Positions 1-64,000 of a stretch of 64,000 nucleotides of DNA are shown piece by piece. The notes below the pieces were generated by a model. The model was not told where the DNA came from and did not search any database. It worked only from the letters and a program-made list of their open reading frames with translations. Both the position numbers and the translations under genes were made by a program. The DNA is from a phage, in assembly GCA_017822615.1 (NCBI GenBank), contig GCA_017822615.1_4530.1; one strand, 5' to 3'. Numbering within the stretch: the first letter of the stretch is position 1; each line of letters begins with the position of its first letter.

Positions 1-177
1 GCAACACTTAATGGGAATGTTACTGTGGAGACTAAAACCATCTTCAAAGCACCAGAAGATTGCTATAACTCCTTGGTAACTTGGCCTCGTGATGATGATG
101 ATAAGGCAGAGTATCAGTGTTTTTACATTGAGGGTAATCCTGTAGAATTTGAGGTTAAAGTGAAGGAGGAAAAATGA
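1..177 (+). CDS. 3' end of an upstream gene (partial), hypothetical protein
   Basis: Open frame from window edge to TGA at 175-177; stop overlaps next start (ATGA). Confidence 0.4.
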   Translation, partial: ATLNGNVTVETKTIFKAPEDCYNSLVTWPRDDDDKAEYQCFYIEGNPVEFEVKVKEEK

Positions 178-644
178 GAATTAAAGTAACTAAAGCTTAC
201 GATGATAACCCGAAGTTTATCTCTTTGAATAAGAGTTATGGTGTCGAAAACGGCGATGAGTTCGAGGTTATCGATCTTTTTGAGGACCACGGTTATATTG
301 TCAAAGCCCCAATCACAGAGCAGGCTATTATCATCTTACGCACAGAGGCTGTTGAGGTAGGTTCTGATGAGCCTCAATATGACAGCCCATACATGACAGA
401 GTGGATCGTAGCTGTGGATGTTGGAGGTATGGTTTCTGTACTGAAGGCTCCTAATCTCCATCCTAGTTTTACAGAGAACGGTAAGACAGCTTTGGATTAT
501 GGGTTGCCAGAAGATGTTGAGAATACACCGCCAGGTATGTACCGTTGGATTTGCTCTTTCCATGAAGAGAAGGATTGGGAATCAGGGCTTGTTGATGATT
601 GGCATTTTGAAGTGGAAAGTTCTTTTTTAATCATGCCAGCTTAA
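174..644 (+). CDS. hypothetical protein
   Basis: ORF track; RBS aaggagg upstream of ATG 174. Confidence 0.6.
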   Translation: MRIKVTKAYDDNPKFISLNKSYGVENGDEFEVIDLFEDHGYIVKAPITEQAIIILRTEAVEVGSDEPQYDSPYMTEWIVAVDVGGMVSVLKAPNLHPSFTENGKTALDYGLPEDVENTPPGMYRWICSFHEEKDWESGLVDDWHFEVESSFLIMPA

Positions 645-654
645 AGGAGGTTAT

Positions 655-999
655 ATGAAAGTTTGGATAGATGATATGCGGAACCCAGCCGACTATGGAC
701 AGGAGGATGCAATTTGGTTTAAAACGTCACAAGAAGCTATGGCCTTTCTCAACGATCCTGCTAAACTGTATCGAAGAGTAACCGAGTGGTCTTTTGACAA
801 TGATTTAGGTATGGAGTCAGACCAAGATGGGTATGATGTTTTCCTGTACCTGGAAGAACTTCTGGCGTTTGGTAAACCTTGCTTTGGTTCACCCACCATT
901 TTCGTGCATACTTCTAATCCCGCCGCTGGGGATAAATTCATGCTTGCAAAAGAATCCATGCTGCGTTATGGTATTAAAATGATTCGTGTGCACTACTAA
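655..999 (+). CDS. hypothetical protein, possible cyclic-phosphate-processing receiver-like domain
   Basis: N-terminal MKVWIDDMRNP pattern recalled from receiver-like domains found beside RNA-repair genes; RBS aaaggagg; sits next to the RNA-repair cassette. Confidence 0.45.
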   Translation: MKVWIDDMRNPADYGQEDAIWFKTSQEAMAFLNDPAKLYRRVTEWSFDNDLGMESDQDGYDVFLYLEELLAFGKPCFGSPTIFVHTSNPAAGDKFMLAKESMLRYGIKMIRVHY

Positions 1000-1008
1000 G
1001 GAGAGAAC

Positions 1009-1152
1009 ATGCATCATTCGGTTTGGTCGGAACAAGAAGAGGACGAAGGTTACTTTATCTACCGAGAAGAAGAGGATTGGCCCGACACAAGTAATGATCT
1101 TTTACTTCCAGACGCTAGTTTTTTCGAGGATAACTTAAGAGAGGAGGATTAG
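1009..1152 (+). CDS. small acidic protein (47 aa)
   Basis: ATG with RBS aaggagag; not in track (<60 aa); fills intergenic gap. Confidence 0.35.
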   Translation: MHHSVWSEQEEDEGYFIYREEEDWPDTSNDLLLPDASFFEDNLREED

Positions 1153-1158
1153 GAAACA

Positions 1159-1515
1159 ATGAGTGGTATTGAAAACAATATTTGTTACCAACCTCTTACC
1201 TGGATGGGTGAGGGTCATTATGCGCAACGTGTTATCGTCTGTGCTGCAAATAAGTATATTTTGAATAATGGTGAAGAGTTAATTATTCCTTGTGTTCGAC
1301 ATGCAAATCCTGTACTATATGCACAGTTAAACGTGTTGAAAGAAGCAGGTGTAATCAACAAAACTTTGTGCACACCAGATAATCAAGGCTTTATCGATCA
1401 GTATTACAATTGGTGGAGTCGTGCGGATGCTTACATCATCGCGGAAAATGCTGACCAGATCGACCATGAGCGTAATGGTCACGACCATGAATTATTTAGC
1501 GAGGGATTATACTAA
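1159..1515 (+). CDS. hypothetical protein
   Basis: ORF track; RBS agaggagg. Confidence 0.6.
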   Translation: MSGIENNICYQPLTWMGEGHYAQRVIVCAANKYILNNGEELIIPCVRHANPVLYAQLNVLKEAGVINKTLCTPDNQGFIDQYYNWWSRADAYIIAENADQIDHERNGHDHELFSEGLY

Positions 1516-2066
1516 TGTTTATTACAAGTGATTTGCATTTTATGCACAAACGTATACGAGAGTTTGCTCCTGAATATCGACCGTGGGAAGATATGGACCA
1601 CATGACAGAAGCACTGATCGAAGCATGGAATAAATGTGCTACTACTCCTGGTGTTAAGATGTGGCATTTGGGCGACTTCTGTTTCGGAACTGAAGAAGAT
1701 ACCCGTAAAATTGCTTCTCGTCTCCAAGGAGATATCACCTACTGTGTTGGGAACCATGACTACAGCAAACACCGAGAAGTGCTTGCAGAGTATGGTGAAG
1801 TGGTGTATTATGACGAAGTGAAATATCAGAAGCTGTTCTTCGTCTTAAGTCATTACCCTATGGCCTCCTGGAATAAACAAGGTCGTGGATCAATCATGCT
1901 ACACGGGCATTCCCACGGATCTTTCCCTGATGAAGCTTATGGTAAAATGTTAGATGTGGGTTGGGATGCACATGGAAAAATCTTGCATTTTGATGAGATA
2001 ATTTCTATGATGAGTAAACGAGATATCGTGACTGTAGACCATCACAAAATAATCAAAGGAGAGTAA
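1515..2066 (+). CDS. calcineurin-like metallophosphoesterase (candidate RNA 3'-phosphatase / 2',3'-cyclic phosphodiesterase)
   Basis: Motifs SDLHF, GDFCFG, GNHDY, HGHSH typical of metallophosphoesterases; adjacent to RNA ligase and kinase. Confidence 0.7.
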   Translation: MFITSDLHFMHKRIREFAPEYRPWEDMDHMTEALIEAWNKCATTPGVKMWHLGDFCFGTEEDTRKIASRLQGDITYCVGNHDYSKHREVLAEYGEVVYYDEVKYQKLFFVLSHYPMASWNKQGRGSIMLHGHSHGSFPDEAYGKMLDVGWDAHGKILHFDEIISMMSKRDIVTVDHHKIIKGE

Positions 2067-2067
2067 T

Positions 2068-3000
2068 GTGGCTAAATTTAACTGCGACGATTTGGTTGAA
2101 AAAGGTTTAGTTCATAAGAAAACATATAAAGAAGGAGAGTATTCTGGTCTATCTGTTCTTAAGTATAAGAACAAAGTTTTCTGGGATAACTTATGGGGCA
2201 TTGATTCTCGTCTTCTGGAATGTCGCGGAATCGTTGTTGACGCTGATGACAATGTTGTTATTTGGCCTTTCACTAAGATTTTTAATCATTTTGAGAATGG
2301 CACAGATCTACCAGCGGATGAACTTGTAGATGTGGTTCGTAAAGTAAATGGTTTTATGGCCTCTGTGGGTGTATATAAAGGTCAACTTATTGTATCGACA
2401 ACAGGAAGCCTTGAATCAGATTTTGCAAGTATTGCAAAGAATCATATTGTTTCAGAGTGTGATGACATAGAACATTTCATCAAATGGACAGAGAGTGCAA
2501 AAGCAACTTTCCTTTTTGAAATCTGTGATCCTTCTGATCCGCATATTGTCGAAGAAGAACCAGGTGCATACTTAATTGGTGCCAGAATTCAAAACCCTGA
2601 TGGGACAAGTTTTATGTTACCTGAAGGTGCTCTTGATGGAATTGCTTCTGTCACCAAATTTAAGCGTCCTGAAGTTTATCCAATGGTTAAGTTTTCAGAT
2701 GTTGTTGAAATGTCTAAACATTGTAAACACGAAGGGTTTGTAGTTCGTGAAACAAACTATCCGTTCAACTTACTTTTAAAAATTAAATCACCACACTATC
2801 TTACTAAGAAGTTTCTTATGCGCGGTGGAGATAAAAAGTGGGATCTGATTTGGGATAATCCGAAAAATGCCAAACAAATTGTTGACGAAGAATATTACGC
2901 TTTGTTAGAATGGATTCGAAATAATTTTACGAAGACTCAATGGGCTGCTTTAAATCAGCAAGAGCGACGTGAAAAAATCGAAAACTTCTTTGGAGGATAA
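2068..3000 (+). CDS. rnlA: RNA ligase 1 (T4 RnlA-like)
   Basis: LLECRGIVVDADDN matches T4 RnlA ALECRGIMFEMDGE; nucleotidyltransferase motifs IV EGFVVR and V LLLKIKSP; motif I appears as KVNG. Confidence 0.65.
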   Translation: MAKFNCDDLVEKGLVHKKTYKEGEYSGLSVLKYKNKVFWDNLWGIDSRLLECRGIVVDADDNVVIWPFTKIFNHFENGTDLPADELVDVVRKVNGFMASVGVYKGQLIVSTTGSLESDFASIAKNHIVSECDDIEHFIKWTESAKATFLFEICDPSDPHIVEEEPGAYLIGARIQNPDGTSFMLPEGALDGIASVTKFKRPEVYPMVKFSDVVEMSKHCKHEGFVVRETNYPFNLLLKIKSPHYLTKKFLMRGGDKKWDLIWDNPKNAKQIVDEEYYALLEWIRNNFTKTQWAALNQQERREKIENFFGG

Positions 3001-3405
3001 ATGAAACAACTTATCATTTTACGTGGCGTTTCAGGTGCTGGTAAATCTACGGTAGCAGAAATTATTTCTGAAGGTTATTGGCCTATCTGTGAGGCAGATC
3101 AATATCATTACACAGAGAGTGGTGTTTACGATTGGAAGCCAGAAAATGTAGGTAAAGCACACGCATGGTGTCAGGGTATTGTTCGTGATGCTATGGCATC
3201 TAATCTTAACAAGATTATTGTTTCTAATACTTCAACCACAGAGAAAGAACTTAAACCTTATCTAGCTCTTGCTGAAGAGTTTGGTTATCAAGTTATCTCT
3301 TTAATTGTTGAAAATAGGCACGGTAATGATTCAATTCACGAGGTTCCACAATATATCCGTGATCAGCAAGAGAAACGTCTTCGTGGTTCACTTAAACTTC
3401 AATAA
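3001..3405 (+). CDS. P-loop polynucleotide/nucleotide kinase (Pnk kinase-domain-like)
   Basis: Walker A GVSGAGKST; 134 aa kinase-only protein following the RNA ligase. Confidence 0.6.
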   Translation: MKQLIILRGVSGAGKSTVAEIISEGYWPICEADQYHYTESGVYDWKPENVGKAHAWCQGIVRDAMASNLNKIIVSNTSTTEKELKPYLALAEEFGYQVISLIVENRHGNDSIHEVPQYIRDQQEKRLRGSLKLQ

Positions 3406-3414
3406 GGAGAAATA

Positions 3415-3741
3415 ATGCAGATTTATACAGATGATCGTAAATATGAGACAATTTTAGATGAAGATACTGGACGAATTACCGTTCTCCGTCACGGTGAAGA
3501 GTGGCGTGATGAAACGGGAGACAATTATATCTTGTCTCTGATTCATCTTATTGAACAAATGCGTGATGATTACGCTGAACTGCATTATGAAAATGAGGCT
3601 AATAAAGTAAAATTTGAAAATGAATTAGAAGAGAAAGAATCCGAAATGGTATATCTAAAAGAAGAGATCTCCCGTTTGGAGGAAGAGATTGATGCTCTTC
3701 AAGAAGAGATTTACGAACTCAACAACGAACTGAACGCTTAA
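3415..3741 (+). CDS. hypothetical acidic coiled-coil protein
   Basis: ORF track; RBS aaggag; heptad-like EEISRLEEEIDALQEEIYEL. Confidence 0.6.
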   Translation: MQIYTDDRKYETILDEDTGRITVLRHGEEWRDETGDNYILSLIHLIEQMRDDYAELHYENEANKVKFENELEEKESEMVYLKEEISRLEEEIDALQEEIYELNNELNA

Positions 3742-3750
3742 GGAGGGATT

Positions 3751-3939
3751 ATGAAAAAAGATATCGTTGTTGGTTGGCTGACTTGCCCTTGTGGTAGTAA
3801 TGACATAACTGTAAACACAGAGGGTGATAAAAATTATTTATTCTACGGGGATAAAATCACTTGCAATACCTGCGGACGTGTTGGTATTATAGAAACCGAT
3901 GATTGTTGTGCTTTTGAATCTTGGGATGAAGAAGAATGA
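3751..3939 (+). CDS. small zinc-ribbon protein
   Basis: CPCG...CNTCG cysteine pairs; RBS aaggaggg. Confidence 0.55.
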   Translation: MKKDIVVGWLTCPCGSNDITVNTEGDKNYLFYGDKITCNTCGRVGIIETDDCCAFESWDEEE

Positions 3940-4157
3940 GTACTGCATTTTATGTTCGTAGCGGAGACGAGGATTTTCTAGCTACTTTTGATGACGGTGA
4001 TCTTGAAGATATGTATGAAGATATGCTTGACTATGCCAAAGGGCAAGGTTTCACAAGCATTGATTATATGTTGGCAACATCTACAACGTTACTCGACGCA
4101 GATTTGGATGAAGTGTGTAACAGATTGAAAATTTCAGTTTTTAAATGGGAGGACTAA
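3936..4157 (+). CDS. hypothetical protein
   Basis: ORF track; overlapping start/stop with neighbours. Confidence 0.5.
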   Translation: MSTAFYVRSGDEDFLATFDDGDLEDMYEDMLDYAKGQGFTSIDYMLATSTTLLDADLDEVCNRLKISVFKWED

Positions 4158-5272
4158 TGCAACAAACAAATCAAACGCTGTATGGTAAAGATTCAAAAGG
4201 AAAACTTAAACAGTGGACAGTATATACAGATGGTGCAGTTGTTACTGTAGCTCATGGAAGAGTAGGTGGAAAGATCACAGAAAAATCTTATACAGCAGAA
4301 GCAAAAAACATTGGTCGTTCCAATGAAACAACACCGGAAGAACAAGCTGAACTTGAAGCTTTTGCCAAATGGACAAAACAGTTAAAGAATGGCTATTATA
4401 AAACAAAAGAAGAAGCTGAAAACCATGTTCCTTCCACACCAATGAAATGCCAGGATTATAAAGATTATCCTGAAAGGGTTGTGTTCCCTGGTTATGCACA
4501 ATACAAACTGAACGGGTTACGTTCTATGATTAACATGAAAGGGGAGTGTTTATCAAAAGCTGGGGAAGTGTATAACCTGCCACCTCATTGGAAAGGTATT
4601 CCAAACTTTATTAGTGAAGTTGTTGGTCATCCTCTTGATGGTGAAGTGTTTGCTGGGTTAGGTGTCCTTAGTCTGCAACAAATTAACAGTGCTTGGAAGA
4701 AGCATAATGCAAATACACCTTTGCTGAATTATTACGTATACGATATTCCAGTTCCAGGTCTACCGTTTGAAAAACGTGTTGATGCTCTTGCTGCTCTTAA
4801 GGCAGTAGTTGAAGATTATGGTCTTGACGAGCTTATTTGTGTAGTTCATACAGAGTATATTGAAAACCAAGAGCGGTTTGACGCTTTCTATGAAAAAGCT
4901 TTACTTGAGAAAGCTGAAGGTGTAGTATATCGTAATGCTCACGGAGTTTACGAATTTGATAAACGTTCTTATGACGTTATTAAACGTAAGCCTCGCCACA
5001 CCCTTGAAGTTAAAGTAACAAATTCAAAAAGCGATAAAAATGGCGATGGAGTGTTGACAGGTGAGATGGAAAATGGTAAAGTAGTCGAATTCTTAATGCG
5101 TAAAGATGCTCATGAGACTATCAATTATCGTAAAGCAGAGAATGCTTCTACCTTGATTAATCAGTTCGTTGAAATAGAGTATGAAGAATTTTCAGATGAA
5201 GGTATTCCAACAAAACCTGTTGGTGTTCGTATTCGAGAAATGATCCCAGGCACTTGGGAACCAGCAGAGTAA
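4145..5272 (+). CDS. ATP-dependent DNA ligase (T4 gp30-like)
   Basis: PGYAQYKLNGLR resembles T4 PAFAQLKADGAR (motif I); motif III LDGEVF, IV EGVVYR, V DVIKRK. Alternative start ATG 4157. Confidence 0.75.
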   Translation: MGGLMQQTNQTLYGKDSKGKLKQWTVYTDGAVVTVAHGRVGGKITEKSYTAEAKNIGRSNETTPEEQAELEAFAKWTKQLKNGYYKTKEEAENHVPSTPMKCQDYKDYPERVVFPGYAQYKLNGLRSMINMKGECLSKAGEVYNLPPHWKGIPNFISEVVGHPLDGEVFAGLGVLSLQQINSAWKKHNANTPLLNYYVYDIPVPGLPFEKRVDALAALKAVVEDYGLDELICVVHTEYIENQERFDAFYEKALLEKAEGVVYRNAHGVYEFDKRSYDVIKRKPRHTLEVKVTNSKSDKNGDGVLTGEMENGKVVEFLMRKDAHETINYRKAENASTLINQFVEIEYEEFSDEGIPTKPVGVRIREMIPGTWEPAE

Positions 5273-5281
5273 GGAGGAAAA

Positions 5282-5476
5282 ATGTTCTTAGCCATTTTAA
5301 TCGTTTTCAGTGTACTTTCTTTTTATTGTATGAATGCTTCGGAAAACTTTCCTAAGAATTCAAAGAAAAGAACCGTATGTGTTGTGATTGATTCATGTAT
5401 GTCTGGAGTTGGGTATGCGGTAGTTTCTTGTTTCTTAGCTTATCATTGTTCAAAATACCTGGAGGCATTTTTATGA
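5282..5476 (+). CDS. small hydrophobic protein
   Basis: RBS aaggagga; hydrophobic N-terminus. Confidence 0.45.
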   Translation: MFLAILIVFSVLSFYCMNASENFPKNSKKRTVCVVIDSCMSGVGYAVVSCFLAYHCSKYLEAFL

Positions 5477-5655
5477 TAATTTTAGCAACAATTCTTATGA
5501 TGCTGATAGCAATTGCTATTGTAATTCTGGCATCTTTTCCAGCGGATAAATGGTATTTCAATATTCCACGTATGCTTGTTTTCGGTTTCGCAGGAATTTA
5601 CATGGGTGAGACTGTAGTAAATATTAGCAACTTTCTAGAAAGCTATTTTAAATAA
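5473..5655 (+). CDS. small membrane protein (60 aa)
   Basis: ATG 5473 after ctggagg; two hydrophobic helices; track ORF 5395..5655 read as over-extended. Confidence 0.5.
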   Translation: MIILATILMMLIAIAIVILASFPADKWYFNIPRMLVFGFAGIYMGETVVNISNFLESYFK

Positions 5656-5664
5656 GGAGTTATA

Positions 5665-6390
5665 ATGATCGAGAATTTTTTTAAAGATATTAAGTTCGAT
5701 ACTGAATTTTTCAAAAATGCAGCGAAGCACGTGATTGATTGGAATGCTAAAGCACGAGGTGGTGAACAACCTGAATTCACTCAAGAGCTATTTATGTCCC
5801 AAATCGGATTCGTTCGTGAAGAGCTTAAAGAGTATGAAACAGCCGCGAAAGTAAACGATCATGTAGAACTCTTGGATGCAGCAGCGGATATTTTTGTAGT
5901 ATCCAGTTATCTGACCTACATGTTCTTTGGTGAAGAACATACGATGAATTTCTTGGACTATGCTGTAGGCGATGTTTTTACTCCAACTGTGTATACTGAT
6001 TTTGATGCTTTGGAACAAACATTTACAGAGCCAGTTCAAATGGCACTAATGGCTGCTGGTATTATGCGTATGTCTCGTGACACTCTAATCCGTTCAAAAT
6101 ATCCAGAAAAGAAAGTTATTAAAGAGGTATTGAAAAGTAATGATTCCAAGTATCCAACTAAACAACAGTTGCTGAAAACTTGGAAAACTTCGGATATCGA
6201 TTCAGCCATTGCACAAGAATGCGCTGCAATTGAAGAACGAAATGCCAATCGTCCAGAAGGGGCATACACTGGTGTTCATGCTGTTTATAATGAAAAACAG
6301 AAAGTGTATGTGTTCTTTGATGATAAAGGTAAGATCATGAAACCATCGACCTTTGTCAAACCTAATATTGCAGGTATTATTAATAAGTAA
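5665..6390 (+). CDS. hypothetical protein, possible MazG-like nucleotide pyrophosphohydrolase
   Basis: EELKEYETAA...ELLDAAADIF resembles all-alpha NTP-PPase motif; RBS aaggag. Confidence 0.45.
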   Translation: MIENFFKDIKFDTEFFKNAAKHVIDWNAKARGGEQPEFTQELFMSQIGFVREELKEYETAAKVNDHVELLDAAADIFVVSSYLTYMFFGEEHTMNFLDYAVGDVFTPTVYTDFDALEQTFTEPVQMALMAAGIMRMSRDTLIRSKYPEKKVIKEVLKSNDSKYPTKQQLLKTWKTSDIDSAIAQECAAIEERNANRPEGAYTGVHAVYNEKQKVYVFFDDKGKIMKPSTFVKPNIAGIINK

Positions 6391-6446
6391 TGTTGTAAGC
6401 CGCCCTTTATGGGCGGTAATGTGAGATGTATTAAATAGGAGGAAAC

Positions 6447-7325
6447 ATGTTTGTAAAATCTTTTAAATCCGCTCTGCCTATGGTTGTTGGTGACAATGCT
6501 TCTGTAGCATCCCTTAACAGCATTACAGATATTCCTCTGGAATTTGTAACAGCAGAAGGCTCCCAGTCACACACTATCGGTCTTGTTCGTTTCGAAGATG
6601 ACTCTAAATTTGTAAAAGAGTTTTCAGATCTTGAACTGCTTAATGTAGGTCAATCTGTGAAGAAGGTAGATAAAAAGAAAGTTAAACGTATTCTGAATGA
6701 ACGTCTAGAAGAAATGCGTCAGGACATGGAGAGCGAAGGTAAAGAGTTTTATGTCGATAAAGAAGTAGTCAAAGCAATGAAAGAAGATATTGAATTTGCA
6801 CTATTGCCTGAAACAGAACCTGAAGATTTCTTTAACTATGTTGTCTTGGATAAAACTACGAATCTTCTTTATGTTCTTAATGGAAGTAAAAAGGTTGCAG
6901 AAGAGATTACTTCTTTCCTCCGTTCCGTCCTGGGGACTTTCCCTTCGGTAGGTTTTAGTGTGCACGAAGAAGCTATTGTAAAAGGTTTTGGTGAATTGCT
7001 GGAGAATCACGAAGCAGATCGTATTACTCTCGGAAATTATATCAAAATGGAGGATAGCGAGGGCGTTGTTGTTTGGAGTAAAGAATCTCTATACGAGTCT
7101 AAAGCTGTCGAACTAAAAGAAGATGGTAAAGATGTTGTTGCAATCGGTCTTGAATATGACGGTGTTGTAGATTTTGTAGTGGATAAAGAGTTTAAACTTT
7201 CTAAACTACGTTTTCCGAAATATTTTGCAGACGAAGAAGGTAGTATTGAAGCTTCAGTCCTTCTGTGCTTCAATGAGATTCGAGGTCTGATGGAAGATTT
7301 AACCAAAGCAACAATCCTTAAATAA
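6447..7325 (+). CDS. recombination-associated protein RdgC-like
   Basis: LLYVLNGSKKVAEEITSFLRSVLGTFPSVGFS resembles E. coli RdgC [32 protein letters not shown]; about 290 aa. Confidence 0.65.
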   Translation: MFVKSFKSALPMVVGDNASVASLNSITDIPLEFVTAEGSQSHTIGLVRFEDDSKFVKEFSDLELLNVGQSVKKVDKKKVKRILNERLEEMRQDMESEGKEFYVDKEVVKAMKEDIEFALLPETEPEDFFNYVVLDKTTNLLYVLNGSKKVAEEITSFLRSVLGTFPSVGFSVHEEAIVKGFGELLENHEADRITLGNYIKMEDSEGVVVWSKESLYESKAVELKEDGKDVVAIGLEYDGVVDFVVDKEFKLSKLRFPKYFADEEGSIEASVLLCFNEIRGLMEDLTKATILK

Positions 7326-7329
7326 GTTC

Positions 7330-7382
7330 TTGACTTGCGGGATTAGTTATGATATTATGCCTACCTACTTAATGAGGTAGGC
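7330..7382 (+). promoter_or_regulatory. sigma70-type promoter with 5'-UTR hairpin
   Basis: TTGACT 7330-7335, 17-nt spacer, TATTAT 7353-7358; hairpin gcctacc...ggtaggc 7359-7382, then RBS aggagg. Confidence 0.6.
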
Positions 7383-7397
7383 TTTTTAGGAGGCGTT

Positions 7398-7607
7398 ATG
7401 AAAAAGATTCTGACAGTCGTTCTTTTAGCTTTTAGTTTCACAGTAGCAGCAGGTCAAATTACTTTAATCTTGTCTGATTCTGAAGTTAATGGCAACACAA
7501 AATATTGCTACTATTCTAACGCTAACCAAGATGAAGTTATAGCAATCCCGAAAAGTCGTCAATGTCCGTATACTAAAACATTCTCAACAGAGGATGACGA
7601 TGAATAA
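7398..7607 (+). CDS. small secreted protein (signal peptide)
   Basis: MKKILTVVLLAFSFTVAAGQ signal-peptide-like N-terminus; RBS aggagg. Confidence 0.6.
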   Translation: MKKILTVVLLAFSFTVAAGQITLILSDSEVNGNTKYCYYSNANQDEVIAIPKSRQCPYTKTFSTEDDDE

Positions 7608-7619
7608 TTAGGGGGAAAT

Positions 7620-8738
7620 ATTAGCGGTTATATTTTAATTAAACCTGAAGATCTTCATTTATATGTCAACGAAGAAACAATAGCTGCAATTGATTATGAT
7701 CAGATCGCTTTCCAAGCAGCGTCTGCATTAGAGAAAAGAACAATCATTGCGAAGCACATCCCTTCAGGTGCTCAAAAGGAATTTAAAAATAAGACAGAGT
7801 TTTGGGGTAAAAGCAAGACTAAAATTGGAGGTTGGCTAGGAGATACAAATGCAGAAAGAGCCTCCAAAAACAAACGTCCCTTCACAAAGGAAGAGTTCGA
7901 AATCATTGATAAGCAATATCCGCCAGAAGATATCGGACACACCTTCCAAGCAGCTAAAACAAAAGTCTTAGGTATTCTAAAACATCTACGTTTAGAAAAA
8001 TATTGCGGAGTTATTGGCGTAGGAAAAACTTTCAGACACGCCTTCAAAATGCCTGTAGAATATAAATCTGAACGATTAGATATCAAACCACTCCAGCTTT
8101 CAGAAACCAAAGATTATCTTGTGGAGTTCCACAATGGTGATGTTGTTACTGTAATAGAAGCTGATGATGAGTTAGAGAAGTATGGTTTCCAAGGTTATAA
8201 AGATTATAAAAGGACGGGTAAATTTTCTTATATCGTTGTATCTATAGATAAAGATAGTTTACATACTCCTAGTATCCTTTTTAATTTCTACAAAGAGGAT
8301 GGAGTATTTAAAAATCCAGATATAATTCTTATTGACGAGTCTATTGGCGACATATGGATCGTAGATAAAGGTAAAAAGAAAGAAGTTAAAGGTTGGGGCA
8401 GTTACTGGTTAGCATATCAGATGCTAATGGGAGATAAAACAGATAGTATCCGACCTTATCAAGATTTTGATATTAAGTTCGGAGATATTACTTGTTTTAA
8501 TCTTCTTTCAGCTTGTAAAACTCAAGCAGAACTTTTCCAAACAGTTAAAGATACTTACTACTCATGGTTCCCAGATGGTGTTAATTTTACTTCTTGGGAT
8601 GGAGAAGAAGTCCATATGACAACAGATGAATGGATAGAAACAATTTTCCAGTTGGTATACATGAAACGCTGGGATAATGACGATACAACATTTGAGAGTA
8701 TGCTTCAGTCATACATCTCGCAACAGGAGGCAGAGTGA
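7620..8738 (+). CDS. rnh: RNase H / 5'-3' flap endonuclease (T4 rnh-like); start codon non-canonical or missing
   Basis: IAAIDYDQIAF resembles T4 ICLIDFSQIA; IEADDE and MGDKTDSI resemble FEN motifs. Frame is open from 7608 but holds no ATG/GTG/TTG before 8049. Confidence 0.65.
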   Translation: MSGYILIKPEDLHLYVNEETIAAIDYDQIAFQAASALEKRTIIAKHIPSGAQKEFKNKTEFWGKSKTKIGGWLGDTNAERASKNKRPFTKEEFEIIDKQYPPEDIGHTFQAAKTKVLGILKHLRLEKYCGVIGVGKTFRHAFKMPVEYKSERLDIKPLQLSETKDYLVEFHNGDVVTVIEADDELEKYGFQGYKDYKRTGKFSYIVVSIDKDSLHTPSILFNFYKEDGVFKNPDIILIDESIGDIWIVDKGKKKEVKGWGSYWLAYQMLMGDKTDSIRPYQDFDIKFGDITCFNLLSACKTQAELFQTVKDTYYSWFPDGVNFTSWDGEEVHMTTDEWIETIFQLVYMKRWDNDDTTFESMLQSYISQQEAE

Positions 8739-9694
8739 GCAGATTAACAGAAGAGCAGAAAGCAGATATCCTTAGTATGAGTGCAGAGGGTATGTCTTCT
8801 CGCAATATTGCAGCAATTGTTTTAGGTAGTCCAACAAGAAAAAGCACAGTGAACGATTTCCTTGCACGATTCGGAGCAAGTAAACAAGAGCCAGTTAAAA
8901 AGAAACAACCAGTTATTAAAATTATTGATGTTGAAACTGCACCAGAGATTGCATATACTTTCCGTCGATTCAAAGCCTTCATTTCTCCAGATCAAGTAAT
9001 TCGTAGGGGTTATTTGTTATCTTACTCTTCTGCCGACCTGTATACTGGTGAAGTGGAAGGTAAGAACTTGTCTTCTTATCCTCTTTTTGATATTGATCAT
9101 ACAGATGATTGGGAGCTTTGCCAAGATCTTTGGAACCTTCTGAATGAGGCAGATGTAGTTGTGGCACACAACGGATATAAGTTTGACCGTGCATACATTA
9201 ACCAACGATTTGCATATCACGATATGGCTCCTCCTTCTAATTATGTAGTTGTTGATACATTGAAGGCAGCTAAGAAACAATTTGCACTTCCTTCCAACTC
9301 CCTTAAAGAAATGGGAGCATATTTCGAAACAGAAAGTGAAAAACTGGATAACGAGGGGTTCCCTTTATGGAAAGCATGTTGTGAAGGTGATCGTGATGCT
9401 TTTGAACGTATGCAGATTTACAATGATGGTGATGTTGTTTCGCTCCGTGATTTGTATATGAAAATCCTTCCGTGGATTCCACAGCATCCTAACTTATCCG
9501 CTTATTACACAGATGAGAAGGTCCGTTGTTCTCGTTGTGGCAGTGATCACGTTCACGTTGTTACTGGTAAACAATACCACACTGCGGTAAGTTCTTTCGA
9601 TATCATTCGTTGTGAATCTTGTGGAGGTTTGTCACGTAGTAGAGCAAACACCAGATCCAAAGATAAACGAGCAGCAACTATTATTGGAATCTAA
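8735..9694 (+). CDS. DnaQ-like 3'-5' exonuclease with N-terminal HTH and C-terminal Zn-ribbon
   Basis: Exo motifs IIDVETAP, AHNGYKFD, LRDLY; C-terminal CSRCG...CESCG. Confidence 0.6.
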   Translation: MSRLTEEQKADILSMSAEGMSSRNIAAIVLGSPTRKSTVNDFLARFGASKQEPVKKKQPVIKIIDVETAPEIAYTFRRFKAFISPDQVIRRGYLLSYSSADLYTGEVEGKNLSSYPLFDIDHTDDWELCQDLWNLLNEADVVVAHNGYKFDRAYINQRFAYHDMAPPSNYVVVDTLKAAKKQFALPSNSLKEMGAYFETESEKLDNEGFPLWKACCEGDRDAFERMQIYNDGDVVSLRDLYMKILPWIPQHPNLSAYYTDEKVRCSRCGSDHVHVVTGKQYHTAVSSFDIIRCESCGGLSRSRANTRSKDKRAATIIGI

Positions 9695-9700
9695 TAATCA

Positions 9701-9723
9701 GGGAGCTTATTGCTCCCTTTTTT
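9701..9723 (+). terminator. rho-independent terminator
   Basis: Hairpin gggagc-ttatt-gctccc followed by T6. Confidence 0.7.
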
Positions 9724-9724
9724 A

Positions 9725-9753
9725 TTGACAAAAATTTGATATTAGTGTATACT
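9725..9753 (+). promoter_or_regulatory. consensus sigma70 promoter
   Basis: TTGACA 9725-9730, 17-nt spacer, TATACT 9748-9753. Confidence 0.65.
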
Positions 9754-9780
9754 CTGCTAACCACAATAAAAGGAGGAAAT

Positions 9781-10008
9781 ATGAGCATTACATTAACAGG
9801 TAACGAAATTTTCGAACTGTTTGAAATGTTAGGTTTAAACTACACCATCGAGAAAGACCCAGATTTACTTGACGTTAAAATAACAATTCAAGAAGATACA
9901 GCAATCTACAATGATGATGGTGATGTTATCTATCAAGGTAGGGTAGCTTATTATACAGATTACCCAGAAGAAGGCGCAGTAGGAATTCAGGAGGAAAATT
10001 ATGTCTAA
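9781..10008 (+). CDS. hypothetical protein
   Basis: ATG 9781 after aaaggagg; track ORF 9736 overlaps the promoter, so the shorter start is preferred. Confidence 0.6.
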   Translation: MSITLTGNEIFELFEMLGLNYTIEKDPDLLDVKITIQEDTAIYNDDGDVIYQGRVAYYTDYPEEGAVGIQEENYV

Positions 10009-10402
10009 TGCTTTTGATAATCAGGTTGACGGTGATCACTACACAAAAATGGCAATGCAACCTATCGAACTAACTTATTTGGTTGGTGGCACACCTTGTT
10101 TTTGCAAATTGGCAAAATACGCAACACGTATTAAAGGTGAACGTCAGATTAACCTAGATAAAGCTATTCATTGTATCGAACTAGAAAGAACCCTTATGCA
10201 AAATAACACGTATATGGTTCGTGAAAATTATCCATCTATGACAAATGCAGCTAAACATGATCAAGCTATGCTTCTTATTGATTTCTTCACAAAAGATCCT
10301 TTAATCCGAGTGGCACTGAAACACATGTATAACTCTTCTTATGTAGATGCAGTTGAAGCTATTAAACAACTTAAGGAACGTATTAGTGGCGAGCAATACT
10401 AA
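10001..10402 (+). CDS. DUF3310-like protein
   Basis: GDHYTKMAMQPIE matches the G-x-HY...QPIE signature recalled for DUF3310. Confidence 0.55.
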   Translation: MSNAFDNQVDGDHYTKMAMQPIELTYLVGGTPCFCKLAKYATRIKGERQINLDKAIHCIELERTLMQNNTYMVRENYPSMTNAAKHDQAMLLIDFFTKDPLIRVALKHMYNSSYVDAVEAIKQLKERISGEQY

Positions 10403-10491
10403 ACAATATGGAGCAGGAGAAGTTTATAAAATATTCAACCGAAAAGGTGATAAACTTTTACTAACTTTGACTATTCCAGAAACAATGTGCA

Positions 10492-10520
10492 AGGCGGGGT
10501 TAGACCGCCTTTTGTTTTTT
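10492..10520 (+). terminator. rho-independent terminator
   Basis: Hairpin aggcgg...ccgcct followed by tttgtttttt. Confidence 0.65.
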
Positions 10521-10569
10521 AAACACAATATCCCACCAGGGGAATATACAGCTAAAAAGGTGAGCAATA

Positions 10570-11145
10570 TTGGCAGGTGAACCAAAAATAATGTGGGGTG
10601 AAGGAACACCCTGGAAAACACAAGCGGAATTTTATACTTATCTTAGAGGATGTTTTAGAAAAGCATGGATGAGACACCCTAATAAAATTAAGGTTATCAA
10701 TGCAAGGCGTTTTAAAGTTGATCGCGTAGATAAAGACGGCAATGTGATGATAGACAAGAAAACTGGAAAACCAAAACAAGTTTGGAATTGTGAGTGCGAA
10801 ATATGTGGACATAGAGGAGGAATGAAAGACTTCCAAGTGGATCATATTCACGCAGCAAAACAACTTCAATGTTTTGATGATATTCCTCTTTTTGTTTTCC
10901 GTTTAATCTATGTGAAAGAAGAAGATTTGCGAATGGTTTGTAAATTGTGCAACTCTATTCTTGCTTATGCAGACAAGCAAGGCATATCTTTTGAAGAAGC
11001 GAAAGCTGAAAAAGAAGCAATAGCTTTGTGTAGAGCTAAGAAAGATAAAGCTTGGTTGAAGAAGCGTAAAATAGAACCTGAAAGCACAGTAGCGAAACGC
11101 CGCAAACAAATAGTCAAAATCCTATTGCAGGAAATTGAAAGTTAG
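10570..11145 (+). CDS. HNH homing-type endonuclease
   Basis: CECEICGH...QVDHIHAA (Cys pair plus His-x-His); TTG start after aaggtga. Confidence 0.6.
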   Translation: MAGEPKIMWGEGTPWKTQAEFYTYLRGCFRKAWMRHPNKIKVINARRFKVDRVDKDGNVMIDKKTGKPKQVWNCECEICGHRGGMKDFQVDHIHAAKQLQCFDDIPLFVFRLIYVKEEDLRMVCKLCNSILAYADKQGISFEEAKAEKEAIALCRAKKDKAWLKKRKIEPESTVAKRRKQIVKILLQEIES

Positions 11146-11181
11146 TATAAGATAACTATACTAAAAGAGAGAGGAGGTTTT

Positions 11182-11791
11182 ATGCAGATAGTATGTGATT
11201 GGGATTTAGTTGTGGCTCCATTAGATGTTGCTTGGTTAGAATGGTTGAATAAGATTAGTGGACTTGGTGTTAAGATAGACACATTCACAAAAAAATGCAG
11301 ACTATGATCTTACCAACTACTTTCCTGGGTTCAGGGAGGAGTTCAATATAGATCCTTACGGATTTCTGGATAATCCTCATCTCTATGATACAATGGGTTT
11401 TGTTCCAGGTATGCCAGATTTCTTAAAGTATGTTTCAAGGAAAGGTAGCAATCTTTTGATCGCAAGTGTGACAAAAGGTGGTCACTTAAGTTCTAAACAT
11501 AAGCATGTTTTAAGAACGTTAGATACGATTGATTTTAGCAAAGGATCTGGTAACGGCTTTTTTGCTACGAAAGAAAAATACTTATTGCCTTGTGATATAG
11601 CAATAGATGACAGGGCTGATAACCTACTATATTTTCCAGATGAAGTGGTTAAAATATATTTTAATACGCCTTATAAAGATAACCATCTAGAAGAACTAAA
11701 GAAAAAACCAAATGTTGTGATCACAGGTTTAGAAGATCAGTGGCTAACATGTTTGGATGTTTTTAACACTTTGAACAATTTTAAAAACTAA
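11182..11791 (+). pseudogene. HAD-family 5'(3')-deoxyribonucleotidase interrupted by a +1 frameshift at an A7 run
   Basis: N-terminal ORF 11182-11307 carries DWDLV (HAD motif I); C-terminal frame (open from 11279, track ORF 11393..11791) carries IASVTKG and IDD. Frames differ by +1 at A7 11289-11295. Confidence 0.55.
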
Positions 11792-11800
11792 GGAGAAAAA

Positions 11801-12799
11801 ATGACAAAACAGATTTCGGCTAGTATTATTGCGCATTCCATCACTGAAGACGGAAAAGAGATTGTAACTTTTGAACTAGAGTATCCACGTATTATTCATT
11901 CAGAATTGATGACTCACCGCCTGTTCAGTCGTAATGCTGCTTCTAGCCGTGCTATACCTGTTAAAACACTGATTGAAATGGTGCGAAGTCAACCTGCTCG
12001 TCCTTATCGTTTTGGGGCTAACCAACCTGGTATGCAGGATAAAGGTGTTGACCATGATGCTCTTATTGATGCAGGTTATACTGCTCAAGAGTGGTGGGAT
12101 CTTGCCGCGCTTAGTGCAGCACGTTTTGCAGAAGAATTCTCTTTGGCAGGGTACCACAAACAAGTTGCAAACCGTCTTCTGGAACCTTTCCAACGAATTA
12201 AAACAGTTCTGACAGCAACAGAATATGAAAATTTCTGGTGGCTACGTGATGACAAAGAAGCCGATCCTACTATCGAGGCTTTGGCTAAAGAGATGCACAA
12301 AGAGTATGAAGAATCTACACCAGAAGTGCTGAAACCAGGGCAATGGCACACACCTTATGTAGACCATTTCTATGATAGTATTGGCACAGAAGGTGACGAT
12401 CATTTTGTTTTTGGTGGATACTATGTTCAAGATGAATCTGGAGAAGTTGTTGTGCTTACTTTGGAAGAAGCCAAAGCTATTTCAGCTTCGTGTTGTGCAC
12501 AGGTTAGCTATCGTCGTTTGAATGCAACTAAAGATAAAGCTTTAGATATCTATGGTCGTTTGCTAACTGGGCGCAAGGTTCATGCTTCTCCGTTTGAACA
12601 TCAAGCCACCCCAATGCAAGAAACATGCGAACAATACGGAGAGAACTGTTTTGAAGATTTGTTTATCAATGCTCCTTGGGATTTTAACTCTTGGGAACCA
12701 GGTATTACCCATGTAGATCGTAATGGTAAGTTTTGGTCTGGCAATTTCAAAGGCTGGATTCAACATCGTCAACTTTTAACAAATCATACTAAATGGTGA
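11801..12799 (+). CDS. thyX: flavin-dependent thymidylate synthase ThyX
   Basis: RHRLFSRNAASSRAIP matches the ThyX RHRxxSxxxxSxR signature; RBS aaggag. Confidence 0.9.
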   Translation: MTKQISASIIAHSITEDGKEIVTFELEYPRIIHSELMTHRLFSRNAASSRAIPVKTLIEMVRSQPARPYRFGANQPGMQDKGVDHDALIDAGYTAQEWWDLAALSAARFAEEFSLAGYHKQVANRLLEPFQRIKTVLTATEYENFWWLRDDKEADPTIEALAKEMHKEYEESTPEVLKPGQWHTPYVDHFYDSIGTEGDDHFVFGGYYVQDESGEVVVLTLEEAKAISASCCAQVSYRRLNATKDKALDIYGRLLTGRKVHASPFEHQATPMQETCEQYGENCFEDLFINAPWDFNSWEPGITHVDRNGKFWSGNFKGWIQHRQLLTNHTKW

Positions 12800-12815
12800 T
12801 CTGTTTAAATAGTTA

Positions 12816-12876
12816 TTGACTTTAGTATTAGTTTTAGTATAATATAGCACAATACTGGGAGGAGGTGAGTCCTCCC
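12816..12876 (+). promoter_or_regulatory. sigma70-type promoter with 5'-UTR hairpin
   Basis: TTGACT 12816-12821, 16-nt spacer, TATAAT 12838-12843; hairpin gggagga...tcctccc 12857-12876. Confidence 0.6.
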
Positions 12877-12897
12877 ATTCAAAATGAAGGAGAAAAT

Positions 12898-13308
12898 ATG
12901 TCATTAGTAAATACTACAACTTGGGCTACCGTAAGCATGTCTACTGTAATGTCTACCCCTATCTGGAAACTAGAATCAAATAAACACAATGGTAATATCC
13001 CACACGAGAAACAAAATGCTGTTATTAGAGCGTCGCTTGTAATGCTGGGTATGGCTGAAGATTCACACTATTCTGTTGAGCGTAATGTGAATATCCGAAG
13101 CAATAACGATAAGCGAGTAGTGTTTGCAAATACAACGCTTTTCACTTTCCCTGTTTCACCTAATTGTGGTTTTAAACGAATCTATCAAGAAAATGATATT
13201 TTTCATTTTGGTGATGAAGAATTTACAGGTTGGGGTGCGTCACATATTAAGATGGATGATTTCGGTAACTCTTATGATCCTGCGAAAGCAGATGATACTA
13301 ATCAATGA
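12898..13308 (+). CDS. hypothetical protein
   Basis: ATG 12898 after aaggag; track ORF 12865 overlaps the UTR hairpin. Confidence 0.6.
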   Translation: MSLVNTTTWATVSMSTVMSTPIWKLESNKHNGNIPHEKQNAVIRASLVMLGMAEDSHYSVERNVNIRSNNDKRVVFANTTLFTFPVSPNCGFKRIYQENDIFHFGDEEFTGWGASHIKMDDFGNSYDPAKADDTNQ

Positions 13309-13559
13309 GAGGGACAATGACTGATAATAAATATGAAGGCTGTGAAATCGAAGTCTATTTTGATGAAACTGTTGGTTGTAATGTAACTGTAATTCTAGAC
13401 ACTTCAAAACGTTTATCTCCTAAAAGACAAGAAGCAGACCGTCGAGCAAAAGCAAAAGGGTTTGATGACATAACTCATTTTGAAGGTTTTCTATATGCTA
13501 ATGGACTTTTTAATGAAATGAAGTTCGGTTATGATGTAGATGTTTTGAATATGCATTAA
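13305..13559 (+). CDS. hypothetical protein
   Basis: ORF track; ATGA start/stop overlap; alternative ATG 13317. Confidence 0.5.
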   Translation: MRGTMTDNKYEGCEIEVYFDETVGCNVTVILDTSKRLSPKRQEADRRAKAKGFDDITHFEGFLYANGLFNEMKFGYDVDVLNMH

Positions 13560-13575
13560 TAATAGGGAGGAGAAG

Positions 13576-15822
13576 TTGATTCGTTTTGTAACTAAATCTA
13601 ACGGTAAGACAGAGGAGTTTAATCCAGAAAAACTTCGCAAGTGGTCTGAATTTGCAGCAGGTAAACTAAACTGGTCTGAAATTGAATTAGAAGCTGTGAA
13701 GCGGTGTTATGACGGTGTGTCTACACGTGATCTGCATAAAGCAATGATTGCAGCGTGTATTGACAAGAAAACACAAGCTTACAGTGATATGGCAGGAAGA
13801 CTTCTTCTGGGTATGATTTACAAACAGGCTCATGGGGGATACCACAGTATCCCTTCACTGAATACCTTTTATCATGATATGGTAGAACGTGGACATTGGG
13901 CTAAAATGGATTATACTGATGAAGAGATCAAAGAAATCGGTAAGATTGTAAAGCATAATAAAAATCTAACTTATGGTTATTCTGTTTTACGTCAGATGGT
14001 AGATAAATATCTTATTCGAGATGCAGTAAACGATGTGGTGCATGAGTCTCCACAGTTTCTTTTCATTGGTATCGCAATGAAGGTTATGGAGATCCAACCA
14101 AAAGAACGCCGTATAGAAGATATTAAAAAACTTTATACTTATGTTAGCGATCTTAAGATTAATCTGCCATCGCCGTATCTGACAACTCTACGAACTCCAA
14201 TCAAAGGAAGTGCGTCTTGTTGTTTGTTCCGTGCAGACGATACGGCAGAGTCTTTAGCCATTGCTAATTACTTAGCTCATGAGTATACGTTGAATAACGC
14301 AGGTATTGGTGTTAATCTTCAAACTCGTGCCACAGGTCAAGGTGTTAAGAATAATCGTATTATTCATGGTGGTCTTCTTCCATATCTGAAATGGATGGAA
14401 GATAGTGTTGGAGCTTCGAAGCAAGCAAGCCGTGGAGGTAGTGCTACAGTTACCTTTACCATACTTGAACCAGACTTCGACGATCTGATTCGACTGAAGA
14501 ATCCAACAACACCTATAGATAAACGAGTGGATAAACTAGATTATTCTATTGTTGTTAACCGTTCGTTCTTGCGTAGAGCAGCAAAAAACGAAGACTGGAT
14601 GTTAGTTAGTTGTGATGATGCTCCTGAACTTTATGAAGCCTTGTATAAAAGTGAAGAAGAGTTTGATGCAGTTTATGACAAAGTAAGCCGTCGTCGCATT
14701 AAGAAAAAATTTGTTAAGGCTCGTGATCTTCTGACAGAGATTATTGTTCAACGTGCAGAAACAGGACGTATTTACATGTTCTTTGCTGACAACGTTAACA
14801 ACCATACACCTTTCCTGGATACGGTGTATCAATCAAACCTGTGTCAAGAGATCTTCTTACCAACTAAAGCTTTCCACAGTATGCCGGATCTCTTTACTGG
14901 TGAGAATACAGAAGATCAAGAATTGGCTTTATGCTTCTTATCTTCTATTGTCGCTGGTCGTGTCTTACCTGAAGAATATGAGGATGTTGCATACTACACT
15001 GTATTGACAATTGACAACGTTATTGAAACAATGGATTATCCATTTAAACATAACGAAATAACTGCTAAAGCACGTAGATCTATTGGTGTAGGTATTACAA
15101 ACTTAGCGCATTATTTGGCAAGTAATTTTGTAAATTATTCAGATGCTTATGCTAAAAAATTAATGCATGAACTTGCAGAACGTCATTACTTTTGGTTGGC
15201 AAAAGCCTCTCTGCGTCTGGCTAAGGAAAAAGGTAATGCAGAATGGATCGATAAGACCAAATGGCCTCAAGGTTGGCTACCAATTGACACTTATGCTAAA
15301 ACAGTAGATAGTATCGGTAATTTTGATCTTAAAATGGACTGGGAAGGCTTACGTGCTGAAATCATTGAACAAGGTGGTATCCGTAACAGTGTCTTGGCTG
15401 CTATTGCACCTAATGAGTCCAGCAGTTTGGTAAGCAATACTACTAACTCTCTGTACCCTGTTCGTGATACTATTATGTATAAACAAAGTCAGAAAGGTAG
15501 CGTATTATTTATTGTTCCAGATTATGAAAAACTGAAAATGTTCTACCAGTCTGCCTGGGACACTCCGGCTAAAGATCTTGCAGAAATGTATGGTATCTTT
15601 ACCAAGTTTACGGACCAAGGAATTTCTTGTGATTCTTGGCTAGATTATTCTAAATTGGTAGGTGGACGTTTATCAGTGAAAGCTGAGATGCAGTTTATTC
15701 TGAATTTTGCTAGACTGGGTGGCAAGTCATTGTATTACCTTAACAGTAGAACAAAATCAGCAGACTCTTTAGCACAAGAAGATAACTTAAAAGAATCTGG
15801 TTGTGAAGGCTGCTCTATGTGA
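13576..15822 (+). CDS. nrdA: ribonucleotide reductase class Ia alpha subunit
   Basis: 748 aa; ATP-cone-like N-terminus; NLCQEIFL active-site motif; TTG start after gggaggag. Confidence 0.9.
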   Translation: MIRFVTKSNGKTEEFNPEKLRKWSEFAAGKLNWSEIELEAVKRCYDGVSTRDLHKAMIAACIDKKTQAYSDMAGRLLLGMIYKQAHGGYHSIPSLNTFYHDMVERGHWAKMDYTDEEIKEIGKIVKHNKNLTYGYSVLRQMVDKYLIRDAVNDVVHESPQFLFIGIAMKVMEIQPKERRIEDIKKLYTYVSDLKINLPSPYLTTLRTPIKGSASCCLFRADDTAESLAIANYLAHEYTLNNAGIGVNLQTRATGQGVKNNRIIHGGLLPYLKWMEDSVGASKQASRGGSATVTFTILEPDFDDLIRLKNPTTPIDKRVDKLDYSIVVNRSFLRRAAKNEDWMLVSCDDAPELYEALYKSEEEFDAVYDKVSRRRIKKKFVKARDLLTEIIVQRAETGRIYMFFADNVNNHTPFLDTVYQSNLCQEIFLPTKAFHSMPDLFTGENTEDQELALCFLSSIVAGRVLPEEYEDVAYYTVLTIDNVIETMDYPFKHNEITAKARRSIGVGITNLAHYLASNFVNYSDAYAKKLMHELAERHYFWLAKASLRLAKEKGNAEWIDKTKWPQGWLPIDTYAKTVDSIGNFDLKMDWEGLRAEIIEQGGIRNSVLAAIAPNESSSLVSNTTNSLYPVRDTIMYKQSQKGSVLFIVPDYEKLKMFYQSAWDTPAKDLAEMYGIFTKFTDQGISCDSWLDYSKLVGGRLSVKAEMQFILNFARLGGKSLYYLNSRTKSADSLAQEDNLKESGCEGCSM

Positions 15823-15828
15823 TATCAA

Positions 15829-15850
15829 GGGGCTTCGGCCCCTTTATTTT
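15829..15850 (+). terminator. rho-independent terminator (UUCG tetraloop)
   Basis: ggggcttcggcccc followed by tttatttt. Confidence 0.7.
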
Positions 15851-15863
15851 CTAAGGAGAAAAT

Positions 15864-16202
15864 ATGGAAACATTAATAGTGTTACCAGGCGCATCACCTA
15901 TACATAAACGTGATGGAACCGTTATCTTGGTAGATTCCAAAGATTTTACTTTACATTGGTGTTGCAATTATATTGCTGCCTACCAACTTAGGGATATACA
16001 AATATGGGCTTCTGATGATCCTAGTGCAACGGCTTTTGCATTAGGTAGAGCAAGATCAGAAAATAACATAACAATAATCTTAACTAAAAGTGTATGGGAT
16101 GGTCTAGAAGGTGTTTATAAGATAGACGGAGCAAGCGAAGAAGATATTGCAGAACTTAAAAGCATGTGTTATATAGTGGAGGACTTAAATGGCAGCAATT
16201 AA
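15864..16202 (+). CDS. hypothetical protein between nrdA and nrdB
   Basis: ORF track; RBS aaggag. Confidence 0.6.
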   Translation: METLIVLPGASPIHKRDGTVILVDSKDFTLHWCCNYIAAYQLRDIQIWASDDPSATAFALGRARSENNITIILTKSVWDGLEGVYKIDGASEEDIAELKSMCYIVEDLNGSN

Positions 16203-17277
16203 TTTACACAATGAAGTTTACAAAACAGGAAAATATCCAGTATTTTTGGGGGAGCAATTAGGGATCTTTGATTCTGTTAACGTAACTTATCCAGAAATGC
16301 ACAAACTCTACAAACTTCAAAAAGCACAAGATTGGGATGAGAATGAAGTCAATCTGGATCAGACACGTAAAGATTTCGTAGCTTGTTCTAAAAACAACTA
16401 TGATGTTATGATTAAAAACTTATCGTTCCAATGGGAAAATGATTCTCTTGCAAAATCAATCATCACTTTGTTCTCTCCATTTTTGAGTAACAATGAAGCC
16501 TGTGCTATGATGATGAAGCAGAGTGAAATGGAAGTTCTCCATGCGTTAACGTATTCTGAAATAATCCGTCAATGTACTCCAGATCCAATTGAAGTCATCA
16601 ATCAGATTATGATTAATGATAAAATTTTCAATCGTATGGGTATCATTGCTGATATCATGGGTCAGTTGGAAGAAGCTGGTCATAAGTATGCTCTAGGATT
16701 GATTGAAGCTAACGATGAACTTCGACTGCTGATTCTTAAAGGGATGGTAGCCCTGATTGGATTAGAAGGTATTCAGTTTATATCTTCCTTCTCTGCTACT
16801 TTTGCTATGGCAGAACAACAACTGTTTGTTGGGGCTTGTAAACTGATCCAGAAAATTATGCTAGATGAAATCTTGCATGTTAAGATGGATTATGCTGTAA
16901 TTGATGCATTGATGCATGACCCAATTTGGCGTAAAATTTACGAAGACAATATTGAAGAGTTGACTTTGATCCTCGACACTGTTGTTGAACAAGAGGAACA
17001 GTGGTGTGACTACCTGTTTAGTGAAGGTCGTTTTATTGTAGGTCTTAACGCCGAATTGTCTAAACAGTGGGTTTATTTCAATGCTGCTCCTATTTATCGT
17101 CGATTGAAAATGAAAGCCAAGTTTAAAGCACCTAAACATAGCCCTTTAGCTTGGATGGAAAAATGGTTGAATCCTGATTTGATTCAGTCAGCAGCCCAAG
17201 AGATTCAGTTAACTAACTACAAATTGAATTCAGCTAACAAAGATCTCTCTGATGATGAGGAGCTTGACTTCGAATGA
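16189..17277 (+). CDS. nrdB: ribonucleotide reductase class Ia beta subunit
   Basis: 362 aa; E-x-x-H motifs (MEVLHALTYSEII); follows nrdA. Confidence 0.85.
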   Translation: MAAINLHNEVYKTGKYPVFLGEQLGIFDSVNVTYPEMHKLYKLQKAQDWDENEVNLDQTRKDFVACSKNNYDVMIKNLSFQWENDSLAKSIITLFSPFLSNNEACAMMMKQSEMEVLHALTYSEIIRQCTPDPIEVINQIMINDKIFNRMGIIADIMGQLEEAGHKYALGLIEANDELRLLILKGMVALIGLEGIQFISSFSATFAMAEQQLFVGACKLIQKIMLDEILHVKMDYAVIDALMHDPIWRKIYEDNIEELTLILDTVVEQEEQWCDYLFSEGRFIVGLNAELSKQWVYFNAAPIYRRLKMKAKFKAPKHSPLAWMEKWLNPDLIQSAAQEIQLTNYKLNSANKDLSDDEELDFE

Positions 17278-17483
17278 TTTTGAAATGTGTTGGTATAATC
17301 GACACATTCAAAGACGTTTTTGATAAAGGGGCTTCTTATGAAGCCTCTGAAATGAAGAATGGTTTTTGTGATGTATTCGGTAAACGCCTGAAGAAAAACG
17401 GCGATCCTTGGCTAGGAGTTATGTCTTGTGGTCATATTATTGTAAATGGTGTTGCCAAATTTGAAATAATTAAGGAGGAATAG
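17274..17483 (+). CDS. hypothetical protein
   Basis: ORF track; overlapping stop/start. Confidence 0.5.
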   Translation: MILKCVGIIDTFKDVFDKGASYEASEMKNGFCDVFGKRLKKNGDPWLGVMSCGHIIVNGVAKFEIIKEE

Positions 17484-17635
17484 TGGCTGAAAAACTTATT
17501 TTTTGTCCTGTGTGCGGTGGGACGGGACAGATGGAAGTGGAAATTATGGTAACATTTCCTTGCCTGAATTGTCATGGTGAGGGACGAGTAGTAGTCTTTG
17601 AAAAAGAAGGGTTGGAGGTAGAAGATGGAGAGTGA
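17483..17635 (+). CDS. small zinc-ribbon protein (50 aa)
   Basis: GTG after ttaaggagg; CPVCGG...CLNCHG; not in track. Confidence 0.4.
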   Translation: MAEKLIFCPVCGGTGQMEVEIMVTFPCLNCHGEGRVVVFEKEGLEVEDGE

Positions 17636-17789
17636 AAAAGAGTATGTTCGCATTCCACGAGAATTAACAGATCACATTGCAGAAGCAATAGCTTTCGAAG
17701 CTAGATGTTGTGGAGGCATTGCTTACAATATTTATGAAGCAATTATTAAAGCTGCTCAAGAAGAGGAGGAGATGAAAAATGGGTATTGA
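17625..17789 (+). CDS. small hypothetical protein (54 aa)
   Basis: ATG after ggaggtagaag; not in track. Confidence 0.3.
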   Translation: MESEKEYVRIPRELTDHIAEAIAFEARCCGGIAYNIYEAIIKAAQEEEEMKNGY

Positions 17790-18105
17790 TATCGAATGGC
17801 GTATGTTACAGGGTGCACCTTTAAATAAGTGGGAAGAGGCTGTAGGAGAAGATCCTAGAATTGAAGAAGAATTTGACGGAGATTTTAACTGGTTCTTACA
17901 AGAAGGTCTTGACTTAAGCCGCATCTCTCCTTTCTACGATGCGGATGAGTCTTATTGCATATATGGCCTTGATTTAGAAGGCGGAGAAGGAAGCATAGCT
18001 GTAGATCTTGAGCAATTGAATGAGAATGCAAAAGAAGCCTATGCAAAGCTACTTGAAAAATATAACATTAAAACGGAAACTATTATTTCTCAACATGTCT
18101 GGTAA
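17779..18105 (+). CDS. hypothetical acidic protein
   Basis: ORF track. Confidence 0.55.
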   Translation: MGIDIEWRMLQGAPLNKWEEAVGEDPRIEEEFDGDFNWFLQEGLDLSRISPFYDADESYCIYGLDLEGGEGSIAVDLEQLNENAKEAYAKLLEKYNIKTETIISQHVW

Positions 18106-18114
18106 GGAGAACTG

Positions 18115-19107
18115 ATGCGCTATCTGGTAACAGGTGGTCTTGGTTTTATTGGGAGTGCCGTGGTGCGCTCTCTTTGTCAAGATCCCAATAACGAAGTTTT
18201 TGTCGTTGATAAGATGGGCTATGCAGCAGATATTGAGAATGTAGGCGATATCACTCACGTTAAACTGAGCATAACAGATTTGGCAAACGAAACCCAGGTC
18301 AAAAGTTTAGTAGTAGAGTGCAATCCCGATTTCATCATTCACTTAGCGGCAGAGAGTCATGTGGATAATTCTATCAAGAATCCACGAGTTTTCATCGACT
18401 CCAATATTATTGGTACATACAATTTATTGGAAGCTGCAAGGCTCCTCCCAAAAAATAAACTTAAGATGTTCGTACATGTCTCCACAGACGAAGTGTACGG
18501 CGATATGGCAGACTCTGGCGTTCCCTTTACCGAAGAGACAGCTTATGCCCCTTCAAGCCCGTACAGTGCGTCTAAGGCAGCATCTGACCATCTTGTGAAA
18601 GCTTGGTACCGTACCTACGGTTTACCTGTTGTGATAACCAACTGCTCCAATAACTTTGGACCTTATCAACATCCAGAAAAGCTGATCCCAAAAATCATCA
18701 CAAGTATCTTGACGAATAAAGAGATTCCGGTGTATGGTAAAGGCGATCAGGTGCGAGACTGGCTTTTTGTTGAGGATCATGCGCGAGCTATTCTTCAAGT
18801 GGCAACAGGTGGAGAACCAGGTCAAACGTATAATGTTGGAACACGTAATCCCAAAACCAATATGGAGATCATCTATATGGTTTGTGACTACATGGATGCT
18901 GTACATCCAGAAGCAGGAACCTACCCTTCTTCCAACTTGATAACTTTTGTTGAAGATCGTAAAGGACATGACTTGCGTTATGAAATCAATCCTTCTAAAA
19001 TAGAGTCTGAACTGGGTTGGAGTGCAAACTCTACATTTGAACAAGATCTCTACTCAACGATTGAATGGTACTTAAACAACCCTCAATGGTGGAGTGAGAA
19101 GATTTAA
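18115..19107 (+). CDS. rmlB: dTDP-glucose 4,6-dehydratase
   Basis: [15 protein letters not shown]-binding motif; YSASKAASD (YxxxK). Confidence 0.9.
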
Positions 19108-19115
19108 GGAGGGTT

Positions 19116-19994
19116 ATGAAAGGTATTATTTTGGCGGGAGGAAGTGGAACCCGCCTTCATCCGGTAACACGCAGTGTGAGCAAGCAATTGCTCCCTGTGT
19201 ATGACAAACCCATGATCTACTACCCTTTATCGGTATTGATGTTGGCTGACATTAAGGATATCTTAATCATCACCACACCAGGCGATCAGGAAGACTTTGA
19301 GTATCTTCTTGGAGATGGGTCTATGTTTGGGATAAAACTCACTTACGCAATCCAATCCAAGCCACGAGGTCTTGCGGACGCTTTCATCATCGGTAAAGAT
19401 TTTATCGGAGAAGACTCTGTTGCTCTTATTTTAGGTGACAACCTATTCTTCGGACAAAGCTTTGGTAAACTACTGATTGACGCTAGTGAGATGGTAGATG
19501 TTTGGGGCGGAGCTTGTATCTTCGGGTGTTTGGTGAAAGATCCTGAACGATTCGGTGTGGTTGAATTTGGGAGTAATCGTCAAGTTATTTCTATTGAAGA
19601 GAAACCTGAAAATCCTAAATCAGATTATGCTGTCACAGGTTTGTATTTCTATGATAACTCTGTTATTCAACGTGCATTAGAAGTAACCCCTTCCGCGCGT
19701 GGAGAACTGGAGATCACTGATATCAATCGCAGCTACCTCGAAGACAGGAAGTTACAAGTGGAAGTTCTCGGACGAGGATTTACTTGGCTTGACACAGGAA
19801 CACACGCCAGTCTGATGGAAGCTGGTCAATTCGTGCAGACTATTGAGAACTGTCAAGGATTGAAGATTGCGTGCCTGGAAGAAATTGCTTTCAAAAAAGG
19901 GTGGATTTCTTTAGAGACTTTGGTCTACCATGGAAACTCACTGAAGAAAACAGAGTACGGGCAATACCTACTCAAATTAGCGGAGGGAAAATGA
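19116..19994 (+). CDS. rmlA: glucose-1-phosphate thymidylyltransferase
   Basis: [18 protein letters not shown] nucleotidyltransferase signature. Confidence 0.9.
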
Positions 19995-20557
19995 AAGTAG
20001 AAAAAACAAAAATTGAAGGTGCGGTAATTATCAAACCAGACGTTTATAAAGACGACCGTGGTTTCTTTTTAGAAACATATAATGAACAAAAATACGAAGA
20101 TATCATTGGTAGACAAACTTTCGTTCAAGATAACATGTCTAAATCAAACTTCGGTGTTTTGCGAGGAATGCACTTTCAAACAAATAATCCGCAAGGTAAG
20201 CTTGTTCGTTGTGTAAGTGGTGAAGTATTGGATTTCGCTGTAGACTTACGTAAAGATAGTCCTACTTACGGTGCTTGGGACGGTGTTGTTCTTCGTGCAC
20301 GACACCATACGCAGTTTTGGCTTCCACCTGGTTTGGCACATGGTTTTATAGTTTTGAGTATGGATGCTATCTTTGAATACAAATGCACAACTCCATACGA
20401 CCCTTCTAGTGAAGAAAGTTTACGTTGGGATGATCCTGATATAGGGATCGATTGGGGCTTCGATATGATTTTTGATGAAGGTTTTAAACCTATCCTATCA
20501 ACAAAAGATGCAATGGCTAAATCTTTTCAACAGTTACGTAGCGAGGGTGTATGCTAA
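19991..20557 (+). CDS. rmlC: dTDP-4-dehydrorhamnose 3,5-epimerase
   Basis: [10 protein letters not shown] and GVLRGMHFQ cupin motifs; ATG 19991 after ggaggg. Confidence 0.85.
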
Positions 20558-21393
20558 CATATCTGGTATTGGGTGGTAATGGACAACTGGGACAAGCTTT
20601 ACGTAAAGTTGCCCCTGCAAATGTATCTTTAATTTATCCTAAAGAACGTGTAGATATTACAAATTTTGAAGCTGTGCGAAACGCTATTGTTGAAGATTAT
20701 GTAGATGGTGTTATTAATTGCGCCGCTTATACGGCTGTAGATAAAGCCGAACAAGATTTTGCTACTGCTTTGGCTGTTAATGCTTATGGCCCTGCAAATA
20801 TTGCGGCAGTGTGCAGCAAACTTAAAATTGATTTTGTGCATATTTCCACAGACTATATTTTTAATTATTCTCATCCTATTTTTGAAGACACTACACCTAA
20901 CCCAATAAACAATTATGGGTATACGAAAGAACTTGGTGAAAAAATGGTGCGAGGAGTTAACCCAAATGCATATATTATTCGAACAGCCTCGGTATATAGC
21001 GAATTTGGAAATAACTTTCTAAAAACTATGTTGTCTCGCTATAATGATGGACAACGTGATTTTATTATTGTTGCTGATCAGTTCTCTTGTCCAACATATG
21101 CTCCAGATTTAGCAGAAGCTATTTTTGAAGTATTAAAAACAGGTTGGTCAAGGTCTGTTAAGACTTACCATTTTGCAGGAAGCCATCTTATTTCTTGGGC
21201 GGAGTTTGCGGAAAAGATCTTGACACAGATGCCAGAACCTGTTAAGATATCGGCGGTATCAGCTTCAACCTATAATGCTCCAGCAGCACGTCCGGTGAAG
21301 TCACAACTAGTAACCAGTCACTATCTTACAAAATCAGATTTAAATAAAGGTATTGAACAGTCTTTAGCAGTATTACTTAATAAGGAGAGGTAA
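20551..21393 (+). CDS. rmlD: dTDP-4-dehydrorhamnose reductase
   Basis: LVLGGNGQLGQAL Rossmann start; completes the rml gene set. Confidence 0.8.
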   Translation: MLTYLVLGGNGQLGQALRKVAPANVSLIYPKERVDITNFEAVRNAIVEDYVDGVINCAAYTAVDKAEQDFATALAVNAYGPANIAAVCSKLKIDFVHISTDYIFNYSHPIFEDTTPNPINNYGYTKELGEKMVRGVNPNAYIIRTASVYSEFGNNFLKTMLSRYNDGQRDFIIVADQFSCPTYAPDLAEAIFEVLKTGWSRSVKTYHFAGSHLISWAEFAEKILTQMPEPVKISAVSASTYNAPAARPVKSQLVTSHYLTKSDLNKGIEQSLAVLLNKER

Positions 21394-21653
21394 TGGAATT
21401 TGTAATTTTTGGTAAACCTAACTGTCAATTTTGTGAAATGTCAAAACAACTATTGACTATGCGCAATAAACAGTTTGAATATTTAAGTCTTGACCAAGAC
21501 TATGATTTAGAATCAATGACTAAAACAGTTGTTGATCTTACCGGAGTTCCTCCACGCACATTTCCACAAATTCTGTCTGAAGTGAACGGGGAGGTAACAT
21601 ACGTAGGCGGTTTTACCGAACTGCGTGATCTCATGGCTCAAATTGCGGAGTAA
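21393..21653 (+). CDS. glutaredoxin/NrdH-like redoxin
   Basis: 86 aa; CQFC active-site motif near N-terminus. Confidence 0.7.
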   Translation: MEFVIFGKPNCQFCEMSKQLLTMRNKQFEYLSLDQDYDLESMTKTVVDLTGVPPRTFPQILSEVNGEVTYVGGFTELRDLMAQIAE

Positions 21654-21658
21654 CAATT

Positions 21659-21808
21659 ATGAAAAGTAAACAGAAACGTAAGATCTTTTCTCGTGCTTTG
21701 GCAAATGAGCTGAAGTCCAACATAAAGAAAACGAAACCAAAACGTGAAACTTCTCCAGAACATCTGTTGTTTAATGAGTTGGATCACGGAGTAGGAGACG
21801 ACGAATAG
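21659..21808 (+). CDS. small basic protein (49 aa)
   Basis: ATG after gcggag; not in track. Confidence 0.3.
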   Translation: MKSKQKRKIFSRALANELKSNIKKTKPKRETSPEHLLFNELDHGVGDDE

Positions 21809-21815
21809 GAAGTAA

Positions 21816-22316
21816 ATGGCTAAAGTAGTAGATGAGTTTGATATGCTACGAGTCGATGAAGGACTGAAGCTTACTGTTTACCAAGATCATCTTGGTTATT
21901 GGACAGTTGGCATAGGACACCTTCTGACTAAAATAAAAGATAAAGCAAAGGCTATTCAAATCTTAGATAATCTCCTTGGTCGTAAGACCAATGGAGTTAT
22001 CACAGAAAAAGAAGCCCGTCAAATCTTTGCTGACGATGTTGCAAAAGTGAAGAGAGACATAAAAAACAGTGCTATCTTATCACCAATCTATGATAAGGTG
22101 AGTGATACTCGTAAATTGGGAATAATCAACATGGTTTTCCAGTTGGGGTTAAAAGGTGCTGAAGGGTTTAAAAATAGCTTGACTTTAATCAGCAATGCAT
22201 ATTATACTCAAGCAGGTAAAAACATGCGTAAAAGCCGATGGTATAGCCAAACGCCAAACCGTGCTGAACGAGTAATTAAAGTTCTGACTTCTGGAACTTT
22301 AGATGCTTACAACTAA
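21816..22316 (+). CDS. e: T4 e-type lysozyme (GH24 endolysin)
   Basis: LRVDEGLKLTVYQDHLGYWTVGIGHLL and SRWYSQTPNRAERVIKVLTSGTLDAY closely resemble T4 lysozyme. Confidence 0.9.
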   Translation: MAKVVDEFDMLRVDEGLKLTVYQDHLGYWTVGIGHLLTKIKDKAKAIQILDNLLGRKTNGVITEKEARQIFADDVAKVKRDIKNSAILSPIYDKVSDTRKLGIINMVFQLGLKGAEGFKNSLTLISNAYYTQAGKNMRKSRWYSQTPNRAERVIKVLTSGTLDAYN

Positions 22317-22353
22317 TAAAGGGGCTTCGGCCCCTTCTAAAAGGAGTGCTACT

Positions 22354-23112
22354 ATGGGAAATAAAACCGCAGCTAAAACACAACGGCAGAAACTGGCTAA
22401 TTCAGCAAAGATTGAAAGCCGTTATGCAGCAAAAGCGGTAGGTAATGACGATTACCGTTTAGATGAATTTATGCCTGAAGGGGACCAAAATAAGATTGTT
22501 CAAAGCATGATTTGGAATGATCTGACTGTTGTAAATGCTCCGGCAGGGACTGGTAAAACCTCTGTTGCTTTATGGAAAGCTTTGCAGATGCTTCGTTCAG
22601 GAGACTTCCGTAAACTACTTTTTATCAAGAACCCTACTGAAGTCGGAGATGATCAGATTGGTTTCTTGTCTGGAGATAAAACAGATAAACTAGCAGCACA
22701 CTATGAATCTACAAAACGTATTTTCCAGCAATTCATGACAGCCAACAAATTGGAAAACGATATTGGATCAGGTAAGATCGAATTGAATATTCCTAACTAT
22801 TTGTTGGGGGCCACCTTGGATAATACAATCGTCATTATTGACGAAGCACAACTTATGTCAACAGAAACACTTAAACTTCTTATTGAACGTGCAGGTATTA
22901 ATACGCATGTTATTGTATTAGGCGATGTTCGCCAGACATATGCAATTAAAAAACGTAGCAATGGTCTGCATCAAATTTTGGAACTTTTATATCCAGAAAA
23001 TGAAGAAGGTGTTCGTGAGCCAATTGTAGATTTTATTGGATACGTTGAACTGACAACGGACGATAATAAACGTGGACGTTTGTCTAAACTGATTACTGAA
23101 GTGTTTGTTTAA
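22354..23112 (+). CDS. phoH: PhoH-like ATPase
   Basis: Walker A NAPAGTGKT; ATG 22354 after aaaaggag. Confidence 0.85.
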   Translation: MGNKTAAKTQRQKLANSAKIESRYAAKAVGNDDYRLDEFMPEGDQNKIVQSMIWNDLTVVNAPAGTGKTSVALWKALQMLRSGDFRKLLFIKNPTEVGDDQIGFLSGDKTDKLAAHYESTKRIFQQFMTANKLENDIGSGKIELNIPNYLLGATLDNTIVIIDEAQLMSTETLKLLIERAGINTHVIVLGDVRQTYAIKKRSNGLHQILELLYPENEEGVREPIVDFIGYVELTTDDNKRGRLSKLITEVFV

Positions 23113-23147
23113 TAATGTGGCAGGGAAGCCATTTATAAGGAGGATTG

Positions 23148-23648
23148 ATGGGTGTAGCAACAATAGCTATCGGAAGAAGCGGTATAGATGAGTGCTATCA
23201 AACGGGACTCGTAAAACCTAACGAATTTCGTCAAATTTGTGTAAACCATATTGAAAAAGAGATTGCTCTTACTTTAGAGAATATGACCCTCCGAGATAAA
23301 CTGGAAATGTTTAAATGTTGGTGTCTAGGAGAAGATTGGCTTTTAAACCATTTTCAAGAACTTTCTGATAGTAAAGAAAGCTTGTTTGATTGTATAATAG
23401 GAATAGCTGGCTCCGATCCTAGCCTTCTGCACATAACAGAAGAAGAGGCGAAGTTACTGTTCTTAAGTAATTTGTTTAATAAGAAAGCACTGCTTGTTCG
23501 TGATTGTAGTGATCTTCTTAATAACCCGCTCGCAACGTCTGATCAAATTTTTGTTGACAAAGAGACACTACGTGCGATAGAATACATCTGCAAATATGTG
23601 AATGGCGGGAAAGCGGTTCTTAAAACATTAACAGAGGAGGAAGAATAG
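23148..23648 (+). CDS. hypothetical protein
   Basis: ORF track; RBS aggagg. Confidence 0.55.
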   Translation: MGVATIAIGRSGIDECYQTGLVKPNEFRQICVNHIEKEIALTLENMTLRDKLEMFKCWCLGEDWLLNHFQELSDSKESLFDCIIGIAGSDPSLLHITEEEAKLLFLSNLFNKKALLVRDCSDLLNNPLATSDQIFVDKETLRAIEYICKYVNGGKAVLKTLTEEEE

Positions 23649-24340
23649 TGACGACAATTATTGCAACCAAAAATAAGATTTTGAGTGACGGTAAGGTAAC
23701 TTTTGGTGGACGTGTAGATTCTATTAATTTCAAAAAGGTCCGAAAAATTGGAGATTACCTTGTAGGTGGTGCTGGTCGTCTGACCTCCGTGCTTTCTTTC
23801 TTTCAATGGTTTGAACAAAATCTACAGTGCGAAGCAGCACGTGATGCTGTCCCTGGTTTGATGATTCACTCTGATCCAGACAAAGAAGATGAAGAGTTTA
23901 TTGCACTTGTTGTTCATCCAGACGGACGTATTTTCCTGCATGAAGGTAACAACCCAACACGTGCATATCCGATTGATGAAGAATATTATGCAGTAGGAAG
24001 TGGGTCAGATTTTGCTTTAGCTGCTCTTGACGCAGGGGCAACACCAGAACAAGCTATGGAAGTAGCTAAAAAGCGAGATGCTTTTTCTGGTGGTGAAACA
24101 TTTGTTGAAGAACAAGATGAGATTATTGAATTAACAGACGATGATTTAGAAAACTTCTCCAAAGAAGAATTAATCAATCTTTTGAAATTCGGTAATCCCT
24201 ACGGTGAAGAAGAACCTCGTAACGTGGCAGGTAACGAGGCGGATACTGAAGAAAAATCTGTTGCAGAAAACAACTTGACTTCTAAATCTGAAAATATTAA
24301 TCTCGTAAATGTGGCGGATTTCGAAGGAACCGCTATTTAA
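23648..24340 (+). CDS. HslV-like N-terminal-nucleophile peptidase with acidic C-terminal extension
   Basis: MTTIIAT...KKVRKIGDYLVGGAG...AVGSGSDFALAALDAG aligns with E. coli HslV (MTTIVSV...KKVRRL...AGFAGG...AIGSGGPYAQAAA); Thr at position 2. Confidence 0.7.
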   Translation: MTTIIATKNKILSDGKVTFGGRVDSINFKKVRKIGDYLVGGAGRLTSVLSFFQWFEQNLQCEAARDAVPGLMIHSDPDKEDEEFIALVVHPDGRIFLHEGNNPTRAYPIDEEYYAVGSGSDFALAALDAGATPEQAMEVAKKRDAFSGGETFVEEQDEIIELTDDDLENFSKEELINLLKFGNPYGEEEPRNVAGNEADTEEKSVAENNLTSKSENINLVNVADFEGTAI

Positions 24341-24346
24341 CAAACT

Positions 24347-24366
24347 GCCCCTTCGGGGGCATTTCT
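24347..24366 (+). terminator. terminator-like hairpin (UUCG tetraloop)
   Basis: gccccttcgggggc followed by atttctt. Confidence 0.55.
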
Positions 24367-24385
24367 TAAACATAGGAGATTAATA

Positions 24386-24820
24386 ATGTTACAAGTTCCT
24401 GCTAAGTTTGTTGAAGGCGCTATCCACTCTTACCGTCAAACATGTAAGAGGGCAAGAAACTGTTTAGATGGTCTGGTGGCAAAAACCTATACTGTTGAAA
24501 AGAAGAAACGTTGGTTTGGCAAAGATGTTTACGAAGTTAATATTTTTGGTGAACATAAACTAAACCACGATACTCCTGAAAACATGTTAGAAATATTTCT
24601 AAGAGATGACAAAATATCTCCTATGGATTACCAACTTTTAAAATTTTATGATTCTTCTTTGGCTATTGATAAGTTTGTTGAAGATATTCTGTCTAGAAAA
24701 ACAGATAAAAACACTTATCCTCTAGAGGCTGATCAAATAGGATTATTAAACGAGATTTCATCCTTTAAAGAGTTGGATAATATTACAAAAGAGGAGATTT
24801 TAGATGGCATTAGATTATGA
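24386..24820 (+). CDS. hypothetical protein
   Basis: ORF track; RBS aggag. Confidence 0.6.
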   Translation: MLQVPAKFVEGAIHSYRQTCKRARNCLDGLVAKTYTVEKKKRWFGKDVYEVNIFGEHKLNHDTPENMLEIFLRDDKISPMDYQLLKFYDSSLAIDKFVEDILSRKTDKNTYPLEADQIGLLNEISSFKELDNITKEEILDGIRL

Positions 24821-25313
24821 TCGCCCAACAAGCGATTATTATCCGACACCGCAAAAAGCAATCAATAGTTTGTTTAGTGTTATAGATTTCAAAAATCTAA
24901 AGGAAGAAGGTTGGGTTTTTGCAGAACCTTGCAGAGGTGAAGCTGAAGCGATTTATCGCCATTTTCCTGAAGGTTCAGAATATTGCGAACTTGAAGAAGG
25001 TAAAGATTATTTTAGTCACGAATGGGAAAATCGTCCCGACATTATAATCACAAATCCTCCATTTAAGTTAGCAATGGAGTTCTTGGAAAAGAGCTTAAAA
25101 GAGGCGGATGTTTGTATTTATCTTCTTCGGTTGGGCTTCTTGGAGTCAAAGAAACGACGAGAGTTCCATCAAAAGAATCCACCAACAAACCTTATAGTCC
25201 TTTCAGAACGGCCTTCGTTTGTTGCAGGTGGAACAGATAAGACAGCATACGCTTGGTATGTATACGACCCAAAGAATCGTTTGGGCCTCTCTCAACCATT
25301 TTATTTTGTTTAA
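24804..25313 (+). CDS. phage Dam-like DNA N6-adenine methyltransferase (small)
   Basis: IIITNPPF (motif IV NPPF); N-terminal YYPTP and EPC resemble small phage Dam-family proteins. Confidence 0.55.
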   Translation: MALDYDRPTSDYYPTPQKAINSLFSVIDFKNLKEEGWVFAEPCRGEAEAIYRHFPEGSEYCELEEGKDYFSHEWENRPDIIITNPPFKLAMEFLEKSLKEADVCIYLLRLGFLESKKRREFHQKNPPTNLIVLSERPSFVAGGTDKTAYAWYVYDPKNRLGLSQPFYFV

Positions 25314-25325
25314 GGAGTGTGAACT

Positions 25326-25562
25326 ATGGGTAAACTAATTATGACAGTGGCTATTGATTTTGATGAAGTAGATGAAAGCCTCAACCTTTCACTTTCTACT
25401 GACGTAGATGGTGAAATGGATAATATTGAAGCAGCTACTGCTCTTTTCTTCAAAAAAGCCATTGAAGTTTATGCCGAACATGCTGCAAATCAGGCAGTAG
25501 ATTACGGTGGTATCGTGCGAGCTTTAGTTCACTCTACCGAGGGCAATGACTGGGAAGACTAA
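25326..25562 (+). CDS. hypothetical protein
   Basis: ORF track. Confidence 0.55.
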   Translation: MGKLIMTVAIDFDEVDESLNLSLSTDVDGEMDNIEAATALFFKKAIEVYAEHAANQAVDYGGIVRALVHSTEGNDWED

Positions 25563-25834
25563 TGGCTTACAATTATTACTGCATTTATGCACATGAAAAG
25601 AAAAAAGGTGACACTGGGACTAACGTTTATGCGGAGTCCGAATCTCATGCAAAAGAGATTGGTGCTATCCTTTTATCACGCTGGACTGGAAATAATTACA
25701 GTGCAGAAGATATGTTTGCAGAAGTGGATTCTAGAATCCAAGAAGACAACATAACAACTACGGATATACTTATACTCCCTTTTCGGAGGGAGTATTTTAA
25801 GGAGGGATTATGCAGAGCGGAGAAGAACTTTTAG
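25562..25834 (+). CDS. hypothetical protein
   Basis: ORF track. Confidence 0.55.
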   Translation: MAYNYYCIYAHEKKKGDTGTNVYAESESHAKEIGAILLSRWTGNNYSAEDMFAEVDSRIQEDNITTTDILILPFRREYFKEGLCRAEKNF

Positions 25835-26004
25835 AGAAACAATTCTCAACGCGTCAACAAGCTTTAAGTTATATGGTTTTTCTAAGCAATCTTGATGTGA
25901 ATGAGATACTTTTACGGCGCGAAGGTAATTTCTGGAGCGTTAAATATCATGCAACAAGGTCTGTAATCTACCTGGAAGAGGCGGAATTCTCTTTGGTAGA
26001 ATGA
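25810..26004 (+). CDS. hypothetical protein
   Basis: ORF track. Confidence 0.5.
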   Translation: MQSGEELLEKQFSTRQQALSYMVFLSNLDVNEILLRREGNFWSVKYHATRSVIYLEEAEFSLVE

Positions 26005-26018
26005 TCCGAGGAGTAGTT

Positions 26019-26591
26019 ATGCGTTCAACTTTCACTGGCAAAATAAATGCTGGTTTGATTTTTACAGCAGTAAGCATTCTTAGCAAAAAGTTTAAAGTTG
26101 TTAACTTACCTGTGTGTGTCGATTTCGATCATGTTTTTGATCCTTCGAACCCCACTCGTTGCATAGTAAGGAGTAATGTTGAAAACCCAACAGAAAATCT
26201 TTTTTATGTAACAAAACCATCTCAAAGCATACTTAACCAGGTTGAGGCGAAATTGATACCTAACGGTAAATATTACTCCTTTTTACCTTGTAAGTCGGTT
26301 GAAGTAGAGAATAGCAATACTTTCGCTAATAACTTGTCTGTATTCGTTTTCTTTGTTTCACAGGAAGACGAAACAGATGAAATGGTAGCAACAGTGAGAT
26401 CACTTTATGACTCTTTAGGGGTTGTTTATAGTCAACAAGTGTGCGAAAATAATAAAGCCTGTGTAGATTTCATTATCAACGGTATTTGTGTTTGTAGAGT
26501 AGAATCTTTTTGGCTGCACGATACATATGTGACTGTAGCAGAGGTTATATCTGAACCAAGATTTAGTCATGCGGTTTCGTTAATAATTTGA
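26019..26591 (+). CDS. hypothetical protein
   Basis: ATG 26019 after gaggag (track start 26001). Confidence 0.55.
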   Translation: MRSTFTGKINAGLIFTAVSILSKKFKVVNLPVCVDFDHVFDPSNPTRCIVRSNVENPTENLFYVTKPSQSILNQVEAKLIPNGKYYSFLPCKSVEVENSNTFANNLSVFVFFVSQEDETDEMVATVRSLYDSLGVVYSQQVCENNKACVDFIINGICVCRVESFWLHDTYVTVAEVISEPRFSHAVSLII

Positions 26592-26601
26592 GGAGGAAGG
26601 A

Positions 26602-26931
26602 ATGGAAATTACTACAGAACAAGCCCTTATCGACGAGGGTCGTAAAATCTTAGAAAAGTATTTAGGGGAGATTCATAAAACCCCTGGCTATTTGGGTTGG
26701 AGAATTGTTGAAGCTGTAGATTTCCTTCCTCGTAACAGTAAAAACGTCGAAATGCGATCTCTTTTCTTATTAGTAAAGGTGGATGGGGATACGCCTTTTA
26801 AAGATGCCGCAGAACATATTGAAAAAGTTGAAGAGAAAGCTTATGCAGAATTTGCCGATCTTGTTTTAGAACAAGAGATTGAAGGAAAGGTGAATATTTT
26901 TATTTTCTTAGATTTTGAGGAGGATAAGTGA
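26602..26931 (+). CDS. hypothetical protein
   Basis: ORF track; RBS gaggagg. Confidence 0.55.
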   Translation: MEITTEQALIDEGRKILEKYLGEIHKTPGYLGWRIVEAVDFLPRNSKNVEMRSLFLLVKVDGDTPFKDAAEHIEKVEEKAYAEFADLVLEQEIEGKVNIFIFLDFEEDK

Positions 26932-27671
26932 TCATACACAGAGAAATTACTGTTAAAAGCGATCAAGATCTTTTTATAATTGGAGATCTACACGGTTGTT
27001 ATAATTTGTATGAAAAAGGAAAGGCAAAGTTAGGTATCCGAGATACAGATGTGGTTGTATCTCTAGGAGATCTTACTGACCGTGGAAAGCAAAACTTTCG
27101 TTGTGTTTTAGAATTTACTCGTAAACACAATCGCTACGCTATTCGTGGCAATCATGAAGACATGATGATTAAAGGTATGCTGGAAGGAGATCGTAGCTAC
27201 TACGAGTGTTGGTATCAAAATGGAGGATATACGGTCTTTGAAGAATGTGGTGAAGAAGGAGCTACAGCCTTAGCAATGATGACAGAAGATTTACCTGTTG
27301 TTCTCATTGTTAACTACAGAGGCATGAAACTTGCGTTTATTCATGGTGGGTATCCATCTTCTTTGGAATATCTCCCTGTAACAGATATTCCAGAATACAT
27401 TTCGAAGATGACAAAAACACAGGAAAACCGTTTTGCTGAAGCACTTATGTGGGACAGAGATATGGTAGACTGTGCTAAAGAGGGAATGAAACTTCCTGTT
27501 GTGATGGGTGTGGATTATGTGTTTCATGGACACTCTTATGTAAAAACACCTATTATCAATGCGAATCGTGTTTATATGGATACTGGATCTGTGTTCAATA
27601 ATAACTTAACATTTGCTTATTTCGATATGGACGGTGGTCTTCAATTTTATTCAACTCTTGAGGAGGATTAA
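26928..27671 (+). CDS. Ser/Thr protein phosphatase (lambda-PPase-like metallophosphatase)
   Basis: GDLHG, GDLTDRG, GNHE motifs. Confidence 0.8.
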   Translation: MIIHREITVKSDQDLFIIGDLHGCYNLYEKGKAKLGIRDTDVVVSLGDLTDRGKQNFRCVLEFTRKHNRYAIRGNHEDMMIKGMLEGDRSYYECWYQNGGYTVFEECGEEGATALAMMTEDLPVVLIVNYRGMKLAFIHGGYPSSLEYLPVTDIPEYISKMTKTQENRFAEALMWDRDMVDCAKEGMKLPVVMGVDYVFHGHSYVKTPIINANRVYMDTGSVFNNNLTFAYFDMDGGLQFYSTLEED

Positions 27672-27979
27672 TGTATAAGATTACAATTATTCAAAGTGTA
27701 GGTAATATCCGTAAAGAAGTTATCTTAGAAACAGAAGATGTTAATCTTGTTCGTGAGATTGTTCTTAAGGAAGATAACCTGCAAGCTGTAGAATCAGATG
27801 CACCGAATCTTATGGTGGATCAAGAATATTCTGAACTTCGTCGTATTTTTGAAGAGATTCAGAAGAAAGAAACACAACCGACCATAAAACCTTTTGGTCC
27901 TTATGATCCGAGCAATCCTAGCAGTCCTTGGATCATGAGAAATACGGAACCGTATACACCTTTTGAAATTACTTGTTGA
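27671..27979 (+). CDS. hypothetical protein
   Basis: ORF track. Confidence 0.55.
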   Translation: MYKITIIQSVGNIRKEVILETEDVNLVREIVLKEDNLQAVESDAPNLMVDQEYSELRRIFEEIQKKETQPTIKPFGPYDPSNPSSPWIMRNTEPYTPFEITC

Positions 27980-27986
27980 GGTGATT

Positions 27987-28568
27987 ATGGCAGAACTGTT
28001 CTATACGGGAGTTGGAAGTAGAGACATATCCGAAGAAGAGTGGGCTTTGATGGTAGGCATAGGGAAATGGCTTTCAAACCTTGGGTTTAAATTAAGGTCT
28101 GGGAAGGCAGAGGGTAGTGATTCTGCTTTTGAAACAGGTGTCCAAGAGTCTGAAAATCCTACTAACAAGGAGATTTATGTTCCTTGGGAAAATTTCAAAG
28201 GTAATCAGATTCCAGGGGATGTTATTGTTCTTGCAAAACCAGATACAATGAACTATGCTATCTCTGTGCAATGGATCAAAGATGTTCACCCAGCTTATGA
28301 AAAGCTTAAGCAGGGTGCTAGAAAATTGCACCAACGTAATGTGCATCAAGTGTTAGGTAGAGATTTGGAAAATCCTGCTCCATCCTGTTTCTTGTTGGCT
28401 TGTGCTAATACTGATAAACATGGAGATGCAAAAGGTGGAACAGCTACGGCTTGGAAGATAGCTAAAGCCAATAATGTTCCTTGTTTAAACATTCGTGGGA
28501 AAACAAAACAAGAGATTTACGATTTTCTACGACCTTTGGTAATGAGGGCAATAACAAGTGATTCCTAA
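27987..28568 (+). CDS. SLOG-superfamily (DprA/Smf- or LOG-like) Rossmann protein
   Basis: GVGSRDIS...IGKWLSNLGFKLRSGKAEGSDSAFETGV follows the GSR...SG-A-G-D-A pattern of DprA/SLOG domains. Confidence 0.45.
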   Translation: MAELFYTGVGSRDISEEEWALMVGIGKWLSNLGFKLRSGKAEGSDSAFETGVQESENPTNKEIYVPWENFKGNQIPGDVIVLAKPDTMNYAISVQWIKDVHPAYEKLKQGARKLHQRNVHQVLGRDLENPAPSCFLLACANTDKHGDAKGGTATAWKIAKANNVPCLNIRGKTKQEIYDFLRPLVMRAITSDS

Positions 28569-29070
28569 ACGTAAACGTGGTGAACAAAGAACAAACTTGG
28601 CAGAAATCTTAGATTACAACATGGTTAATGATGTGACAAAAGAAATTCTCCCTGTTGTAGAAGATATTCTTCATAGAGGGTTACGATTCTGCTCTGATCG
28701 GGTGCATTTCATGTGGACACATAAAAGTGACTCCGCTTTGAATTTCTATCCTTTGGACTATACTCTGAACAATACGGAGATGAAAGATATCAACAAATAC
28801 TTAATGGGATATAAAGATATAACAGAAACTGTTCTTGGAGAATTGGCAGAAATCTTGGCTAACGATATCCTTAGAAATATTAATAAGGCTCTTGACAGAA
28901 GCCCAGCAGGAGTAGTAGTATCTTTTGCTGTGCCAGATATGGTTAAATATGAGTCTACAATACCTAATAAAGCTTATGCCTTTCTTCGGAGAGACGTTCG
29001 TGGAAATGTGTTGGAGATGGAGTCAAACTACAAGATTGAGGAGGTTTTATGGCAGAGTTCGGATCAGTAA
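28558..29070 (+). CDS. hypothetical protein
   Basis: ORF track. Confidence 0.55.
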   Translation: MIPKRKRGEQRTNLAEILDYNMVNDVTKEILPVVEDILHRGLRFCSDRVHFMWTHKSDSALNFYPLDYTLNNTEMKDINKYLMGYKDITETVLGELAEILANDILRNINKALDRSPAGVVVSFAVPDMVKYESTIPNKAYAFLRRDVRGNVLEMESNYKIEEVLWQSSDQ

Positions 29071-29339
29071 CAAGTTTTGAAAGTAACTTCGTTACCGCTT
29101 GGGAAGCTTGGGATGAAATGGGTGTTGGGGAACTTTATTTTTACAATGTAACACTACGTCCAGAGTATGCTTACCTGGTACCAGAAGGAACAGTTCAAAT
29201 TGGCATGTATTTGTCTTCTCAAGACGGTGTTGTTCAATTTGAGTTTTATTCTAACACAACGGACAACGAATTTACATACCGCGCATTTCATGTCAACATG
29301 TCTTTAGGAGAGGAGAAATTTTATGACGACCAAGTTTAA
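29049..29339 (+). CDS. hypothetical protein
   Basis: ORF track. Confidence 0.5.
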   Translation: MAEFGSVTSFESNFVTAWEAWDEMGVGELYFYNVTLRPEYAYLVPEGTVQIGMYLSSQDGVVQFEFYSNTTDNEFTYRAFHVNMSLGEEKFYDDQV

Positions 29340-29520
29340 AACAGTAGAAGAAGCCGTAAAAGCAGCTTATGAGGCTTTAGCGGAAGCAGAGCAGTTAGCA
29401 GATGAGACTGGTAAAGGTTTCCGTTTCTCCCCTGAGTATGGGATGGGTGGTTATTATGATCCAGAAGACGAAAATGAGAACACTGGAACAAATTGGCATC
29501 CATCTTCTTTAAGTTGTTAA
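29323..29520 (+). CDS. small acidic protein, W-x-SSS-C C-terminal family member 1
   Basis: C-terminus ...TNWHPSSLSC. Confidence 0.5.
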   Translation: MTTKFKTVEEAVKAAYEALAEAEQLADETGKGFRFSPEYGMGGYYDPEDENENTGTNWHPSSLSC

Positions 29521-29531
29521 TAGGAGGTAAA

Positions 29532-29801
29532 GTGGGAATCGAAGATATCAAAGGTTATAAACCGCATACCGATGACAAAATTGGTAAAGTGAATGCTATT
29601 AAAGATGCTGAAGTTCGATTAGGATTAATCTTTGATGCTCTAATGTCTGAATTGTGGGCTGAACTGGATGATTGTGAAGATTTGGAAGAGTCTACCAATA
29701 TATCCACCCGCCTTGACCAAATTTCAATAGCAAAGACTAAGTTGAAAGAAGCTTCTATGTGGGCCTGTCGTTCCGTTTTCCAACCAGAGGAGAAATACTA
29801 A
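29532..29801 (+). CDS. hypothetical protein
   Basis: GTG 29532 after taggagg (track start 29493). Confidence 0.5.
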   Translation: MGIEDIKGYKPHTDDKIGKVNAIKDAEVRLGLIFDALMSELWAELDDCEDLEESTNISTRLDQISIAKTKLKEASMWACRSVFQPEEKY

Positions 29802-30019
29802 TGAGTGATCGTAATGTTGAAGAATTAACTGAAAAAGCCCAAGCTATTATGGCTTTAGTGGACGAACTTACAAAAGAAGCTGAAGATGCTGGTTTTGGTC
29901 TTAGTTTAGAAAATGACGCAATCTGTTTTGAAGATTGGCAATCCTCTTCTTGTTATGGTGAAGGTGATGATGGTTTCGTCGTTAATTCTCAAGGCGTTTG
30001 GCACAGTAGTAGCTGTTAA
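29801..30019 (+). CDS. small acidic protein, W-x-SSS-C C-terminal family member 2
   Basis: C-terminus ...GVWHSSSC; internal DWQSSSC; ATG 29801 after agaggag. Confidence 0.55.
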   Translation: MSDRNVEELTEKAQAIMALVDELTKEAEDAGFGLSLENDAICFEDWQSSSCYGEGDDGFVVNSQGVWHSSSC

Positions 30020-30028
30020 GGAGAGATT

Positions 30029-30301
30029 GTGGAGTCTGAAGGCGAACTGCTGATAAAAAAGAAAGTTAAAGAGATGGAACAAGCACAAAGAAAGTTTCGT
30101 AAGGAGATTGAAGAACTTTGTGAACAGTTTCAGGAACAAGCTTGGATAGGTGACTACGGTAACGGAGAAACTTATTACCCTACAGGAACGCCAGCCGCAG
30201 ATCACTATATTGATTTCATTTGTGAAGATTATGGTGTAGAGTTGGATGAAAATGGTTTAACCACAAGAGGTGTTTGGATCTCTTCTTCCTCAATGTGTTA
30301 G
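30029..30301 (+). CDS. small acidic protein, W-x-SSS-C C-terminal family member 3
   Basis: C-terminus ...GVWISSSSMC; GTG start after aaggagag. Confidence 0.55.
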   Translation: MESEGELLIKKKVKEMEQAQRKFRKEIEELCEQFQEQAWIGDYGNGETYYPTGTPAADHYIDFICEDYGVELDENGLTTRGVWISSSSMC

Positions 30302-30311
30302 TAAATAATAA

Positions 30312-30331
30312 CCCGCTTCGGCGGGTTTTTT
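30312..30331 (+). terminator. rho-independent terminator (UUCG tetraloop)
   Basis: cccgcttcggcggg followed by T6. Confidence 0.7.
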
Positions 30332-30332
30332 A

Positions 30333-30361
30333 TTGACAGGAATCTGGAAGCTTGATAAACT
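30333..30361 (+). promoter_or_regulatory. sigma70-type promoter
   Basis: TTGACA 30333-30338, 17-nt spacer, TAAACT 30356-30361. Confidence 0.6.
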
Positions 30362-30391
30362 TAACCTATCAACCAATAGAGGAGAAATATT

Positions 30392-31333
30392 ATGGTGTTA
30401 ATTGGTAGCCGTGCATTGCAAATTCATGCTATGGACATGGGAAAAGACTTGTATCGCCCTTGTGTAGATTTAGATTACCTGTGTACAGAACAAGAGTGGG
30501 AAGAATTATCAAAAATGTTCTCTCAAGAGGAGTTTGTTGAACTTGTAGAACGTAAAGGAAACAAAGGCCATGTCAAAATGATAGCTGGTGCACATTTGGA
30601 ATACGATATTGCTTCTCAAGGAGATAGCACAGAAGCTTTGATTAGTTATTGTGAAGATTCTGATGATGTTCGTCGAACTTACGCTGGACATGTTGTTGCT
30701 CCTTTAGATGTGCTCTACCTTCTTAAAATGAGTCATCGTTTTAAAAAGGATAGTCCTCACTTCTTTAAAACTATGAAAGATATTCATTTCATGCGGTCAC
30801 TGGGCGCAAAGATCCCAGAAAATCTTAAGAGTATTTATGAGTTGCGTGAGAAAGAAACATACACTTACTCTCATCCGAACTTAAACGTAAAAAGTAAAGA
30901 CTTTTTTAAAGGTGATGAGGTTCCGTATGTTTATGATCATGATTCTATCCATGAAGCAATCGCGGTAATGGATGCTCCGGCATATAAATCTTATATGAAA
31001 GATGGAAGTGAAGTTATGACCAGCAAAGAAAAGTTTTTTGCTCAACCAAAACATGTGCGCCTGTTAGGTGTTTATGAAGAAGCGTGTGTTTTGGCTTTGG
31101 AACGTTCACAAATTCCTTTCGGTGGAGAGATCGGAGGTCCAACCCCTAAGCAAAGTTTTATAATGGCTTTATCTAAAGTCTGCACATCCATCACTAGTGG
31201 TTGGTTTAGGGAATATGCTTGGGAAAACTTTTATGTTGTTATTAAGCTATATGAAAACATGGGCGAAAACGACTATGTTGAACGTTTTAAAGCTAATCAA
31301 CATGTAGTAAAGCCTTTTGAAGGAGGTTATTAA
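30392..31333 (+). CDS. hypothetical protein, possible Pol-beta-type nucleotidyltransferase fold
   Basis: N-terminal LIGSRALQ...VDLDYL loosely fits the GS...DxD nucleotidyltransferase signature (spacing atypical). Confidence 0.4.
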   Translation: MVLIGSRALQIHAMDMGKDLYRPCVDLDYLCTEQEWEELSKMFSQEEFVELVERKGNKGHVKMIAGAHLEYDIASQGDSTEALISYCEDSDDVRRTYAGHVVAPLDVLYLLKMSHRFKKDSPHFFKTMKDIHFMRSLGAKIPENLKSIYELREKETYTYSHPNLNVKSKDFFKGDEVPYVYDHDSIHEAIAVMDAPAYKSYMKDGSEVMTSKEKFFAQPKHVRLLGVYEEACVLALERSQIPFGGEIGGPTPKQSFIMALSKVCTSITSGWFREYAWENFYVVIKLYENMGENDYVERFKANQHVVKPFEGGY

Positions 31334-31334
31334 T

Positions 31335-31730
31335 ATGTGTGGATATCTTTCAGAAAGTTATTTCAAAGTGACGCATGAGGATTTAGAAAAAGCACGATTG
31401 AAACTGACAGCTATTATTGAATACTCTAATACTGTTGATCACAGATTAAAGACTACTAAAGTATCTGTTCCTTGTTGGTTAGGTTTACGGCATAAAATAA
31501 TGTCTCAACATGACCATGTTGTTCGAGAGATGCATGGTTGGTGTTGGTTTCACGATGTGGCTCTGCATTTTGGTTATATTACAGAAGAAGAGCATAGATT
31601 CTGTGAACTAACATATCGTATTCCAACCCTTCACGATTTAGATTTGTGGAAGAAAGCAAACGAGATTTTTCTTACAGAAAGTGATTGGCGTAAAGTTATG
31701 GCTTGTCTTGAATGGAGGGGTAATGAGTAA
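31335..31730 (+). CDS. hypothetical protein
   Basis: ATG 31335 after aggagg (track start 31317). Confidence 0.55.
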   Translation: MCGYLSESYFKVTHEDLEKARLKLTAIIEYSNTVDHRLKTTKVSVPCWLGLRHKIMSQHDHVVREMHGWCWFHDVALHFGYITEEEHRFCELTYRIPTLHDLDLWKKANEIFLTESDWRKVMACLEWRGNE

Positions 31731-32406
31731 AACAGTTTTGTCTATGTTTGACGGATCTGGGATCATGGTGTTACGTTATGCCGAAGCAGGTCACAAGTGT
31801 TTTTGTGTAAACGCTGATGAAGGGGATCACGGTAAATACGAGGTTAGGATGGAGCACCCAAACATAACCTATGTGAATGCCTGGATAGATTCTACATTCA
31901 ACCCTGAAGATCATGGGATACCTAAACCCGATATTATTTTTGGATTTCCACCTTGCACTATGTTAGCAGGTAGTGGTAGCAAACACGAACGCAGCACAGA
32001 GGAATTGGATGAAGCTTTAGCTAATATTCGTGTAGTGGAAGCTTTGGGTAACAAATATAATGTTCCTTGGATGATTGAGAACCCAGTAGGTAAACTTTCA
32101 ACCTTATGGCGTAAACCCGATTTTTACTTTGATCCTTATGAGTATGGTGGGTATTTGTTTGAAGAGGAAGGAAGCTTTCATCCTAAAATGCCTACCCGTG
32201 ATGGGTATACAAAGAAAACTTGTATTTGGCACGGCAATGGTTTTGTTCAACCAGTGAAGAAACCAGTAGATCATATAGGCTGCTTCTGGGGTTGGAAAAG
32301 CTTAGGTGGAGCTAGTGCAAAAACAAAACAACTTAGATCACTAACCGCACGTGGTTTTGCTCGTGCAGTGTTTTTGTCTAACAATCTTCTAGATAAGGAG
32401 AAATAA
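31723..32406 (+). CDS. small C5-cytosine methyltransferase-like protein (227 aa)
   Basis: Motif I LSMFDGSG, motif IV GFPPCT (Pro-Cys), motif VI ENPVG; no obvious target-recognition domain. Confidence 0.5.
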   Translation: MSKTVLSMFDGSGIMVLRYAEAGHKCFCVNADEGDHGKYEVRMEHPNITYVNAWIDSTFNPEDHGIPKPDIIFGFPPCTMLAGSGSKHERSTEELDEALANIRVVEALGNKYNVPWMIENPVGKLSTLWRKPDFYFDPYEYGGYLFEEEGSFHPKMPTRDGYTKKTCIWHGNGFVQPVKKPVDHIGCFWGWKSLGGASAKTKQLRSLTARGFARAVFLSNNLLDKEK

Positions 32407-33059
32407 TGTCAAATTCAAAACCAGTGGTTGCTTATCAAGTAGATCGTAATGATGGTGAAGGAAGTGTTGTTATTTTCAGTACACACGGTCTTGAGGCTCG
32501 TCGGAAAGGTGCATATCGTTTAGAATGTGAGTTTGAAGACTGCACAAGCCACCGTGTCAAACAATTCGATCAATATGCTGATAAAGGCTTCGTCCCTATC
32601 AAAGCGTTACTGGAAGATGGTTGGTGGGTATATTCTGCTTTTGATTACTCAAAACTGGAGGAGTCAGCTTCGTGCGCCTCCGAGATCGAATATGATGATT
32701 ACTATGACACTCTCTACCTTCCAGAATGGCTTGTCTTTTCCCCTGATGAGAGAAGCGTCTGGAAAACTTGGGAAGAAATGGAGAGACATGCGTATAGCAT
32801 CAATGAAGCCTTAGATCGTAAAGCTTGGTTTATTGAGGCAGTAAAGGCGGCATACCCTCAATTTTCATTCTGTGATTTCACTGGTGGCCCAGGGTACATT
32901 ACACATACAGCCTCTTTTGAGTTCCCTGGCTCACGTTATAAAGGTAATGTTTATTGGGATTGGGATGAAAATAAACAACCTTCGGCTCAAGACTTCCGTT
33001 GCTATGTTTGTCAAGGTGATCAAGAAGCCCTTGACAAATACCTTCAAAGTCTGGTATAG
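32406..33059 (+). CDS. hypothetical protein
   Basis: ORF track. Confidence 0.6.
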   Translation: MSNSKPVVAYQVDRNDGEGSVVIFSTHGLEARRKGAYRLECEFEDCTSHRVKQFDQYADKGFVPIKALLEDGWWVYSAFDYSKLEESASCASEIEYDDYYDTLYLPEWLVFSPDERSVWKTWEEMERHAYSINEALDRKAWFIEAVKAAYPQFSFCDFTGGPGYITHTASFEFPGSRYKGNVYWDWDENKQPSAQDFRCYVCQGDQEALDKYLQSLV

Positions 33060-33076
33060 TGCCGATATCTGAACAA

Positions 33077-33105
33077 AGCCTCCTGTTTCAGGGGGCTTTT
33101 CTTTT
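33077..33105 (+). terminator. rho-independent terminator
   Basis: Hairpin agcctcc...gggggct followed by tttcttttat. Confidence 0.6.
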
Positions 33106-33117
33106 ATAGGAGGGAAT

Positions 33118-33591
33118 ATGTTTCAAGTAAATGTCAATGTGCATAATAGTTACTCTGATTGTGAAACGTGTGGCTATAATTCATCTAATGTTGTTCGTAT
33201 TAGTGGCGATTTAGGAGAAGCTTCTTTTGGAGAAGAAGCAAGTTGCTTTAGTGGTATGGATGCAGAATGGAATGATATTGCACATTGGTTGGTGAGCAAA
33301 CTAAAAGAAAAAGAGAAACCATTTCCTACCCTGCTTGATCGTTCTCTTGTGGAAGATGCAGGTAAAGCATATGCAGACTATGCGTATGCAGACGGGAAAT
33401 ATTTGGAAGATGATAAGGCTAACCATTTGCTTTATGTTTACTATGAAGCTGAATCTGCCTACGATAATTATTATAGCATGTCTAACATCCTCCGTCTATT
33501 TGCAGAGTTTGATATTTATTTCGAAGTAGAATTTTCAGAAGATGATACTTACGAATATGATTCTTATGATCCATTTGAGGAGGATGAATAA
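33118..33591 (+). CDS. hypothetical acidic protein
   Basis: ORF track; RBS aggaggg. Confidence 0.6.
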   Translation: MFQVNVNVHNSYSDCETCGYNSSNVVRISGDLGEASFGEEASCFSGMDAEWNDIAHWLVSKLKEKEKPFPTLLDRSLVEDAGKAYADYAYADGKYLEDDKANHLLYVYYEAESAYDNYYSMSNILRLFAEFDIYFEVEFSEDDTYEYDSYDPFEEDE

Positions 33592-34391
33592 TGCCAAGAC
33601 GTGTATATTTTATTAGTGGTGCGGGACTAAGTGCTGACAGCGGAATCCAAACATTTCGCACAGAAACAGATTCTGGAAAGGCATTATGGGATGAATATGA
33701 TTTAACAGAAGTCTGTGACATTTTCAACTTCCGTGACGGTTATCAGCAAGAACAGGGTATTCCTGATGCTATGGGTGGCTTAGATGTGGAAGGATATAAC
33801 CTCTACCGTAAAACTCACGACTTCTACAATAAACGTCGCGTGGAATTAGAGAAAGTTGACCCGAATCCAGCACATCTTCAGATTGGAGAATGGTTCGAAA
33901 AATACGGTGCAGAAAGGATTATTAACATCACTACTAACGTTGACGATCTATTAGAACGCGCTGGAATCGATAGAGAAGAAATATTGCACGTTCATGGTTT
34001 CTTGCCAGAAGTTGTTGTTGATAACAAAATTATCAAAGATGTGGGTTACGCAGCTATTGATGTAGACGATTACAAATATGTGAAGCCTAATGTGGTGTTT
34101 TTTGGTGAGAATGCACCACTCTACACAGACATGTATCACAAACTGGATCAACTAACATCACAAGATATGGTTATCGTTGTAGGCTGCTCTAACCAAGTAA
34201 TCAACTTCAACTGGGAACTCTTCCCTGCCCTGAATATTGGGGTTAAGATGGTTGTAGTTAACCCAGGTTTGAATTTTGTAGAACAAACTCTCTACGAAGA
34301 ACGTGGAGTGCTTGTCTACCGAGAGAAAGCAGGAACAGTCTTCAGTGATGAAGGCTTTATCAAAATGGTTGAAGACCATTTAAACAAATAA
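33591..34391 (+). CDS. Sir2-family (sirtuin-like) protein lacking the zinc-ribbon cysteines
   Basis: ISGAGLSADSGIQTFR, ITTNVDDLLERAG, HVHG, VVFFGE, IVVGCSN match sirtuin motifs; no CxxC pairs between HG and VVFFGE. Confidence 0.75.
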   Translation: MPRRVYFISGAGLSADSGIQTFRTETDSGKALWDEYDLTEVCDIFNFRDGYQQEQGIPDAMGGLDVEGYNLYRKTHDFYNKRRVELEKVDPNPAHLQIGEWFEKYGAERIINITTNVDDLLERAGIDREEILHVHGFLPEVVVDNKIIKDVGYAAIDVDDYKYVKPNVVFFGENAPLYTDMYHKLDQLTSQDMVIVVGCSNQVINFNWELFPALNIGVKMVVVNPGLNFVEQTLYEERGVLVYREKAGTVFSDEGFIKMVEDHLNK

Positions 34392-34400
34392 ACCACTCAA

Positions 34401-34420
34401 GGGGCTTCGGCCCCTTTCTT
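34401..34420 (+). terminator. rho-independent terminator (UUCG tetraloop)
   Basis: ggggcttcggcccc followed by tttctt. Confidence 0.65.
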
Positions 34421-34434
34421 ATTAGGAGAACAAA

Positions 34435-34707
34435 ATGACTGAAGAAATCCGTGATTACTACCTTGCACATTACGTTTACTACTTTGCTAATGCTACACAA
34501 AAAGGGGAAGGTAATCTTTACTTGGCAACAGGGCATGGAACAGGTGTTAGGAAATCAAATATTGATAATGCCTTGGCTCAAGTGGCTGCTGGGCTAGAAG
34601 ATAAACTTCAAACACCTGTAGTTGTAGTGATGCAAAACATAAGTTACCTAGCAAGTTGTACTGAAACCGAATTTAACGCGTCTGAAACGCAATCTAACGA
34701 AGAATAA
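34435..34707 (+). CDS. hypothetical protein
   Basis: ORF track; RBS aggag. Confidence 0.55.
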   Translation: MTEEIRDYYLAHYVYYFANATQKGEGNLYLATGHGTGVRKSNIDNALAQVAAGLEDKLQTPVVVVMQNISYLASCTETEFNASETQSNEE

Positions 34708-34711
34708 AATA

Positions 34712-34745
34712 AAGGCACCCACTTGGGTGCCTTTTCTATTTTAGA
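34712..34745. terminator. bidirectional terminator at the convergent junction
   Basis: Hairpin aaggcaccc-actt-gggtgcctt with T-runs on both sides; plus genes end at 34707, minus genes at 34777. Confidence 0.65.
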
Positions 34746-34776
34746 GCGTCTCTGTTCGATTTAGGTGGGTTCTAGC

Positions 34777-35007
34777 TTACTTGTGTAGTGCTCTCTCGTA
34801 TAACTCAATGATCAATTCATCCTCTACTGTAATACGCGCCATTTGATCCGTCTTAAGTATTGTTGGTTGGTAGTGGTGCATTTCACTATTGATACTACAA
34901 TCCCATTCGTCATAACCTAAATACTCTCCTACATGGACCTTAACCATAAAGGGAAACGGGTTATCTACCAAAAATGCCATACAACCTTCTTCGATTTTAT
35001 TTAACAC
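34777..35007 (-). CDS. hypothetical protein
   Basis: ORF track. Confidence 0.55.
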   Translation of the reverse strand: MLNKIEEGCMAFLVDNPFPFMVKVHVGEYLGYDEWDCSINSEMHHYQPTILKTDQMARITVEDELIIELYERALHK

Positions 35008-35032
35008 ACGACCTCCTATTGCTATAGATATG

Positions 35033-35052
35033 AAAAAACCCGCCGAAGCGGG
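35033..35052 (-). terminator. rho-independent terminator (UUCG tetraloop)
   Basis: Reverse strand reads cccgcttcggcggg followed by T6. Confidence 0.6.
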
Positions 35053-35098
35053 TTCTATTGCTACGATAGGATCACTATCCTATAGTATTGTTTCTGTG

Positions 35099-35380
35099 TC
35101 AAGCCTTAGCGTAGAAAAACTTCTCATATTCAGATTTTGTTACGATTGTGGGGCAACCTTTTGTTCCATCCTCGATAACAGGGGCTTCTACCATTCTGGT
35201 GTTGAATAAGCAATAAGTTCCACGCATGTAAATACCCAGTTTTGTTTCTACGATGTGCTCTTTACTTACGCTTGAAAACTTAATCTCACCATCGGAGTCT
35301 CTTATAGCAATAAGTGCATGTTCGGGCCAATCTTTTCCTTTTGCTCCTAAAGCATTATACAATTCTTGAACGAGTTCCAT
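35099..35380 (-). CDS. hypothetical protein
   Basis: ORF track. Confidence 0.55.
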   Translation of the reverse strand: MELVQELYNALGAKGKDWPEHALIAIRDSDGEIKFSSVSKEHIVETKLGIYMRGTYCLFNTRMVEAPVIEDGTKGCPTIVTKSEYEKFFYAKA

Positions 35381-35392
35381 ATGACCTCCTTA

Positions 35393-35593
35393 TTAAATAA
35401 CAAATTTTTCTTCTTCTGGCTTATCGTAATCTGGAGAATAAACATGTGCGGGATTAAAACCTTTAAAATTTCCGCGACCTTTACGTGGACAGTTGAATGT
35501 GCGAGCTTGATGATCCCCAAAAGATTTCCCACAATGCATACATTTAAAATCAGTGCGTTTAGTCATGCCATATCTCCTTTTAAAAGGCTGCAC
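35393..35593 (-). CDS. small zinc-finger protein
   Basis: CMHCG...NCPRKG cysteine pairs. Confidence 0.5.
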   Translation of the reverse strand: MQPFKRRYGMTKRTDFKCMHCGKSFGDHQARTFNCPRKGRGNFKGFNPAHVYSPDYDKPEEEKFVI

Positions 35594-35729
35594 CTATTGA
35601 AGATGCAGCTTTGATAGATTATTTAGATGAGTCTAAAATGTCTTTTACTTTTGCCGTGATAACGTCTTGATATTTGTTAATAAGATAGCCTACAACTACA
35701 CCTACGATAAATGAAACCATTATTTCTCC

Positions 35730-36338
35730 TTATTTAAGTGGTGAGAGAACAATCTCTCGGTTTTTTAAGAACCAAAGCATGTCATCTTGATCATAGTCTG
35801 ATCCCTCTGTAGTAGAATTTTTGATAGAATCAAAAAACCAACGAGGTATACCAAAACAACTTCCAGATGACTGTATGTCTTTCTGCGACATTTTAAATGT
35901 GATTGGAAAATCACAATTATCAATCTCTCGGATATCTGCTGAAGATAAGATTGTAACTTCAACCAGTTCGTCGTTAGATGTAGTATCGTTGTCTTCCTGA
36001 ATAATGTCAAATGCTTTTTGCACATCTTTTGCATCTAATGTTAAACCTGTGGCTTTCTGAAAAGCCGAAACAAAAATTAGAGCTTCTTCAGAGCAAGGGG
36101 CTTCCAGCAAATGAGCCATAATAGGTGACAAGCAAATGTTAAGATCTTTGTCATACCAACGAACAATCCATACAGGCGTTGCTCCGTTTTGTTTGTCACG
36201 AGCCAAAATTGTAACGTGCTGACCTTCTTCTGGTATATGATACAAACCAGAAAAACCAGGGCCTGTAGTAGATTTTTTGACACGTGCTACGTGTCCAACT
36301 TCTAAAGGATCTTTACCATCCCAAATCTTCTCTTCCAT
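35730..36338 (-). CDS. hypothetical protein
   Basis: ORF track. Confidence 0.6.
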   Translation of the reverse strand: MEEKIWDGKDPLEVGHVARVKKSTTGPGFSGLYHIPEEGQHVTILARDKQNGATPVWIVRWYDKDLNICLSPIMAHLLEAPCSEEALIFVSAFQKATGLTLDAKDVQKAFDIIQEDNDTTSNDELVEVTILSSADIREIDNCDFPITFKMSQKDIQSSGSCFGIPRWFFDSIKNSTTEGSDYDQDDMLWFLKNREIVLSPLK

Positions 36339-36346
36339 ATAACCTC

Positions 36347-36610
36347 CTAAATAACATCTTTGAAATAGTGAATCACTTCAATATTATGGTACAAAGTGCT
36401 TCGCTCTTTTGTGTACTCTGTTTTAGTAACAAACACTTTTGCAATACCGTACTTATGTGCTGGTAGGTTTGGATTGGTTTGCATAATTTCTTTCACTACA
36501 CTTATAGTTTCGTGCTCGGATTCCCAATAAGTGAAGTAACCCTCACTATCAACGATTAAAGACTCGTTTTCAAGATCTACAAAACAGAAAAATATTGACG
36601 GATGGCTCAT
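36347..36610 (-). CDS. hypothetical protein
   Basis: ORF track. Confidence 0.55.
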   Translation of the reverse strand: MSHPSIFFCFVDLENESLIVDSEGYFTYWESEHETISVVKEIMQTNPNLPAHKYGIAKVFVTKTEYTKERSTLYHNIEVIHYFKDVI

Positions 36611-36774
36611 TCTTTTTCTTCAACCTTCCTCAAAGCTTTTTGATCGAATATGGCGTGTTGCAATTCCCCGTTTTCATCGAACCAAGTTACTTTACAAGAT
36701 TCACCATAACTTTCTATTACTGTCATTTGTTTGTTTGCACCTTTAAGGCAAACCACATCACCTACTTGCATCAT
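36607..36774 (-). CDS. small hypothetical protein (55 aa)
   Basis: Reverse-strand ATG with ATGA overlaps to both neighbours; not in track. Confidence 0.4.
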   Translation of the reverse strand: MMQVGDVVCLKGANKQMTVIESYGESCKVTWFDENGELQHAIFDQKALRKVEEKE

Positions 36775-37220
36775 GATTGAGTTCCTTTTTGTTTTTCAAT
36801 AGCTGCACGAATTTCTGCTAAAGGTTCTGCTACCAAGTCTTCAACTTCTTGGATTTGTTCATTCATCACATCACGAACCATTTGAATCCGCTCTTCAAGG
36901 GAAACAGCAAGTTCATCTGCATAAGCCATATTAAGAACGTGGTAGAAATTTTCTTGTGCACTTAAAGCACCAGATAACAAATAATCCTGATCTTCCTCTG
37001 GTAAAAGCATGTGTTGCTCATATTCGGCAAAAGTGTTTTTGTTAATCTCAAGTAAAGCACCCATCATAACATCATACTGATAATCTTTATGATCAGGATT
37101 GTTTAAAATAACATCTTCAAAGATATTAAGAAGAATCTTAGTAACAAAAGCATTGTTTTCGGCACCTTCCATCTGACGGATTACCGTGATTACTTCTTTT
37201 TCTTTAGCGTTTTGGCTCAT
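36771..37220 (-). CDS. hypothetical protein
   Basis: ORF track. Confidence 0.6.
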   Translation of the reverse strand: MSQNAKEKEVITVIRQMEGAENNAFVTKILLNIFEDVILNNPDHKDYQYDVMMGALLEINKNTFAEYEQHMLLPEEDQDYLLSGALSAQENFYHVLNMAYADELAVSLEERIQMVRDVMNEQIQEVEDLVAEPLAEIRAAIEKQKGTQS

Positions 37221-37410
37221 AGTATTTCTCCTCTGACTCTGCTTGGATATAACCCGTGGTTTTGCACGGATTACACTCGTAGATTTGACCTACATCCGCC
37301 ATAACATACCCTGCACCACCACAATAGGGGCAAGACATAGGAGGACAAGGTATGGACGTAGTAATTGTTACAACATCATCAATTGCTAACATTTTCGCCA
37401 TTATTACCAC
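37204..37410 (-). CDS. small zinc-binding protein
   Basis: CPYCGGAGY...CNPCKTTGY, DnaJ-type CxxCxGxG repeats. Confidence 0.55.
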   Translation of the reverse strand: MVIMAKMLAIDDVVTITTSIPCPPMSCPYCGGAGYVMADVGQIYECNPCKTTGYIQAESEEKYYEPKR

Positions 37411-37652
37411 TCCGCTATTAATGTCAGACCAAGTGCATCGTTAAAACGTTCAACATTTGAATATAGGTATGGAGGGGTTATTTGCTCTAAAATTTGTGCT
37501 GCTTCCACTTGGTGCTCTATGTTTTGAGAAGTTCGGGCATAAACTAAGACACCCATTTTATTCAAAATAAAAACAGAATCAGACCCATCCAGCTTATCAA
37601 CGGCTGCATACATTTTAGTCATATTTTCTCCTGGATTACCATTCAGCAACAA
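37404..37652 (-). CDS. hypothetical protein
   Basis: ORF track. Confidence 0.55.
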   Translation of the reverse strand: MLLNGNPGENMTKMYAAVDKLDGSDSVFILNKMGVLVYARTSQNIEHQVEAAQILEQITPPYLYSNVERFNDALGLTLIAEW

Positions 37653-37851
37653 GACTAGGATTCATAGCAAAAGCTTTGAAAGTTGTTATGTCATGACTAA
37701 CATTAAAACTAACACCTTTTACTTTCTCTAGTATTTGAACTTTCGTCTCTCCGTCCCACGGTAGGATGATAACACCATCTTCTGTGATCAACCACCAATG
37801 GTTCTCTCCATCTCGTGAATCTTTTGCTTTGTATAGAAAATTGGAACTCAT
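37636..37851 (-). CDS. hypothetical protein
   Basis: ORF track; RBS aggaggaag on reverse strand. Confidence 0.55.
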   Translation of the reverse strand: MSSNFLYKAKDSRDGENHWWLITEDGVIILPWDGETKVQILEKVKGVSFNVSHDITTFKAFAMNPSLVAEW

Positions 37852-38212
37852 TCTTCCTCCTGTTCGGTATTATTCACCTGTGAGACACAATGTAACACAA
37901 GCTTTGTGAGTTTGTCAAGGATCTAATTACATTCTACACAAGAAGAGGGGTTAATAACTATAGGAATAGTCTTACTATAGGTGCAATACAAGTTAAGAGT
38001 TAGATTGATAGGTAAGACTTATCTTAAACACATAATTGATAGGTGAACCAGCATTGACTTTTTCAAAAAAATATGGTACCCTAAACATATGTTTACGAGC
38101 GATAGCGAGTAGTAGATTTCTATATAATAATGTTTCATGTTACTCACGATAGTGAGGTATGAAACGTAAGTGAAGGTAGATAAACTATGATCATCTATCT
38201 ACCATCTATTAA

Positions 38213-38422
38213 TCAATATAGATCTAATGTTAGACTAACAGTTATCCAACAAACAATAGCAGTCCATATAACAAGTAATGATCTACAAACTACATTCCAT
38301 TCAAATACATTGTATGTTAACCATTCTCCCATCACAACACAAGAACCTAACCAACATCCGACAATAACTATAATCCAATAAAAGAATCCTACAGTAGAGT
38401 ATACAGCAAAAGCTTTTAACAT
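38213..38422 (-). CDS. small membrane protein
   Basis: Two hydrophobic segments; RBS ggaggaaag on reverse strand. Confidence 0.5.
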   Translation of the reverse strand: MLKAFAVYSTVGFFYWIIVIVGCWLGSCVVMGEWLTYNVFEWNVVCRSLLVIWTAIVCWITVSLTLDLY

Positions 38423-38835
38423 CTTTCCTCCAGAAGTTGTTCAACAGTTTGACGAGTATGATTGTCCCAGTAAACCTTAGTGAAGTCAAGAGTTCCTTGT
38501 TCGTTTCTCTTAGTTTCGAAGAAGTATCCGCCTTCTCTTTCTACTCTGTCTCTAATGTGCTCTATGAGGTGCTTTTTACAAGATGCTGATAAACAATAGT
38601 CATACTCCCCACGAAGCAATACTATAGCTGCAAGTCTGTTATCACCAACTTGGGATATTGTCCAAGAAAGCATACTACCTTTTATACCTAAAGGTGTTTG
38701 TCGAATGGAATATCCACCATGCCGACTGATAGAAATTATGGCAAGCTGTTCTCCTGTTAGAGATCTTCCTAATGCACCTTCTGTTGGACTTCCTTCAATA
38801 ATACTTTTGAAAAAAGCTTTGATCTTACCTAACAT
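38416..38835 (-). CDS. hypothetical protein
   Basis: ORF track. Confidence 0.55.
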   Translation of the reverse strand: MLGKIKAFFKSIIEGSPTEGALGRSLTGEQLAIISISRHGGYSIRQTPLGIKGSMLSWTISQVGDNRLAAIVLLRGEYDYCLSASCKKHLIEHIRDRVEREGGYFFETKRNEQGTLDFTKVYWDNHTRQTVEQLLEERC

Positions 38836-38853
38836 AAGTCCCCCCTTAAAAAT

Positions 38854-38988
38854 TTACTTGTTTAAAGTATCTCTTACTTGTTCTGCTTGACGTTTAGTAA
38901 TAAAAGTCCCAACCGAAACGTTAAACTCATTGACTACAGAGAACGATCCATCACGGTTCTCACGAATATTAAACAATTTCTTACTCAT
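38854..38988 (-). CDS. small hypothetical protein (44 aa)
   Basis: Reverse-strand ATG after gaaggaggtaga; not in track. Confidence 0.4.
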   Translation of the reverse strand: MSKKLFNIRENRDGSFSVVNEFNVSVGTFITKRQAEQVRDTLNK

Positions 38989-39184
38989 TTCTACCTCCTT
39001 CAATGCTTTGTGCCGTACCATCCCAAGCCATTAGAATGTTTTCCAATAGTTCACGAGGCTCTTTAAACCAAACTTCCATTTCATCAAGAATCTCGTCCGT
39101 GTCGTAAGTATAGCCTGGAACACCAAGTTCACATTTCTTAATATAACTTTCTAACCAACGATGATAAGTCTTAGCCCCATTCAT
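38981..39184 (-). CDS. hypothetical protein
   Basis: ORF track. Confidence 0.5.
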   Translation of the reverse strand: MNGAKTYHRWLESYIKKCELGVPGYTYDTDEILDEMEVWFKEPRELLENILMAWDGTAQSIEGGRNE

Positions 39185-39461
39185 ACTGTGCTACCTTTTC
39201 TTTTACCCAATCTACGCGATCTTTGTCATAATGTTGAGTGCCAAGAAAAAGACCATTGTGGAAGCTTTCAGCACCGAAAGGATAAATCGGATCTAAACCA
39301 TCTTCTTCAAATAACATTTTTAGTCTCTTTGATGTAGATTTCTTAGTCTCTGAATTGTAGCTTGTGGTTATAAGCCAGTCTTCCAAACAACGACACAAAC
39401 CTTGACGAGAGTCCCAAGGAAAAACACAATCTCCAACAGGAGCTTTTTCCGCCCATTCCAA
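39171..39461 (-). CDS. GLC/WVK paralog family member (N-terminal region in another frame)
   Basis: Carries GLCRCL, PFG and RVDWVKEK; the family N-terminal helix is encoded in the -1 frame upstream (ORF 39368..39508). Confidence 0.5.
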   Translation of the reverse strand: MEWAEKAPVGDCVFPWDSRQGLCRCLEDWLITTSYNSETKKSTSKRLKMLFEEDGLDPIYPFGAESFHNGLFLGTQHYDKDRVDWVKEKVAQYEWG

Positions 39462-39508
39462 CCAGCCTTTAAAAAGTTATACAATATGTAGTCTTCAGTG
39501 TAATACAT
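39368..39508 (-). CDS. small ORF with strong RBS; candidate frameshift partner of 39171..39461
   Basis: Reverse-strand AAGGAGG 5 nt before ATG at 39508; encodes MYYTEDYILYNFLKAGW...; track lists it from an upstream start. Confidence 0.4.
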   Translation of the reverse strand: MYYTEDYILYNFLKAGWNGRKKLLLEIVFFLGTLVKVCVVVWKTGL

Positions 39509-39559
39509 TAGCGCCTCCTTTACGTATACAATAACACCCCGCAGAACGGGGTGCAACTA

Positions 39560-40171
39560 TTATTTAATCTGTTTAAAAATTTCGTTTGGAACGGTACCGT
39601 TTAAAATACCTTCTACGATCTCTTGTGCAGATGTGTAAGAGAGTCCAAAAGAAGCTACGCCTAAAATTGCCTCCTTCAAAGGATCTGGCAGGGGTTCAAA
39701 ATTACCTGCAACAAAGCCACCTGCACAAGCAGCGCCTTCATCATCCCAGAAAACAACTGCTACATCGTTACCATGCGAAGTTGTGCGATGTGCAATAACT
39801 TCAACTTCGGTGCCTTCTTTAGGAACAGAATAAGAACTGTCCCAAGAATATCTTTCCAAATCAGGAACAAAGATAACCTTTTCACCTACTGGCGGCAGTT
39901 CACAACGATAATACCAAGAATTTTTTTCGTTCATTGCTTTATTTTCCTCCACGTCTTCAAAAGTAACGATCCAATCGTAGCCGTAAGAAAACGGATATTT
40001 TAGATCTAAAGAATAAGTTTGACCTAAATCGTCCTCAACAAGAACCATCCTGTCAAAGTTTGCGATGTTAGGATTATGTTTAATGACAGGGTATGTTTCC
40101 CCTACAGTAAATTGTCCTAAATGGTAAAGTTCATCTCTCCAAGTAATTTGGATATGAGTGCATTGAATCAT
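39560..40171 (-). CDS. hypothetical protein
   Basis: ORF track. Confidence 0.6.
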   Translation of the reverse strand: MIQCTHIQITWRDELYHLGQFTVGETYPVIKHNPNIANFDRMVLVEDDLGQTYSLDLKYPFSYGYDWIVTFEDVEENKAMNEKNSWYYRCELPPVGEKVIFVPDLERYSWDSSYSVPKEGTEVEVIAHRTTSHGNDVAVVFWDDEGAACAGGFVAGNFEPLPDPLKEAILGVASFGLSYTSAQEIVEGILNGTVPNEIFKQIK

Positions 40172-40175
40172 AAAA

Positions 40176-40448
40176 TCACCCCCAAGAAATATTTATATAT
40201 CTTACAATGTTTGCACTGTCTAAAGCCATGTTTGCACCACACCCACGCTCGCGCCAATAACTAACAATACCTTCACAGATACTCTCTTGTATCTTCTTAT
40301 CACTTGGCATTTCTAGTATAAGACTTGGGTTGTGGATGTTTATGTTATAATATCCTTCCTCTGCGGCTTGAGCTACCAATTTACTTACTTTTTCAAAGTA
40401 CGGGGAATTAGTGGCATCTGCCATTGTTTTTAAGGTTTGTCTATCCAT
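40176..40448 (-). CDS. hypothetical protein
   Basis: ORF track. Confidence 0.55.
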   Translation of the reverse strand: MDRQTLKTMADATNSPYFEKVSKLVAQAAEEGYYNINIHNPSLILEMPSDKKIQESICEGIVSYWRERGCGANMALDSANIVRYINISWG

Positions 40449-40846
40449 TATTCTGCCTCATCATAGAAGAAATCCAACTCTTGTTCCAGTTGTTTAACTC
40501 GCTCCTTAACCCACTGTACACGTTTTTCATTAAACATGCAACGTTTTTCCTTACACTCTTGCTCAAAAGATTTTGCTGTGTTAAACGGGAAAGTTGTATC
40601 TAAACCAGCATTTTCAAAACTGGCTAATTGCATACCATAAACAGAATATGCTAAAGAATGATCGGCTCGAAATTCATCACTTATATACATACGTAGACCT
40701 CGACATAAGCCAACATCAGCGTAACCACTTTCTCGTGGAAAGAGACGGAGGTGTTCTAACCAATTATTATAGAAATCTAAAAGAATCCTCTTACACTTCA
40801 AATCAATTGTCATAAAAAGTTTCTCCTTCATCGAACAAGTTGGCAA
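40448..40846 (-). CDS. GLC/WVK paralog family member
   Basis: LLDFYNNWL...GLCRGL...FPFN...RVQWVKERV. Confidence 0.6.
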   Translation of the reverse strand: MPTCSMKEKLFMTIDLKCKRILLDFYNNWLEHLRLFPRESGYADVGLCRGLRMYISDEFRADHSLAYSVYGMQLASFENAGLDTTFPFNTAKSFEQECKEKRCMFNEKRVQWVKERVKQLEQELDFFYDEAE

Positions 40847-41213
40847 GATTGTTCACCGCAATTTGGGTGGAAAGAAGACAACTGTTTGCAGACACATAAG
40901 CACGGGCTATTTTGTAAACATAAGCTTTCGTATTGCAATCTTCTAAAATCGGAAGACTTTCATCGATAGCATCTATAACACTAAACATCACATCTAAAAC
41001 TTTAATTGTAAGTATTGTATCTATATCTTCGTAACCTTTTTCAATCCGACCTGAATAGAAAGTATAGTCCTCAACAGTTCGTCGTTTAAATTGGCGCATA
41101 AAATCAGAACCATCTGTAGCAGAATTGAACAAATTTTCAAAAAATACCTCCCATCCGGCAAAAAGGGCTGACAGCATGATTAAGTGATCTACAGATTCAT
41201 TTTCTTGTTTCAT
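40803..41213 (-). CDS. hypothetical protein
   Basis: ORF track. Confidence 0.55.
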   Translation of the reverse strand: MKQENESVDHLIMLSALFAGWEVFFENLFNSATDGSDFMRQFKRRTVEDYTFYSGRIEKGYEDIDTILTIKVLDVMFSVIDAIDESLPILEDCNTKAYVYKIARAYVSANSCLLSTQIAVNNLANLFDEGETFYDN

Positions 41214-41221
41214 ATCCTCTC

Positions 41222-41899
41222 CTATTTAATGTTCAATCTAGCACACAAGCGAGAAACAGTTTTAGCATCCCACTTACCACCACGTGCTGTTGCGATTTTC
41301 TTACTATTGAATTTTTCAGCAATAGTTTTGTAAGGTGTATTTAAATCTCTAAGGATCTCCAAGCGTTCACGGAATGTCTCTGCAAAAGCGTCTGCTTTAA
41401 CAGAATTGTATTCCATTTTTCCTTTTCTACGTGCAGCGGCAGTTTTAGGATTAGCACTGCCTAATAAAACACCTTTGCTTTTTGCTACAGCAAGACCCTT
41501 TTTAATACGATCAGCAATACCTCTGACTTCTTGTTCAGCCAGAACAGACAGAAGCTGTATAACCATTTTATCTGCATCTGGCATGATGGCTATCTTAACA
41601 TCGATCATTTCTAGAAGAGTTGCTACGGAGGCGTTGTTACGACCCAAGCGGTCAACTTTAGCTACCAATAAAGTTGCTCCGGTAGCTTTACACATTTCAA
41701 CCGCTTTGACCAGTTCCTTACGTTGCTTCCAATCGCCCTTACCCGAATAGTATTCAGAAAATTGACCAATAACTTCAGCATCAGGCACAGAGTCTAAGAA
41801 GTAACGGATATCGTTCTCTTGGCTCTCCATACCATATTGTGCCTCACCTTTTTTCTGTTTAGAAAGACGACTGTAAACAACAAACTTTTTCATAACCAC
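41222..41899 (-). CDS. serine recombinase (resolvase/invertase family)
   Basis: YSRLS catalytic region, YYSGKG, LLVAKVDRLGRN, EQEVRGIADRIKKG; C-terminal HTH; reverse-strand TTGACA-17-TAAAGT upstream. Confidence 0.8.
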   Translation of the reverse strand: MVMKKFVVYSRLSKQKKGEAQYGMESQENDIRYFLDSVPDAEVIGQFSEYYSGKGDWKQRKELVKAVEMCKATGATLLVAKVDRLGRNNASVATLLEMIDVKIAIMPDADKMVIQLLSVLAEQEVRGIADRIKKGLAVAKSKGVLLGSANPKTAAARRKGKMEYNSVKADAFAETFRERLEILRDLNTPYKTIAEKFNSKKIATARGGKWDAKTVSRLCARLNIK

Positions 41900-41963
41900 T
41901 CCTAAACCATTGCTGTATTCTCACTTTACAAAACGAATAAACACTTGTCAAGGTATTTATTAT

Positions 41964-42176
41964 TTACAGCCATTCTACTTTTAAGCAGTATTCTTCGACA
42001 TGTTGTTTACGCTTGTTTTTGTCTATGTAAGTGTATTCAACAAATGTCCCAAGATAATCCTTGTCCACATTGTGTTGGCTATTAATTGGACATTTAGTAC
42101 GACAAACCCGTTGCCACTGACGAAGAATTACGGCTTTGTTTTTAGGATCAAAGGGATGAGGGTAATGTGCCTTCAT
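41964..42176 (-). CDS. hypothetical protein
   Basis: ORF track. Confidence 0.5.
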   Translation of the reverse strand: MKAHYPHPFDPKNKAVILRQWQRVCRTKCPINSQHNVDKDYLGTFVEYTYIDKNKRKQHVEEYCLKVEWL

Positions 42177-42500
42177 TCACGCCTCCTGTTTTAGTCGAAA
42201 AATATTTTGAATAACGAGAGATGTATAGTTATCACTTAGTCCCATAAGTTCTACTTCCAAGTTTCGAATATCTTCCACCGTAGGAGGATATGTTGGTAAA
42301 AATGCTTGAGCATTACCAGATCCAACCTCATTGCTGTAAGCAGTTGTAAAATTGTAAGATACAAAACATGAAACACCTTTTTGTCGGTACCCGATTAATC
42401 GACGAATACACCAGATAAGAGCCAAACCTATGAGAACACCTCCTAAACCAGCTAACAAGAAAGATAAGTTCATAATAGCTTCGTTAACAACTGCTTGCAT
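42177..42500 (-). CDS. membrane protein
   Basis: Hydrophobic LSFLLAGLGGVLIGLALIWCI. Confidence 0.55.
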   Translation of the reverse strand: MQAVVNEAIMNLSFLLAGLGGVLIGLALIWCIRRLIGYRQKGVSCFVSYNFTTAYSNEVGSGNAQAFLPTYPPTVEDIRNLEVELMGLSDNYTSLVIQNIFRLKQEA

Positions 42501-42510
42501 TCTTTTCTCC

Positions 42511-42858
42511 TTAGTTATGTAAACCCAAATGTGCTACAACTTCTCTACGATAAGATAACTGCATAGCGATTTTATAGCCAGGATGAAAACCATTTACATC
42601 AATGTCATCAAACCAAACCTCAAATGAACCGTGTTTAAGAGTCATTAAGTTAATATACCATTCAATAGTATAATGATCGTTAGCAATACCTTCGATGTAA
42701 AATTCTCGACAACAGTGAGATAAATCTTCACTTGTTTCACGTTTCCAGTCTTTGATAGCACCCTTCTCTTTGGCTTTATTCAGAATGTGGATCAGGTCTT
42801 CAACTTGCATATTCTCTCCTTTAGTTCCAACTAATAATGATGTGTTTGATAATCCCAA
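42511..42858 (-). CDS. hypothetical protein
   Basis: ORF track. Confidence 0.55.
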   Translation of the reverse strand: MGLSNTSLLVGTKGENMQVEDLIHILNKAKEKGAIKDWKRETSEDLSHCCREFYIEGIANDHYTIEWYINLMTLKHGSFEVWFDDIDVNGFHPGYKIAMQLSYRREVVAHLGLHN

Positions 42859-43375
42859 AAATACTGTGCTCTGCGGTTGCCAATGTTACATCCAAACCTT
42901 TTGCACGTAGTATTGTAGCTACAACATTTGCCCCTCTTTTCTGTTCACTTATCTGTTCATAAGAAGAAGGGTTATTGCACAAACCAAAACTGGAAGGTTC
43001 AAAGTATTTTTCAAACTTCCCTTGTTCCGCACAATCTTCAATCTCTAATAGAACGGCGTCTACCATTTCAGTAAAATGGGAATTTGCTTGCAGTGCTTTA
43101 TTACGCAGTTTATCACGTAAACTTCCCGTAGATTCTTCCTGCTCTTCTGTCTGTCCATCTTCACAGAAAGGATGAAGTTCAGCCCAGTCCCAAGCATCTC
43201 CTTCTAAAGCAAATGGAGTGTTGTAATTGAAGAAAGTGCAGCGCGGATATTCCCCGTTGAAAGAATCTTTCAGCAGGATATATTTCTTACCGTTTGCATG
43301 GAAGAGTTCTCCTTTGATAACCTTACCTACAAGGATATCACTGTTAGTGGAACGGGTGCAAATAAACTTTTTCAT
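42821..43375 (-). CDS. hypothetical protein
   Basis: ORF track. Confidence 0.6.
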   Translation of the reverse strand: MKKFICTRSTNSDILVGKVIKGELFHANGKKYILLKDSFNGEYPRCTFFNYNTPFALEGDAWDWAELHPFCEDGQTEEQEESTGSLRDKLRNKALQANSHFTEMVDAVLLEIEDCAEQGKFEKYFEPSSFGLCNNPSSYEQISEQKRGANVVATILRAKGLDVTLATAEHSIFGIIKHIIISWN

Positions 43376-43429
43376 GATTTTCTCCTCTCTGTTTCGATGA
43401 GATGATTATGACAAAGACAGATCCTTCTG

Positions 43430-43756
43430 TCAACCAATTATTTCTTCTGCTACACGTTCTTTTACCCAGTTCACACGATCCATATTCAAATGACAGCGGC
43501 TTTTTTCCGCTTCTAAGGTGTACTTTCCAAAATTACTGTTGAAAGGCAACACCATAACCAAATCTTTGCGGTAGAACTGCTCATGCATTTCATCCAGTAC
43601 AGGTTCGTATCGTTCGCTTTCCCCCATATCGTAAAAATCATAGAGGTTAGAGCACAAACCTGTGCAACGGGTGAACGGTTCACCTTCAGGAGCACCAGCT
43701 TCCAACCATGCCAAATACGTGCGGTAAAATGTTAATAGTTCTTCGCTCATTTCCAC
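43430..43756 (-). CDS. GLC/WVK paralog family member
   Basis: LTFYRTYLAWLEAGAPEG...GLCSNL...LPFN...RVNWVKERV. Confidence 0.65.
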   Translation of the reverse strand: MEMSEELLTFYRTYLAWLEAGAPEGEPFTRCTGLCSNLYDFYDMGESERYEPVLDEMHEQFYRKDLVMVLPFNSNFGKYTLEAEKSRCHLNMDRVNWVKERVAEEIIG

Positions 43757-43962
43757 TCTCCTTCATGTTTTTTAATATCATAGGAGTAGTATTCAAACAT
43801 ACTCATGCTCACCACACCTGCCATCTCTAAACAAAGAGGTTTGTCATTATAGAAGGCACTTACTGCTCTTCCTGCTTTGTGTGCTGCTTCTTCGGAATCG
43901 CAACCACAAACATTATGCACCCAAGAACCTGGACCATCATATTTAAGACGGACAATCCACAT
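43747..43962 (-). CDS. hypothetical protein
   Basis: ORF track. Confidence 0.55.
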   Translation of the reverse strand: MWIVRLKYDGPGSWVHNVCGCDSEEAAHKAGRAVSAFYNDKPLCLEMAGVVSMSMFEYYSYDIKKHEGEWK

Positions 43963-43964
43963 GG

Positions 43965-44192
43965 TTATTCCTCCATCTCAAACCATTCAGGGAACACTTT
44001 GCGGAAGACCCGCGTGTTTTCTAAGAGAAATGCCAACTCTTTTTCCAAATCTGCGTTCCAACCGTTTATTTTAACACGGATTGCCAATGCACTTGCACGG
44101 CGACTTAATTCTTGACAGATTGGATCACGCAGAACTATTGAATCATAAAACTGACAAACAGCTTCAAGTTCATACCAGTTATAATCCGACAT
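43965..44192 (-). CDS. hypothetical protein
   Basis: ORF track. Confidence 0.55.
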   Translation of the reverse strand: MSDYNWYELEAVCQFYDSIVLRDPICQELSRRASALAIRVKINGWNADLEKELAFLLENTRVFRKVFPEWFEMEE

Positions 44193-44518
44193 TATTCATC
44201 CTCCTCTGCAATACGATTTCTTACCCAATTAATTCTGTCCACGTTCAGGTGACAGGCATCTGCATCTGACTCTAAGACATATGCATCGTAGTTCTCATTG
44301 AAAGGGAGTTCTTGATTCAACCCTTTATGGTAAAACTGTGCGTGCATTTCATCTGACAAGGTTGTTATAATGGGGTTGTAATTACCTCTGTGCACATAAT
44401 CGAACAAGTTGGCACACAAACCACAATCCCGCCGAAAAGGTTTACCATCAGGAGCACCAACATCAATCCATGCTAGATAAATTTTATAAAACTCCATCAA
44501 CCTTGCGCTTGTTTTCAT
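44192..44518 (-). CDS. GLC/WVK paralog family member
   Basis: MEFYKIYLAWIDVGAPDG...GLCANL...LPFN...RINWVRNRI. Confidence 0.65.
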   Translation of the reverse strand: MKTSARLMEFYKIYLAWIDVGAPDGKPFRRDCGLCANLFDYVHRGNYNPIITTLSDEMHAQFYHKGLNQELPFNENYDAYVLESDADACHLNVDRINWVRNRIAEEDE

Positions 44519-44756
44519 TTAGCCACCTCGTTAGTTTTTCTTGCTCTTTGTTTGCGCGTTCTAAGCTTCTGAACTTTAAACAGAGGGAACGAGAATCCCT
44601 ACCCATGCACAAGCTTTCATCTAAGCTGTGCTCCCCAACCAACCAAAGAGAGTATGTTTGAACATCTAACCCATAGTTTCTGTCTTTCCATAATCTCACC
44701 CCAAGAACATCAAAAGGAGCTTCCGCGACTAAAGAAAGAAACCGATCTTTATTCAT
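44484..44756 (-). CDS. hypothetical protein
   Basis: ORF track. Confidence 0.5.
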   Translation of the reverse strand: MNKDRFLSLVAEAPFDVLGVRLWKDRNYGLDVQTYSLWLVGEHSLDESLCMGRDSRSLCLKFRSLERANKEQEKLTRWLNENKRKVDGVL

Positions 44757-44818
44757 ATTACACCACCTTGCTCACGTTGATAATGTATGTATACCATACA
44801 TAAAATAAATGTCAAGGC

Positions 44819-45019
44819 TTATCGACACAGATAGTTGTAACGATCTGCTTTATCCTCGGCTTCAGCAAAGTCAGCAATCAAGGAAGTTTTGAGTTCTTCC
44901 AACTCTTTCACCCAAGAGTCGTAATCGTTCTGTGTTTCTCCAATAGTTTGGAGAAAACAATCGTCGTAGCCAATAGACATGGCTAACTCGATAATACGTT
45001 CCAGTTTTTCTTCCATCAC
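44819..45019 (-). CDS. hypothetical protein
   Basis: ORF track. Confidence 0.5.
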   Translation of the reverse strand: MMEEKLERIIELAMSIGYDDCFLQTIGETQNDYDSWVKELEELKTSLIADFAEAEDKADRYNYLCR

Positions 45020-45498
45020 TTCTCTCCTTCTACAGACTTCTGTTTAACATAAAAGTAAGCACCACGAGCAAGATACAAATCATGTTCAATATCGCTCACA
45101 GGAAAACCATCTGGATTTTTAAAACCATCTTCTACAGCCAAAATGAGAGATCGTAAACTGATAGCTAACAACTCCATTTGATCTTGTAGTTTTCTATTTT
45201 CTGCGTAAAGGTTTTTGCATTTTTGTTCTGCATTTTTCCATTGTTCTAATGCATGATCATAGCGGTGCATAAGAATAGCTTTTTCTTGTTCACGCTTAAA
45301 AGTTTCTTCGCAAATGAAACCTGTGCCTAAACCAGTTTCTTCGTCTTTGACAAACACTTCAACAAAATCTTTAGACATATTATCTCCTATTTGCTTTCGG
45401 ATACTCCCAACCCTCTGGGAGATCTTCTTTACACATCCACTCAAAAGGCCAGCGACAATAACTGTGCCACTTTCCATTGAGATACAAACAATCTTCAT
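45016..45498 (-). CDS. hypothetical coiled-coil protein
   Basis: ORF track. Confidence 0.6.
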   Translation of the reverse strand: MKIVCISMESGTVIVAGLLSGCVKKISQRVGSIRKQIGDNMSKDFVEVFVKDEETGLGTGFICEETFKREQEKAILMHRYDHALEQWKNAEQKCKNLYAENRKLQDQMELLAISLRSLILAVEDGFKNPDGFPVSDIEHDLYLARGAYFYVKQKSVEGEK

Positions 45499-45643
45499 CT
45501 ACTGGTCCACAAGGGTTGATAACTACAACACACCCTTTTGCTCGCCAATATTGAACTATTTCAGGGTAAAAACAAGAAACGTCGGTCCACTCCCAAATAC
45601 GCTCATCATTCAAACGATATGCTGCTGGTAATGTTTCTTCCAT
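45380..45643 (-). CDS. hypothetical protein
   Basis: ATG at 45643 chosen so it does not overlap 45648..46103; track start 45670. Confidence 0.5.
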   Translation of the reverse strand: MEETLPAAYRLNDERIWEWTDVSCFYPEIVQYWRAKGCVVVINPCGPVDEDCLYLNGKWHSYCRWPFEWMCKEDLPEGWEYPKANRR

Positions 45644-45647
45644 ATTG

Positions 45648-46103
45648 TTAAACCTGAACCAAGGAGTCACGCCAATTAAGGTTGTTTCCTTCTCCTAAAT
45701 ACCAGCAATCTGCAACATTAAAAACTTCATAAGGAATACGCCACGCATAAGCGAAATCTGGAATCTCCGGTTTATGAGTGTAACCATAACGCTCGCCACT
45801 CGAATCTGTTGCAATATAATTAACAAATTCAGGAACATCTAAAGTTTCACCTTGATACTCTACACGCTTGAAGCCATCTTCCACTTCTTTCTCACCTTCA
45901 ACCAGACAAGCAAGAAGTTTGATGTGAGGGCAAGTGAAATCTTGTCCTGGATAACGTGAACGGATATCAGTTAACAATGCGATCACAGCATCCGATAACT
46001 CTTTATAATCCTCATATTTTACAAATGTGCCTTCTGTCGGATCATCAGGACACAAACGCCAAACATCGTTGCAGTTTACAGCATAATGTCTTATTTTAGT
46101 CAT
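45648..46103 (-). CDS. hypothetical protein
   Basis: ORF track. Confidence 0.6.
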   Translation of the reverse strand: MTKIRHYAVNCNDVWRLCPDDPTEGTFVKYEDYKELSDAVIALLTDIRSRYPGQDFTCPHIKLLACLVEGEKEVEDGFKRVEYQGETLDVPEFVNYIATDSSGERYGYTHKPEIPDFAYAWRIPYEVFNVADCWYLGEGNNLNWRDSLVQV

Positions 46104-46175
46104 AAATACCTCTATTCATATATTAAGAAACCCAAAATAATAACCAGAACAACGAAAATGATAGTCTCTATCATA

Positions 46176-46424
46176 TTACCAAGCTGCCACTACCCCAGTG
46201 CGTAGGGTTTCTTCATACCCCCAAATATCTGCACTAAGAGCAACAGCGGTCCATTCTGGGGACCAAGTAAAACCCAACAGGTCTGTCATCTTTTCAGCAT
46301 CTTTTTTAATGCTTTCTTCATCAGAGAAAACACGGTAAAGATCTTCCAACTCTTTTGTAATCTCTACACGTTCTTCTTCGGTAATCGGTGTTCCTACACG
46401 ATCAGTAGTAAAAACATTCAGCAT
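46176..46424 (-). CDS. hypothetical protein
   Basis: ORF track. Confidence 0.55.
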   Translation of the reverse strand: MLNVFTTDRVGTPITEEERVEITKELEDLYRVFSDEESIKKDAEKMTDLLGFTWSPEWTAVALSADIWGYEETLRTGVVAAW

Positions 46425-46433
46425 AATATCCCC

Positions 46434-46832
46434 TTATCGTTGCGTACAATCAGCTTCTAGAGTAAGAACATTCGTTATTGTTTTATCATTTTTTAGAAAT
46501 GCAAACCAAGCCAAAGTGTCTCGATACTCTGTGCGCATCATCACAACTTCAGTAGTGCCAATAAACTGCTGTGAACCGTACATAGAACTTCCATCTTTAC
46601 TCTTTCCTCCTGTGTTTTGAAGAATACCGCTCATCAAAGCACCACCCGAATTTTTAAGGATAAAAGAGTTATCTTTATTAATGACAACAGAAGCCATTTT
46701 CTTAGGACCAGAAATCACTTCACCTTTCAGATTTTTAACAACTACATCTGATACACACTCATAAACTTGAGACGCACTTGCTGTTCCAAGTGATGCAATG
46801 AGTAACAAGAAACCTACGATGATCTTTTTCAT
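46434..46832 (-). CDS. secreted protein with signal peptide
   Basis: Internal start MKKIIVGFLLLIASLGTASASQ is signal-peptide-like; track start 46907. Confidence 0.55.
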   Translation of the reverse strand: MKKIIVGFLLLIASLGTASASQVYECVSDVVVKNLKGEVISGPKKMASVVINKDNSFILKNSGGALMSGILQNTGGKSKDGSSMYGSQQFIGTTEVVMMRTEYRDTLAWFAFLKNDKTITNVLTLEADCTQR

Positions 46833-46927
46833 ATAAACTCTCCTCTTTATTTGCCCGACGCGCCCCTGTTGGGCGGAAAGGGTTGTACGCAAAATTTTTA
46901 GCTCCAATCGTCGGGTGTCCCGACTCC

Positions 46928-47134
46928 TTACGCTTTTAATGTTTTAACAGAATGACAAGCTTTGCAAACAATAACCGGAACAAGTTCATCTCCATTATCC
47001 GCATAAATCACTGTTTTCTTCATTCTGCCACCGCATGAACAATACTCTGTATGATCCGCAGGAATATTAAATATTCCGTAATCACTTTCATACTGTTTCT
47101 TACATATGGACACTGCTTTCGTAAAACAAGACAT
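46928..47134 (-). CDS. small zinc-ribbon protein
   Basis: CSCGG...CKAC cysteine pairs. Confidence 0.5.
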   Translation of the reverse strand: MSCFTKAVSICKKQYESDYGIFNIPADHTEYCSCGGRMKKTVIYADNGDELVPVIVCKACHSVKTLKA

Positions 47135-47136
47135 GC

Positions 47137-47358
47137 CTACTCCGCAAGAACCTTCACTTCGTCAGAGAAGAATACGTAATCACAACCTTCCCAAACATCT
47201 TCTTCAAACCACTCCCATCCCTCGACTTTGGACATTTCTTCTATCGTAACAAAGAATGTTGTCATATCATCGCTAACAAGATGTGCTTCAACAACAAAAG
47301 GAATCTGAACATTCTCAAAACCAACATAACCCAATACATCACAAACTCTAATTTTCAT
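47137..47358 (-). CDS. hypothetical protein (MKIRV/DYVFF pair, member 1)
   Basis: Shares MKIR..., EGWEWFEED..., DYVFF with 50650..50880. Confidence 0.55.
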   Translation of the reverse strand: MKIRVCDVLGYVGFENVQIPFVVEAHLVSDDMTTFFVTIEEMSKVEGWEWFEEDVWEGCDYVFFSDEVKVLAE

Positions 47359-47359
47359 A

Positions 47360-47560
47360 TTATGCTCCTTTGTAGATTATGTTGGTGCGTTCACACTCTG
47401 CCACCAGCAAGCGATTAGCAATGTTGTCCATAGGAACATCAATCTCTACGCTCCAAGCGTTGATATACACTTCTTCAATCTTTGCTCCAAGCATTTGTGC
47501 GATCAGAGCAACAGCGCCAGCATACTCAAGTTTAATCTCAATTACCATTTTGCACCTCAA
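47360..47560 (-). CDS. hypothetical protein
   Basis: ORF track. Confidence 0.5.
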   Translation of the reverse strand: MRCKMVIEIKLEYAGAVALIAQMLGAKIEEVYINAWSVEIDVPMDNIANRLLVAECERTNIIYKGA

Positions 47561-47562
47561 GG

Positions 47563-47799
47563 TTATTTGTCTTGCTTGTATCTTACAAGGCGATCACACT
47601 CCAGGTCAAGAAATTTCTCCGCATTTCGTTCATGTTTGAGCACAATACATTGTTCTTTCCAGTCTGTAGCTCTTTGCTGCGCTGCTCCTGGGTCAAAATC
47701 CCAAAGCCATGCCGCGAAAAGAACAACCATAACAATTACCAAGAAACTAAACACTATTGGCATTGCACATCCTCCTGTGTAGCATGATCTTTTACCCAT
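47563..47799 (-). CDS. hypothetical membrane-anchored protein
   Basis: Hydrophobic IVFSFLVIVMVVLFAAWL. Confidence 0.5.
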   Translation of the reverse strand: MGKRSCYTGGCAMPIVFSFLVIVMVVLFAAWLWDFDPGAAQQRATDWKEQCIVLKHERNAEKFLDLECDRLVRYKQDK

Positions 47800-48068
47800 T
47801 TTATACGGGCAGCATTCAAATGCAATAGCCCGTTTCTTTGTGCAAAATCATATTTAAACCAATCTCCGTCATCAAACGGGTATTCTTCAGACAACCCTGC
47901 TTCGTGGAATTGCATTTGCATTTCATAATTTAGATCATCATAGCCACCAGACCAAAGATAGAGGCAACTGCACAAACCTTTATCATGCCAGAAAGGATTA
48001 TTATCTGGAGCACCAGCTAACAGCCAATTATGATAGGTTTGATAAAATTCTTTAAGTTCCTCTGACAT
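47754..48068 (-). CDS. GLC/WVK paralog family member
   Basis: KEFYQTYHNWLLAGAPDN...GLCSCL...YPFD...RIKWVKDH. Confidence 0.65.
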   Translation of the reverse strand: MSEELKEFYQTYHNWLLAGAPDNNPFWHDKGLCSCLYLWSGGYDDLNYEMQMQFHEAGLSEEYPFDDGDWFKYDFAQRNGLLHLNAARIKWVKDHATQEDVQCQ

Positions 48069-48266
48069 TTAGCCTCCCGTATGCAGTGTTGAAAGATACA
48101 CAGCAAAAGCATTCTCGGCTGTTTTAACCTCCTCTTCAAGATCTTCACGCTCTGCTGGCGTTAGCGCATTTCGCACAGCAGCGTCTGCTTCTCGGATTTT
48201 TCTTACTAAACGTGAAACATCTTTCAATTGTTGAAAAGTAGCCATAATCTTCCTCCTTTTAGTCAA
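48069..48266 (-). CDS. hypothetical protein
   Basis: ORF track. Confidence 0.5.
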   Translation of the reverse strand: MTKRRKIMATFQQLKDVSRLVRKIREADAAVRNALTPAEREDLEEEVKTAENAFAVYLSTLHTGG

Positions 48267-48558
48267 ACCAGTTGTATTCAGAAGGGTAACGAGCGTAGTT
48301 TGGCTTATACCCCAGCCTTTTCATCTTAACAGACATACGAGTGAAGCCAAAGGTTGTTTTGCCCTTAGACATAAACTTCTTCCCGCTCTTCATTGGCTTC
48401 TTAGGGTTTTTGATCGTCTGGTGTAACGCTCGCGCAAGCCACAAAGTGTATGCGCTCGGCACTTGATTAACTTTCATCTTGTTACCTTTCATCGAAACCT
48501 CCTCAGTGAACTTCGTGCCAAGTGCCAAACTCTTCTGCTGATACTTTAGGAACGGCAT
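48259..48558 (-). CDS. hypothetical basic protein
   Basis: ORF track. Confidence 0.5.
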   Translation of the reverse strand: MPFLKYQQKSLALGTKFTEEVSMKGNKMKVNQVPSAYTLWLARALHQTIKNPKKPMKSGKKFMSKGKTTFGFTRMSVKMKRLGYKPNYARYPSEYNWFD

Positions 48559-48730
48559 GAGTTTCTCGGTATTTGTTTAAAGCTTTCTCAATGGCTGTAG
48601 CAAAAACATCTTGTGATTTATAAGGCATATAATAAGAGCGTCCCATGTATGCCACTGCATCACGTAATTCTTCTGCTTGCTCTTGTGTAACTGTCAATGT
48701 GATAGTAACCATTATTTCACCTCCGACCAA
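48503..48730 (-). CDS. hypothetical protein
   Basis: ORF track. Confidence 0.5.
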   Translation of the reverse strand: MVGGEIMVTITLTVTQEQAEELRDAVAYMGRSYYMPYKSQDVFATAIEKALNKYRETHAVPKVSAEEFGTWHEVH

Positions 48731-49011
48731 TCAATAGTGATCCACTCGTATGCCCCGTTCAGATCCATTTCTTTATAAACAATAAGCCCACGCTCACGAA
48801 GAATTGCTACTGCTTCATCCATCCACTTCACCTGATTGTAGATCTCCCCTGGGTGGGTAGGGGAATTATCCAGACCAAAATCAGATGGCGTGAAATTTCT
48901 TGAAGAGTTTCCCGCTCGTGCTTCAGCAAAACATGTCTCGATCACTTCTTCAACAGGGAAGTTGAAGGAAGCTTCTTTTGCAATACGGCGTAACTGTTCG
49001 GTCAGATTCAT
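48712..49011 (-). CDS. hypothetical protein
   Basis: ORF track. Confidence 0.55.
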   Translation of the reverse strand: MNLTEQLRRIAKEASFNFPVEEVIETCFAEARAGNSSRNFTPSDFGLDNSPTHPGEIYNQVKWMDEAVAILRERGLIVYKEMDLNGAYEWITIDWSEVK

Positions 49012-49038
49012 TTTATTCTCCTTTCGTTGTGCGAAACA

Positions 49039-49476
49039 TTACAGCAGATCTAATGCTTTCAACTCTTCTTTCAATGATTCAGGCAGGTCACATTCAATGT
49101 CAATCAGAGATAACAAGTGACCAACAATGCCTTCCAGATGTTGATACTCACTATAACTTATAAATTCAGAATTGTAAACAGAAACATCCTTAGTTTCTTT
49201 CACAACTTCCCCCGCAGACACGCACATAAAAAAGTTACGCTCTCCGCGAGCTAACAATATCTCCCAACTTCTGAACGGATACTGTCCAGCTTCAATAATA
49301 TCTCCGCTGTCCAATAAAGTCAATGAGCAAACAGACCCTGATTCACTAACATCTTCGACGCGGAAACAAGACCCTTCAATCAAAGCTGCCATTTTGAAAT
49401 TTTCATCAGAGATCATAGAGAAAGCTTCACATGCAGCTTTGCTTTTGAAACAGTAAACAGCATTAATTTTAAACAT
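49039..49476 (-). CDS. hypothetical protein
   Basis: ORF track. Confidence 0.6.
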   Translation of the reverse strand: MFKINAVYCFKSKAACEAFSMISDENFKMAALIEGSCFRVEDVSESGSVCSLTLLDSGDIIEAGQYPFRSWEILLARGERNFFMCVSAGEVVKETKDVSVYNSEFISYSEYQHLEGIVGHLLSLIDIECDLPESLKEELKALDLL

Positions 49477-49488
49477 AACATTCTCCTT

Positions 49489-49947
49489 TTAAACAAAAGA
49501 TACGCCGATGGTAGCAACAACCAAACGTTTATAAACTTCAACCTCTTCTGTAGGATTAGCCATTTTATGCTCCGCTGCTTCTTTCAAAGCTTCTTCATAA
49601 TTTTGAGATCCAGAAATACAGGTGTCACCAGTCATTACAACATACCACTCTTCTTTTGTTGTATCAACAGGTTCTTCTTGGGGTTTTCCACGACCACCAC
49701 GAACACCACCGTCAACAAAATAATCTATATGAGCAGAATTGATTATGTAACGATCCCCATCACCAGCAGTGATAATACCATCTCTCATACCTATTACAAC
49801 CATTGACAAGATATTACCATTTGCATCAGTGCTCAACACCTCGAAAAAATTCTCTCCAATGATAGCCGCAATACTGTTATCAAAGGTAGAATATAGTCGC
49901 ATATAATCCTCATCCTGGAAACGGTAGACATGACCTTCTTTAAACAT
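49489..49947 (-). CDS. hypothetical protein
   Basis: ORF track. Confidence 0.6.
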   Translation of the reverse strand: MFKEGHVYRFQDEDYMRLYSTFDNSIAAIIGENFFEVLSTDANGNILSMVVIGMRDGIITAGDGDRYIINSAHIDYFVDGGVRGGRGKPQEEPVDTTKEEWYVVMTGDTCISGSQNYEEALKEAAEHKMANPTEEVEVYKRLVVATIGVSFV

Positions 49948-50401
49948 TGCTCTCTCCTCCTAGTTCATCATACCATTTCAAAGCGTCTTTTGGAAGCATA
50001 CCAAAATCTTCTTTCAATTCTTTTTCAATCTCTTCTTGCATTTCCATCAGCATTTTCAGTTGGCGTATTTTCTTCCGTAACAAAGCTTCCCGTTCACTGT
50101 TGCTTGGTGTTACTTCGTTTGCTGTTACCATTACATATCCTGTCGGAGAGCAAGGAAGATAATCATCAATATTTTCTAAAGCATAACGATAATTGGAGTC
50201 CAGGAAGTTTACATGCACTCGATCACATCCAAACAACGTGGCACGAAATACTTCATAACGAGTTTCAGATAAGATATGTTGCACACAGACAATGCCTACA
50301 TCATTTTGCACTGCACAGGTTACATTTAATAAACTTGAGTGTTCTTTGACATAATCTACAACACATTGCACATGCGCTTCCAGTATAGATGGTTGTCTCA
50401 T
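49940..50401 (-). CDS. hypothetical protein
   Basis: ORF track. Confidence 0.6.
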   Translation of the reverse strand: MRQPSILEAHVQCVVDYVKEHSSLLNVTCAVQNDVGIVCVQHILSETRYEVFRATLFGCDRVHVNFLDSNYRYALENIDDYLPCSPTGYVMVTANEVTPSNSEREALLRKKIRQLKMLMEMQEEIEKELKEDFGMLPKDALKWYDELGGESNV

Positions 50402-50646
50402 TTTCTACCTCCCCATAATGCTAACATTTTATTGAAAATGGAAACGCGTCGTGCGCGAGATGCCATATCATAATTCATTCTTTCCGTCTCTGCAAGAAAT
50501 TGATCTACTGTAATCAACGCTTCTGTCTTCTCTTTCAGAGTTTGCATATTCATCCATTCACATTCAGAGTACCAATTATCGAAATACAAACTATCGAGAA
50601 GATCCATTGCTGCTTCATTCTGTTGTGGTGTGATCATTGCACACAA
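50398..50646 (-). CDS. hypothetical protein
   Basis: ORF track. Confidence 0.55.
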   Translation of the reverse strand: MCAMITPQQNEAAMDLLDSLYFDNWYSECEWMNMQTLKEKTEALITVDQFLAETERMNYDMASRARRVSIFNKMLALWGGRK

Positions 50647-50649
50647 CCT

Positions 50650-50880
50650 TTAATAGACAATTTCATATTCGTGAGGAAAGAAAACATAATCTTCCCCTTC
50701 TCGTGCATCTATCTCGTCCCAAAACCATTCCTGCACTTCCATCATCTTCGAGAATCGCACATGAGCAAGCCCACTGTATTCCACTGTAGCTTCCAACACA
50801 AGTGGAAATTTTGCATGTGCCAATCCTTTATAACCACCATCATTCTCAATACGAATTTTCATGCGTTTCATGTTATGCAT
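50650..50880 (-). CDS. hypothetical protein (MKIRV/DYVFF pair, member 2)
   Basis: MKIRIENDGG...WFWDEIDAREGEDYVFF parallels 47137..47358. Confidence 0.55.
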   Translation of the reverse strand: MHNMKRMKIRIENDGGYKGLAHAKFPLVLEATVEYSGLAHVRFSKMMEVQEWFWDEIDAREGEDYVFFPHEYEIVY

Positions 50881-51082
50881 CCTTCAGACCCTTAATAAAG
50901 TAACGACCAACCGGATTCCCTCGGAAGTATTCGTTAATGAAATCGATAACACACGTTTCACTGCCTGTCACAACGGACGGCTTAAAGTTTTGGAATTCTA
51001 CAACTACACGGCTGGCTTTAGCCAGTGCTTGCACACGTGTAGGATCAGTCAAGAACATTGTGACAGTTTTCAAATTCTTCAT
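50873..51082 (-). CDS. hypothetical protein
   Basis: ORF track. Confidence 0.5.
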   Translation of the reverse strand: MKNLKTVTMFLTDPTRVQALAKASRVVVEFQNFKPSVVTGSETCVIDFINEYFRGNPVGRYFIKGLKDA

Positions 51083-51131
51083 TTCATCTCCTCATTGGCT
51101 ATCTGTTATGTCATCCATTATACAAACATCT

Positions 51132-51515
51132 TTATTCAATGCAAGCATTATTTGCATCTTCAATCCGATCTTTCACCCACTGAAGACGTAACGTGTTGGT
51201 ATGACACGCCAAGTTTATACACTCTGAAAGGTAATCCATGCAATCCACATTGAACGGAAGATTGTAGTCCAGCCCTGCACATGTAAATTGTTTCCTCATT
51301 TCATATTTCAAACGGTCCAACAAATGATCACGCCATTTTCTATCTTCTTCTCTAGGTGTATCACCAACAAAATCATCTACATAATCTACCAGACAACCAC
51401 ATAAGCCACTCGTTGTGCGATTCATTGCAGGATAGTTGGCAATCCATGCTTTATAGAAGCGAAGCAATGTTGCACTGCTCAATGGAATACTATTTGTCAT
51501 CTTTCTCTCCTTCAT
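51132..51515 (-). CDS. GLC/WVK paralog family member
   Basis: LLRFYKAWIA...SGLCGCL...LPFN...RLQWVKDRI. Confidence 0.65.
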   Translation of the reverse strand: MKERKMTNSIPLSSATLLRFYKAWIANYPAMNRTTSGLCGCLVDYVDDFVGDTPREEDRKWRDHLLDRLKYEMRKQFTCAGLDYNLPFNVDCMDYLSECINLACHTNTLRLQWVKDRIEDANNACIE

Positions 51516-51834
51516 AATCTTGAATTCTATCTAGCACCCATTGTATACGATGTTTGTTTTTATGGCAAATATGTTTTTTATGTTCAAAGGTGTATTCCTC
51601 ATAACCACCTTCATTAAACGGGAAATTGTAATCCAATCCTGCACCAATAAACTGTGATTTCATCTCTTGTTGTAGACGAGGTAACAGTTCATCAGGGTAT
51701 GTTCCCTCTACATACTTAATCAAACATATGCACAAACCACTCGTTGTGTGACCTTCTACCTCACCAGCAAGCCAAGCTTTGTAAAACTTCATTAGACGTA
51801 AACTACTTAACGGAACATTTTTACTCTCTTGCAT
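51490..51834 (-). CDS. GLC/WVK paralog family member
   Basis: LMKFYKAWLA...SGLCICL...FPFN...RIQWVLDRI; RBS gagaggag on reverse strand. Confidence 0.65.
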   Translation of the reverse strand: MQESKNVPLSSLRLMKFYKAWLAGEVEGHTTSGLCICLIKYVEGTYPDELLPRLQQEMKSQFIGAGLDYNFPFNEGGYEEYTFEHKKHICHKNKHRIQWVLDRIQDYEGEKDDK

Positions 51835-52173
51835 GACAATCTCCTCTCATCGTTAGCCATCTTTCATGGCAATCATCAATCACCAACATCATACGATCAA
51901 TCTTAAGGAATTACAATCGATTTATCATAGGGGATTCCTATCAATTATCCCATATATACCGATTATTTTTGACACCCCGCTCTTGTATAAAAAGTAACCC
52001 AAAATATCTACGGGGAGAGATTATTTCGGGACACCCTGTTTCATGGCAATCATGGCAAGAATATCTAATAGAATCAATATCATATGGCAAAAATCATGGC
52101 GCATACGTAAGAAGTGCTTAACGCGAATTTTCGGGCCGTCAGGTCCACGCAGCGACAATTCCCAAATATCATG

Positions 52174-52196
52174 CGAATGAGAATAATTATCATTCG
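52174..52196. promoter_or_regulatory. 23-bp near-perfect palindrome, Fur-box-like operator
   Basis: cgaatgagaataattatcattcg; resembles the GATAATGATAATCATTATC-type AT-rich dyad. Confidence 0.4.
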
Positions 52197-52353
52197 TATT
52201 CAATGACTTATGCAAGGCTCATGCCAACATAGCGACAAGGTGGGCCACCTGATTATAAATCACACAAACACTTATTTATCAATGGCTTGGCAACTTCATC
52301 ATATGACGGAACAATGTCAACTAATCCCGCTCATGACAGACGGACTATTATTT

Positions 52354-52374
52354 ATATGAGAATGATTATTATTT
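52354..52374. promoter_or_regulatory. iteron-like site (ATGAGAATGATT motif)
   Basis: atatgagaatgattattattt shares the ATGAGAATGATT core with the iterons at 63829-63944. Confidence 0.35.
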
Positions 52375-53089
52375 AAACGTTTATTAACATATAAACTAAA
52401 ATAAATCAAGAATTTTCTGATTTTATTTACGTTTAAGAGAACTTGCTCAACATATCGCTACGCGATAGTATTCGCCCCCAAAAGATTAGCCTTTATTTTC
52501 TTGTATGTTTATACACTATGTGCACACTATGCAACCTGTCGCTATTCGCTCATGTTGCTACGTGCAATTATTCATCTTGCTAATGATCTCATCTTGTAAT
52601 TACCACAATGATTATTGTTATTGCGCTAATGTTATGATCTTGGTAATTACATATAATGCTAATAATAAGCCAGCGCAATAAGTGTAAGCGTCATTACGCT
52701 TGCAATTATTGCAAGCTACGCAGTAACAAGAAATAACCGTCACCGATGGTTATGATTGTTGGGGTGTAGTTGGCTTATTATTAGCTCGCTATGTGTCCGG
52801 CATAGCGTGCTAATGATGACTCTGTGAATGATTCGTTTTGTAATGATTTCATTCATGCACTATTTTGCTAATAGTTATTATTTTAATGGTTTCGTTTGTT
52901 ATTGTTCGTTAGTTGGTTGTTTTGTCGTGTTATCGTTATCTTGCTTAGTATTCATCATGGTTTGATTGTTTGTCGTTATCAATCATCTTGCTATTATTCC
53001 TTTGATTATGATTAGTTTGCTTATTGTTTTAGGTTGTTGGTTAGTTAGTTGTTGCGAACTATTATCAACATTATAATTATGCGCTTATA

Positions 53090-53130
53090 TTGCATAGATA
53101 ATCATGGGTAGATGATAATGGTTATCATTG
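53090..53130 (+). promoter_or_regulatory. promoter-like element overlapped by a Fur-box-like site
   Basis: TTGCAT 53090-53095, about 17 nt, GATAAT; gatgataatggttatcattg 53111-53130 matches about 14/19 of the Fur consensus. Confidence 0.35.
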
Positions 53131-53151
53131 CACTAGAAAGGAGGTAAAAGG

Positions 53152-53250
53152 GTGTTTTTGATGGTTTGTTGTTGGTTGTTGATCGATTTTAACCGCTATA
53201 AATGGCTCTCTAACAGCCTGTTACCCTGGGAGGTATGGTTATTCGTTTAA
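53152..53250 (+). CDS. candidate small hydrophobic Trp/Cys-rich peptide (32 aa)
   Basis: AAGGAGG 53138-53144 placed 7 nt before GTG 53152; peptide MFLMVCCWLLIDFNRYKWLSNSLLPWEVWLFV; not in track. Confidence 0.25.
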   Translation: MFLMVCCWLLIDFNRYKWLSNSLLPWEVWLFV

Positions 53251-53333
53251 TGGTTGATTAGCTCGATACCGCGATTTATTCAATTTTGTTCTGTGTCGGT
53301 TTTTCATAGGCGAAAGCTATCAACATTGTTCGG

Positions 53334-53364
53334 GCAAAAAGAAAGGGCGCTTGGTGCGCCCCTT
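53334..53364 (-). terminator. rho-independent terminator (aagggcgc hairpin family)
   Basis: Hairpin aagggcgc-ttggt-gcgcccctt; reverse strand followed by ctttcttttt; ends the early block. Confidence 0.65.
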
Positions 53365-53377
53365 GTTTTGTTGTCAA

Positions 53378-53797
53378 TTATAACGCTTCATAGATTGAGT
53401 AGATCCGGTTTGCCAGGTCATTACGAAAGCGGAATTTTTCATCACGTTTGATCATCAGATCCTTAAAACCGCATTCTTTCAGTGCTTCATTAACTTTATG
53501 GCGGCAAACGTTCATATTATCCTGCGCGTCACCAATAAACTTATTACTGTGATGCATTGCTTTGATCTCTTCCTCTAATACCAGGGCAACTACACGGATC
53601 GGATCAAGCTGATATGCGGTAACATCCATGCGGCATTGTAAACGGCTTTTAACATCGTTTACCGGATACACTGCAACCTCTTCCCCGTCAACGTTCACGA
53701 TAACCAATTTACCATCGATTTCGAAGCCTTTGGCGGCGCTACCGTGACAAAAAGCGTTATCGAAGGAGTAAGCTGGATTATTTGATTTAATGTTCAT
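53378..53797 (-). CDS. hypothetical early protein
   Basis: ORF track; RBS aaggataa on reverse strand. Confidence 0.6.
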   Translation of the reverse strand: MNIKSNNPAYSFDNAFCHGSAAKGFEIDGKLVIVNVDGEEVAVYPVNDVKSRLQCRMDVTAYQLDPIRVVALVLEEEIKAMHHSNKFIGDAQDNMNVCRHKVNEALKECGFKDLMIKRDEKFRFRNDLANRIYSIYEAL

Positions 53798-53842
53798 AGT
53801 GTTATCCTTTGTTTCGTTTCGTTGTTTGCTGCCAGTGAGTTA

Positions 53843-53877
53843 AATATAATATAACGCCGATCCCCTGTCAATAGGGG
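53843..53877 (-). promoter_or_regulatory. sigma70-type promoter with palindrome around -35
   Basis: Reverse strand TTGACA (53866-53871), 17 nt, TATATT (53843-53848); palindrome cccctgtcaatagggg 53862-53877. Confidence 0.55.
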
Positions 53878-53907
53878 ATAGCGCATTATTTACATTTCTT
53901 TACGTTA

Positions 53908-53929
53908 AAGGGCGCTTAGTGCGCCCCTT
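53908..53929 (-). terminator. terminator-like hairpin (aagggcgc family)
   Basis: aagggcgc-ttagt-gcgcccctt just downstream of 53938..54306; weak T-run. Confidence 0.4.
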
Positions 53930-53937
53930 GTATAATC

Positions 53938-54306
53938 TTACTTTGTGCGGTTGTGAACGTTATCGCGTTCAACCATCAGGGCAAGGCGGATCAGTTGATC
54001 AGTTGTATCGCGTAAATTGTCGGGCCATGTTTTACTGTTCCAGCTATCTAAATTTGATTGAATATAGGTTTCAATGGCTTGATCCATATTATCAAACAAG
54101 TTTTCCTCCAGGCTCTCGGCTGTTTCACACTGGAAAGCATTAGCGACACTATTAATCAATAAGCAAGCCAGTAAATCAGCATTACGCCAATTTTTACGGA
54201 TAGTTTCATCTGTCAGATAACCAACGAGATTAACCTTTGCGCCAGTAGTTGACGTTGCGATCACTTCTTGTGCTTTTTCAAGTGCTTTAATTGCTGATTT
54301 GCTCAT
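53938..54306 (-). CDS. hypothetical early protein
   Basis: ORF track. Confidence 0.6.
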   Translation of the reverse strand: MSKSAIKALEKAQEVIATSTTGAKVNLVGYLTDETIRKNWRNADLLACLLINSVANAFQCETAESLEENLFDNMDQAIETYIQSNLDSWNSKTWPDNLRDTTDQLIRLALMVERDNVHNRTK

Positions 54307-54323
54307 TTTATTTTCCTCTTTGT

Positions 54324-54383
54324 GGGCTTGCTGTATTGCTCGCCCTACGCAATAACTATAAGTTAACAGGAGCTATAAAGCAA
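54324..54383 (-). promoter_or_regulatory. early promoter + 5' GC-hairpin cassette (degenerate hairpin)
   Basis: Reverse strand TTGCTT (54378-54383), 17 nt, TATAGT (54355-54360), then TAGGGCG and weak hairpin 54324-54345. Confidence 0.55.
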
Positions 54384-54384
54384 G

Positions 54385-54618
54385 TTATTTTTTATAAAAT
54401 TTTTCTGCTGTGATATTCTTCCCAGTAGGCTTAACCACTTGCAAGATCTTATCATGTGCCGAACGTCCAAAAGAGTAAGATCCGTACACGGTAAACCAAT
54501 AATCCCCGTTAGGTTGAACGGTTACGGCGGCGTACGGTGTACCTCTTTCATTATCCCCGATAAAGTGAGAAACATTACCGTTAACATTTGGTGTAGTGCT
54601 TTTAATTTGTTCGATCAT
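54385..54618 (-). CDS. hypothetical early protein
   Basis: ORF track. Confidence 0.6.
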   Translation of the reverse strand: MIEQIKSTTPNVNGNVSHFIGDNERGTPYAAVTVQPNGDYWFTVYGSYSFGRSAHDKILQVVKPTGKNITAEKFYKK

Positions 54619-54639
54619 GATATGACTCCTAAATCAGAT

Positions 54640-54695
54640 GGGAAACATTCCCGCCCTACGTGATAAATAATAATGTAAGCGTGATCCGGTGTCAA
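54640..54695 (-). promoter_or_regulatory. early promoter + 5' GC-hairpin cassette
   Basis: Reverse strand TTGACA (54690-54695), 17 nt, TATTAT (54667-54672), TAGGGCGG, hairpin gggaa-aca-ttccc 54640-54652. Confidence 0.6.
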
Positions 54696-55007
54696 TAGGT
54701 GGGATTGTAAAGATTTGATAGTTTATCTCTTTGATGTTTTGTTGTTTGATAGGTGTTAGCTATCAATATATAGCGGGGTCTTCCGGTGATTATCTTCCCC
54801 TGCTCCCAGGTGCCGCCCGTTCAATAAGTATAACAAAAAACAGGACTATTGCAAGCCCTGTTTATTTATCTTAAAACCAGTTGCCAACCGTTTCTAATAG
54901 GTCGCTGACTACCAGGACAACATTGATCAGCACATGTTCAACCATGAAGGGAATAAGCGCCAGCGTTGCTACTACGATCCCCATTGTGATGATTACCTTT
55001 CTCATGG

Positions 55008-55292
55008 TTAGCGGCTTACGTAAGCTTTACCGTTTACGGTCATCGGTATGGCCTCAAGGTCTGGATCTTCCTTAAGGTCGCGTGCAAGCTCACCGCACCG
55101 GATACCCTCGAATCCGTAGTACTCTGTTGTGCCATCCTGGAAAGTTTTAGCGGCAAGGCATAGGCGATAATTAACACCGATCCGGTTCACTGCGTTGATA
55201 TCGGTTAACGTGATGGATTCAGGCAACTCATTAGCCAGTACAGGCGCGTTAATACCAACAACCAGGGCAACTACTGCGATCATCTTTTTCAT
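55008..55292 (-). CDS. secreted early protein (signal peptide)
   Basis: MKKMIAVVALVVGINAPVLA signal-peptide-like N-terminus. Confidence 0.6.
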   Translation of the reverse strand: MKKMIAVVALVVGINAPVLANELPESITLTDINAVNRIGVNYRLCLAAKTFQDGTTEYYGFEGIRCGELARDLKEDPDLEAIPMTVNGKAYVSR

Positions 55293-55322
55293 GCTTTCTA
55301 GCCTCTTCCTATTGCGTTTAAT

Positions 55323-55338
55323 GGGGCGTTACCGCCCC
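55323..55338 (-). promoter_or_regulatory. intercistronic GC hairpin (no promoter)
   Basis: ggggcg-ttac-cgcccc between the stop at 55348 and the next RBS. Confidence 0.5.
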
Positions 55339-55347
55339 GCTTATGGT

Positions 55348-55584
55348 TTATTGATTGATGTTATAATGAAAGTTATTTTCTTCAATAGCTTTTAAAATAA
55401 AAGCTGTGATCGCTTTCGTGTCTACTTGTTCGAACGTATCAGAATAGCACCAATAATGATCATCCCCTACTTTCGGCGGGTAAACCTGGACAAGGAGATC
55501 GCCACCTGGTTGATCTATAAGCTCAACATGCAAGCCGGATGATTCAGCGGTTTTAACGGCGTTTAATACTGTTGCAATACTCAT
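55348..55584 (-). CDS. hypothetical early protein
   Basis: ORF track. Confidence 0.6.
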   Translation of the reverse strand: MSIATVLNAVKTAESSGLHVELIDQPGGDLLVQVYPPKVGDDHYWCYSDTFEQVDTKAITAFILKAIEENNFHYNINQ

Positions 55585-55604
55585 AATCTTTTCCTTTCTG
55601 ATGT

Positions 55605-55620
55605 GGGGCGTTGCCGCCCC
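55605..55620 (-). promoter_or_regulatory. intercistronic GC hairpin (no promoter)
   Basis: ggggcg-ttgc-cgcccc, 8 nt after the upstream stop and about 20 nt before the next RBS. Confidence 0.5.
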
Positions 55621-55628
55621 TTTGTTGA

Positions 55629-55928
55629 TTAGATCGCTGTTTCCAGTAGTTCGGCTAACGTCTTACCGCCTGATAGTTGGTCTAACGTTTGCTCTTCTGG
55701 CAAGAAATTAGCTGATATTAAACCGACTTGATTCCCTTTGTGCCAGTTAGCCTGGCGGATGATTCCATCCTTTAAAGATTTTACCGCCATTGTGCAACCG
55801 TCGCCAAATGATTCATTTTTATGATCCATTACTTCATAAGCGCCCAGCTTGCTGCTGTTAGGCACCATTAACGCGAATACATCACCAACAACCAGTTTTT
55901 CTACGGTAACAATAGCGATAGTTTCCAT
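55629..55928 (-). CDS. hypothetical early protein
   Basis: ORF track. Confidence 0.6.
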   Translation of the reverse strand: METIAIVTVEKLVVGDVFALMVPNSSKLGAYEVMDHKNESFGDGCTMAVKSLKDGIIRQANWHKGNQVGLISANFLPEEQTLDQLSGGKTLAELLETAI

Positions 55929-55947
55929 TTTACTTTCCTCATTATCG

Positions 55948-56003
55948 GCGGCACCATTGCCGCCCTACGTGGTAAATATTAGCACACTGGCGATCTGTGT
56001 CAA
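55948..56003 (-). promoter_or_regulatory. early promoter + 5' GC-hairpin cassette
   Basis: Reverse strand TTGACA (55998-56003); hairpin gcggca-ccat-tgccgc 55948-55963; 35-nt segment identical to 61609-61642. Confidence 0.6.
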
Positions 56004-56009
56004 TACTTT

Positions 56010-56396
56010 TTATTCAATATAAATCAAATTATCTTCACCAATGTAAGCCGACACGTCCGGCATGAATTTAGCGGCATTTGTTAGGCGGTTCGCCGTGTTA
56101 GTGGTGTATATTTCAGGGCGATCCCAAAAGCCTACGCCGTGACTGTTACGGGTAAAATGTAAATCATTCCCGATCTGGTTGGCTGTTGCGCCGTCGCTCA
56201 TTGCCTCAGAGATAGCGGCAAGATTAGCATTAATAAAGGCTGTTACATCCTGGGCGATCCGTTGATCCGCGCTAGGAGAAAAATCATAATCGTCTAAGTT
56301 ATCAATAAAATTACCTTCATGATCCCTTGCTGATTCAGCAAAAATAAAGGCTTCTTTATAGCCGTTGATGATTTCGTTAATGATTTCTGTTTTCAT
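56010..56396 (-). CDS. hypothetical early protein
   Basis: ORF track. Confidence 0.6.
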   Translation of the reverse strand: MKTEIINEIINGYKEAFIFAESARDHEGNFIDNLDDYDFSPSADQRIAQDVTAFINANLAAISEAMSDGATANQIGNDLHFTRNSHGVGFWDRPEIYTTNTANRLTNAAKFMPDVSAYIGEDNLIYIE

Positions 56397-56608
56397 GCTG
56401 TACGCTCGACAATAATAATAGTTTGCGGGATCTCGTTTTCTACTACTAACAAGGCTTTTTTCTGTGTGATAGATATTTTAACACGTTGTAAAGTAGCGGT
56501 GAAATCTTTCATTTCATTATGCGCGGACTTCGTGCAATGCCAGATCTCAGGCTTACCAACTTGTAAGCCGCGTAAAAATTCCGTTTTGCCTGTTTTGTTC
56601 GTGATCAT
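56393..56608 (-). CDS. hypothetical early protein
   Basis: ATG at 56608 after aaggtga; track GTG start 56617. Confidence 0.55.
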   Translation of the reverse strand: MITNKTGKTEFLRGLQVGKPEIWHCTKSAHNEMKDFTATLQRVKISITQKKALLVVENEIPQTIIIVERTA

Positions 56609-56618
56609 TTGTTTCACC

Positions 56619-56723
56619 TTAACCGATACCGTGGGAAGATAGGATCATGTTAGCCATAGTTGCAACCACTCCAACCGATAACGCCAGGCCCACTATTACA
56701 ACCGTGAAAATTTTCTCTAACAT
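56619..56723 (-). CDS. small membrane peptide (34 aa)
   Basis: Reverse-strand ATG after gagggtag; hydrophobic MLEKIFTVVIVGLALSVGVVA; not in track. Confidence 0.4.
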   Translation of the reverse strand: MLEKIFTVVIVGLALSVGVVATMANMILSSHGIG

Positions 56724-56741
56724 GATTCTACCCTCATTAAT

Positions 56742-56803
56742 GGGCGTTGCACCATTGCCCCGCCCTACGAAATACATTCTATCAGATAACAAATTATCGT
56801 CAA
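56742..56803 (-). promoter_or_regulatory. early promoter + 5' GC-hairpin cassette
   Basis: Reverse strand TTGACG (56798-56803), 16 nt, TAGAAT (56776-56781), TAGGGCGG, hairpin region 56742-56765. Confidence 0.55.
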
Positions 56804-56946
56804 GATTTATTTTTTACTTCCCAAACGGAAAATTCACTGCCTATCGGGATCATTCTTTTAATCTTGTTTGCTGCTGCTACCAGATCCACGGCTTGCACTG
56901 TAATAATATAACCAATTGTCGGGGCTGTTGCGTTGAAAGTTTTCAT
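56800..56946 (-). CDS. small hypothetical protein (48 aa)
   Basis: Reverse-strand ATG after aaggataat; stop overlaps the next -35; not in track. Confidence 0.4.
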   Translation of the reverse strand: MKTFNATAPTIGYIITVQAVDLVAAANKIKRMIPIGSEFSVWEVKNKS

Positions 56947-56990
56947 TATATTATCCTTTAATACAGGCGGGATTAATCCCGCCTTATTAA

Positions 56991-57161
56991 TTACTCTTCA
57001 TCGTCGCCGTTATAGTATTCAATGCCGTTTTCATCGGTTACAGTGATGTTAACGCCACCGATAGCGACACGATCACGGGCAAACGTCATAGCTTCATTTA
57101 AATCTTCGGACCAAAAAATATTGTGACCTTTGCGCGATACATAAAACATAGTCGGGGTCAT
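56991..57161 (-). CDS. hypothetical early protein
   Basis: ATG at 57161 (MTPTMFYV...); track TTG start 57245 lies inside the promoter. Confidence 0.55.
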   Translation of the reverse strand: MTPTMFYVSRKGHNIFWSEDLNEAMTFARDRVAIGGVNITVTDENGIEYYNGDDEE

Positions 57162-57184
57162 GATTTGTTTCTCTTCTGTTTTGA

Positions 57185-57245
57185 GCGGTGGACCATTCCG
57201 CCGCCCTATGTGATAAACTTTACTACGTTGTTTGCCTACTGTCAA
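57185..57245 (-). promoter_or_regulatory. early promoter + 5' GC-hairpin cassette
   Basis: Reverse strand TTGACA (57240-57245), 17 nt, TAAAGT (57217-57222), TAGGGCGG, hairpin 57185-57204 with one mismatch. Confidence 0.6.
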
Positions 57246-57246
57246 A

Positions 57247-57531
57247 TTATTTTTTAATGTTTTGCCCTACAAAATTGATCACTTCCTTAAGCTGTTTCTC
57301 TGTCATGATCGTACCTGGTAATTCCTCTTTAATTTCTTCCGGTAAATAAATATTACCGCGCCAGGTTAACAAACAACCGTTTTGATCTTCGCAGATAGAA
57401 TAAGAGAAGATCCACTCATTATCATTTTCAAGCTCCCAAAAACACAAAAAGTCTTCTTTCCCTAAGTTTTCAACGGTTAAGCATAATCCGCGACGTGCTG
57501 CATAATTAGTTAGGCTTTTTGTGATTTTCAT
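57247..57531 (-). CDS. hypothetical early protein
   Basis: ORF track. Confidence 0.6.
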   Translation of the reverse strand: MKITKSLTNYAARRGLCLTVENLGKEDFLCFWELENDNEWIFSYSICEDQNGCLLTWRGNIYLPEEIKEELPGTIMTEKQLKEVINFVGQNIKK

Positions 57532-57552
57532 GATTTTTCTCTCTTCTTGTGA

Positions 57553-57607
57553 GCGGCATCATTGCCGCCCTACGCAATAACTATAACACAATATAAAACC
57601 GGATCAA
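57553..57607 (-). promoter_or_regulatory. early promoter + 5' GC-hairpin cassette
   Basis: Reverse strand TTGATC (57602-57607), 16 nt, TATAGT (57580-57585), hairpin gcggca-tcat-tgccgc 57553-57568. Confidence 0.6.
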
Positions 57608-57816
57608 CCTTTATTTTTCCACGGTGTCAGCTTGTTAATCATTGGTGATAAATAACGTTTACCAACGTAAAACAGTACGCCAACTGATGCAACGGCGGCG
57701 ATCTCATGTAAGGAGGAAGGCCGCGCGGTGTCATAATAGGTACCAATAATAGCAATAGCGGCGACGGCGGTGATGTCAATAATGATTTTTTCTTGTTTTG
57801 CTGTGATAGTGGTCAT
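57604..57816 (-). CDS. small membrane protein
   Basis: Hydrophobic ITAVAAIAIIGTYY and AAVASVGVLFYV. Confidence 0.55.
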   Translation of the reverse strand: MTTITAKQEKIIIDITAVAAIAIIGTYYDTARPSSLHEIAAVASVGVLFYVGKRYLSPMINKLTPWKNKG

Positions 57817-57838
57817 AATGTTTTCTCTTCTGTGTGGT

Positions 57839-57894
57839 CGGGAACTATTCCCGCCCTATGTGATACATCTTAGTAAATCTGGTTATAATGTCAA
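57839..57894 (-). promoter_or_regulatory. early promoter + 5' GC-hairpin cassette
   Basis: Reverse strand TTGACA (57889-57894), 16 nt, TAAGAT (57867-57872), hairpin cgggaa-cta-ttcccg 57839-57853. Confidence 0.65.
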
Positions 57895-57900
57895 CCATTT

Positions 57901-58086
57901 TTAAAGATATTTTATACTGATAACATTTTCAGGTTTTACCTTATTATGCTGTGCATCTATATAGATTAAACCATCCTCAGAAAAGCCCAGGATCACGCCC
58001 TGCGCAATAAAACCGTATTGGTCACGGTAACGCACGGCTATTTTTAATGTTGCATTGTAGGCTGTTTTAAGCTCATTTAAAGTCAT
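57901..58086 (-). CDS. hypothetical early protein
   Basis: ORF track; RBS gaggataaa on reverse strand. Confidence 0.55.
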   Translation of the reverse strand: MTLNELKTAYNATLKIAVRYRDQYGFIAQGVILGFSEDGLIYIDAQHNKVKPENVISIKYL

Positions 58087-58105
58087 TTGTGTTTATCCTC
58101 TAGAT

Positions 58106-58136
58106 ATAAAAAGAAAGGGCGCTTGATGCGCCCTTG
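58106..58136 (-). terminator. rho-independent terminator (aagggcgc family)
   Basis: aagggcgc-ttgat-gcgccctt; reverse strand followed by tttcttttta. Confidence 0.65.
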
Positions 58137-58141
58137 TTATG

Positions 58142-58287
58142 TTAATCCTCTAAATCCATCCAATTATATTTATCACTCTTCCCGCGCTTTGTTTTATTGC
58201 GTTTATCACCTTTGCGGATCACTTCTTCATTCCATGCCTTGCGGATCTTGGAAGATTGAATTTTTTCTGCGCGATTAGATGTATTCA
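58142..58287 (-). CDS. small basic early protein
   Basis: ATG at 58287 (MNTSNRAEK...) after aagaggaaac; track start 58327 lies inside the hairpin element. Confidence 0.5.
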
Positions 58288-58308
58288 TTTTGTTTCCTCT
58301 TTGTATGA

Positions 58309-58361
58309 GCGGCATCATTGCCGCCATGTGGTTAATCTAAACTATTTTGTAAAATTGTCAA
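58309..58361 (-). promoter_or_regulatory. early promoter + 5' GC-hairpin cassette
   Basis: Reverse strand TTGACA (58356-58361), 16 nt, TAGATT (58334-58339), hairpin gcggca-tcat-tgccgc 58309-58324. Confidence 0.6.
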
Positions 58362-58367
58362 GGTTTA

Positions 58368-58721
58368 TCATTCATAAGAGCAAGCAAGGATCACGCCTGC
58401 AATATAAAGCCAATAATTTTCCCTTTCTCGTTGGATTTTATCATCGTTGCTATTCTCTTTAATGTATCCCCAGGATGTTAACAAGCGATCAATTTCCCAA
58501 TATTCGAAAGCGATATTGATATCTGATGGCAAACCTTGTAACCATGATGCAAGTGCTTTAACAATACTATAATTAAAACGTGATTGGTTATCAGGGTACC
58601 AGTACTCGGAATTAAAACGGCGCATCAATTCCGCGATCTTCTCTTTTTCGGTTGTAATACCGTAATCATTAAAATCGATAGCGGCAAGTATGTACTCTTT
58701 AATTGCATTTTGTGCTTTCAT
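58368..58721 (-). CDS. hypothetical early protein
   Basis: ORF track. Confidence 0.6.
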   Translation of the reverse strand: MKAQNAIKEYILAAIDFNDYGITTEKEKIAELMRRFNSEYWYPDNQSRFNYSIVKALASWLQGLPSDINIAFEYWEIDRLLTSWGYIKENSNDDKIQRERENYWLYIAGVILACSYE

Positions 58722-58740
58722 GGTCTTTCTCTCTTTTTGA

Positions 58741-58797
58741 GCGGGAACTATTCCCGCCCTACGTGTAACAGTTTACTAAAAATTAAATCGGTGTCAA
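58741..58797 (-). promoter_or_regulatory. early promoter + 5' GC-hairpin cassette
   Basis: Reverse strand TTGACA (58792-58797), 16 nt, TAAACT (58770-58775), hairpin gcgggaa-cta-ttcccgc 58741-58757. Confidence 0.65.
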
Positions 58798-58800
58798 GCT

Positions 58801-59022
58801 TTATTTTGTTACTACCATTTGGTACCCTGTTTCAATGTTAGTAAATACTGTTATTCCGTCCTGGCGTTCACTCATTAGCATACAAGGCGCTAACATCCTT
58901 TCTACTGCCTTGCACTCATTGTAAACGGCGGTTATGTCTCCTGCGGCCTTGTCTTCTGTGGTGAATGTATCGTTTATGTAAACCTGACCAGCGACAACGG
59001 CGACAATAGCGAAAGTGATCAT
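58801..59022 (-). CDS. hypothetical early protein (MITFA N-terminus)
   Basis: ORF track; first 15 nt of the CDS identical to 59097..59264. Confidence 0.55.
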   Translation of the reverse strand: MITFAIVAVVAGQVYINDTFTTEDKAAGDITAVYNECKAVERMLAPCMLMSERQDGITVFTNIETGYQMVVTK

Positions 59023-59055
59023 GATGTTTCCTTGTTAGTAGTGGTTTCTCTTCTC

Positions 59056-59093
59056 TATAGCGCCCATTATAAGGCGCTATAACGAAAAGTCAA
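59056..59093 (-). promoter_or_regulatory. promoter with palindrome spanning the -10
   Basis: Reverse strand TTGACT (59088-59093), 16 nt, TATAAT (59066-59071) inside inverted repeat tatagcgcc...ggcgctata 59056-59081. Confidence 0.5.
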
Positions 59094-59096
59094 CGA

Positions 59097-59264
59097 TTAT
59101 TTTTTAAGGCTTAAAGTACCTAACTTGTCAGCATGACGCAGACCAGGGAAGATCCATTTTCCTGATTCATCTTTTACAGGGGCTTTAAGCGTAGCGCCCA
59201 GGTTGGCGGCGTTAACTTTACGGGCAACGTTGCGAGCGGCTTCACGGGTAGCGAAAGTGATCAT
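59097..59264 (-). CDS. small early protein (55 aa, MITFA N-terminus)
   Basis: Reverse-strand ATG with the same initiation region as 58801..59022; not in track. Confidence 0.45.
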   Translation of the reverse strand: MITFATREAARNVARKVNAANLGATLKAPVKDESGKWIFPGLRHADKLGTLSLKK

Positions 59265-59288
59265 GATGTTTTCCTCTTCTCTTTGTTA

Positions 59289-59350
59289 GGCGGTGGACCA
59301 TTCCGCCGCCTTGATGTAATACAGTTTACTTTATTTTATTAAGATTGCAA
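59289..59350 (-). promoter_or_regulatory. early promoter + 5' GC-hairpin cassette
   Basis: Reverse strand TTGCAA (59345-59350), 16 nt, TAAACT (59323-59328), hairpin ggcggtgga-cca-ttccgccgcc 59289-59310. Confidence 0.55.
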
Positions 59351-59356
59351 GCGGTT

Positions 59357-59572
59357 TTATGAAATAATTGTCAAAGTAAAATCATAAGACTGATTTAATT
59401 TATATTGTACTTTATTGCCGTAGTAGTCACCTTTACGTAAAGATCCTCGAATACCTATTACATCCTTAACGTCTTTTAAATTTTTCACGCCTGTAATGTC
59501 TTTATTGAAATACTCGTCATCTGAAAATAAAACTTGACTTGCATTTTTTAACAGTGTGCGGATATTAGCCAT
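59357..59572 (-). CDS. hypothetical early protein
   Basis: ATG at 59572 (MANIRTLL...); track start 59620 lies inside the hairpin element. Confidence 0.5.
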   Translation of the reverse strand: MANIRTLLKNASQVLFSDDEYFNKDITGVKNLKDVKDVIGIRGSLRKGDYYGNKVQYKLNQSYDFTLTIIS

Positions 59573-59595
59573 TTTGATAATCCCTCTTACTATGA

Positions 59596-59651
59596 GCGGC
59601 ACTATTGCCGCCCTATGCATTACATTTTACTGATTTTAGTTATCTTGTCAA
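59596..59651 (-). promoter_or_regulatory. early promoter + 5' GC-hairpin cassette
   Basis: Reverse strand TTGACA (59646-59651), 16 nt, TAAAAT (59624-59629), hairpin gcggca-ctat-tgccgc 59596-59611. Confidence 0.65.
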
Positions 59652-59658
59652 TATTATT

Positions 59659-59886
59659 TTAGTTTAATTCATCCAGGCATAACAGGCGATCAACGTTGAG
59701 ATCGGTTAGGCTGATGGTCGGCACCTGGTAGGATTCGATGTACTCGACGCTTGCATATTCTCCAAAATTAGCAATAGCCCACTTATTCAAGATCTCACAT
59801 ACATCATTAATCTTTTTGTTTGTTACAACTGCTACAACCTGGGAATAGCCAACGGTGCCGGATACGCGAACAATATTGATAGCCAT
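59659..59886 (-). CDS. hypothetical early protein
   Basis: ORF track. Confidence 0.6.
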   Translation of the reverse strand: MAINIVRVSGTVGYSQVVAVVTNKKINDVCEILNKWAIANFGEYASVEYIESYQVPTISLTDLNVDRLLCLDELN

Positions 59887-59909
59887 AATCTTTAATCTCT
59901 CTGTTGTGA

Positions 59910-59968
59910 GCGGGAAACCATTTCCCGCCCTATGTGATACATCTTACACTAATTTTAAACGTTGTCAA
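59910..59968 (-). promoter_or_regulatory. early promoter + 5' GC-hairpin cassette
   Basis: Reverse strand TTGACA (59963-59968), 16 nt, TAAGAT (59941-59946), hairpin gcgggaaa-cca-tttcccgc 59910-59928. Confidence 0.65.
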
Positions 59969-59977
59969 CTGTTTTTA

Positions 59978-60217
59978 TTACATTCCAACCATCGCGGCAC
60001 GGATTGCAGTTTTACTATACTTGAAACCGTCTGGAGTTTTATCTTGTCCAGTTTGTTCCAGGAATAACATCATATCACGGGCAGCATCATTACGATTAGT
60101 ATTAGCGGCGATAAATTCTTTCGCCAACCGATATAATGATTCGTCGTTATTAATCCAAAGGCTTACATTCCAATGAGTTTTATTTTTGTGACCTAAGAAC
60201 ATTTTTGATTTAGCCAT
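59978..60217 (-). CDS. hypothetical early protein
   Basis: ORF track. Confidence 0.6.
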   Translation of the reverse strand: MAKSKMFLGHKNKTHWNVSLWINNDESLYRLAKEFIAANTNRNDAARDMMLFLEQTGQDKTPDGFKYSKTAIRAAMVGM

Positions 60218-60241
60218 GATGTTAATCTCTTTTTCAGTGAG

Positions 60242-60300
60242 GCGGGAAGTGTTCCCGCTCTCTATGTAATACAGTTTACTCTTTTTATTCGTGCTGTCAA
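60242..60300 (-). promoter_or_regulatory. early promoter + 5' GC-hairpin cassette
   Basis: Reverse strand TTGACA (60295-60300), 16 nt, TAAACT (60273-60278), hairpin gcgggaa-gtg-ttcccgc 60242-60258. Confidence 0.65.
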
Positions 60301-60306
60301 TGCTTT

Positions 60307-60672
60307 TTATAAATCTTTTTTACGTTTAACATCGCTTGCATGACTGTATACAGTGATCCCATTGTCACGGCAAAAACGGGAAAGATACGCGCCGCGTGAA
60401 AACTCTTTACCTTCCATATTAATAACCTTGCTAAATTCTTCCAGGGCGACGGTATCAAAATGATCACCATAACCATATTGAAACGGAACGTTAACCACCT
60501 CGATCAGTTTACCGCCGATCTCAACGTCAACCATTAAAGAAAAATATGTGTTACCGTAGGACTGTTGAAACCAACGACGGGCGCTAATATGCACCGCCTC
60601 AATGCTGGATAATTCAATTTTAGCCGTGTCAGCCAGGGTAGCATAAGAGGAAACATTGATATTAATAGCCAT
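60307..60672 (-). CDS. hypothetical early protein
   Basis: ORF track. Confidence 0.6.
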   Translation of the reverse strand: MAININVSSYATLADTAKIELSSIEAVHISARRWFQQSYGNTYFSLMVDVEIGGKLIEVVNVPFQYGYGDHFDTVALEEFSKVINMEGKEFSRGAYLSRFCRDNGITVYSHASDVKRKKDL

Positions 60673-60698
60673 GATATTACTCTCTTTTTTTGGTTAGT

Positions 60699-60750
60699 GG
60701 GAAGTATTCCCGATAAAAGTTATTATGCTTATACTATCACTCATTGTCAA
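60699..60750 (-). promoter_or_regulatory. early promoter + 5' GC-hairpin cassette (short hairpin)
   Basis: Reverse strand TTGACA (60745-60750); hairpin gggaa-gta-ttccc 60699-60711. Confidence 0.55.
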
Positions 60751-60769
60751 TAGTATAAGATTAAAACTT

Positions 60770-60949
60770 TTAACGATAATCGTTATAGGCTTTATTGACC
60801 TGGCGAATGTAACATTCGAAAGCAAGATCAATGTATTCGTATTCACGCACATAATCACCATAGGTCACTACATACATTTTTAAAGTTTCCTCATAAGCCA
60901 GGAGGATCGAATCTAAACCTATAATCTCAGTTTTTGCAATGATAGTCAT
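60770..60949 (-). CDS. small early protein (59 aa)
   Basis: Reverse-strand ATG; fills the gap between cassettes; not in track. Confidence 0.45.
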   Translation of the reverse strand: MTIIAKTEIIGLDSILLAYEETLKMYVVTYGDYVREYEYIDLAFECYIRQVNKAYNDYR

Positions 60950-60970
60950 GATGTTAACCTTTTATTGTTG

Positions 60971-61026
60971 GCGGCACCATTGCCGCCCTACGTGATAAAC
61001 TACACCAGAATTTTAAACAGTGTCAA
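60971..61026 (-). promoter_or_regulatory. early promoter + 5' GC-hairpin cassette
   Basis: Reverse strand TTGACA (61021-61026); hairpin gcggca-ccat-tgccgc 60971-60986, then TAGGGCGG. Confidence 0.6.
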
Positions 61027-61031
61027 CCGTT

Positions 61032-61394
61032 TTATTCGTAAATTTTACCGCTTTCGGCCCATACCATAACGCGGCGCATACTATCCCAAGTGTTCTGATC
61101 CAGGTTTAAGCCGTGCAACTCTTCGGTACTTCCCAGACCAGGTACCGCCTTGTTGTAAGTAGCATATAAGCGCCCTTGATACTCATACGCCAGGATGAGA
61201 TCCGTTTGAATCATCTTTTTAAGCATAGCATTAAGCATCATGTTAGCGGCATGTTGATCACGTTTTAGCGGTAACATGTCAATAAGGGCGCGATAAGCTG
61301 AAACATGAATATCAACCGTTTCACGTGGTAAATTTTTCATATCATCGCGGAAGGATACCAGGTTTAACATGATAGTATTGATTTGCTTGCTCAT
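61032..61394 (-). CDS. hypothetical early protein
   Basis: ORF track. Confidence 0.6.
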   Translation of the reverse strand: MSKQINTIMLNLVSFRDDMKNLPRETVDIHVSAYRALIDMLPLKRDQHAANMMLNAMLKKMIQTDLILAYEYQGRLYATYNKAVPGLGSTEELHGLNLDQNTWDSMRRVMVWAESGKIYE

Positions 61395-61416
61395 TGTGTT
61401 ACCCTTTTTTGTTTTG

Positions 61417-61476
61417 GCGGGGAAGTATTCCGCCGCCCTATGTGATACATCTTATCAGATTAAAAAACGTTGTCAA
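61417..61476 (-). promoter_or_regulatory. early promoter + 5' GC-hairpin cassette
   Basis: Reverse strand TTGACA (61471-61476), 16 nt, TAAGAT (61449-61454); imperfect hairpin 61417-61436. Confidence 0.6.
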
Positions 61477-61484
61477 GAATATTT

Positions 61485-61580
61485 TTAGAAAATAATAGCC
61501 GCTACTACAATCCAAAATGGAACGGCTAGAATGATAGCGTTAATCGTTCCAACCGTCAAGCTATTTTCTTTATTAATCAT
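61485..61580 (-). CDS. small membrane peptide (31 aa)
   Basis: Reverse-strand ATG; hydrophobic GTINAIILAVPFWIVVAAIIF; not in track. Confidence 0.35.
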   Translation of the reverse strand: MINKENSLTVGTINAIILAVPFWIVVAAIIF

Positions 61581-61609
61581 TGTAAGCCTCTTGCATAATT
61601 TCACTATGA

Positions 61610-61666
61610 GCGGCACCATTGCCGCCCTACGTGGTAAATATTATGCCAGTGGCGGCGATATGTCAA
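61610..61666 (-). promoter_or_regulatory. early promoter + 5' GC-hairpin cassette
   Basis: Reverse strand TTGACA (61661-61666), 17 nt, TAATAT (61638-61643), hairpin gcggca-ccat-tgccgc 61610-61625. Confidence 0.65.
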
Positions 61667-62220
61667 AGACTATTTTCAAAGTTTTCTAGTGCGATCCTTT
61701 TTTCTTCCTCTGTCGGCTGATAATCAGGAAAAGCATCAACACACAACAACGGCGGGATCTCTTCGTACTCTTCCTCTTCCGTTGTCTCCTCGTCTTCCTC
61801 CTGGGCTATGGCTGCAATTTTGGCTAATTTTCTTTCAGCTTGAATCAATTTACCATCAAGTACGTTTTTTGCCATGTTGTAAGCGGTCCAGGTGATGCGC
61901 TTACTTTCCAGGGCCTGATCGAGCGCCGCTATCTTGCTGGGGTATTCATCCAGGACACGAAAAGCCGGATCAACTTTGTACAAAGGATTATCTTTCGCGC
62001 CGTCGCTCGCATCTTCCGCACTGGATAAATCAGCGTTACCATTTGCCAGCCAGCCAGGGCGCACATAACGCGCTTTTACGTTGCCGTTACTACGTGCTAA
62101 TCTGTTACCTATTTGCTCACCGCTATATCCCGTGGATTCATCGATAAGATGATCGGGAATGATGCGCGGATCATCTGCTTCATGTTTTACCCAAGACTGG
62201 ATCACATATTCGCGGCCCAT
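61663..62220 (-). CDS. hypothetical early protein with acidic C-terminus
   Basis: ATG at 62220 (MGREYV...); track GTG start 62229 overlaps the upstream gene. Confidence 0.6.
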   Translation of the reverse strand: MGREYVIQSWVKHEADDPRIIPDHLIDESTGYSGEQIGNRLARSNGNVKARYVRPGWLANGNADLSSAEDASDGAKDNPLYKVDPAFRVLDEYPSKIAALDQALESKRITWTAYNMAKNVLDGKLIQAERKLAKIAAIAQEEDEETTEEEEYEEIPPLLCVDAFPDYQPTEEEKRIALENFENSL

Positions 62221-62221
62221 A

Positions 62222-62479
62222 TTAACCACCTTTTTTCAACAATTGGCATACTTTAAAAAGACTTGCTGAATCCTTGCAAGGGTAGAAAGATGTACGATAA
62301 TCACGTACGCCAACCTTGCGGATCTCGATGTTCTCGCATGTTGTTTGATCAAAGATATTTATTTCATCACGCCCCCTTATATAAACATAGTGGGGATGTA
62401 TTAACGCATATTTTGCTAATCTGTAAAAAGCGTTATCTTTGAACGCGATCACGTGACCTTTTAATTTGATGTAAAACAT
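62222..62479 (-). CDS. hypothetical early protein
   Basis: ORF track. Confidence 0.6.
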   Translation of the reverse strand: MFYIKLKGHVIAFKDNAFYRLAKYALIHPHYVYIRGRDEINIFDQTTCENIEIRKVGVRDYRTSFYPCKDSASLFKVCQLLKKGG

Positions 62480-62497
62480 TCTACCACCTTACAAATA

Positions 62498-62552
62498 GCG
62501 GGAACTATTCCCGCTTTATGTAACATATTAACAAATTATTCGTTAATGTCAA
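62498..62552 (-). promoter_or_regulatory. early promoter + 5' GC-hairpin cassette
   Basis: Reverse strand TTGACA (62547-62552), 16 nt, TAATAT (62525-62530), hairpin gcgggaa-cta-ttcccgc 62498-62514. Confidence 0.65.
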
Positions 62553-62555
62553 GCC

Positions 62556-62828
62556 TTAAAGCAAAAACGCTACATCTTGCGCTTTTAGTGTAGTATCAAC
62601 CATTTTCGGGCTTTTATAATCAACAAAGCGCGCGGTTTTTTCAATAGCGAAACCGAGATAATCTTGCTTGTTGAAATTACATTCTTTCTTAAATGTTTCC
62701 CGTGCAATAGCGATCGCTGCGTCCAGGGATAAACGCCCGTCAATATTGATATTAGCGAAAGATCCGCCACCGCTCATAGGTTTACCAGTTGTGCCAGCTA
62801 CGATCATTGTTGCGCTATATGATGCCAT
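62556..62828 (-). CDS. hypothetical early protein
   Basis: ORF track. Confidence 0.6.
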   Translation of the reverse strand: MASYSATMIVAGTTGKPMSGGGSFANINIDGRLSLDAAIAIARETFKKECNFNKQDYLGFAIEKTARFVDYKSPKMVDTTLKAQDVAFLL

Positions 62829-62853
62829 GATGATAATCTCTCTTCTGTTACGA

Positions 62854-62912
62854 GCGGGAAACCACTTCCCGCCCTATGTGATACATCTTATCAGGTTGTT
62901 GTTTGTTGTCAA
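62854..62912 (-). promoter_or_regulatory. early promoter + 5' GC-hairpin cassette
   Basis: Reverse strand TTGACA (62907-62912), 16 nt, TAAGAT (62885-62890), hairpin gcgggaa-accac-ttcccgc 62854-62872. Confidence 0.65.
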
Positions 62913-62918
62913 TAGTTT

Positions 62919-63117
62919 TTATTCTATTCCTGCGATTTGATTAACGCGCTTGCATTTTGTAGCGTGCTGGTCTTCTGTAATGACTCCCATTTCTAACAGG
63001 GAATCAATGAAAGATAAAACCGTTTCATGATCATCCTGGGGGTGACTGAACTCAGTAAAACCGTTTACCACTACGTTGATTTGTCCAGCTTTCGCCACAA
63101 TGTGCAATGTTGCCATG
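62919..63117 (-). CDS. hypothetical early protein
   Basis: ATG at 63117 (MATLHIV...); track TTG start 63194 lies inside the promoter -35. Confidence 0.55.
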
Positions 63118-63137
63118 ATCTTAACTCCAAATAGTGA

Positions 63138-63194
63138 GCGGCACCATTGCCGCCCTACAAGATGAATACTACGCCGCCGCCTGGTTAACGTCAA
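63138..63194 (-). promoter_or_regulatory. early promoter + 5' GC-hairpin cassette
   Basis: Reverse strand TTGACG (63189-63194), 17 nt, TAGTAT (63166-63171), hairpin gcggca-ccat-tgccgc 63138-63153. Confidence 0.6.
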
Positions 63195-63302
63195 CCATTT
63201 TTCAATCTTTTTTATTTTCTTTTTGCTTGCTATATATAAAGAAAAGGGCTATTATCTTTCTACCGCGCCAACCAGGGCGCACAACAAAGAAAGGGCGATA
63301 TC

Positions 63303-63569
63303 ATGACAAATACTACATTACACCTTATGCACTCATTGGGCTGGCAAGGCGGCACGGTGCACCAGGTAGCAAGCGCAACGGGCTTAAAGGTTGAAACCGT
63401 TCTCAACCTGGGCGATCATAAGGTGGAAGAGATAGATCATTTTGATACGTTCGCAAATGGTTATCTATGGGCTTGCAGTGGCGGCGGGGAAAGCAAGATA
63501 CCACCAGGGGCGCGGGGCGATATGTATTTTTGGTTAGGTGTCCTATCCTGGCAAGAAAACAAAAAATAA
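63303..63569 (+). CDS. hypothetical protein
   Basis: ORF track; RBS aagggcg; only plus-strand gene in this segment. Confidence 0.5.
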   Translation: MTNTTLHLMHSLGWQGGTVHQVASATGLKVETVLNLGDHKVEEIDHFDTFANGYLWACSGGGESKIPPGARGDMYFWLGVLSWQENKK

Positions 63570-63571
63570 TC

Positions 63572-63600
63572 TTGACAAGCCCAGGGATCGGGCTTATACT
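63572..63600 (+). promoter_or_regulatory. sigma70-type promoter with palindromic spacer
   Basis: TTGACA 63572-63577, 17-nt spacer agcccagggatcgggct (dyad agccc/gggct), TATACT 63595-63600. Confidence 0.5.
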
Positions 63601-63828
63601 GTTTTACATACAGAAGAGGAAGCGCCACCCCACGGCGTAAAGGCGGGGCTAACATACCAGGGGGCACTGGTTGGAAGGTTGATCGCCGGTAGGCTGGGTG
63701 CTATATATTTGTAAAGAAATGCAAAGATAAAATAATCGCTTGCTTTCCTGGCTGGATCTGTTATTCTTATTACATGGCGAGGGGACACGGGAGCGCGAGA
63801 CAAACACCGCCCCTGCGCGTCATTCTCT

Positions 63829-63944
63829 AAATGAGAATGATTGTCATTTACCTTATTAAATAAGAATCAATCTCATTTATAAACTTAAATGCGAATCATT
63901 ATCATTTGCATTTCCATATGAGAACTCTTCTCATTTTCACCTGC
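63829..63944. repeat. four tandem 29-bp iterons, each an imperfect dyad (ATGAGAA...TTCTCAT)
   Basis: Repeat units start at 63829, 63858, 63887, 63916 with consensus aAtgaGAAtcatTcTCATTT; followed by AT-rich tract 63945-64000. Confidence 0.6.
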
Positions 63945-64000
63945 ATAAAAATTTTTGTAAACTTTAAATTTTGCTTTTGTACTTTCATTTTTGTAAAAGC

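What the first reader, a model, noticed from the sequence alone, without database searches (positions are those of the whole stretch)
63829..64000. Four 29-bp iterons next to an AT-rich tract: candidate replication origin
Four direct repeats at exactly 29-bp spacing (starts 63829, 63858, 63887, 63916), each an imperfect dyad around ATGAGAA...TTCTCAT, are followed by an AT-rich stretch. This is the classic iteron-plus-unwinding-element layout of lambda-type and plasmid origins. Related single sites occur in the hub at 52174-52196, 52354-52374 and 53111-53130. The repeats also resemble the AT-rich Fur-box dyad, so host Fur or another repressor is an alternative. The window ends inside the AT-rich tract, so the element may continue.
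Basis: partly seen in the sequence, partly recalled or inferred. Interest (0 to 1): 0.7.

Follow-up and report, generated by a model that had tools for sequence, protein, structure and literature searches.

The report
Fur-box array in a phage genome
The four evenly spaced repeats are near-consensus binding sites for Fur, the host bacterium's iron-sensing repressor, in a conserved non-coding control region of a large E. coli phage, and not replication-origin iterons; the same sites turn out to be the unexplained repeats at phage T5's injection-stop region.

Summary
Four imperfect 21-bp dyads (consensus AAATGAGAATnATTCTCATTT) start at 63829, 63858, 63887 and 63916, exactly 29 bp apart. They are followed by a 23% G+C tract that runs about 180 bp past the window end.

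The window comes from a phAPEC8-like myovirus (Phapecoctavirus). The dyads are Fur boxes by sequence. A matrix built only from phage dyads recovers the classical E. coli Fur operators (fecI, ryhB, fhuA, cirA, fecA, entC, fepA-fes, fepD-entS) as 9 of its top 11 hits in 194 kb of K-12.

The dyads are conserved across Stephanstirmvirinae and Vequintavirinae in variable number (1-5) and spacing (17-34 bp). The first always follows a conserved promoter and small structured RNA. Genus-specific 63-79-bp direct repeats lie to their right.

The same boxes occur in the probable terminal repeat (52176, 52355). In unrelated T5 they coincide with the annotated "direct repeat C" copies and palindromes E, G and I at the injection-stop region.

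The iteron/origin reading is not supported: the sites match a host consensus, there is a single copy in some genera, and I found no initiator, DnaA boxes or skew switch. What Fur binding achieves here remains inferred.

The parts
63829..63849 (.). Dyad 1, AAATGAGAATGATTGTCATTT, a Fur-box-class site. It is the only copy conserved in every genus, always 8-9 nt after the RNA2 closing stem. Its left half can also pair with the upstream flank CATTCTC as an RNA hairpin.
   Evidence: E. coli-derived Fur matrix score 21.3 bits. Conserved position in 12 sequences. Hairpin.
63858..63878 (.). Dyad 2, AAATAAGAATCAATCTCATTT, a Fur-box-class site.
   Evidence: Score 17.1 bits.
63887..63912 (.). Dyad 3, AAATGCGAATCATTATCATTT, plus a second site overlapping it with a 6-bp shift (AATCATTATCATTTGCATT). 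It shares a 31-nt identical stretch with T5-like phages.
   Evidence: Scores 20.8 and 15.8 bits. 31-nt 100% match, hit H50. Same sequence in pork27.
63916..63936 (.). Dyad 4, ATATGAGAACTCTTCTCATTT, the weakest Fur-class site.
   Evidence: Score 12.8 bits.
63937..64000 (.). Start of the AT-rich tract (23% G+C). It continues about 180 bp beyond the window and holds 2-3 copies of a direct repeat of up to 72 nt built around AAACTTTAAAT...TTTTGTAAA. The equivalent repeats in other genera are 63-79 bp and differ in sequence.
63572..63600 (+). Promoter P1 (TTGACA-17-TATACT, 11 of 12 matches). The hexamers are conserved across genera while the spacer sequences differ.
63607..63702 (+). Conserved GC-rich candidate structured RNA, 'RNA1'. 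It has a CGCC/GGCG hairpin, a variable hairpin with AU-to-GC covariation, and a possible CCCC/GGGG pseudoknot that becomes CCAA/TTGG in Henunavirus. No Rfam family matches.
63740..63767 (+). Promoter P2 (TTGCTT-16-TATTCT). Other genera have TTGACC-17-GATACT, TTGATC-17-TATTAT or TTGCAA-17-TATATT. It is preceded by two TGTAAAGA-like boxes.
63774..63827 (+). Conserved candidate small RNA, 'RNA2', with a closing stem AUGGCG/CGUCAU and a conserved loop GAGACAAACACC. G.U pairs fit the + strand only. It ends at dyad 1.
   Evidence: MFE -27.3 kcal/mol, z = -2.6.
63303..63569 (+). ORF88, the only + strand gene of the module. It is conserved in this phage group and its function is unknown.
52176..52200 (.). 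Hub Fur-class site (AATGAGAATAATTATCATT) with a second site overlapping at a 6-bp shift. It lies about 56 bp inside the inferred physical left end of the genome.
52355..52373 (.). Hub Fur-class site inside the inferred direct terminal repeat.
53111..53129 (.). Hub Fur-class site overlapping the -10 of a + strand promoter-like TTGCAT-18-GATAAT. The arrangement is conserved in BME3.
52120..52448 (.). Inferred direct terminal repeat. Its left edge aligns with base 1 of BME3 (termini defined by PhageTerm) and with the start of the Mt1B1_P17 record. Its right edge aligns with the end of the 3A1_SA_NWU record.
   Evidence: This is inferred from record boundaries and was not measured for this phage.

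Best explanation
The four repeats are operator-type binding sites for the host ferric uptake regulator Fur (Fe2+-Fur dimers). They are not iterons for a phage initiator. They form the variable-copy part of a conserved, roughly 1.2-kb non-coding module about 11.7 kb inside the left genome end. The module sits on the + strand between blocks of - strand genes. Its order is: ORF88; sigma-70 promoter P1; structured RNA1; promoter P2; small RNA2; Fur boxes (1-5 copies); three genus-specific AT-rich direct repeats; and a bidirectional terminator.

The most likely mechanism is as follows. In iron-replete cells Fe2+-Fur occupies the array. It begins on the weak terminator hairpin at the 3' end of RNA2, formed by the upstream flank and the left half of dyad 1. 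Bound Fur then acts as a protein roadblock or occluder, confining rightward P1/P2 transcription to the small RNAs and keeping it out of the AT-rich repeats. When iron is scarce Fur leaves and transcription reads into the repeats. Iron status would thus gate whatever the repeats do.

Shown: the sites belong to the Fur-box class, they are conserved and placed as described, and the half-sites drift independently. Inferred: Fur binds them in vivo, acts as a roadblock, and produces this downstream effect.
For: (1) A matrix built from 20 phage dyads was scanned over 194 kb of E. coli K-12. Nine of its top 11 hits fall in ten classical Fur-regulated intergenic regions, which make up 1.2% of the sequence: fecI 24.2 bits, ryhB 23.2, fhuA 20.8, cirA, fecA, entC, fepA-fes, fepD-entS and fepB-entC. 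That these are Fur operators is established knowledge.
(2) A Gibbs-sampled matrix from those E. coli regions alone gives the canonical consensus AATGATAATCATTATCATT. It ranks 52176, 63830, 63888, 52355, 53111 and 63859 as the top six of the 64-kb window. Six sites score at least 17.1 bits, against 0.06 expected from shuffles.
(3) The window dyads score 12.8-21.3 bits, against 8.4-20.7 (leave-one-out) for the E. coli operators. They match the classical 19-mer at 12-15 of 19 positions.
(4) Overlapping sites shifted by 6 bp, typical of Fur operators, occur at 63888/63894 and 52176/52182.
(5) Half-site deviations are one-sided in 40 cases and compensatory in 2. This fits protein half-sites, not hairpins.
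(6) The same consensus is kept across genera infecting Escherichia, Salmonella, Klebsiella, Cronobacter, Erwinia and Pectobacterium, while the neighbouring AT-rich repeats change from genus to genus. That pattern is expected if the dyads bind a conserved host factor and the repeats bind a co-evolving phage factor.
(7) The same boxes occur in unrelated T5-like phages and in at least 120 stretches of other viral contigs. The T5 DNA-binding protein A2 has no detectable homolog in the window, and the listed A2 hits in the phage collection are all ~108-117-kb records.
(8) Dyad 1 keeps a fixed distance from P2/RNA2 in 12 sequences. In phage naswa the whole unit of promoter, RNA2-like element and Fur box is duplicated.
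(9) Site 53111 overlaps a conserved -10 in the classic repressor arrangement.
Against: No binding experiment exists. The array dyads do not overlap a convincing conserved promoter, so they are not arranged like a standard Fur operator. The preferred half-site is TGAGAAT, not the textbook TGATAAT, although E. coli fecI, ryhB, fhuA and feoA sites carry the same variant. The 29-bp period is about 2.8 helical turns and is unexplained. Spacing varies between 17 and 34 bp in relatives, so the period is not essential. Roadblock termination by Fur is not an established mechanism. Promoters P1 and P2 and RNA1 and RNA2 are predictions, with only modest covariation support. The presence of sites inside the terminal repeat and at the T5 first-step-transfer boundary suggests a role in handling DNA (entry, packaging or replication), not a purely transcriptional one.
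Confidence: 0.6

Rival explanations
1. One reading: the four repeats are iterons bound by a phage initiator and, with the adjacent AT-rich unwinding element, form a lambda- or plasmid-type replication origin.
For: There are four evenly spaced repeats next to a 23% G+C tract. Lambda iterons are also dyads (from memory). The tract holds further direct repeats. Promoters point into it, as at transcription-activated origins.
Against: The repeat matches the host Fur consensus, not a phage-specific sequence. It is identical in consensus across genera and in unrelated T5-like phages. Only one copy is present in Seunavirus and Henunavirus. No initiator-like gene lies nearby: ORF88 has no Pfam match or PDB fold match, and the neighbours are a NADAR protein and an HNH/CapR endonuclease. 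There are no DnaA boxes. GC skew is negative on both sides of the locus, with only a local positive blip over the + strand module. Related sites occur singly in the terminal repeat.
Confidence: 0.08
2. The dyads bind a phage-encoded regulator whose specificity happens to resemble that of Fur, with sites and protein exchanged horizontally between phage groups.
For: The phage consensus (TGAGAAT half-site, flanking AAA/TTT) is sharper than, and slightly different from, the E. coli average. A 31-nt identical stretch is shared between a Phapecoctavirus and T5-like phages, which could reflect horizontal transfer. Many small early genes have unknown function.
Against: The motif occurs in very different viral contigs of 4 to 120 kb and equals the host regulon's operators, so a shared host factor is more parsimonious. 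T5 A1 and A2 have no homolog in the 70 kb examined, and the listed A2 hits are all ~108-117-kb records. In T5 the sites lie on DNA that enters before any phage protein is made (T5 biology; Davison preprint).
Confidence: 0.1
3. Fur does bind, but the array works as a decoy. As the genome is copied, its ten or so strong sites titrate Fur and derepress the host iron-uptake and iron-sparing regulon, supplying iron for phage ribonucleotide reductases.
For: The sites score as high as or higher than the best chromosomal operators. They are clustered away from promoters. BME3 has about 11 strong sites in its left 13.5 kb, plus those in the second terminal repeat copy. From memory: a single Fur box on a multicopy plasmid derepresses chromosomal Fur targets (the FURTA assay), and cells hold only a few thousand Fur molecules.
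Against: T5 carries the same arrays but degrades host DNA within minutes, so derepressing host genes cannot be the shared function. The fixed position of dyad 1 relative to P2/RNA2 and the sites at genome ends point to a cis role.
Confidence: 0.1
4. The dyads act at the RNA level, as tandem weak hairpin terminators or processing sites for the rightward P1/P2 transcripts, and their resemblance to Fur boxes is coincidental.
For: Each dyad can form a 7-9-bp AU-rich hairpin ending in UUU. A terminator-like hairpin overlaps dyad 1. RNA2 needs a 3' end.
Against: Half-site changes are not compensatory: 40 are one-sided, 2 compensatory, and only 3 remain G.U-pairable. The stems are AU-rich and lack proper U-tracts in Vequintavirinae. 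The same sequence recurs inside the inferred terminal repeat, away from the RNA2 unit. The two-way matrix match to Fur operators is far beyond chance.
Confidence: 0.04

Closest known systems
Enterobacterial Fur operators (19-bp Fur box GATAATGATAATCATTATC, or 7-1-7 TGATAATnATTATCA; multi-site operators such as iucA, fepA-fes and fepB-entC)
   Same: The palindromic consensus is the same. The scores are the same or better with a matrix derived only from E. coli operators. Overlapping sites shifted by 6 bp are present. The phage matrix recovers the E. coli Fur regulon.
   Different: The host is a virulent phage. The array lies in a non-coding module with no iron gene. The four sites are discrete and 29 bp apart, whereas chromosomal operators have contiguous overlapping hexamers across a promoter. 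There is no convincing overlap with a core promoter. The half-site prefers TGAGAAT.
Phage T5 'Repeat Region 3' or injection-stop-signal region: direct repeat C copies 1-4 and palindromes E, G and I (annotation of AY587007; Davison bioRxiv 10.1101/866236)
   Same: The dyad is the same. The T5 sites at 9473, 9577 and 9612 score 18.9-23.7 bits with the E. coli Fur matrix and coincide with the annotated DRC copies and palindromes. In both phages the array sits in a large untranslated region, is followed by other direct repeats, and lies about 8% of the genome length from the left end.
   Different: T5 is an unrelated siphovirus. Its array lies inside a 10-kb terminal repeat, next to DnaA boxes and the 7.9% nick. 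The myovirus has only an approximately 0.33-kb terminal repeat, no DnaA boxes, and promoter-plus-small-RNA units in their place. No two-step DNA transfer is known for it. The T5 papers read here do not mention Fur.
Lambda-type and plasmid iteron origins (four dyad-symmetric O-protein sites plus an AT-rich region; from memory)
   Same: Four regularly spaced dyads of about 20 bp lie next to an AT-rich tract, with transcription directed towards it.
   Different: Iterons are specific to their own initiator and lie in or beside its gene. Here the sequence is a host consensus, it is shared with unrelated phages, its copy number falls to 1, and no initiator gene is nearby.
Upstream Fur-site clusters that act by displacing H-NS (E. 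coli ftnA; from memory)
   Same: A cluster of Fur sites lies outside the core promoter, beside very AT-rich, probably curved DNA that would attract H-NS.
   Different: No evidence here bears on H-NS. This is offered only as a possible way in which Fur at the array could open or close the AT-rich repeats.

Membership tests
Fur box / Fur operator | A 19-21-bp AT-rich palindrome matching GATAATGATAATCATTATC (7-1-7 TGATAATnATTATCA) | tested here: met
   The dyad consensus is AAATGAGAATnATTCTCATTT, with core TGAGAATnATTCTCA. The sites match the classical 19-mer at 12-15 of 19 positions.
Fur box / Fur operator | Recognised by a matrix built from known operators, at scores comparable to real sites and above chance | tested here: met
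   With the de novo E. coli matrix the window dyads score 21.3, 17.1, 20.8 and 12.8 bits, against 8.4-20.7 for E. coli sites (leave-one-out). Six window sites score at least 17.1 bits, against 0.06 in shuffles.
Fur box / Fur operator | Reciprocity: the candidate sites' own matrix finds the known regulon | tested here: met
   Nine of the top 11 hits in 194 kb of K-12 fall in known Fur-regulated intergenic regions.
Fur box / Fur operator | Overlapping sites at 6-bp register (hexamer array) | tested here: met
   Pairs at 63888/63894 and 52176/52182. The same occurs in T5 and BME3.
Fur box / Fur operator | Overlap with the -35/-10 or transcription start of a regulated promoter | tested here: inconclusive
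   Site 53111 overlaps a conserved -10. The four array dyads overlap only weak, non-conserved promoter-like matches. Fur boxes resemble -10 hexamers in any case.
Fur box / Fur operator | Metal-dependent binding of Fur protein (EMSA, footprint or ChIP) | not testable with these tools
   No experimental data were found for these phages (literature searches).
Iteron-type replication origin | An array of repeats specific to a cognate initiator and co-varying with it between relatives | tested here: not met
   The consensus is the same in all genera, in T5-like phages and in host operators. The neighbouring 63-79-bp repeats, not the dyads, vary by genus.
Iteron-type replication origin | Several iterons retained in all members | tested here: not met
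   There is one copy in GEC_vB_MG, the L142 contig (length 145,964 bp), Csp-D17 and pEp_SNUABM_01. Others have 2-5 copies.
Iteron-type replication origin | An adjacent AT-rich unwinding element | tested here: met
   G+C is 23% over L001 6540-6780.
Iteron-type replication origin | An initiator gene at or near the iterons | tested here: not met
   [not shown]
Iteron-type replication origin | Host-factor sites typical of origins (DnaA boxes) and a skew inflection | tested here: not met
   There is no TTWTNCACA in the module or the hub. GC skew is negative on both sides of the locus. Skew in phages mainly follows transcription, so this is weak evidence.
Iteron-type replication origin | Replication initiates here | not testable with these tools
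   This needs marker-frequency or replication-intermediate mapping.
T5-type injection-stop (iss) region | A large untranslated repeat region at about 8% of the genome from the end that enters first, containing the DRC-type dyads | tested here: met
   Dyad positions are 11.88-11.99 kb of 147.4 kb in BME3 (8.1%), 9.15-9.67 kb of 120.6 kb in pork27 (7.6-8.0%) and 9.47-9.64 kb of 121.8 kb in T5. The untranslated gap is about 1.26 kb. Which end of the myovirus genome enters first is unknown.
T5-type injection-stop (iss) region | Paired DnaA boxes in the IRD'-spacer-IRC' element, DRD repeats, A1/A2 genes and a long terminal repeat | tested here: not met
   There are no DnaA boxes and no A1 or A2 homolog in the 70 kb examined. 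The terminal repeat in the relative BME3 is about 0.34 kb.
T5-type injection-stop (iss) region | Two-step DNA transfer pausing at this site | not testable with these tools
   No data exist for rV5- or phAPEC8-like phages.

The most novel reading that the evidence does not exclude
Fur-box arrays may be a shared, previously unrecognised landmark of the left-terminal early segment, about 8% of the genome, in two unrelated groups of virulent enterobacterial phages. In T5 they coincide with the DRC repeats and palindromes at the injection-stop signal, beside the first-step-transfer shear point and the 7.9% nick. In phAPEC8/rV5-like myoviruses they mark both the terminal repeat (about 55 bp from the DNA tip) and a boundary module at about 8%. 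On this reading host Fur, alongside DnaA in T5, is a missing host factor that holds, pauses or organises incoming or packaged phage DNA. It would make DNA entry, or the switch from early to later functions, depend on iron. The myoviruses would then have an element analogous to the T5 iss.
Probability: 0.1. Interest if true: 0.9.

Novelty: new variant of a known kind. Interest (0 to 1): 0.6.

Why it matters
Fur operators are textbook elements of bacterial iron genes. Arrays of consensus-strength Fur boxes in the non-coding control regions and terminal repeats of virulent phages have not, as far as my searches of the held library show, been described.

If Fur binds them, these phages read the host's iron state directly. 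That is sensible for viruses whose ribonucleotide reductases need iron and, for T5-like phages, whose receptors are themselves Fur-controlled. It would also show how a lytic programme can be tied to host physiology.

The result also gives a concrete, cheap-to-test candidate for a question open since the 1980s: what recognises the repeats of the T5 injection-stop region. A 2023 paper on the T5 relative BF23 states that experimental studies of the function of these sites are lacking.

In practical terms, iron availability could affect the efficacy of the phAPEC8/rV5-like and T5-like phages used in phage therapy and biocontrol.

Tried and rejected
- Tandem Repeats Finder found nothing; the copies are too diverged.
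- Rfam at E <= 1 found nothing in the module. In the hub it gave only a chance snoRNA hit. ARAGORN found no tRNA or tmRNA.
- Megablast against E. coli genomes gave no match, so this is not a prophage or a chromosomal element.
- The classical 19-mer consensus at up to 3 mismatches gave 0 hits. That test is too strict, so matrices were used in its place.
- The 15-mer CGCGAGACAAACACC scanned over viral contigs returned 48 loci, but only 5 were true homologs. A 15-mer is too short for a collection of that size.
- Promoter scans cannot tell which dyads overlap real promoters, because Fur boxes resemble -10 hexamers.
- T5 A1 and A2 were considered as a shared binding protein. There is no homolog in the window plus L001, and the listed A2 hits in the phage collection are all ~108-117-kb records.
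- A 34-codon ORF with a strong ribosome-binding site after site 53111 is not conserved in BME3, so I do not propose it as a gene.
- Literature searches linking Fur to T5-like or lytic phages, and for an origin or transcriptome in this subfamily, found nothing relevant.
- GC and AT skew show no switch at the locus.

Full report
**What the window is.** The last 600 bases of the window are 99.8% identical to several Phapecoctavirus genomes (phAPEC8-like myoviruses of about 150 kb, subfamily Stephanstirmvirinae). They have no match in E. coli genomes. I used phage AV125 as a proxy to read past the window end. In locus L001, L001 position equals window position minus 57399.

**The observation.** The four repeats are real. 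They start at 63829, 63858, 63887 and 63916 with spacings of 29, 29 and 29 bp, and each is an imperfect dyad. Their consensus is the 21-bp palindrome AAATGAGAATnATTCTCATTT. Searching its 19-bp core at up to 3 mismatches gives 6 hits in 64 kb against 0.11 expected. These are the array plus 52176 and 52355.

The AT-rich tract continues beyond the window to about L001 6780 at 23% G+C. The repeats sit in a 1.26-kb gap (L001 5717-6979) between genes on the - strand. CDS calls over this gap disagree between records. The stretch also differs between relatives by indels and by repeat number, so it is non-coding.

**What the repeats are.** The core TGAGAATnATTCTCA differs from the Fur 7-1-7 motif TGATAATnATTATCA by one base per half-site. 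I tested the resemblance in both directions.

- *Phage matrix on E. coli.* I built a matrix from 20 non-redundant dyads of this myovirus family only. I scanned it over 194 kb of E. coli K-12 taken around iron loci. Its best hits were the promoters of fecI, ryhB and fhuA, followed by cirA, fecA, entC, fepA-fes, fepD-entS and fepB-entC. Nine of the top 11 hits fall in ten Fur-regulated intergenic regions that make up 1.2% of the sequence.
- *E. coli matrix on the phage.* I ran a Gibbs sampler on those ten E. coli regions alone, with no phage input. It converged on AATGATAATCATTATCATT, the canonical Fur box. Scanned over the window, this matrix ranks 52176, 63830, 63888, 52355, 53111 and 63859 as the top six and 63917 eleventh. 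Six sites score at least 17.1 bits, against 0.06 in shuffles.

The phage dyads score as well as the best chromosomal operators: 12.8-21.3 bits, against 8.4-20.7 leave-one-out. Overlapping sites shifted by 6 bp, typical of Fur operators, are present at 63888/63894 and 52176/52182. Deviations from the consensus are one-sided in 40 cases and compensatory in only 2. The symmetry is therefore that of protein half-sites and not of an RNA hairpin.

**Conservation and context.** I compared relatives from eight genera: Phapecoctavirus, Justusliebigvirus, Vequintavirus, Seunavirus, Henunavirus, Certrevirus, Mydovirus and an unclassified Klebsiella phage. All share one module, read on the + strand:

1. 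A small + strand gene, ORF88, in the Stephanstirmvirinae records where it is annotated or aligned.
2. A strong sigma-70 promoter, P1 (TTGACA-17-TATACT at 63572-63600).
3. A conserved GC-rich element, RNA1.
4. Two TGTAAAGA boxes.
5. A second promoter, P2, whose hexamers are conserved while its spacer varies.
6. A short conserved element, RNA2, with a closing stem and a conserved loop GAGACAAACACC.
7. The Fur-class dyads.
8. An AT-rich tract with three genus-specific direct repeats of 63-79 bp.
9. A bidirectional terminator that ends the upstream - strand NADAR gene.

Vequintavirus naswa differs: it lacks RNA1 and carries two tandem units of promoter, RNA2-like element and Fur box.

The number of dyads ranges from 1 (a perfect palindrome in Seunavirus and Henunavirus) to 5, and the spacing from 17 to 34 bp. 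A spacing of 29 bp is common but not fixed. Dyad 1 always lies 8-9 nt after RNA2.

Consensus folding gives modest support for RNA1 and RNA2. There is AU-to-GC covariation in one RNA1 hairpin. RNA2's closing stem has G.U pairs that fit the + strand only. In the window, RNA2 folds at -27.3 kcal/mol (z = -2.6). A terminal hairpin forms between the flank CATTCTC and the left half of dyad 1. Neither RNA matches Rfam.

**The iteron/origin reading.** This reading fails several defining tests.

- The repeat sequence is not specific to the phage lineage.
- It falls to one copy in some genera.
- No initiator-like gene is nearby. ORF88 has no family, and its confident model has no structural match.
- There are no DnaA boxes.
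- GC skew is negative on both sides of the locus.

The adjacent AT-rich tract exists, and its genus-specific repeats look more like iterons than the dyads do. An origin, or another cis-acting DNA function, in the wider module therefore remains possible. If so, the dyads would be its Fur-dependent gate and not its initiator sites.

**Unexpected links.**

- *T5-like phages.* blastn of the array hit T5-like siphoviruses. In T5 itself (AY587007) the E. coli Fur matrix finds strong sites in the first 11 kb only at 9473-9497, 9577-9601 and 9612-9636. The maximum, 23.7 bits, exceeds every E. coli training site. These positions coincide with the annotated direct repeat C copies 1, 3 and 4 and palindromes E, G and I. 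They lie just left of the 7.9% nick, within the injection-stop region. Davison's analysis puts the calculated first-step-transfer shear point at 9618 and names no factor for these repeats. Neither that preprint nor the 2023 and 2026 T5/BF23 papers mention Fur.
- *Genome ends.* Several GenBank records of this genus begin or end inside the hub. BME3, a relative with PhageTerm-defined 342-bp terminal repeats, starts at the base homologous to window 52120. Its Fur-class sites lie 53 and 248 bp from the tip, at about 1.2 kb, and then not again until the five-dyad array at 11.88-11.99 kb, which is 8.1% of the genome. In the window phage, sites 52176 and 52355 therefore probably lie in the terminal repeat, and the array lies about 11.7 kb inside the left end.
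- *Other viral contigs.* The perfect palindrome occurs in at least 120 stretches of other viral contigs. Some are arrays with periods of 29, 17 or 23+6 bp. Among 32 whole contigs the palindrome is enriched near contig ends: 3 lie within 50 bp of an end, against 0.43 expected. Assembly breaks at repeats could contribute to this.

**Mechanism.** The shown facts are the Fur-box class, the conservation and the placement. My best inference is that Fe2+-Fur occupies the array and blocks rightward P1/P2 transcription just after RNA2, so that iron limitation allows transcription into the AT-rich repeats. I consider the following rivals less likely, for the reasons listed under each in the rivals section:

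- A phage-encoded protein with Fur-like specificity.
- A Fur decoy, which is unlikely to be the shared role because T5 destroys host DNA.
- RNA hairpins.
- True iterons.

The positions at the genome tip and at about 8% in both phage groups suggest a role in handling DNA. I cannot test that here, so I give it as the most novel reading that my evidence does not exclude.

**Verdict.** I class the feature as a new variant of a known kind: Fur operators in an unusual host and arrangement. It also offers a testable lead on the T5 injection-stop region.

Noticed in passing
window 63572-63827 (+ strand): There are two consecutive conserved candidate small RNAs, each behind its own sigma-70 promoter, antisense to the flanking gene direction. 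RNA1 is about 95 nt with a possible CCCC/GGGG pseudoknot that becomes CCAA/TTGG in Henunavirus. RNA2 is about 55-75 nt with the conserved loop GAGACAAACACC. Neither matches Rfam.
   Followed up: partly
L001 6549-6760 (equivalent to window 63948-64159, mostly beyond the window end); L007 1761-1981; L010 1686-1894; L188 1328-1520: The AT-rich tract holds about three direct repeats of 63-79 bp whose sequence differs between genera (AAACTTTAAAT type, AAAAAATTTTTTCG...CGATCGAG type and others). These look more like true iterons or phage-protein sites than the dyads do.
   Followed up: partly
window 52120-52448: This is the probable physical genome end and a direct terminal repeat of about 330 bp. 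BME3 (termini defined by PhageTerm) and the Mt1B1_P17 record start at the base homologous to 52120, and other records end at 52214 or 52448. The window therefore spans a joined-ends junction. Fur-class sites lie about 56 and 235 bp from the tip.
   Followed up: partly
window 53090-53365 (+ strand): A Fur-class site (53111-53129) overlaps the -10 of TTGCAT-18-GATAAT, and the arrangement is conserved in BME3. About 230 nt downstream is a bidirectional terminator (53342-53364). This is a candidate Fur-repressed small transcript. The 34-codon ORF with a strong ribosome-binding site at 53152 is not conserved in BME3.
   Followed up: partly
L193 (T5 AY587007) 9473-9636; L192 (pork27) 9151-9671; L003 (phiR2-01) 1362-1585: The annotated 'direct repeat C' copies and palindromes E, G and I of the T5 injection-stop region are consensus-strength Fur boxes (up to 23.7 bits). 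They lie beside the DnaA boxes, the calculated first-step-transfer shear point (9618) and the 7.9% nick. The T5 papers I read do not mention Fur.
   Followed up: yes
L024 6851-6956; L070 2556-2642; L078 138-226; L039 5200-5259 (IMG/VR contigs): Unrelated viral contigs carry arrays of near-perfect copies of the same dyad with periods of 29, 17 or 23+6 bp. Several lie at contig ends. In one 43.7-kb contig the perfect palindrome lies near both ends (L078 and L079), with a multi-site array at the L078 end.
   Followed up: partly
L187 (phage naswa) 1000-1300: Vequintavirus naswa has two tandem units of promoter, RNA2-like element and Fur box, which suggests that this trio is a functional cassette.
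   Followed up: no
L017 5940 (upstream of oppA) and L016 3861 (between yeiS and preT) in E. coli K-12: The phage-derived matrix gives strong hits (19.3 and 18.3 bits) at two K-12 intergenic sites that I cannot assign to the known Fur regulon from memory.
   Followed up: no
[not shown]
   Followed up: yes
L001 6195-6404, 6486-6680; L005 1263-1604: Different GenBank records annotate different, mutually inconsistent 'hypothetical protein' CDSs across the RNA1/RNA2, dyad and AT-rich stretch. These are probably false gene calls.
   Followed up: partly
window 53400-63100 (- strand) and L191 1483-11354: The roughly 10 kb between the terminal hub and the array is packed with about 25 small - strand genes of unknown function, probably early genes. 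Short sequences of about 40-110 bp from BME3 match several places in this block (window 57.5, 59.9, 61.4 and 62.85 kb), possibly repeated promoter or terminator units.
   Followed up: no
(hit tables): Near-identical or clearly related genomes are deposited as Pseudomonas, Acinetobacter and Campylobacter phages (PsgM04F, ABPW7, A145). These host labels look doubtful for what are enterobacterial phage lineages.
   Followed up: no
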